Below, in pieces: positions 1-20,000 of a DNA stretch of 20,000 nucleotides. The notes beneath the pieces were generated by a model, which made no database searches, was not told the origin of the DNA, and saw only the letters and a program-made list of their open reading frames with translations. How positions within the stretch are numbered: position 1 is the stretch's first letter; each line of letters begins with the position of its first letter. This DNA comes from an uncultured virus (IMG/VR IMGVR_UViG_3300042691_034547) (lineage: Duplodnaviria; Heunggongvirae; Uroviricota; Caudoviricetes): the IMG/VR virus record IMGVR_UViG_3300042691_034547; one strand, written 5' to 3'. A program made the translations under genes and the position numbers.

Positions 1-632
1 AAATCTGATGCCGCTTGGCCTTGTAACTTACCTTTTTGAGAGACAATACCTTCAACATGATCGCCCGGTAAAGCAAGAACTATTGTTCCAAATTTCCTAC
101 CAATTTTTCTAAGTTCTTTAGCTCTTTCAACTGCTTCACTTGTTCCTCTATAAAATCTATCTACAATCTCTGCAGTTCCTGTATCCCCTACACGCTTACC
201 TATCTGTTGATCGCTTGCTACTACCATGTATGAAAGTGGGCCTGATACAGAGCCAACGGGTTTGGTTGGCTTCCATTTTGATATCTGCTCACATAATTTT
301 TCTACATCTAACTTTGTCTCTGAAGTTGTACCTGCTGGAACTAAATTTAATCTGAAAGCTTCTAGATAATCTCCACCATAAACTTGCCACCTAGATTTTC
401 TAACAGAGGTAACTTCCCAACTGTTGGGATCTAAACCAGCTTCTTTTAAAAGCTCTGCAGCATCTGGTATGGATCCAGCAGTTCTAGGGGTAGAGACTAC
501 ATACCCGCCATTTTCATCTATCTCAGAGTGAGGCCGCCAACTTTCATTTATAGGCTTTGCCCTAAGATCTGAGCCACTTTTACCTGGCTCCACTAGAGAT
601 GCTAGCTTTTTGAGAAGTTCTGAATCAGACAC
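1..632 (-). CDS. Metallophosphoesterase / Mre11-like nuclease (3' end runs off the window)
   Basis: Not in ORF track. Manual translation from GTG at 632, overlapping the stop of 625..924, is open to base 1: MSDSELLKKLASLVEPGK...YMVVASDQQIGK...IVLALPGDHVEG. The SDxQxG and GDxxEG motifs resemble calcineurin-like phosphoesterase motifs I and II. Confidence 0.7.
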   Translation of the reverse strand, partial: MSDSELLKKLASLVEPGKSGSDLRAKPINESWRPHSEIDENGGYVVSTPRTAGSIPDAAELLKEAGLDPNSWEVTSVRKSRWQVYGGDYLEAFRLNLVPAGTTSETKLDVEKLCEQISKWKPTKPVGSVSGPLSYMVVASDQQIGKRVGDTGTAEIVDRFYRGTSEAVERAKELRKIGRKFGTIVLALPGDHVEGIVSQKGKLQGQAASD

Positions 633-924
633 TGGCCTCATCCTTCTTTTTATCAAAGGCCACTTTCTTACCTATATAACACCTGCATCTCTTTGCTCGA
701 TGCATTCTTATTGAGGCAAAGGCAATGATGTGACCTTCTTCTGTAAGAATTTTGTGTATTTGAACATTTGTAATACCGCCAGCGCTGCTTGGAGATTCAA
801 AAACAAACTCCAAAGCTTTTCTATCATCTTCGCTGACCGATTCCAATATCTTGCTTACTCCGCAAGGCAAACCAGGGCCTTGAGGGCGTTTTTCACTTAG
901 CAATCTATCTGCTAATTTAGACAT
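625..924 (-). CDS. Small phage protein with helical/HTH-like core and HRxxxCxC putative metal-binding motif
   Basis: 99-aa ORF with GGAG RBS, N-terminal PCGV and C-terminal MHRAKRCRC. Coupled to the downstream phosphoesterase. Confidence 0.6.
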   Translation of the reverse strand: MSKLADRLLSEKRPQGPGLPCGVSKILESVSEDDRKALEFVFESPSSAGGITNVQIHKILTEEGHIIAFASIRMHRAKRCRCYIGKKVAFDKKKDEASV

Positions 925-1016
925 CTTCGCTCCAAACCCTAAAGTATCACTGTATTGTGATTCTTAGTAGTACGGAACTCTACCAGTAAGTAAACTTTAT
1001 TTTTGTATTGAAATTG

Positions 1017-1026
1017 TTGGCGTGTC
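1017..1026 (-). promoter_or_regulatory. GACACGCCAA motif (WhiA-type site) upstream of a TGG-TAGAGT -10 element
   Basis: Exact 10-mer also present at 1465-1474 on the + strand. GACAC is the known actinobacterial WhiA core. Confidence 0.4.
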
Positions 1027-1048
1027 GCCCAAAAAAACTGCTTTAAAA

Positions 1049-1372
1049 CTATTCTACTTTTTTAAGTCTTGCTCTTTTTGGCTTTGCTGCTGTCCCTAAT
1101 AATATATCTTTAATTATACCCATTTCGGCTTTTAATTCTGTTTGACCTTTTTCAATTTTATTGACTTGATCTTTTAGTGAGTCTCCACCATTTTCCCAAA
1201 GCTGGTGCTCGACTCTTTCCATACGATCTGATAGTGTTCTACCCTTAGCGTCCGTGCCAATAGCTGAGTCTATTCTTTTTGCAATCTTATATATTGAGAA
1301 CATGAAAGCACCGACAGCGGTGATTGTTCCGAGTACAAGCATCACTGTAGAAAGTGCAGACATATCTGACAT
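1049..1372 (-). CDS. Single-TM membrane protein with coiled-coil C-terminus
   Basis: Hydrophobic segment LSTVMLVLGTITAVGAFMFSIY, then heptad-like LSDRMERVEHQL...LKDQVNKIEKGQTELKAEM and a basic tail. Confidence 0.6.
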   Translation of the reverse strand: MSDMSALSTVMLVLGTITAVGAFMFSIYKIAKRIDSAIGTDAKGRTLSDRMERVEHQLWENGGDSLKDQVNKIEKGQTELKAEMGIIKDILLGTAAKPKRARLKKVE

Positions 1373-1464
1373 GATTACTCCATATATGGGTTATTGACTA
1401 TAGCAATTATAAAGTATGCGTGGTGTCTTGACTAGAGTCTAGGGTTTGCCTGTATCCTTGGATA

Positions 1465-1521
1465 GACACGCCAAGGTCATTACCTCAGATACTTTGCCAT
1501 TTGCATATCTGTTGGTAGGGT
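1465..1521 (+). promoter_or_regulatory. Putative primase promoter: GACACGCCAA box, then TTGCCA-N16-TAGGGT (extended -10 TG)
   Basis: Motifs read directly from the sequence. An AGGAGG RBS follows before GTG at 1552. Confidence 0.45.
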
Positions 1522-1551
1522 ATCCAAAGTTTAGTAGGAGGTAGGGATTTA

Positions 1552-4182
1552 GTGACGACGGGATCTGACAGATTTAAAAAAGCAGTCAGCTGGTACGCAT
1601 CTCAGGGGTGGCAGATTCTTCCCTGTCACGGAATCGTAGATGGTCGCTGCACTTGTAATCAAAAGCATGAAGAATCAAAAGACATAGGAAAGCATCCAGC
1701 AATAAATGCTTGGAACCGAGAATCAACTTCTGACATTGTAAAACTTAATAACTGGTGGGAAACAAACCCTGAATTCAACATTGGCGTTAACTGCAAAACT
1801 TCTGGATTTTTTGTAATTGATATTGATCCTCGCTCTGGAGGAGAAGATTCTTTTGAAAAGTTTGAAGCATATGTTGAAGGAGCACTTCCTCCAACTGCTG
1901 AAGCAACAACTGGTCGCTACGACATAAATGGAAAAGTTATCAATGGTCGTCACCTTTTTTATAAGTGCGACATTAATGAAGATTTGATTGGTAATTTATC
2001 AAAACTAGGTTTTAAAGGAATTGATATCAAGCACAACGGATATGTGCTTATCGCTCCAAGCCGTCACTTCTCTGGTGTTACTTATGAATGGGTTGAAGGT
2101 AAGGAACCTTGGAACACTCCAATTGCAGAAGCTCCTGAAGAATTATTAAAAGCACTCCGTAAGCGTCAAAGAGTTTCTGGTACAAGTAGTTACTCATCTG
2201 CTGACTGGGATTCAATACTTGATGAACCAATTAGTCAAGGTGTAGATATTGATCGAATACTTGAAGAAGGAATTGATGAGGGAGAGCGTGCTGTCATGCT
2301 CTTTAAACTTGCTTGTGCTCTTGGAAATAAATTTCCAATTCAAACAGTGGCGGGGCGTGAAGCTCTTATCTCTTTAATGATCCGTTTTAACGGTGAAAAA
2401 GTAAGACCTCCTATGCCGTTAGAAGGTCCTAACTCAGTAATAATGCATACTGAGCGTGCTATTGATTTTGTATTAAAAAATCCTATTATCGATAAAATTT
2501 GGCCAGGCGCAGCTCAATATGCAAACAACATGATTGAAGATACAAAACGCACTCAGAATGCTGGCAACCAACAACCTTTACTTGGTGTAGTTCAACCTCC
2601 TAAAGACTTTTTAGATGAATACAGTTTGCCTGGCACTTTTGGAGGCGCTGTAAAAGAGTCTATTGATAATGGTATGTCTTTAGAAGAAGCTTCTTCAAAC
2701 GACAACATGGGCATAATAAAAGATCAAGATGCTATTAATGAAGAAGATAGAGGTCCAGATTGGAAAGGTAGATCTCTTTCAGATACTGGTAATGGCCGTA
2801 GATTAATTGATTCATTTGGTCAAGCTCTTCGTTATACTCCAGGACTTGGCTGGTTTGTGTGGAGTAATGGTTTTTGGAAGCCAGACCCAGAAGATTTAAA
2901 TATACAAGAAGTTTCAAAAAAGCTTGGCTCTCTTATTGCTTCTGAAACTAATCGGTATAAAGAAGATGCCGATCAGCAAACAAAAGTTATTCAATGGGCC
3001 AATCAAGCTAAATCAGAAGCGAGGTTGAAGTCTGCAATTAATAACGCAAACTCAGATCCTCGAATTAGAGTTGATGTAGAGAAATGGGATCAGGACCCGT
3101 ATCTTCTTGGCGTGACGAACGGTGTTGTTGACCTCCGAACAGGTGAGCTCCTACAAGGTCGCCCAGATCTCTACATCACCAAGCGTGCTCCAGTTGCATA
3201 CACTCGTGGAATGACCAACATGCGTTGGCAACAGTTCCTTGACTTTGCAACAGATGGAGATAAAGAGTTCCAAGATTGGATTCAGCGTGCAGCTGGTTAT
3301 TCAATGACTGGACTCAGCAGATACGACATTTTGTTCTTGGTATATGGACCAGCTGGTTCTGGTAAGAATACACTTGTTGAAGCTATCGTAAAGTGTCTTG
3401 GAAGTAGTCAGTACGCATTCCCACTTGATTCAAGCATTCTTGCTATGGATGGCGGGTCGTCACGAAGTACAGATCTTTATCACTGGGCTGAAATGCGTGG
3501 ACGAAGAATGGTTTGGGTAGACGAGCTTCCAGACAATGAGCGCATCAAAGAAAACTCAGTTAAGAAACTAACTGGTTCTTCTGAAATTTCTGCTCGTTCG
3601 CCAGGAGAAAAACCATTTACATTCCAATCACAAGCAAAGCTTTGGATTACAACTAATCACAGACCAATTATTACTGACGATGCAATGTGGCGTCGTATTC
3701 GACCAATTCCTATGTTGAAGACTCCTGAGAAGGCAGATCCTGGACTAAAGGAATATATCTTTGATCCAGATGGCGCTCTACCTGCAGTTTTATCTTGGGC
3801 AGTTGAAGGAGCTATCAAAGTTCTTGGTAGTGCTAATCGTGATGGCCTTGGATGGTGTCGTGCTGTTTCAGAAGCTGCAGATATGTATCGAAAGAACGAA
3901 GATCGAATTGCTCTATTTATTGAAGAAGAAACTATTAAATCAGAAGGCGCAAGTATTACTGTTAAGCAGCTATTTATGATTTATCGTGCATGGAGCGAAG
4001 ATCGTGGTGAGCGTCCTATGACTCAAATTGCTTTTGACAGAAAGATGCGTGAGCGAGGACTTAAAGTTGAAGGTAGTGGTGCTAAAGCAACTATCTACAA
4101 TTTACAAATGGCTCCACGACAAGTTCCTATGAGCAGTACTCCAGACTGGAGTCTGATAACTAGAACTGCTAAAAATATTTAG
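1552..4182 (+). CDS. Bifunctional DNA primase/polymerase fused to D5_N and SF3 (P4/D5 family) helicase
   Basis: N-terminal Prim-Pol motifs (GKHP, NIGV, VIDIDPR, GRHLFY, GIDIK..GYVLIAPS), D5_N (SDTGNGRRL, NGVVDLRTGEL), Walker A GPAGSGKNT, Walker B VWVDE, motif C ITTNHRP and DDAMWRR. Confidence 0.92.
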   Translation: MTTGSDRFKKAVSWYASQGWQILPCHGIVDGRCTCNQKHEESKDIGKHPAINAWNRESTSDIVKLNNWWETNPEFNIGVNCKTSGFFVIDIDPRSGGEDSFEKFEAYVEGALPPTAEATTGRYDINGKVINGRHLFYKCDINEDLIGNLSKLGFKGIDIKHNGYVLIAPSRHFSGVTYEWVEGKEPWNTPIAEAPEELLKALRKRQRVSGTSSYSSADWDSILDEPISQGVDIDRILEEGIDEGERAVMLFKLACALGNKFPIQTVAGREALISLMIRFNGEKVRPPMPLEGPNSVIMHTERAIDFVLKNPIIDKIWPGAAQYANNMIEDTKRTQNAGNQQPLLGVVQPPKDFLDEYSLPGTFGGAVKESIDNGMSLEEASSNDNMGIIKDQDAINEEDRGPDWKGRSLSDTGNGRRLIDSFGQALRYTPGLGWFVWSNGFWKPDPEDLNIQEVSKKLGSLIASETNRYKEDADQQTKVIQWANQAKSEARLKSAINNANSDPRIRVDVEKWDQDPYLLGVTNGVVDLRTGELLQGRPDLYITKRAPVAYTRGMTNMRWQQFLDFATDGDKEFQDWIQRAAGYSMTGLSRYDILFLVYGPAGSGKNTLVEAIVKCLGSSQYAFPLDSSILAMDGGSSRSTDLYHWAEMRGRRMVWVDELPDNERIKENSVKKLTGSSEISARSPGEKPFTFQSQAKLWITTNHRPIITDDAMWRRIRPIPMLKTPEKADPGLKEYIFDPDGALPAVLSWAVEGAIKVLGSANRDGLGWCRAVSEAADMYRKNEDRIALFIEEETIKSEGASITVKQLFMIYRAWSEDRGERPMTQIAFDRKMRERGLKVEGSGAKATIYNLQMAPRQVPMSSTPDWSLITRTAKNI

Positions 4183-5588
4183 CGTTTAGGACTAAAGACT
4201 CTAGCTCCACCGCCACCATTCCTAAATGGCGGAAGTCTTCTTGCAGATGGCGATTTAGCTGTGATTCGACCACCAACAAAACCCTCTGGTGGCTTAATCA
4301 TCAATGCGGTTAGTGCATGTACTAATGCGTCAACTCTGTCTGGAGACTTTCCTTCTCCTGGAATCCACTGTGTCATTTGGCTCTCGAGATCTGTTAAATA
4401 TCCTAAATGATGAACTCTTCCTTGCTCATATGCAAGAACAGTTGGTTCAGCACGAAGCTGTTTGCCGTGCTTTGAATGAACTTCAAGAACTTTTACATTT
4501 GGATCAATAGCATTAATAGCGTTTCTTACCAAAGCTCCACCTTGATTTACTTCAGCTACAACTGGTGCACCCCAGCGCTTAGACATCTCTACAACTTTAT
4601 TTGCCCAAAGCTCTGGAGATCCATGAACTGTTGCATCTTCTAAAACCCAAGCGTGTCTCTTATATAAATCTCTATCTGCAGTTGCAGCGCATACAATAAT
4701 TCCACACTCATCTCGTGGATTTTCTGCCACAGATGGATCAACGCCAATAATTCTTAGCGGTGTAGATGGTGGTAGAACTCCTTGCCGTGAAGCTTCAATC
4801 ATTTCAATTGTCCACAATGCGCCTTCAACATCTGAAAGCATCTCACCATAAAGTTCCTGCTGAGCAAGTCTTGTTCCTTGATAAACTCCAACAATTGTGT
4901 CTAGATATGTTTGACTTAAGTTTCCTCTGTTGTCAAGAGTAGATCCACGAGTAACAACTACCTTGCCAGTTGTTTCTGCTTCTTTTAAAAGTTGATATAA
5001 AAGCGGTACACGCTTTGGAGTAGTAGTAACCATGATTTGCGGATGAGCACCAAGACGAGTACCGACACGCAAGTTATCAAATGCGGTCATACCTGCAGCA
5101 TCTGGTGTTTGTCTCCACGCTGCCACCTCATCGCCCCATGCATGTGTGAACTGCGGACCACGAAGTGAGTCAGGTTCGTCTGCGGTAAAGCATGTTGCGG
5201 TATTTCCATTAGGCCATGTAAGGCGACGCTTTGAAGGCTCGTATATTGGGCGCTCGCTAGGTGGAGTCACATTCATAATGCCTGACTCACCTTCAACAAT
5301 TACATCTCGCACATCAGCTGCGGTACGAGCTACTAACGCAAATCTGCGCTGCCCTGTTGTTGTGTATTTCGCTTGTTCTCTAACCCACTCGGCAGCGGCA
5401 CGGGTTTTACCCGCACCGCGGCCAGCGAGATAGATCCATATATTCCAATTACCTGCTGGTGCTAGTTGTTCAGGTCTTCCCCAAACAGACCAGTCCCAGT
5501 TAAGACTTTTTTCATCGAATCCAGCAAGTAATCTTTTTTGTTCTTCTTCAGGTAAGAGCATTAACTCTTCCATAATGCTTTTACCCAT
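4179..5588 (-). CDS. terL: Phage terminase large subunit
   Basis: Walker A AGRGAGKT, LRGPQFTHAWGDEVA Walker B, TTTP coupling motif, QELYGE, RNase H-like IIGVDP and SPDRVDALV. Confidence 0.9.
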   Translation of the reverse strand: MGKSIMEELMLLPEEEQKRLLAGFDEKSLNWDWSVWGRPEQLAPAGNWNIWIYLAGRGAGKTRAAAEWVREQAKYTTTGQRRFALVARTAADVRDVIVEGESGIMNVTPPSERPIYEPSKRRLTWPNGNTATCFTADEPDSLRGPQFTHAWGDEVAAWRQTPDAAGMTAFDNLRVGTRLGAHPQIMVTTTPKRVPLLYQLLKEAETTGKVVVTRGSTLDNRGNLSQTYLDTIVGVYQGTRLAQQELYGEMLSDVEGALWTIEMIEASRQGVLPPSTPLRIIGVDPSVAENPRDECGIIVCAATADRDLYKRHAWVLEDATVHGSPELWANKVVEMSKRWGAPVVAEVNQGGALVRNAINAIDPNVKVLEVHSKHGKQLRAEPTVLAYEQGRVHHLGYLTDLESQMTQWIPGEGKSPDRVDALVHALTALMIKPPEGFVGGRITAKSPSARRLPPFRNGGGGARVFSPKR

Positions 5589-5594
5589 AACTAC

Positions 5595-6059
5595 CTACTT
5601 TGTTCGTTGAAGACTTCTCTGTACTCCATAGTATAGAGGTGCAGCTGAGCTTAGACCCAGTTCTTTTGCAAGTCTTGACAAAGAAACTCCTGCTTTATAT
5701 TCAGCAGCAAGTTGATCGTGATAAGCGTCAACGCCAATCTCTTTAGCACTTTTAACACGATTAGCTGCTTCAATATAAGACTCTGGAGTTAGTTTTATAG
5801 AGGACTGACTTTTAATAGCTGATACAGCAACATTGTCCATTACAACTCGTCTGCGTAATCCAGCGTATGCAACCTTAAGTTCTTTTGCTAACTTTGGAAG
5901 ACTTCCGCCTCGCTTGTGATACTCAATAAGAAGTTGTGTGTACTGACGACTTGCATCGTGGGCAGGGCTAGATTTACTTCTAGCACCAAAAGCTTTCTTT
6001 GCCAATGGAAGAATTGGCTCAATCTTTGATTTGTATTCTTGGACTAGATTCTCGTCCAC
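5595..6059 (-). CDS. Tandem HTH DNA-binding protein (candidate small terminase or regulator)
   Basis: Two similar HTH-like units, EYHKRGGSLPKLAKELKVAY and EYKAGVSLSRLAKELGLSS. AGGAG RBS. Ends 6 bp upstream of terL. Confidence 0.6.
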   Translation of the reverse strand: MDENLVQEYKSKIEPILPLAKKAFGARSKSSPAHDASRQYTQLLIEYHKRGGSLPKLAKELKVAYAGLRRRVVMDNVAVSAIKSQSSIKLTPESYIEAANRVKSAKEIGVDAYHDQLAAEYKAGVSLSRLAKELGLSSAAPLYYGVQRSLQRTK

Positions 6060-6102
6060 GGTGTCTCCTATGTCTCTATATAGGGCTAATTCCCTATGAG
6101 AC

Positions 6103-6131
6103 TATTGTATAGAAGACTAGGGCAAAGTCAA
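6103..6131 (-). promoter_or_regulatory. Sigma70/HrdB-type promoter TTGACT-N16-TACAAT for the HTH-terL unit
   Basis: Reverse complement reads TTGACTttgccctagtcttctaTACAAT. Confidence 0.55.
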
Positions 6132-6141
6132 GAAAGGTATA

Positions 6142-6315
6142 TTATTCGTCGTCTCGGGCGTTTCGGATTGGGTATGTAGCCCACCAAACGACCATAGAAA
6201 AGACAATAGCATACCCAACGACAGTCTTGGCCGAGCCATCAAGGACTAGCCAAGCAATAAACATGCCTAGCAGGGTCCAGACTTGATCCAAGACATCTCT
6301 TAGGAAGTCTTTCAC
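6142..6315 (-). CDS. 57-aa two-TM membrane protein
   Basis: Below the ORF-track cutoff. [57 protein letters not shown]. The GTGA start overlaps the upstream stop, with an AAGGAG RBS. Confidence 0.8.
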
Positions 6316-9300
6316 TCTTTACTCCTTCTCCTTGACCTAGCGCCCCGATTTGGGCCACTAGCTGGTCCACCTGCAGGGTTAGACCTAGATCCACCTGCTG
6401 GTGCTCCTCCAGTAGCTGCTGCTGCAGCTCCTAGAGCGGTTTGAACAGCTTGTCCTGCGACAACAACTGTTACAACCATTTTCTCTGCCTCTTCACGCTC
6501 TTCTTCGCTCATATCGGCTCCCAAACTTGCAAGAGCTAATAAAGCTTCTCCTGGATCTGAAAAGATTGCAGAGACTAATTCAGCTGGATTGGCTACTAAT
6601 TCTAGCGCTGCTGCAACCTCTGCTTCTATAACAACTGCGTTGCCATTCTCATCTGTGCGAACATCTACAGGAGTTGCAGGTGGAAGATCCTCGTATGTAA
6701 GACCAGATTCTTTCATTGCCTCACCTGAAACAACTCCATCTACAGCTGCTTCAATAAGTGCCCCAGCAATGACCTCTTTTTCTGCAGAAGTAAGTTTTCC
6801 ATCTGCTGCTAAAGCGTCAGCAAGATTATTAACTTCTTCGGCAGTAACTTCTCCATCTGCACCTAAAGCATCTAAAATATCTTCTGCTTCTTCAGCGGTA
6901 ATTTTTCCATCACTCGCCGCATCATCAATAGCTTCCGTTACTTCTTCTTCTGTTGGAGTATCATTATCAGATGGTTCTTCAGAAGGTTCTTCGACAGGTT
7001 CAGGCTCGGGCTCGGGCGTTGGTTCAGGCTCGGGCTCAGGTTCTGGTGTTGGCTCTGGTTCTGGTTCTGGCTCAGGGGTTGGCTCAGGTTCAGGTTCAGG
7101 CTCTGGCTCAGGCTCTGGCTGAGGTTCTGGTTCGGGTTCTGGCTGTGGCTCTGGTTCTGGCTCTGGGTCTGGTGTTGGTTCGGGTTCTGGTTCGGGTTCT
7201 GGATCAGGAGTAGGTTCAGGCTGTGGCTCTGGATCAGGAGTAGGTTCAGGATTAGGAGTAGGTTCAGGTGAAGGTTCGGGTTGTGGCTCTGGTTGTGGCT
7301 CTGGCTGCGGTTGTGGTGTTGGTTCTGGCTGCGGTGAAGGAGTTGGCTCAGGTGTTGGAGGATTTGGATTTGGCGGAGGAGGAGGCGGAGGAGTCTGATT
7401 TATAACTTCCGCTTGCACCACAGTCTGAGCAGTTTGAACTGCAGCAATAGCTTGAACAGTTTCATTTATTGCAACTTGAGCTGAAGCAATAGCAGTATCC
7501 ATAGCAGTAACAGCGGTCTGAGCTACTGTCAGGTTTGTCTGAGCATTTGTTAGGTTTGTCTGCGCTAAAGTCTGATCAGCTGTAAGAGTTTGTAAAGTTT
7601 GAGTTTGAGTTGTTAAGTTTTGCTCAGCTGTAGCTAGCGTTTGAAGCTGCTGAGTTGTAGCAGTAGAAGTTGTAAATTCAGTTCCAGGAATAATTTCCCA
7701 TCCATTTCCTGTGTATCTCATCAAAGCTACCCAAGCGCCACCACCATTTTCGTAGTACCACATCTCGAATGTCTTGCTGACACCAGCTGTAGTTGCTACA
7801 TCTGCTGTAGAACCGCCGCCGCCTTTGTCATACCAGTCATTGATTACAAGCTCTCCATCTAGGTATAGCTTGACTCCATCATCTCCTGGAGCGTGTAAGT
7901 ATTGAGTTCCACTTTCTTGTGGAGTCCAATTACCTGTGTACTTGACAATTACATCTTCTGATCGATTAGAGCCAGCAACATTTCCTCCGCCCCACTGTTC
8001 ATTAATTCCATTTGTATCAGTGGTGGTATGGATTGGGGTTGCACCTGCTGGAAGAGTTGGAGCGTTGTTTTGTCCTAAAACATTAAATACTTCTACTTTT
8101 AAACCTTGTTGAGTAGCTGAATCAACAACTGCTTGAGCTGCTGCTTCAGTTGCAGTAGCCTCAGTTACTACTGCTTGCTGAGTTGTAACAGCTGTTGTAG
8201 CTGTAGCCAAAACTTGAGTCTTGTCTTCAACAACTGCCTGAGCTGCTGCAACTGTAGGAGCATTAGCAGCTAAAGATTGAGCTGTTGTCATATCTGTTTG
8301 AGCTTGGGTAACTGCTGCTTGAGCTTGAGCAACTTCGGTTGTTGCAGTTGCAACTGCTTGAGTAACTGCAGTGGTTGGTGTAAGAGTGTTAGCAGTTTCG
8401 GTAACTGTTTGAAGAGTGTTTGTAATAGTAGTAACTGCTGCAGCAGAAACTGTTACCTGAGCTTCTGCCACTTTTACTTCAGCTTCATCTATTTCTGTTT
8501 CTGCATTAGTTACTGCAGTTTGTGCTGTAATAACTGCAGAAGCAGCTGAAGTACTTGCTGCAACTGCTACACCTTGAGCTGTAGTTTCGTTTGATTGAGC
8601 TGTTGAAAGAGCAGTTTGAGCTGTTGTAAGAGTCTCAGTTGCTGCAGTCTGAGTTGCTTGAAGAGTAGTTAATGTAGCTTGTTCTGTGGCTAAAGTTGTT
8701 GCTGCAGCTTGAGCTGCTGCTGTAGCTTGTGGATCTGAGCTTGTTTTTGTAACAACAATGTTGTCGACAATATAGTAATCAGAATCTTTTGTAATAGTGA
8801 CTGTTTGAATGTTTGAACCAGTAACAGTCTCGGTTGATGTATACCCTGTTGACTGGTTTTCAGTAGAAACATTGTTATTGATTACTTCAGTGTTGGTTGT
8901 TCCATCTGCATTTGTTGCAGTCATGTTTGTGTCGCCGTTTTTGGCGTATACACCTATTGTTACTGAAGTAACAGTTCCAGAATCGGAAGGATTGACATCT
9001 ATAACAACATTATTTGTTGGATTAATAATAGTAAGAGCTGAACCCTCGGTTTGTTGAGTATTCCAGTTTCCACCAATAGACACACCAGTTGACCCAGTTG
9101 AGGAAGTAACTGTAGTCCCGCCAGTGGTGATTGTTACAACGCTAGTTGTGTTATTTGCAAAAGTCTCTGTAACTGTAGTAGTTGTGTTTGATGCAGCTGC
9201 TGTAGCTGCAGTTGATGTTGCTGTTTCTTGAGCTGACGCTACTACTACTTCTTGAGTCGTTACTGCTGTTGTCGCTGCTGTTGCTGCTGTTTGAGCTTCT

Positions 9301-9818
9301 GCTACTGCTGTGGTTTGGGTCGCAACTGTGGCGGTTGCTTGGGCCAAAGTTTGATTGGCAACTTCCGATGTTGTAACTGCTGTCTGGGCGGTTTGGACTT
9401 CTGCACTTGCTGTTTGCGTAGCATTTGAAGCTTCTGTTACTGCAGTCTGTGCATTAGAAACTGATTCTGTTACTTGAGTAGATGGTTGAGATATTGATGT
9501 TGCTACCTCCGTAATCTGAGTTACTTGTGTTTGTAGAGTTGTTACTTCAGATCCCGCCGCTGCTGCAGCGGTTGCTGCTTCAGTAATTTGCCCTTGCGCT
9601 GAGCTACTTGAAGAAGCTTGTGGATCACCTCCCGACGACGCAGTGGATTCTTGTGTATTGTTGCCAGAATCCCCCTCTCCCTGAGATGGAGCGTCATCGG
9701 CTTTCGCCACTGATGGAATAAGTATCCCATAAATTAAACCTATTAATGGTACGACAAAGAAGTACATTAGAGCTTTAAGCTTTATGTACTTTTTATAACT
9801 AAAACGCATTAAGCGCAT
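6312..9818 (-). CDS. Large secreted/surface protein: signal peptide, Ala/Thr/Gln coiled-coil stalk, inserted beta-rich domain, PA14 domain, Pro-Glu linker, acidic C-terminal region
   Basis: N-terminal basic+hydrophobic segment ending AKA-DD. PA14-like sequence at about 7680-8105 (WGGG...VKYTG...[18 protein letters not shown]...[10 protein letters not shown]). (PE)n/(PEPT)n tract. Confidence 0.75.
6997..7395 (-). repeat. Low-complexity Pro-Glu/Pro-Thr coding repeat
   Basis: Degenerate 6-nt periodicity (ggttca/ggctct) encoding [11 protein letters not shown]. Confidence 0.9.
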
Positions 9819-9880
9819 TTAAAGTCAGTTCTCCCGTGTCCAAGGAGCGTAAGTTAAACAACTTACCTGATAATATTATC

Positions 9881-10546
9881 TTATATAGAAACTTTCCTTA
9901 AATATAAATGTCGTACAGTTGACTTATACCATTTGCTTTTACCTGTTGCAGTTGGAATTGATTCAAAATTAAGTTTGTCAGCAATTTCTTGAAAGCTTAA
10001 GCCAGCTTCACGCTCTAAAACAATTCGATCTCTAATTTCTTTTTCAACTAATGGAAGTGGTCCAAGGTCAACTCCCCAAACTTTTCCGTTTTGTCTTCTA
10101 TCTTCGTGAACATCTTTTTGACGCTCGGAAATCATTCCTCGTTCCATCTCTGCCATAGCAGACATAATTGTTACAACAAAGCGCCCTTGATAACTTGCAG
10201 TGTCAAGACCAAGATCAAGCAAAGCTAAACGCCAACCATATTTATGAGATCTATCTACAATACTGAGAAAATCTCTAGTAGATCTAGCAAGTCGATCTAG
10301 ACGAGTTACAAAAAGTGCTTTGGCTTTTCCACTATCTAAATCTTCTAAAGCGTTTCTTAAAACTGGACGACCTTGAATACTCTTGCCTGATCTGCCCTCT
10401 TCACGAAGAATTACAGCCTTATAGCCAGCAGCCTCTGCTGCAGCAATTAACTGCTTTTCCTGTGCGCCAAGGCTCATGCCATCTTCTACCTGCATTTGAG
10501 TAGAAACGCGGGCATAGCAGTATGCAATCTCTTGATCAATTGTCAT
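9881..10546 (-). CDS. Serine recombinase (resolvase/invertase family)
   Basis: YARVST catalytic Ser, SGKSIQGRP, VTRLDRLARS, AEMER and a C-terminal HTH (GLSFQEIADKLN...W.KSTVR). Confidence 0.9.
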   Translation of the reverse strand: MTIDQEIAYCYARVSTQMQVEDGMSLGAQEKQLIAAAEAAGYKAVILREEGRSGKSIQGRPVLRNALEDLDSGKAKALFVTRLDRLARSTRDFLSIVDRSHKYGWRLALLDLGLDTASYQGRFVVTIMSAMAEMERGMISERQKDVHEDRRQNGKVWGVDLGPLPLVEKEIRDRIVLEREAGLSFQEIADKLNFESIPTATGKSKWYKSTVRHLYLRKVSI

Positions 10547-10718
10547 GTGAATTTAAATAAGCTTTATGAATATACTCGTTTGGGCATTTTGTAATAGATG
10601 GGTCATATCTGTTTCCACAGTCTCCGCATTCCCACGAAAGACTATAGACAGCATCATAATATCCATTGTTATACCCAGAATCGTATGTATCTAGCTTTTC
10701 CTTTTTTCTCTTTGTCAT
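10536..10718 (-). CDS. Small zinc-ribbon-like protein
   Basis: 60 aa with WECGDCG...KCPNEYIH. Overlaps both neighbours. Confidence 0.55.
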   Translation of the reverse strand: MTKRKKEKLDTYDSGYNNGYYDAVYSLSWECGDCGNRYDPSITKCPNEYIHKAYLNSHDN

Positions 10719-11434
10719 TAGGGAGCTACTCGACCATTTTCTACAAAAGCAGCATGGGTAAGTGGCATTATCTCTTTGAAGAACTCTTCGTACTTCTCAG
10801 CTACCATTTCTATCTCCCGCTGTGGGAAGGACGGAAATCTCTGCCCTTCCACACTGCGACGGAGGGATAAAAAATTCATAAGACTACGAGAGTTGATGGT
10901 CACATAGGCTGAGGAGTATATGGTCAATGGAAGGACTCCACGAGCGACCTCTCTAGCAACTCCAAACCTAATCATCTCTTCATAGTTAACATAAGCCTCT
11001 TTACAGGTTCTTCTGTAATTACTCATAGTCACAGCAATTTGCTCAGAAGATCCTTCTTCAAAAACATAAGCACCTGGCTTACCTATTTGCAGAAGCTTTC
11101 TTTGATTATCTGGCACATAAAACTCTGGGTCTAAGACTCGATACCTACCAGACTCTTCGTTGTAGGAAGCAATGCGATGACGCATGTGCTCCCTCCAAAC
11201 AAAGATAGGAGCCTTTACATAAAAAGTAAAGACTGAGTGTTCAAAGGGTGAGCCATGACGATCTCTCATCAGAAAGTTAATCAGACCCCCTGTTTTCTTA
11301 GGGTCGGACTGCTCCTGAGCCTTTTCGCCTAAAGTGCTGACTCTGGCAGCAAAAGCAACATCTTGGTCAGATGCGCTGTGCTTGACCAGCTCTACAACAA
11401 CATCAGAACGAAACTTAAGATCGTCTGGGTACAC
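10718..11434 (-). CDS. thyX: FAD-dependent thymidylate synthase
   Basis: HGSPFEH, ThyX motif RHRIASYNEESGRY, AREVARGVLP, NSRSLMNFLSLR and PQREI. Confidence 0.95.
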   Translation of the reverse strand: MYPDDLKFRSDVVVELVKHSASDQDVAFAARVSTLGEKAQEQSDPKKTGGLINFLMRDRHGSPFEHSVFTFYVKAPIFVWREHMRHRIASYNEESGRYRVLDPEFYVPDNQRKLLQIGKPGAYVFEEGSSEQIAVTMSNYRRTCKEAYVNYEEMIRFGVAREVARGVLPLTIYSSAYVTINSRSLMNFLSLRRSVEGQRFPSFPQREIEMVAEKYEEFFKEIMPLTHAAFVENGRVAP

Positions 11435-11436
11435 TT

Positions 11437-11646
11437 TTACTTATCTCCTTTGAATACTTTGAAGTTGGGGGTTTTTGGGACTAGCTTGTCTATCTTCTTC
11501 TTTTTGAAGACATTGACAAAAGCAGTCAGAATTGCCCATACCAATACAAAGCCAATAAAGGCTACGATCAGCACAAGAACCCAACCAACCATAAATAAAC
11601 TGAGTTGCCACGCTATTTCAAACGGGCGTTGCCAGTCTAGATCCAT
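11437..11646 (-). CDS. Small membrane protein
   Basis: Long hydrophobic stretch and basic tail. AAGGAGG RBS. Confidence 0.65.
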   Translation of the reverse strand: MDLDWQRPFEIAWQLSLFMVGWVLVLIVAFIGFVLVWAILTAFVNVFKKKKIDKLVPKTPNFKVFKGDK

Positions 11647-11661
11647 CTTTTCCTCCTTACC

Positions 11662-12381
11662 TTATTTGTAGGTCTTTTTAGACCAGTGGTTTTTTACATA
11701 GTTGTTCACTATGGTGGCAGCAAAGTTTTTATCTCTTTCAACCTCTAACTTTTCTTTTGTGTAGAAGTCGAACTCTGACTGCCAATTTTCTCTTTTAAAA
11801 GGGATTACTTGAAGCATAGGAGTTCCCTTTTCTACTACTCCCTCAAAATCCTTCTTAACCCAGACTGGTGGGATTATTTCTATGCTTGGACTGTCAGAGT
11901 CCAAAACTGCTGGAATTGCATGAAAAGGACTATCTTTATACCCAAAAGGCTGAGTAAACAAAACCGAGTAACCTTTAGGAGTTCTAGGAATCCAAGGATT
12001 GATGTATTTAAAAACTGAGTTGTTATAACCTGCTGGAGCTTCAACAAATCTAGAACTAGATCCATGAGCCTCAAAAACTGGATAAGAAACACGCCATGTT
12101 ATTTCTGGAAGACCGTTTACCTGTCTAACCAAAACATCTGACCACAAAGGTATGATATATCCAGAGGTAAGGGCATCAAGCATGGGAGTGCACTTTTTAA
12201 ATGTGGCATTCGAGTTATGGTTTCTTATGATGAGCTTTTTACCTTCTGGATTATCATAGTCAACATCATAGGGAGTCATACTTCTCCACCACTCTGGCAA
12301 AGCTTGAGCAGCAGGGAAAGGTCTAGGAGCAACTTCAAATAAATGCTCGGACTGAGCACTAAAGGTTATCTTGTTTGTCAT
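11662..12381 (-). CDS. Conserved-looking phage hypothetical protein, possibly dUTPase-like beta fold (DUF6065-like)
   Basis: Motifs LPEWW, TFKKCTPMLDALTSGY, NPW..RTPKGYSVLF, KGTPMLQVIPFKRE. AGGAG RBS. Family assignment is from recall only. Confidence 0.5.
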   Translation of the reverse strand: MTNKITFSAQSEHLFEVAPRPFPAAQALPEWWRSMTPYDVDYDNPEGKKLIIRNHNSNATFKKCTPMLDALTSGYIIPLWSDVLVRQVNGLPEITWRVSYPVFEAHGSSSRFVEAPAGYNNSVFKYINPWIPRTPKGYSVLFTQPFGYKDSPFHAIPAVLDSDSPSIEIIPPVWVKKDFEGVVEKGTPMLQVIPFKRENWQSEFDFYTKEKLEVERDKNFAATIVNNYVKNHWSKKTYK

Positions 12382-12515
12382 TTCATCACTCCTACGCTCG
12401 ATTTAGATAACTATATCGTAATAACTTAGACTTAAGTATGTACGCATTTTAGGGGTATGTCAAGGACATTTATAAGCTTCATATTGAACGATTTTGATTA
12501 ATTTGACCGTACAAC

Positions 12516-12623
12516 CTACCCACCAATCCTTTTTAAGCAATCTGGATTGCATTTACCACAAGGGCAGGTTCTAGGCTCATCTGTAGTAAGCCATATAAAT
12601 AAAGATTTAAGTAGGTTCTTCAT
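12516..12623 (-). CDS. 35-aa Cys-rich microprotein
   Basis: MKNLLKSLFIWLTTDEPRTCPCGKCNPDCLKRIGG. ATGA overlap with the upstream ORF. Confidence 0.5.
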   Translation of the reverse strand: MKNLLKSLFIWLTTDEPRTCPCGKCNPDCLKRIGG

Positions 12624-12784
12624 TCTGGACACTCGCAAGGTCCGTAAGGGTCAAAAGCACAGAACTGACATTCCATAGGTTCTTGATGGGCTTTGCAGTA
12701 GTAGCGAAACTGGTGCTCGTCACAGCAAACGAAAAGCTCGTCAACAATGTTGTAGTGAGGTGTTCTATCAATAACTCTACTCAT
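12620..12784 (-). CDS. 54-aa Cys/His-rich microprotein
   Basis: MSRVIDRTPHYNIVDELFVCCDEHQFRYYCKAHQEPMECQFCAFDPYGPCECPE. Starts 2 bp after the upstream stop. Confidence 0.6.
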   Translation of the reverse strand: MSRVIDRTPHYNIVDELFVCCDEHQFRYYCKAHQEPMECQFCAFDPYGPCECPE

Positions 12785-12786
12785 AG

Positions 12787-12936
12787 TTATCGCACCACCA
12801 CGCTATATCCGACCCAAAGCCCGATGATGCCAGCGACGCCAGCAAATACTGGGGGAGCAGGTACTGGAAGCTTGAATAAAGCAAAGACTACTCCGCAGAG
12901 TGCGCCAGTTACAGTAGATAAAAGTATCTCTTTCAT
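12787..12936 (-). CDS. XapX-domain (DUF1427-like) small membrane protein
   Basis: Restarted at ATG 12936: MKEILLSTVTGALCGVVFALFKLPVPAPPVFAGVAGIIGLWVGY. The F..lkLPvPAPP..aG..GI.G..lGY pattern is characteristic. Confidence 0.75.
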   Translation of the reverse strand: MKEILLSTVTGALCGVVFALFKLPVPAPPVFAGVAGIIGLWVGYSVVVR

Positions 12937-12937
12937 A

Positions 12938-13075
12938 TTATTCCCATCCTGGAGGTGGAGGGACAGGTTCTTCACAACCGCAGTTGTCGCAGAAAAAGTC
13001 CCATGTATTTTTATCTTTGACAAAAATATGTCCAAAGAAGTAGCAAGTAATTTTATTAATCAGCGTTTTCATCAT
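12938..13075 (-). CDS. 45-aa protein with CxxFGH...CxxC (DUF1660-like) zinc motif
   Basis: MMKTLINKITCYFFGHIFVKDKNTWDFFCDNCGCEEPVPPPPGWE. Tightly packed between neighbours. Confidence 0.55.
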   Translation of the reverse strand: MMKTLINKITCYFFGHIFVKDKNTWDFFCDNCGCEEPVPPPPGWE

Positions 13076-13202
13076 CCCAGCAATCTTGACATAGCCATCC
13101 TTTTAGGGCTGGCTCATAAAGATGAGTTACCCTTTTAGATATCTTGTTTCCACACATCTTGCAGAAAGACTCCCTCTCTGCTTTCTTTAAATATTCTGGC
13201 AT
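13056..13202 (-). CDS. 48-aa C4 zinc-finger microprotein
   Basis: MPEYLKKAERESFCKMCGNKISKRVTHLYEPALKGWLCQDCWDDENAD (two CxxC). Confidence 0.6.
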   Translation of the reverse strand: MPEYLKKAERESFCKMCGNKISKRVTHLYEPALKGWLCQDCWDDENAD

Positions 13203-13309
13203 GTCTTTAGGTGATTATTTAGGGTGAAGTGAGCAAAACTAGATCTAACCTCTACCTCTGATTTACAGTTGGGGCAGATGACTGCCCTATTGATAGTTTT
13301 TGTTGGCAT
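13187..13309 (-). CDS. 40-aa C2HC zinc-finger microprotein
   Basis: MPTKTINRAVICPNCKSEVEVRSSFAHFTLNNHLKTCQNI (CxxC...HxxxC). Confidence 0.55.
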   Translation of the reverse strand: MPTKTINRAVICPNCKSEVEVRSSFAHFTLNNHLKTCQNI

Positions 13310-13469
13310 GGTTTTCCCTTGCTTCTTTGAGGAGTTGTTCGAGACTTCTGGAGTCTTGGCCATCACCTCTCCAATCTTCGTAATCTGTCATTTCTATTTC
13401 TGCTGGTTGTTGATTTTGGTTTTTCTGCACTCTTTTTCCAATAAAGTATGCAACCACTAATCCCAGCAT
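13287..13469 (-). CDS. Small protein with short N-terminal hydrophobic anchor
   Basis: 60-aa ORF with GAAAGGA RBS upstream. Confidence 0.55.
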   Translation of the reverse strand: MLGLVVAYFIGKRVQKNQNQQPAEIEMTDYEDWRGDGQDSRSLEQLLKEARENHANKNYQ

Positions 13470-13520
13470 TCTGTCCTTTCGTCTCTTTGAGAGGGTGCCC
13501 CCTAGTAAGCACCACTCTAA

Positions 13521-13685
13521 CTATTCTTGGGTGTTAACGCCAAGCTTTCTTGCTTCTTGCAAGTACATCTCACGATACTCGTCCCAGTACTTCTTTACAA
13601 GCTTCGTCTTAGCACGAGCCTGTGCTGCAGAAGCCCTCTGAGCAGGGGTTAGATCGTTCTTTTTCTTTGTCGTAGCTCTAGGCAC
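13521..13685 (-). CDS. 54-aa basic helical protein
   Basis: GTG start with strong GAAAGGAG RBS. MPRATTKKKNDLTPAQRASAAQARAKTKLVKKYWDEYREMYLQEARKLGVNTQE. Confidence 0.7.
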   Translation of the reverse strand: MPRATTKKKNDLTPAQRASAAQARAKTKLVKKYWDEYREMYLQEARKLGVNTQE

Positions 13686-13709
13686 TACTTCTCCTTTCGT
13701 CTCGGTTAT

Positions 13710-13737
13710 ATGCTAACAGTTCTATCCTAGATGTCAA
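13710..13737 (-). promoter_or_regulatory. Promoter TTGACA-N16-TAGCAT with extended -10, driving the microprotein operon
   Basis: Reverse complement reads TTGACAtctaggatagaacTGtTAGCAT. Confidence 0.6.
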
Positions 13738-14258
13738 GTCTTGATTTTCCGGGCGCCCTTTCCGTCTAGAGAGGCGGAGGGAGGGGGGAGAGGGTTGTGG
13801 GTTTTGGGTTTTTTGCGTAGACAGAGCTTGCATAGAGCATAGGGAGGTGCTCCTTTTTTCTGTCTAAAGACTGTGTTTTCTGGAGTTCTTTCATGTCCAT
13901 GTCTGCATTCTTTATTTAGAATAGGGAATCCCACTATGGTTTCAATAGAAGGTGTTAGACCTCTTTTTAAAGAATCTCTATTATTTTCAGCTATAGTTCC
14001 TAAACTTAAATGATTTGGGTTTACGCAGATTTTATTATCACAGGAGTGCATGACAACATACTTAGATTGTGGTAGTTTTCCTTTAGAATAATGTAAAGCC
14101 CAAGCAACTCTATGTGCAGTTACACATTGTTTAGGTTTGTACGCAAAAGCTCCATAACCACTACTTTGTTTCGATGCAGTCCATTCCCAACAATCTTCTG
14201 GTCCAGCAATAATTACTTTTTCCCAAAAGCGATTAGAAAGAATTTCTAATTTAGTCAC
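13734..14258 (-). CDS. HNH homing endonuclease with C-terminal zinc-binding motif
   Basis: RFWEKV...CWEW...GYG...AHRVAW...VMHSCDNKICVNPNHL...EN.RD and CRHGH..TPENT...CKLC. Start reassigned to GTG 14258 (leaderless, TATTCT 6 nt upstream). Confidence 0.88.
   Translation of the reverse strand: MTKLEILSNRFWEKVIIAGPEDCWEWTASKQSSGYGAFAYKPKQCVTAHRVAWALHYSKGKLPQSKYVVMHSCDNKICVNPNHLSLGTIAENNRDSLKRGLTPSIETIVGFPILNKECRHGHERTPENTVFRQKKGAPPYALCKLCLRKKPKTHNPLPPPSASLDGKGARKIKT
13745..13815 (+). repeat. Dispersed hairpin + G/T-tract element, copy 1
   Basis: Core TCCGGGCGCCCTTTCCG at 13748-13764, purine-rich arm, then a G/T-only tract. Confidence 0.75.
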
Positions 14259-14289
14259 TGGCAAAGAATACAACTGGTAAACTATGAAC

Positions 14290-14991
14290 ATGAGCAAACC
14301 AACATATGTCGCTAAAAAACTTATGATTCTTAAGATAGCCAGAGAACTGAGCGTGGATTTTTCTTCTATTATTGCTAAATATGAGGATCAATACTTTAAA
14401 GACTCTAGTATTCATAAATATGACTTTTTTAAAGAGCTTTTAGAGGACCAGCTTACTGGCGCTTCTGAGACATTTATAAACAGCAGATGTAACCTAACTA
14501 GGTTGCGAGATAACAGAACCCCGCTGGAATATGGCAAAGAACTTGCTATCGGCTGGCTTATGGAGGATGTTATATTAGAAGCTATAAGTAGAACTGGTAT
14601 AAATATAGAATTGCAAGGCTTTGATCAGAGAAGAGAGTTTTTAGATCAAGAACAAATAAGCGCTAGGTCTGACTACTGGATTAAGCTGGGCGAAGAGCTA
14701 GTCTCTCTAGAACTTGTTACTTCTTGGACAAGCTACTGGCAGTCATCAGATAAGCTAGATCTCAGAGCGTCTAAGTTTAAATCAATGGTGACTAAAGCTG
14801 AAAGAACTCTCTGCCTAGGAGTAGAAGCTCCATCTCTTAATGGATTTTGTATAGATATGCAGAAAGACCAAGAACTATTTGAAAGCAAGCCAAACCCTGC
14901 TTGGGGATTCAAACCTTCTCATACGCTAGAAGGTATATCCTCTAAATTAGTTTCTTTAAAAGATGCTGTTGAATTAATCAGAACTGTCTAG
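14290..14991 (+). CDS. Hypothetical protein, possible PD-(D/E)xK restriction-endonuclease-like nuclease
   Basis: GWLMED helix followed by RSDYWI...LELVTS, a nuclease-like D...E pattern. Start at ATG 14290 (leaderless). AT-rich with many AGA/ATA codons. Function uncertain. Confidence 0.4.
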   Translation: MSKPTYVAKKLMILKIARELSVDFSSIIAKYEDQYFKDSSIHKYDFFKELLEDQLTGASETFINSRCNLTRLRDNRTPLEYGKELAIGWLMEDVILEAISRTGINIELQGFDQRREFLDQEQISARSDYWIKLGEELVSLELVTSWTSYWQSSDKLDLRASKFKSMVTKAERTLCLGVEAPSLNGFCIDMQKDQELFESKPNPAWGFKPSHTLEGISSKLVSLKDAVELIRTV

Positions 14992-15065
14992 TGCGCTGTG
15001 TAGGACTTGAACCTACGACGACCCGATTATGAGTCGGGGGCTCTAACCAACTGAGCTAACAGCGC
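14992..15065 (-). tRNA. tRNA with CAT anticodon (Ile2-lysidine or elongator Met); CCA not encoded
   Basis: GCGCTGT-TA-GCTC AGTTGGTTA GAGC-C-CCCGA CTCATAA TCGGG-TCGTC-GTAGG TTCAAGT CCTAC-ACAGCGC-A forms a complete cloverleaf. G1-C72 is paired, so it is not an initiator tRNA. Confidence 0.92.
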
Positions 15066-15069
15066 CAAG

Positions 15070-15142
15070 CGCCCTCGGCAGGAATCGAACCTGCGACGCA
15101 GACCTTAGAAGAGTCTCGCTCTATCCTCTGAGCTACGAAGGC
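15070..15142 (-). tRNA. tRNA-Arg(TCT); CCA not encoded
   Basis: GCCTTCG-TA-GCTC AGAGGATA GAGC-G-AGACT CTTCTAA GGTCT-GCGTC-GCAGG TTCGATT CCTGC-CGAGGGC-G cloverleaf. Confidence 0.93.
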
Positions 15143-15178
15143 TTATTTGTGTCAGACCATAACATAAAAAGTCAAAAA

Positions 15179-15254
15179 TCCCGGCGCCCTTTCCGTTTAT
15201 AGAAGAGGGCGAAAATCCGGGGGGTGTTGTGTGTTTGGTGTGTGTTTTGGGGTG
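15179..15254 (+). repeat. Dispersed hairpin + G/T-tract element, copy 2
   Basis: Core TCCCGGCGCCCTTTCCG at 15179-15195. CGCCCT/AGGGCG and CCCGG/CCGGG arms, then a G/T-only tract. Confidence 0.75.
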
Positions 15255-15266
15255 TAGGCTTTGGCT

Positions 15267-15791
15267 ATGACGACAATAATCGGGATACAGTACGAGAACT
15301 ATTGCCTTCTCGCAGCTGATTCTAGAACTACAAACGAGATTGGTCGTCCGTATCATCATGAAAAAGTAGAAAAGATAACTGAGCGTGGATCATGGCTTAT
15401 TGCTGGAGCTGGAGATCCTCAAGCTTGCGACCTAGTTCAGCATGGTTGGAATCCGCCAAAGCAGGAAGTAAAAGACGATTATAAATATGTTGTAACTAAA
15501 GTTTGTCCAAGTATTCGTGAATATCTAAAGAAAAATGGCTATGAAAAAGATAAGTCTGATAAAGATGGTGGTTTTATATTTCTTTTAGCCTACAAAGGAG
15601 TCATCTATGAGATAGATGAAACCTTTACTGTCTATATGAGAGATGATGGCTTGTATGGAATTGGTAGTGGCTCAAGGTGGGCTTTGGGAGCTTTACAAGG
15701 TGGAGCTGATTGGCAAAAAGCTTTAGAAGTAGCAGAGAAAAACGATATTTATACAGGTGGACCTTTTAAGAGTCTAACCCAAGCTCCTTAA
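15267..15791 (+). CDS. Proteasome beta-subunit / HslV-like Ntn threonine peptidase
   Basis: Start ATG 15267 gives M-TTIIG with the N-terminal nucleophile Thr. Also AADSRTT, EKI, AGAG, GIGSGS and DIYTGG motifs. Confidence 0.85.
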   Translation: MTTIIGIQYENYCLLAADSRTTNEIGRPYHHEKVEKITERGSWLIAGAGDPQACDLVQHGWNPPKQEVKDDYKYVVTKVCPSIREYLKKNGYEKDKSDKDGGFIFLLAYKGVIYEIDETFTVYMRDDGLYGIGSGSRWALGALQGGADWQKALEVAEKNDIYTGGPFKSLTQAP

Positions 15792-16071
15792 GAAAAATAC
15801 CTTTTGGTCTAGCTCCAACTATTCTATTACGCTCTTTTCCATCTTCAAAAAGGATAAATGTTGGAATTGAGCGAAGTCCATACTCGGCTGTTAGTCCAGA
15901 ATTAAAATCTGCATTTATCTTTATAACATCTATTATTTTAGATACTTCTTCTACAATTGGGTTCATTGCTTTACAAGGACCGCACCAGTCTGCCCAAAAG
16001 TCAACAAGAACTTTTCCCTTAGAGAGAAGAACATCTTGAGCAAACTCAGCTGAGCTTGACTCTTTAATCAT
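15766..16071 (-). CDS. trxA: Thioredoxin
   Basis: VLVDFWADWCGPCK and cis-Pro motif SIPT. Confidence 0.93.
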   Translation of the reverse strand: MIKESSSAEFAQDVLLSKGKVLVDFWADWCGPCKAMNPIVEEVSKIIDVIKINADFNSGLTAEYGLRSIPTFILFEDGKERNRIVGARPKGIFLKELGLDS

Positions 16072-16466
16072 TTGACTCTCTTAGCTAGTAATGCATCAAA
16101 GTCTTTTAGCTTTGTTCCGCCACCATACTCCCAAGCATAGCCAGAAGCTATGAGAGAGTGGTTTACAGATTGCTCTGCTCCATCTACATAAAGCCAACCA
16201 AGAATTCGACCATACTTTTCAGTCGAGTCTGGCTTTTCTGTTTTAATAACTATAGTTGTAGCAGAGTCGAGGATTTCTTTAAGCTTTTTCTTTACTTCAA
16301 GACCAAGCGCTTTTTCTCGCTTATCTAGAGTTCTTGACTCTGGAGTATCAATTCCAGCCAAGCGTACACGCTGAAAGAAAGAGACATTAAAACCAAGATC
16401 GATATCAACATCGATTGTGTCTCCGTCTACGACAGCGTGTACTTTCTTGACTCGATAAATGTACAA
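16068..16466 (-). CDS. Thermonuclease (staphylococcal nuclease family)
   Basis: VVDGDTI, RVRLAGIDTPE, KYGRILG and VN..LI.SGYA motifs. Confidence 0.9.
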   Translation of the reverse strand: MYIYRVKKVHAVVDGDTIDVDIDLGFNVSFFQRVRLAGIDTPESRTLDKREKALGLEVKKKLKEILDSATTIVIKTEKPDSTEKYGRILGWLYVDGAEQSVNHSLIASGYAWEYGGGTKLKDFDALLAKRVK

Positions 16467-16475
16467 TTAGTAGAC

Positions 16476-17099
16476 CTACTTAATTGTTTGACCACAGGAA
16501 GAACAGACTTTTGCCTTCTCTTCTTTTGCAGCTGGTGCTGCAGCTGGTGCTGAACCTGCTCCTTTGAACTTAGGGCGACCAAAGCCAACAATAGAAATTT
16601 GTACTTTCTTTGGGTTCTTCTTGTAAGCACGAAGCTTTTTGCATGCTTCGCCACCATTTCGTTGGCTACCTTTTTTGCCATCTCCAGTAGTGTTGCCTTC
16701 TATACACCAAACAGTTCCATCTCCATTGTCTTCAACAACAATACCAACATGACTGATTCTATCGACACCATCTGCCGGGAAATCAAAATAGGCAATATCG
16801 CCTGGATCTGGATCTGCAAGATCTCCATCAATCCATGCGCCTTTGTCCTTAAATGCCTTTGCTCCTGATGGAGTGTAGACAGTATTAGGAACTTTTACAC
16901 CTGCTTGATCGGCGCACCACATAACAAACGAACCGCACCATGGCTGGAAGTTTGCTTTTGTAAAAGCACCATATTTGGTTTCGTTGTCTTTAGGACCTTC
17001 GATGTAACCAACCTGTGACTTAGCAACTTGACATAGTCGAGCAGCGCTTCCTTGTGGTTTTGAGTCCGAAGGAGCGGGTACTGGAAAATCGTCAGCCAT
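16476..17099 (-). CDS. CHAP-domain endolysin (cysteine peptidase/amidase)
   Basis: PWCGSFVMWC (catalytic Cys), PGDIAYFDF, SHVGIV (His) and IEGNT. Ala/Pro linker and C-terminal CSSC. Confidence 0.88.
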   Translation of the reverse strand: MADDFPVPAPSDSKPQGSAARLCQVAKSQVGYIEGPKDNETKYGAFTKANFQPWCGSFVMWCADQAGVKVPNTVYTPSGAKAFKDKGAWIDGDLADPDPGDIAYFDFPADGVDRISHVGIVVEDNGDGTVWCIEGNTTGDGKKGSQRNGGEACKKLRAYKKNPKKVQISIVGFGRPKFKGAGSAPAAAPAAKEEKAKVCSSCGQTIK

Positions 17100-17101
17100 G
17101 A

Positions 17102-17545
17102 TTAGTCCTTATCCCAGTCTGTGTCAACTGGCTTCTCTTCTGGCATTGCGCCATCTGGTTTATTTGCAAGTCGTGCACGAACTGCATCAGCTTCAACATC
17201 TGCTTTAAGTTCTGCAATCTCTAACTCTGATTCAAGCTTCTTATCTGCCTGAGTGTTCTTTGCATCCATTTCTTTATTATCAAGCTGTGCTTTCATAATA
17301 TCCTTAGCACCAGATTGACCAATCAAGATACCTGCAAGTGTTCCTGTAATAAATGTTGCAATGCTACCCAACACATTGAAAAACATTTTATCGTTTTCAG
17401 ACTGTGCGCCAACTGGTTGTGTTACGAACAAAAGTCCGTACAAAATTCCAATTGCTGTAAAAAGTAGAATTAACCCTAGAATAATTCCTAGAGTAAATTT
17501 TAAGCGTGAATCTAGTTCCGCTGGTGAATATCGTTCTCTAGCCAT
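17102..17545 (-). CDS. Two-TM membrane protein with coiled-coil tail (holin-like candidate)
   Basis: Start ATG 17545 with AAGGA RBS. TMs FTLGIILGLILLFTAIGILYGLLFV and FFNVLGSIATFITGTLAGILIG. Lies immediately upstream of the lysin. Confidence 0.6.
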   Translation of the reverse strand: MARERYSPAELDSRLKFTLGIILGLILLFTAIGILYGLLFVTQPVGAQSENDKMFFNVLGSIATFITGTLAGILIGQSGAKDIMKAQLDNKEMDAKNTQADKKLESELEIAELKADVEADAVRARLANKPDGAMPEEKPVDTDWDKD

Positions 17546-17786
17546 TGTTTGTTCCTTCTCCTGTAACGGTCTCTCCGTCACTTGAAGTTCCGTTAAAGAC
17601 ATCTTCTCCGACCAAGTCTACTGGACAATAGCCATTGACTTCGCAAACGGGAGGCTTGCATTCTGCTGTTTCCCAATTAGCTGGGTCTTGGCAAGGATAG
17701 CGATAACGCCCATCTCCTAGGCTGCATCCTGTCAAAACCAAAGCAAGCATAGAAGCTACAAAAATGCTTCCAACTTTCTTTACCAT
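17538..17786 (-). CDS. Small Cys-rich lipoprotein
   Basis: Signal peptide with lipobox LTG-C. Mature part RYRYPCQDPANWETAECKPPVCEVNGYCP. Confidence 0.7.
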   Translation of the reverse strand: MVKKVGSIFVASMLALVLTGCSLGDGRYRYPCQDPANWETAECKPPVCEVNGYCPVDLVGEDVFNGTSSDGETVTGEGTNNG

Positions 17787-17789
17787 GTG

Positions 17790-17879
17790 TCCTCTTCCTT
17801 CTTAAAGGGGACAACACCAAACACAAGGCAATTAAGCCAGACGGGTTTTGATGCTGTCCCCTACAATTTTAAGAGAGGA
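17790..17879 (-). promoter_or_regulatory. Structured 5' leader (long hairpin) with embedded TAAAAT -10 upstream of the lysis cassette
   Basis: Minus-strand AGGGGACAGCAUCAAA pairs with UUUGGUGUUGUCCCCU (16 bp, 2 G-U). An outer arm can pair with the RBS region. Confidence 0.6.
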
Positions 17880-17897
17880 TATAAACTTCTTAAAGTA

Positions 17898-18137
17898 TTA
17901 TTGCTGTACAGGAAAGTTCTCTGCGTCGTCTTTCCAAAGATCGTCGTAGAGAGTTGCTGGGACTCTGTGACCTGCCTCTTCATGAAGCTTGAGGTGGTCA
18001 ACCATATCTTGAGTCTTAAAGGCGCAAAAGCCTGTCTGCTCCATGCGTTCATCTAGCCAGCAAGCGCAGCAATAGAGGTAGTTGTTGACATGCATGAATA
18101 CATAAACATCTGCATCTAGAAAGCGTGAGTAAGCCAT
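17898..18137 (-). CDS. Hypothetical protein with C2H2-like zinc motif
   Basis: YCCAC...MVDHLKLHEEAGH. Leaderless start (TAGAAT 6 nt upstream). Confidence 0.65.
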   Translation of the reverse strand: MAYSRFLDADVYVFMHVNNYLYCCACWLDERMEQTGFCAFKTQDMVDHLKLHEEAGHRVPATLYDDLWKDDAENFPVQQ

Positions 18138-18146
18138 AAATTGATT

Positions 18147-18281
18147 CTACTCCTTATGTCCAAGAATTGATAGTACCTGAAAGATCTCTTGGAGGGAAAG
18201 ATTGTTGAGAATTTCTTGGCGTTTTTCTGGATTTCTTTCTCGAATTATCTGCTCTGCTATTTCGGAGATGGAGAGTTCCAT
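18147..18281 (-). CDS. 44-aa helical hypothetical protein
   Basis: Restarted at ATG 18281 (MELSISEIAEQIIRERNPEKR...), with TACAAT 6 nt upstream. The longer track ORF merely reads through the repeat. Confidence 0.55.
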   Translation of the reverse strand: MELSISEIAEQIIRERNPEKRQEILNNLSLQEIFQVLSILGHKE

Positions 18282-18299
18282 ATCTTTATTGTATTTCAA

Positions 18300-18381
18300 T
18301 TTTCCGGGCTCTCTTTCCGATAGAGGAGGGAGAGTCGGATCTGGGTGGGGGTTTGTGTGTTTTGTGGGGTCGTGTGTTTGG
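18300..18381 (+). repeat. Dispersed hairpin + G/T-tract element, copy 3
   Basis: Core TCCGGGCTCTCTTTCCG at 18303-18319 pairs with GGAGGGAGAGTCGGA. G/T-rich tract follows. Confidence 0.75.
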
Positions 18382-18402
18382 AAAGGGGATAAAGTAGAGG
18401 GT

Positions 18403-18681
18403 ATGAGCGAAGAAGAAAACTCTAACGACGAGAATAGCCTTGAGCACTTAGAGTTTGACAGTGCCACTCCTTTGGAACAGGACGCAGCTCAAATGCATGA
18501 GATGTTTCAAGCTTTGTGCAAAGTAGGGTTTACTGAGCGTCAGTCTCTACAATTGGTAGCTTTTTTGATGACTGAAGCTAGTGAAGATGGCGCAGTCAAT
18601 TTATTCTTTGACGAAACCTTCTTGAAAAGAATGCACGATGGTTTTCCAGATGAGGAAGAGGATGACGGACAGAACTCCTGA
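18403..18681 (+). CDS. Acidic hypothetical phage protein
   Basis: Start ATG 18403 (TAAAGT 7 nt upstream). TPLEQDAAQMHEMFQAL..VGFTERQSL. Confidence 0.65.
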   Translation: MSEEENSNDENSLEHLEFDSATPLEQDAAQMHEMFQALCKVGFTERQSLQLVAFLMTEASEDGAVNLFFDETFLKRMHDGFPDEEEDDGQNS

Positions 18682-18937
18682 AGAGGAAGCTTTTGTAGGA
18701 ATGCTCTTGGATTTTGGAGCACTATACATAGGTGGAGTCGATGAAGATGGCAATGAGCTTTACTTCATGGATGCAAAAATAATGAAAGAAGTTTGTCGTC
18801 CGTTTTACGATATGTGGATGGCAGATATAGATAAGGGATTGTTGGAGCTTTACGAACTTGGTTTGTTAGATGTTACCTACAACGAACAGTTGCAACCAAG
18901 ATTTAGCGTTAGAACTGAGCCTAGAGAAGATTTTTAG
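18662..18937 (+). CDS. Hypothetical phage protein (possibly winged-helix-like)
   Basis: Start ATG 18662 with GAGG RBS, overlapping the upstream gene. GALYIGGVDEDG...LLELYELGLLDV. Confidence 0.6.
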   Translation: MTDRTPEEEAFVGMLLDFGALYIGGVDEDGNELYFMDAKIMKEVCRPFYDMWMADIDKGLLELYELGLLDVTYNEQLQPRFSVRTEPREDF

Positions 18938-18948
18938 AGTACTTTAAT

Positions 18949-19080
18949 TTACTCGTTTTCTTTTGGAACAAGCTTATCTAGTTCTTCCCAGAGGTTTTTG
19001 ATATCTAGTTGATCTAAGTGGTCTTTGTAGTTCTGTGCTTCTTCTATAACTTTAGGATCTAATCTTTTATCTTTACTCAT
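18949..19080 (-). CDS. 43-aa hypothetical protein
   Basis: MSKDKRLDPKVIEEAQNYKDHLDQLDIKNLWEELDKLVPKENE. Starts 6 bp after the upstream stop and fills the gap. Confidence 0.5.
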   Translation of the reverse strand: MSKDKRLDPKVIEEAQNYKDHLDQLDIKNLWEELDKLVPKENE

Positions 19081-19086
19081 CTATTT

Positions 19087-20000
19087 TTAGAGGAGATCAA
19101 ACCAAGAAATAGCACCGACAACAGATCCTGTTGAAGCAAGTGTTTTAACTGCTACAACATAGACATCACTTACTGGGCCACCTACTGCAGAGGGATTAGT
19201 TCTTCCTAGCTGAAGAGCAAAGTTTGCAATACCACTTACATCAAGCCCTACAGCCGAGCTTTTTCCAGAGTTACCTGGTCCAGAGCCGCCAGCCATGTAG
19301 TACTCGCCTACTACAGTTCCACCATCCATTGCAGTAGCTGAATTATTGTACTCAACATTTTGGTTAGAGTGAGTAGACCAAGTCCCTCCTGTAACTGAGG
19401 TTGGGTTTTTTATAAGGGCAACAACAAAGTTTTGATCTGTTGTTGGAAGTGCAGCAAAGTTAGCTGGGACAATCACAGAGTCTTCTCGACCAGAAGCCAT
19501 TCTTATGGCAACAATTGGGTAAAAAGTTGTTCCAACAGATACAGCTGTATCACGGGCTGCTGTCCATGAGGTTGATTGTTTTTGGTATCCGCCATTAGAT
19601 ATAACTGAAATACAGATTTGCTTAAGAGTGCTAGCTGAGGCAGTTACTCCAATGTTTTCTATTTCGTATCTACATGGTAGGGATGCAGTAGTCATATAAA
19701 CACGATCAATATGATTTGCGTGGTTGAACTGATGAACTGGGATAAAATACCCATCAATAGCAAAACCCATACGAACAGCGCCAACGCCAAGCCACTCTAT
19801 TTCTGTAAAAAGAATTTGAGCTTTGCTTAGGTCTAAAGTCATATCGCTTGGACCGTTTCCATCAAGGGTGTCTATGTTCCATTGAGACTGAGGGATTCGT
19901 GTTTCAACGATCTGACCTGTGGTGAAATCCCTTTTTACTAGATTGACAACTGTTCCATCAAGCTCTAAGTAAAATCCATTTTGTATAGAAAAATATCCTG
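19087..20000 (-). CDS. Probable virion structural protein (5' end outside the window)
   Basis: Frame stays open past 19842 to the window end: GYFSIQNGFYLELDG...QSQWNIDTLDGNGPSDMTLDLSKAQI...EWLGVGAVRMGF. Beta-rich pattern recalled from aquatic phage proteins. Confidence 0.6.
   Translation of the reverse strand, partial: GYFSIQNGFYLELDGTVVNLVKRDFTTGQIVETRIPQSQWNIDTLDGNGPSDMTLDLSKAQILFTEIEWLGVGAVRMGFAIDGYFIPVHQFNHANHIDRVYMTTASLPCRYEIENIGVTASASTLKQICISVISNGGYQKQSTSWTAARDTAVSVGTTFYPIVAIRMASGREDSVIVPANFAALPTTDQNFVVALIKNPTSVTGGTWSTHSNQNVEYNNSATAMDGGTVVGEYYMAGGSGPGNSGKSSAVGLDVSGIANFALQLGRTNPSAVGGPVSDVYVVAVKTLASTGSVVGAISWFDLL

What the first reader, a model, noticed from the sequence alone, without database searches (positions are those of the whole stretch)
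13745..18381. Three-copy dispersed hairpin + G/T-tract element with compensatory base changes, located at strand-switch points
Seen: three same-orientation non-coding copies (13745-13815, 15179-15254, 18300-18381) share the 17-nt core TCC(G/C)GGC(G/T)C(C/T)CTTTCCG. In each copy the core is followed by a purine-rich arm and about 30-45 nt of almost only G and T. The 3' arms diverge in sequence but keep pairing. Copy 2 pairs CGCCCT with AGGGCG and CCCGG with CCGGG. Copy 3 pairs GGCTCTCTTTCC with GGAGGGAGAGTC, so the G>T and C>T core changes are matched by C>A and G>A. Copy 1 pairs CTTTCCGTCT with AGGCGGAGGG. G-U/G-T wobbles in copies 1 and 3 work only on the + strand. Copies 2 and 3 lie exactly between divergent units, and copy 1 does too if the HNH gene is removed. 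Inference: a structure-selected single-stranded element such as an ncRNA, insulator/terminator, priming or packaging signal, or recombination cassette boundary. No standard feature class explains it.
Basis: partly seen in the sequence, partly recalled or inferred. Interest (0 to 1): 0.8.

Follow-up and report, generated by a model that had tools for sequence, protein, structure and literature searches.

The report
Repeated control cassette between phage promoters
The three repeats are real copies of a one-way intergenic cassette that sits between back-to-back promoters in a group of large freshwater actinobacterial phages. They look like a new variant of the poorly understood "start-associated" repeats of actinophages, not a structured RNA.

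Summary
The three copies are real: 3 matches against 0.09 expected by chance. They belong to a family of at least 41 distinct copies in related ~130-160 kb uncultured actinophages. Each genome holds 3-7 copies, all on one strand, clustered about 8 kb from the terminase gene.

The claimed compensatory hairpin is not supported. RNAalifold finds no consensus structure. Folding z-scores average -0.5. The pairing follows from a pyrimidine-rich core sitting next to a purine-rich arm.

Three things are conserved:
- A 20-nt core. Its complement, CGGAAAGGG(C/A)GCCCGGAAAA, resembles the start-associated sequences (SAS) of Cluster K and EF actinophages. In the sister lineage it lies between a stop codon and a start codon.
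- A tract that stays G/T-only while its sequence drifts.
- The position, between a leftward sigma-70-type promoter abutting the core and a rightward TAnnnT box 6-7 nt before a leaderless ATG.

Gene content changes at the cassette edges. My best reading is a polar, DNA-level regulatory and insulating cassette that is SAS-like and PeSL-like. Its function is untested, and interest is moderate.

The parts
13745..13764 (+). Core, copy 1 (TTTTCCGGGCGCCCTTTCCG). On the - strand it reads CGGAAAGGGCGCCCGGAAAA, which is SAS-like.
   Evidence: nhmmer hit 13742-13806
13765..13815 (+). Purine-rich arm and G/T tract of copy 1. On the - strand it is translated as the C-terminal tail of the HNH ORF.
   Evidence: 13779-13815 is at least 90% G+T
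13710..13737 (-). Leftward promoter-like site TTGACA-16-TAGCAT, with TG before the second hexamer, starting 7 nt after the core. It is followed by GACGAAAGGAG and the GTG at 13685 of a 54-aa ORF.
   Evidence: 10 of 12 matches; same layout in related copies
13734..14297 (-). HNH endonuclease ORF. It runs through the whole of copy 1, and its stop codon (TGA) lies inside the TTGACA hexamer.
   Evidence: homologues in G002, G005 and G006 do the same
14991..15142 (-). tRNA-Met and tRNA-Arg. They form the leftward unit beside copy 2 and start 36 nt from the core.
15176..15195 (+). Core, copy 2 (AAATCCCGGCGCCCTTTCCG; the 17-nt core is 15179-15195).
15196..15254 (+). Purine-rich arm and G/T tract of copy 2.
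   Evidence: (15215-15258 is at least 90% G+T)
15255..15269 (+). TAGGCT, then 6 nt, then the ATG of the HslV-like gene. This is the geometry of a rightward leaderless promoter.
   Evidence: read; the same geometry appears in orthologues with other hexamers
18279..18299 (-). TTGAAA, then TACAAT, then 6 nt, then the ATG of a 44-aa ORF, directly abutting the core of copy 3. The TTG is in frame with the ORF.
18300..18319 (+). Core, copy 3 (TTTTCCGGGCTCTCTTTCCG).
18320..18381 (+). Purine-rich arm and G/T tract of copy 3.
   Evidence: 18334-18370 is at least 90% G+T
18390..18405 (+). TAAAGT, then 7 nt, then the ATG of a 92-aa ORF. This is the geometry of a rightward leaderless promoter.
   Evidence: (L182 and L167, TAnnnT at gap 7)

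Best explanation
The element is a polar (one-orientation) intergenic control cassette of about 75-90 bp, specific to one lineage of large freshwater actinophages.

Anatomy:
- It fills the space between two back-to-back promoters.
- Its core end abuts a leftward sigma-70/sigma-A-type promoter.
- Its G/T end runs into a TAnnnT box placed 6-7 nt before a leaderless start codon on the right.
- On the strand of the leftward genes the 20-nt core reads (TAA)C-GGAAAGGG(C/A)GCCCGGAAAA-(NTG). This is a Shine-Dalgarno-like purine run followed by GCCC, as in the start-associated sequences (SAS) of Cluster K and Cluster EF actinophages.

Inferred mechanism (not shown):
- The core is the recognition site of a trans-acting factor, most simply a DNA-binding protein, that sets the activity of the adjoining promoter pair.
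- The G/T-only tract (C/A-only on the other strand) is a spacer constrained in composition, not in sequence. It forms the upstream region of the rightward promoter and keeps the two transcription units apart.
- Because the same ~80 bp recurs 3-4 times within 5 kb, it also serves as a joint at which gene cassettes are exchanged between related phages.
- It is not an RNA whose hairpin is under selection.
For: Shown:
- **Family and polarity.** The searches returned matches in 5 of 5 related records (G002-G006): 22 matches to the 20-nt pattern at up to 3 mismatches, all on one strand within each record, against 0 for the reversed-pattern control. The complete genome G002 has 4 copies within 111,977-117,230 of its 134 kb. 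A profile HMM finds no further copies.
- **Rightward promoter geometry.** Of the 40 copies examined, 21 are followed by a + strand ORF, and every one of those 21 has TAnnnT 6 or 7 nt before its ATG/GTG. The other 19 have no such start: 18 run into the antisense HNH gene or have no nearby ORF, and 1 is a chance hit. Ten different hexamers keep the TA...T pattern: TAGGCT, TAGGAT, TACGAT, TAAGAT, TACACT, TAAAGT, TAGAGT, TAGATT, TAGTAT and TAGGGT. The background is 3.2-3.6% of all ATGs.
- **Leftward promoters abut the core.** The layouts are core|TTGACC-16-TACAAT-6-ATG, core+6-7|TTGACA-16-TAGACT/TAGCAT, and window copy 3 core|TTGAAA|TACAAT-6-ATG.
- **The G/T tract evolves but keeps its composition.** In 12 orthologous copies, 21 of 44 columns vary, and 13 of those 21 are pure G<->T exchanges. 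In the adjacent coding sequence the figure is 3 of 66. The tract is 95.6% G+T. Such tracts occur only at the element copies in the window and mark every copy in G002, G005 and G006; the few other tracts at that threshold in G002 and G005 look different.
- **The core is SAS-like.** Published consensus sequences are GGGATAGGAGCCC (Cluster K; passages) and GGGAAAGGACCCC (Cluster EF; passages). In the sister lineage (G003, G004), 13 of 13 copies have ATG/GTG/TTG 3-4 nt after ...CCCGG(A)AAA, 10 of those open ORFs of 33-262 codons, and a TAA/TGA often sits directly before the motif.
- **Gene content differs at the cassette edges.** The comparison covers the window, G002, G005 and G006, and homology blocks start or stop at 15148/15166-15179.

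Inferred: the existence of a binding factor, the promoter activities, and the insulating and recombination roles.
Against: - No expression data could be obtained, so no transcription start, strand or protein binding is shown.
- The distance from the core to the leftward -10 box varies (6, 13-14, 22-23 and 28-29 nt). The distance from the core to the rightward ATG also varies (+77 to +125). The core is therefore not a fixed promoter element.
- No conserved DNA-binding protein was found beside the cassettes. The HTH protein next to the HNH gene in G002 and G005 has no counterpart in the window.
- In the sister lineage the core lies in the position of a ribosome-binding site inside operons. That fits an RNA-level (translation) role at least as well as a DNA-level one.
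- A double-strand DNA-binding model does not predict strict strand asymmetry of composition.
- The relative DSL-LC01 uses C/A-rich 5' leaders, which favours an RNA reading of the C/A strand.
Confidence: 0.42

Rival explanations
1. RNA-level reading on the opposite (-) strand. The cassette would be part of leftward transcripts, as an unstructured C/A-only leader or intercistronic stretch that ends in a super-Shine-Dalgarno (SAS) plus start codon. It would act in translation initiation or coupling, or as the operator of an RNA-binding factor.
For: - In G003/G004 the core lies stop-codon|core|start-codon between co-directional genes, with 13 of 13 copies having NTG at +3/4.
- Across six genomes, 18 of 24 copies have NTG at that place, against roughly 9% expected from 3 of 64 codons at two positions (the expectation is my own arithmetic).
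- The relative DSL-LC01 has about 25 promoter cassettes followed by C/A-rich leaders and ACGACGAAAGGAC before the ATG.
- An RNA made only of C and A cannot fold.
- The HNH mRNA necessarily carries copy 1.
Against: - In the window lineage the NTG after the core opens only 3-19 codons, or is absent, in most copies. The window has 1 of 3 copies with a real ORF.
- The core is followed by near-consensus promoters rather than genes.
- No consistent leftward promoter was found upstream of the C/A tract (read).
- On the - strand only about 28% of helix cells would pair. This is derived: 263 paired cells minus 149 U-G cells, out of 410. An SD-sequestering hairpin is therefore not conserved.
Confidence: 0.23
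2. Terminator-promoter insulator. Leftward RNA polymerase that has read antisense through the small rightward gene islands would transcribe a 60-70 nt stretch that is C-rich, free of G and unstructured, which is a Rho loading site. It would then meet the hairpin-prone core region and be released just before the fresh leftward promoter.
For: - The - strand of the tract contains essentially only C and A.
- Two of the three window copies form a hairpin on the - strand that is better than shuffles, with z = -4.33 and -4.53.
- A new leftward promoter follows at once.
- The leftward lysis operon ends overlapping the 3' end of the HslV-like gene, with no terminator-like site found between them.
- Composite terminator/promoter cassettes are known in T4-type phages as PeSLs (passages).
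- The properties of rut sites are recalled from general knowledge, not tested here.
Against: - Family-wide, the - strand folds are not special: mean z is -0.92, and 4 of 41 copies fall below -2.
- In copy 1 the tract is translated as part of the HNH ORF, which would block Rho loading.
- The host, and whether it has Rho, is unknown.
- The simple scan sees no intrinsic terminator signature at the elements.
Confidence: 0.12
3. Recombination joint, as the main selected function. The repeated ~80 bp, with a G/T-rich strand, would be kept because it promotes homologous exchange of the gene cassettes it flanks, in the manner of PeSL-mediated modular shuffling. Alternatively it could be the target of the adjoining HNH endonuclease.
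For: - The genes between copy 1 and copy 2 differ in all four related genomes, while the tRNA pair, the HslV-like gene and the cassettes are kept.
- Whole genes are inserted at the left edge (G006, G002) or the right edge (G005) of copy 2.
- An HNH gene is fused to copy 1 in the 4 genomes that hold this junction and were examined.
- G002 has a tandem extra copy 125 bp away.
Against: - Mosaic breakpoints at intergenic regulatory regions are expected anyway.
- No circular or deleted products were observed.
- Copies 2 and 3 carry no endonuclease gene.
- A recombination role does not explain the near-invariant core or the fixed polarity.
Confidence: 0.12
4. One reading: a + strand single-stranded element (ncRNA, or a priming or packaging signal) whose hairpin is maintained by compensatory substitutions.
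For: - All three window copies, and most of the 41 family members, give a + strand fold of about -15 to -26 kcal/mol in which the core pairs with the purine arm, with G-U pairs that exist only on this strand.
Against: - RNAalifold predicts 0 pairs on 41 sequences.
- + strand z-scores are -0.20, -0.65 and -1.94, with a family mean of -0.53.
- The orthologue of copy 3 in L194/L216 pairs in a different register.
- If transcription starts at the leaderless ATGs, the cassette is not in the rightward RNA at all.
- There is no Rfam match.
Confidence: 0.05

Closest known systems
Start-associated sequences (SAS/ESAS) of Cluster K mycobacteriophages (Pope et al. 2011, PMC3203893) and of Cluster EF Microbacterium phages (Jacobs-Sera et al. 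2020, PMC7302621)
   Same: - Both are short asymmetric repeats kept in one orientation.
- Both are confined to a non-structural part of the genome.
- Both have a G-rich Shine-Dalgarno-like run followed by CCC. By my own alignment, ours (GGAAAGGGAGCCC) matches 10 of 13 positions of GGGATAGGAGCCC.
- In the sister lineage the motif lies 3-4 nt before start codons, often right after the upstream stop codon.
- Each is linked to a less conserved 'extended' sequence on its upstream side.
- The function is unknown in the literature too.
   Different: - There are only 3-7 copies per genome, against 10-19.
- The conserved unit is 20 nt, not 13.
- In the window's own lineage most copies are not start-associated. 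They lie upstream of promoters at divergent junctions.
- The extended part is a composition-locked C/A plus C/T tract, not a 17-bp inverted repeat.
PeSLs, the composite promoter-early/stem-loop cassettes of T4-type phages (Arbiol et al. 2010, PMC2839356; Comeau et al. 2014, PMC4122927)
   Same: - Both are conserved intergenic modules of about 100 bp that combine promoter elements with a hairpin-prone G-rich/C-rich segment containing G-T pairs.
- Both are clustered in a variable region.
- Both are found at the borders of genes that differ between close relatives.
   Different: - PeSLs are unrelated in sequence and host, number about 50 per genome, and point the same way as the gene they drive.
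- Their promoter and terminator activities and their mini-circles were shown by experiment. None of that is shown here.
Stoperators of L5 and other Cluster A mycobacteriophages. They are mentioned in PMC3203893; the details here are recalled.
   Same: - Both are asymmetric sites in short intergenic gaps.
- Both keep one orientation relative to transcription.
- In both, one site overlaps a promoter.
   Different: - Stoperators are bound by the immunity repressor of temperate phages and number about 24-30.
- No repressor gene and no evidence of temperate growth were found here.
18-30 bp asymmetric intergenic repeats of Cluster EC and EI Microbacterium phages (PMC7302621)
   Same: - Both have 5-12 co-oriented copies in small intergenic regions of actinophages.
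- In both the function is unknown.
   Different: - The sequences differ.
- Those repeats sit 22-30 bp upstream of start codons.
- They have no G/T tract.

Membership tests
SAS (start-associated sequences) of actinobacteriophages | Short asymmetric repeat present in one orientation only | tested here: met
   All matches lie on one strand in each of 5 of 5 related records and in the window. The reversed-pattern control gave 0.
SAS (start-associated sequences) of actinobacteriophages | [quoted passage not shown] | tested here: not met
   In the window only copy 3 qualifies: its TTG, 4 nt after ...CCCGG, opens a 50-codon ORF. Copy 2 opens 7 codons and copy 1 has no start codon. G002 gives 1 of 4 with NTG and no real ORF. 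The feature is met only in the sister lineage G003/G004: 13 of 13 copies have NTG, and 10 of those open ORFs of at least 33 codons.
SAS (start-associated sequences) of actinobacteriophages | Contains a Shine-Dalgarno core within a GGG...CCC frame | tested here: inconclusive
   GGAAAGGG(A/C)GCCC has the purine run and the CCC. It matches 10 of 13 positions of the Cluster K consensus quoted (alignment by eye). The host 16S rRNA is unknown.
SAS (start-associated sequences) of actinobacteriophages | Ten or more copies spread over the non-structural arm | tested here: not met
   There are 3-7 copies per genome, clustered in 5-13 kb. G003 and G004 each have 1-2 further core-like matches inside a coding gene.
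PeSL-type mobile regulatory cassette | Conserved intergenic module holding a promoter plus a stem-loop | tested here: inconclusive
   Promoter-like boxes flank the module, and a hairpin-prone segment lies inside it. No activity was measured.
PeSL-type mobile regulatory cassette | Borders genes that differ between close relatives; recombination products exist | tested here: inconclusive
   Gene content differs at the cassette edges. Recombination products cannot be tested with these tools.
Structured RNA (any Rfam family or a new one) | Match to a covariance model, or base pairs supported by covariation | tested here: not met
   There is no Rfam hit on the elements at E up to 5. RNAalifold predicts 0 pairs. 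The covariation score is 0.133 against 0.133 in shuffles.
Intrinsic (Rho-independent) terminator | G+C-rich stem followed directly by a T run | tested here: not met
   None of the 6 terminator-like sites found in 13400-18700 lies in an element. A G-rich stretch of 15-25 nt separates the stem from the first T runs.
Stoperator/operator of a phage repressor | Bound by a phage-encoded repressor | not testable with these tools
   No repressor-like gene was recognised among 26 window ORFs or among 141 of the 150 G002 ORFs of at least 65 aa.

The most novel reading that the evidence does not exclude
The cassette may be a new kind of polar insulator for back-to-back leaderless promoters. Its working part would be a tract held to two letters per strand: G/T on one strand and C/A on the other. 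The tract would act either through a C/A-only transcript that cannot fold (Rho or ribosome loading) or through non-B DNA (G-quadruplex or Z-DNA) that forms under the negative supercoiling between divergent promoters. A SAS-like core would anchor a phage factor, and the same module would serve as the joint for cassette exchange. If so, SAS-type repeats in general would be protein or ribosome landing pads that can be redeployed from operon junctions to promoter junctions.
Probability: 0.15. Interest if true: 0.6.

Novelty: new variant of a known kind. Interest (0 to 1): 0.36.

Why it matters
- Conserved, orientation-locked intergenic repeats (SAS, ESAS and the Cluster EC/EI motifs) have been catalogued in actinobacteriophages for over a decade without a known function.
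- This family offers a natural comparison. The same 20-nt core is used as a stop-to-start junction inside operons in one lineage, and as the hinge between divergent promoters in the sister lineage.
- That contrast separates what the core needs (orientation and sequence) from what it does not need (a start codon or a hairpin). It argues that such motifs are landing sites for a factor, not merely strong ribosome-binding sites.
- It also adds a clear case of leaderless promoter architecture and of cassette-edge mosaicism in uncultured freshwater actinophages.
- The practical lesson is that a pyrimidine-rich motif next to a purine-rich tract will always look like a hairpin with compensatory changes.

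Tried and rejected
- **RNA evidence.** No RNA holder was listed for window:13300-18900, so read laying could not be used.
- **The window's own assembly** is not held. I worked with the nearest records instead.
- **Rfam at a permissive threshold** returned only the two tRNAs and weak chance hits.
- **Viral contig scan.** The 17-nt pattern returned 88 loci. That is about the number I estimate for chance in a collection of that size (my own rough estimate). Sorting them showed three groups: the true family, a protein-coding look-alike ('family B'), and an unrelated coding match in ~40-kb contigs.
- **Metagenome scan.** It gave 83 stretches. Of 121 distinct flanks, 42 passed my G/T-tract filter. 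I dropped L156 as a chance hit and L063 as a G004-type copy without a tract, and added window copy 2 by hand. That gave the 41 sequences aligned.
- **Replication origin.** Cumulative GC skew in G002, G003 and G004 follows gene orientation and shows no turning point at the cassettes. This is uninformative.
- **G-quadruplex.** Four or more runs of GGG occur in copy-1-type and copy-3-type arms but not in most copy-2-type arms (read). The feature is therefore not conserved.
- **Fixed -35 box in the G/T tract.** The TTGTGT motif lies 17-28 nt from the -10 box (read), so this was rejected.
- **The DSL-LC01 promoter motif** is absent from the window and from G002 (0 matches).
- **Serine recombinase sites.** The core has no dyad symmetry beyond GGGCGCCC, and that symmetry is lost in copy 3 and in G003/G004. 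Directly repeated sites would delete the lysis genes. I did not pursue this.
- **Earlier notes of this scan.** There were none by sequence or by place.

Full report
**1. What the window is**

- The 20-kb window is a piece of a large tailed phage. Recognisable genes are:
  - a primase/D5 helicase (1552-4182, + strand);
  - the large terminase (4179-5588, - strand);
  - a 1168-aa PA14 protein;
  - a small serine recombinase;
  - ThyX;
  - an HNH endonuclease (13734-14297, - strand);
  - tRNA-Met and tRNA-Arg (14991-15142, - strand);
  - an HslV-like peptidase (ATG 15267, + strand);
  - thioredoxin, a staphylococcal-type nuclease, a CHAP endolysin and membrane proteins (15766-17786, - strand);
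  - a virion protein (19087-19998, - strand).
- The terminase is 98% identical in protein sequence to G006, 90% to G002 (134 kb, terminal repeats, rated complete), and 82% to G003 and G004 (160 and 136 kb).
- It is 76.5% identical to the terminase of Actinomycetia phage DSL-LC01, with Microbacterium and Gordonia phages next.
- G002 encodes three WhiB-family proteins. No RNA polymerase or sigma factor was found among the 141 ORFs I scanned, out of its 150 ORFs of at least 65 aa.
- The DSL-LC01 paper predicts an actinobacterial host for that phage (passages).
- The setting is therefore a lineage of uncultured freshwater actinophages of about 130 kb with about 42% G+C.

**2. The observation**

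- The 17-nt core occurs three times, all on the + strand. Chance expectation is 0.09, and 0 of 200 shuffles reached three (also repeat family D12).
- Windows of 30 nt with at least 90% G+T occur only at the three copies and never on the other strand.
- Copies 2 and 3 lie between divergently oriented units.
- Copy 1 lies between two - strand genes, because the HNH ORF runs through it and stops 9 nt beyond the core.
- That HNH arrangement is not a recent accident. HNH homologues (50-80% protein identity) read through the equivalent copy in G002, G005 and G006, and stop 8-34 nt past the core.

**3. The family**

- In G002-G006 the 20-nt pattern, at up to 3 mismatches, gave 22 matches. All lie on one strand within each record, and the reversed pattern gave none.
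- In the complete genome G002 the four copies lie within 5.3 kb, about 8 kb from the terminase gene, as in the window.
- Scans of the viral and metagenome collections brought in many chance and coding matches, which I sorted out.
- After filtering for the G/T tract, 41 distinct copies remained and were aligned (the dropped rows are named under Tried and rejected).
- A profile HMM built from that alignment finds the same copies and no others in the window and G001-G006. It finds none in 41 kb of DSL-LC01.
- DSL-LC01 as a whole has no match above control level.
- In G003/G004 the core is present, but the purine arm and the G/T tract are not.

**4. Is a hairpin under selection? No.**

- RNAalifold on the 41 sequences predicts no pair at all.
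The shuffled mean is 63.7%, and 133 of 500 shuffles are as high.
- Sliding the 3' arm by 1-3 columns gives 60.5-71.7% paired.
- The covariation score is 0.133, the same as in shuffles.
- 149 of the 263 paired cells are U-G pairs. On the - strand only about 28% of cells would therefore pair.
- + strand folds of the window copies are no better than dinucleotide shuffles (z = -0.20, -0.65, -1.94).
- Over the family the mean z is -0.53, and 1 of 41 copies falls below -2.
- On the - strand, copies 2 and 3 score -4.3 and -4.5. The family does not follow: mean z is -0.92, and 4 of 41 copies fall below -2.
- The explanation is compositional. The core is pyrimidine-rich (CCCTTTCC, TTTTCC) and is followed by a purine-rich arm, so some register always pairs.
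- The orthologues of copy 3 in L194 and L216 pair in a different register.

**5. What is conserved instead**

(a) The core itself. Eleven columns of the alignment are invariant, and most of them lie in the core.

(b) The composition of the tract, not its sequence.
- In 12 orthologous copies upstream of the HslV-like gene, 21 of 44 tract columns vary.
- 13 of those 21 are pure G<->T exchanges, against 3 of 66 in the adjacent coding sequence.
- The tract is 95.6% G+T.

(c) The position between two promoters.
- On the right, 21 of the 40 copies examined are followed by a + strand ORF. Each of those 21 has a TAnnnT hexamer 6 or 7 nt before the ATG/GTG.
- Window copy 2 has TAGGCT-6-ATG.
- Ten different hexamers keep the pattern, in front of at least three unrelated genes. 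The background is 3.2-3.6% of ATGs.
- This is the geometry of leaderless transcripts. That leaderless transcripts are common in Actinobacteria is established knowledge that I recall, not something tested here.
- On the left, near-consensus sigma-70-type promoters start at or within 7 nt of the core:
  - core|TTGACC-16-TACAAT-6-ATG;
  - core+6-7|TTGACA-16-TAGACT;
  - window copy 1, TTGACA-16-TAGCAT with a TG extension;
  - window copy 3, core|TTGAAA|TACAAT-6-ATG.
- The flanks beyond these boxes differ between copy types. The repeated unit is therefore the stretch between the two promoters.

**6. The core on the other strand**

- Read in the direction of the leftward genes, the core is CGGAAAGGG(C/A)GCCCGGAAAA.
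- Cluster K mycobacteriophages carry 11-19 copies of the start-associated sequence GGGATAGGAGCCC, 3-7 bp before start codons, in one orientation, in the non-structural arm (passages).
- Cluster EF Microbacterium phages carry GGGAAAGGACCCC in the same position (passages).
- Our motif shares the purine run and the CCC (10 of 13 positions to the Cluster K consensus, by eye).
- In G003/G004 all 13 copies have ATG, GTG or TTG 3-4 nt after ...CCCGG(A)AAA, and ten of them open ORFs of 33-262 codons.
- Three of those ten lie antisense to a conserved coding gene and are doubtful.
- A TAA or TGA often stands directly in front of the motif. There the motif is a 20-nt stop-to-start junction.
- In the window's lineage the start-like triplet is present in 5 of 11 copies listed, but it opens only 3-19 codons. 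The exception is window copy 3 (50 codons, in frame with the leaderless ATG).
- The window's copies are thus related to SAS but do not meet its defining positional feature.

**7. Mosaicism**

- Between copy 1 and copy 2 the window carries HNH plus a 235-aa ORF plus the tRNAs. G006, G002 and G005 carry other genes there.
- The tRNA pair (89-93% nucleotide identity), the HslV-like gene and the cassettes are kept in all four.
- Extra genes sit exactly at the left edge of copy 2 in G006 and G002. In G005 an extra gene sits between the cassette and the HslV-like gene.
- This is the behaviour described for PeSL cassettes of T4-type phages (passages; abstract). It is also what one expects of any regulatory intergenic region.

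**8. Interpretation**

- The best-supported reading is a polar control cassette between back-to-back promoters. Its core is a recognition site for a factor, and its two-letter tract is a composition-constrained spacer and upstream region.
- What is shown: the anatomy, the polarity, the conservation pattern and the edge mosaicism.
- What is inferred: promoter activity, factor binding, insulation and recombination.
- The main rival is an RNA-level role on the - strand, as a C/A-only leader plus super-SD. It gains weight from two points:
  - the operon-junction position of the core in G003/G004;
  - the C/A-rich leaders behind the ~25 repeated promoter cassettes of DSL-LC01.
- A Rho-type insulator and a recombination joint remain possible, and neither excludes the best reading.
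- Two earlier notes of this scan, on other genomes, describe a leaderless-promoter module at gene-swap points in mycobacterial prophages and a SAS-like leader in an aquatic actinophage. They agree in kind, but I did not check them.

**9. Limits**

- There are no expression data, because none could be listed.
- The host is unknown.
- ORF maps of the relatives are my own longest-ORF heuristic.
- The 41 copies are phylogenetically related, so the counts are not independent events.
- The figure supplements of the two actinophage papers (motif alignments) were not seen.

Noticed in passing
window 13734-13808 (- strand): The last ~24 codons of the HNH endonuclease ORF are encoded by the cassette itself (C/A tract, C/T arm and core). 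The stop codon is the TGA inside the TTGACA promoter hexamer. In G002 the homologous ORF reads through two cassettes, giving a tail of about 85 codons. The G/T tract has no A on the + strand, so its - strand has no T and cannot contain stop codons.
   Followed up: partly
L125:16309-16328 (G004), with the equivalents in G003 and many viral contigs (for example L003, L014, L025, L062): A 20-mer that differs from the core by one base lies inside a conserved protein-coding gene two genes upstream of the portal gene. It is read on the same strand as the cores and encodes ...SPGSLSD.... Third-codon-position changes between contigs show that it is coding. Why the nucleotide string matches the intergenic core is unexplained.
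   Followed up: partly
L112:1-20000 (Actinomycetia phage DSL-LC01, OQ999401.1 24063-44062): About 25 co-oriented copies of a promoter cassette, GATTCTAAAG(A/T)TGTTATAAT(A/T)GAATC. It is an extended -10 box flanked by an inverted repeat. Each copy is followed by a C/A-rich leader and ACGACGAAAGGAC before the ATG of a small gene. The motif is absent from the window and from G002.
   Followed up: partly
L117:10300-15100 (G002 90.3-95.1 kb): About 15 co-oriented copies of CC(N)GGAAA(T/A), which is the 3' half of the core complement. Seven of them lie in a stretch of about 1 kb with no convincing ORF, mixed with repeats such as GCTGCAGATCTG. This may be an iteron-like or regulatory region.
   Followed up: no
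window 6960-7361 (inside the 1168-aa PA14 ORF, - strand): 22 overlapping copies of a repeat with period 12/18 nt, in a low-complexity part of the coding sequence. Pfam gives a weak PARP-repeat match at residues 798-865.
   Followed up: no
window 16068-16466 compared with G002 126,612-126,949: The staphylococcal-type nuclease gene sits in the lysis cluster in the window, G003 and G004. In G002 it sits next to the terminase/primase genes. This is another sign of gene shuffling in this group.
   Followed up: no
L118:8785-9198 (G002): A 137-aa protein matches Pfam Tad3, a type I Thoeris inhibitor (E = 2.3e-15). It has homologues in G005, G003 and G004. The gene lies just beyond the right end of the window's synteny.
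   Followed up: no
window 17898-18137 (- strand): A 79-aa protein (MAYSRF...CCAC...HLKLHEEAGH) is conserved next to copy 3 in all lineages (G002, G005, G003, G004). It also has a TAnnnT box 6 nt before its ATG. It has no Pfam or PHROG family.
   Followed up: no
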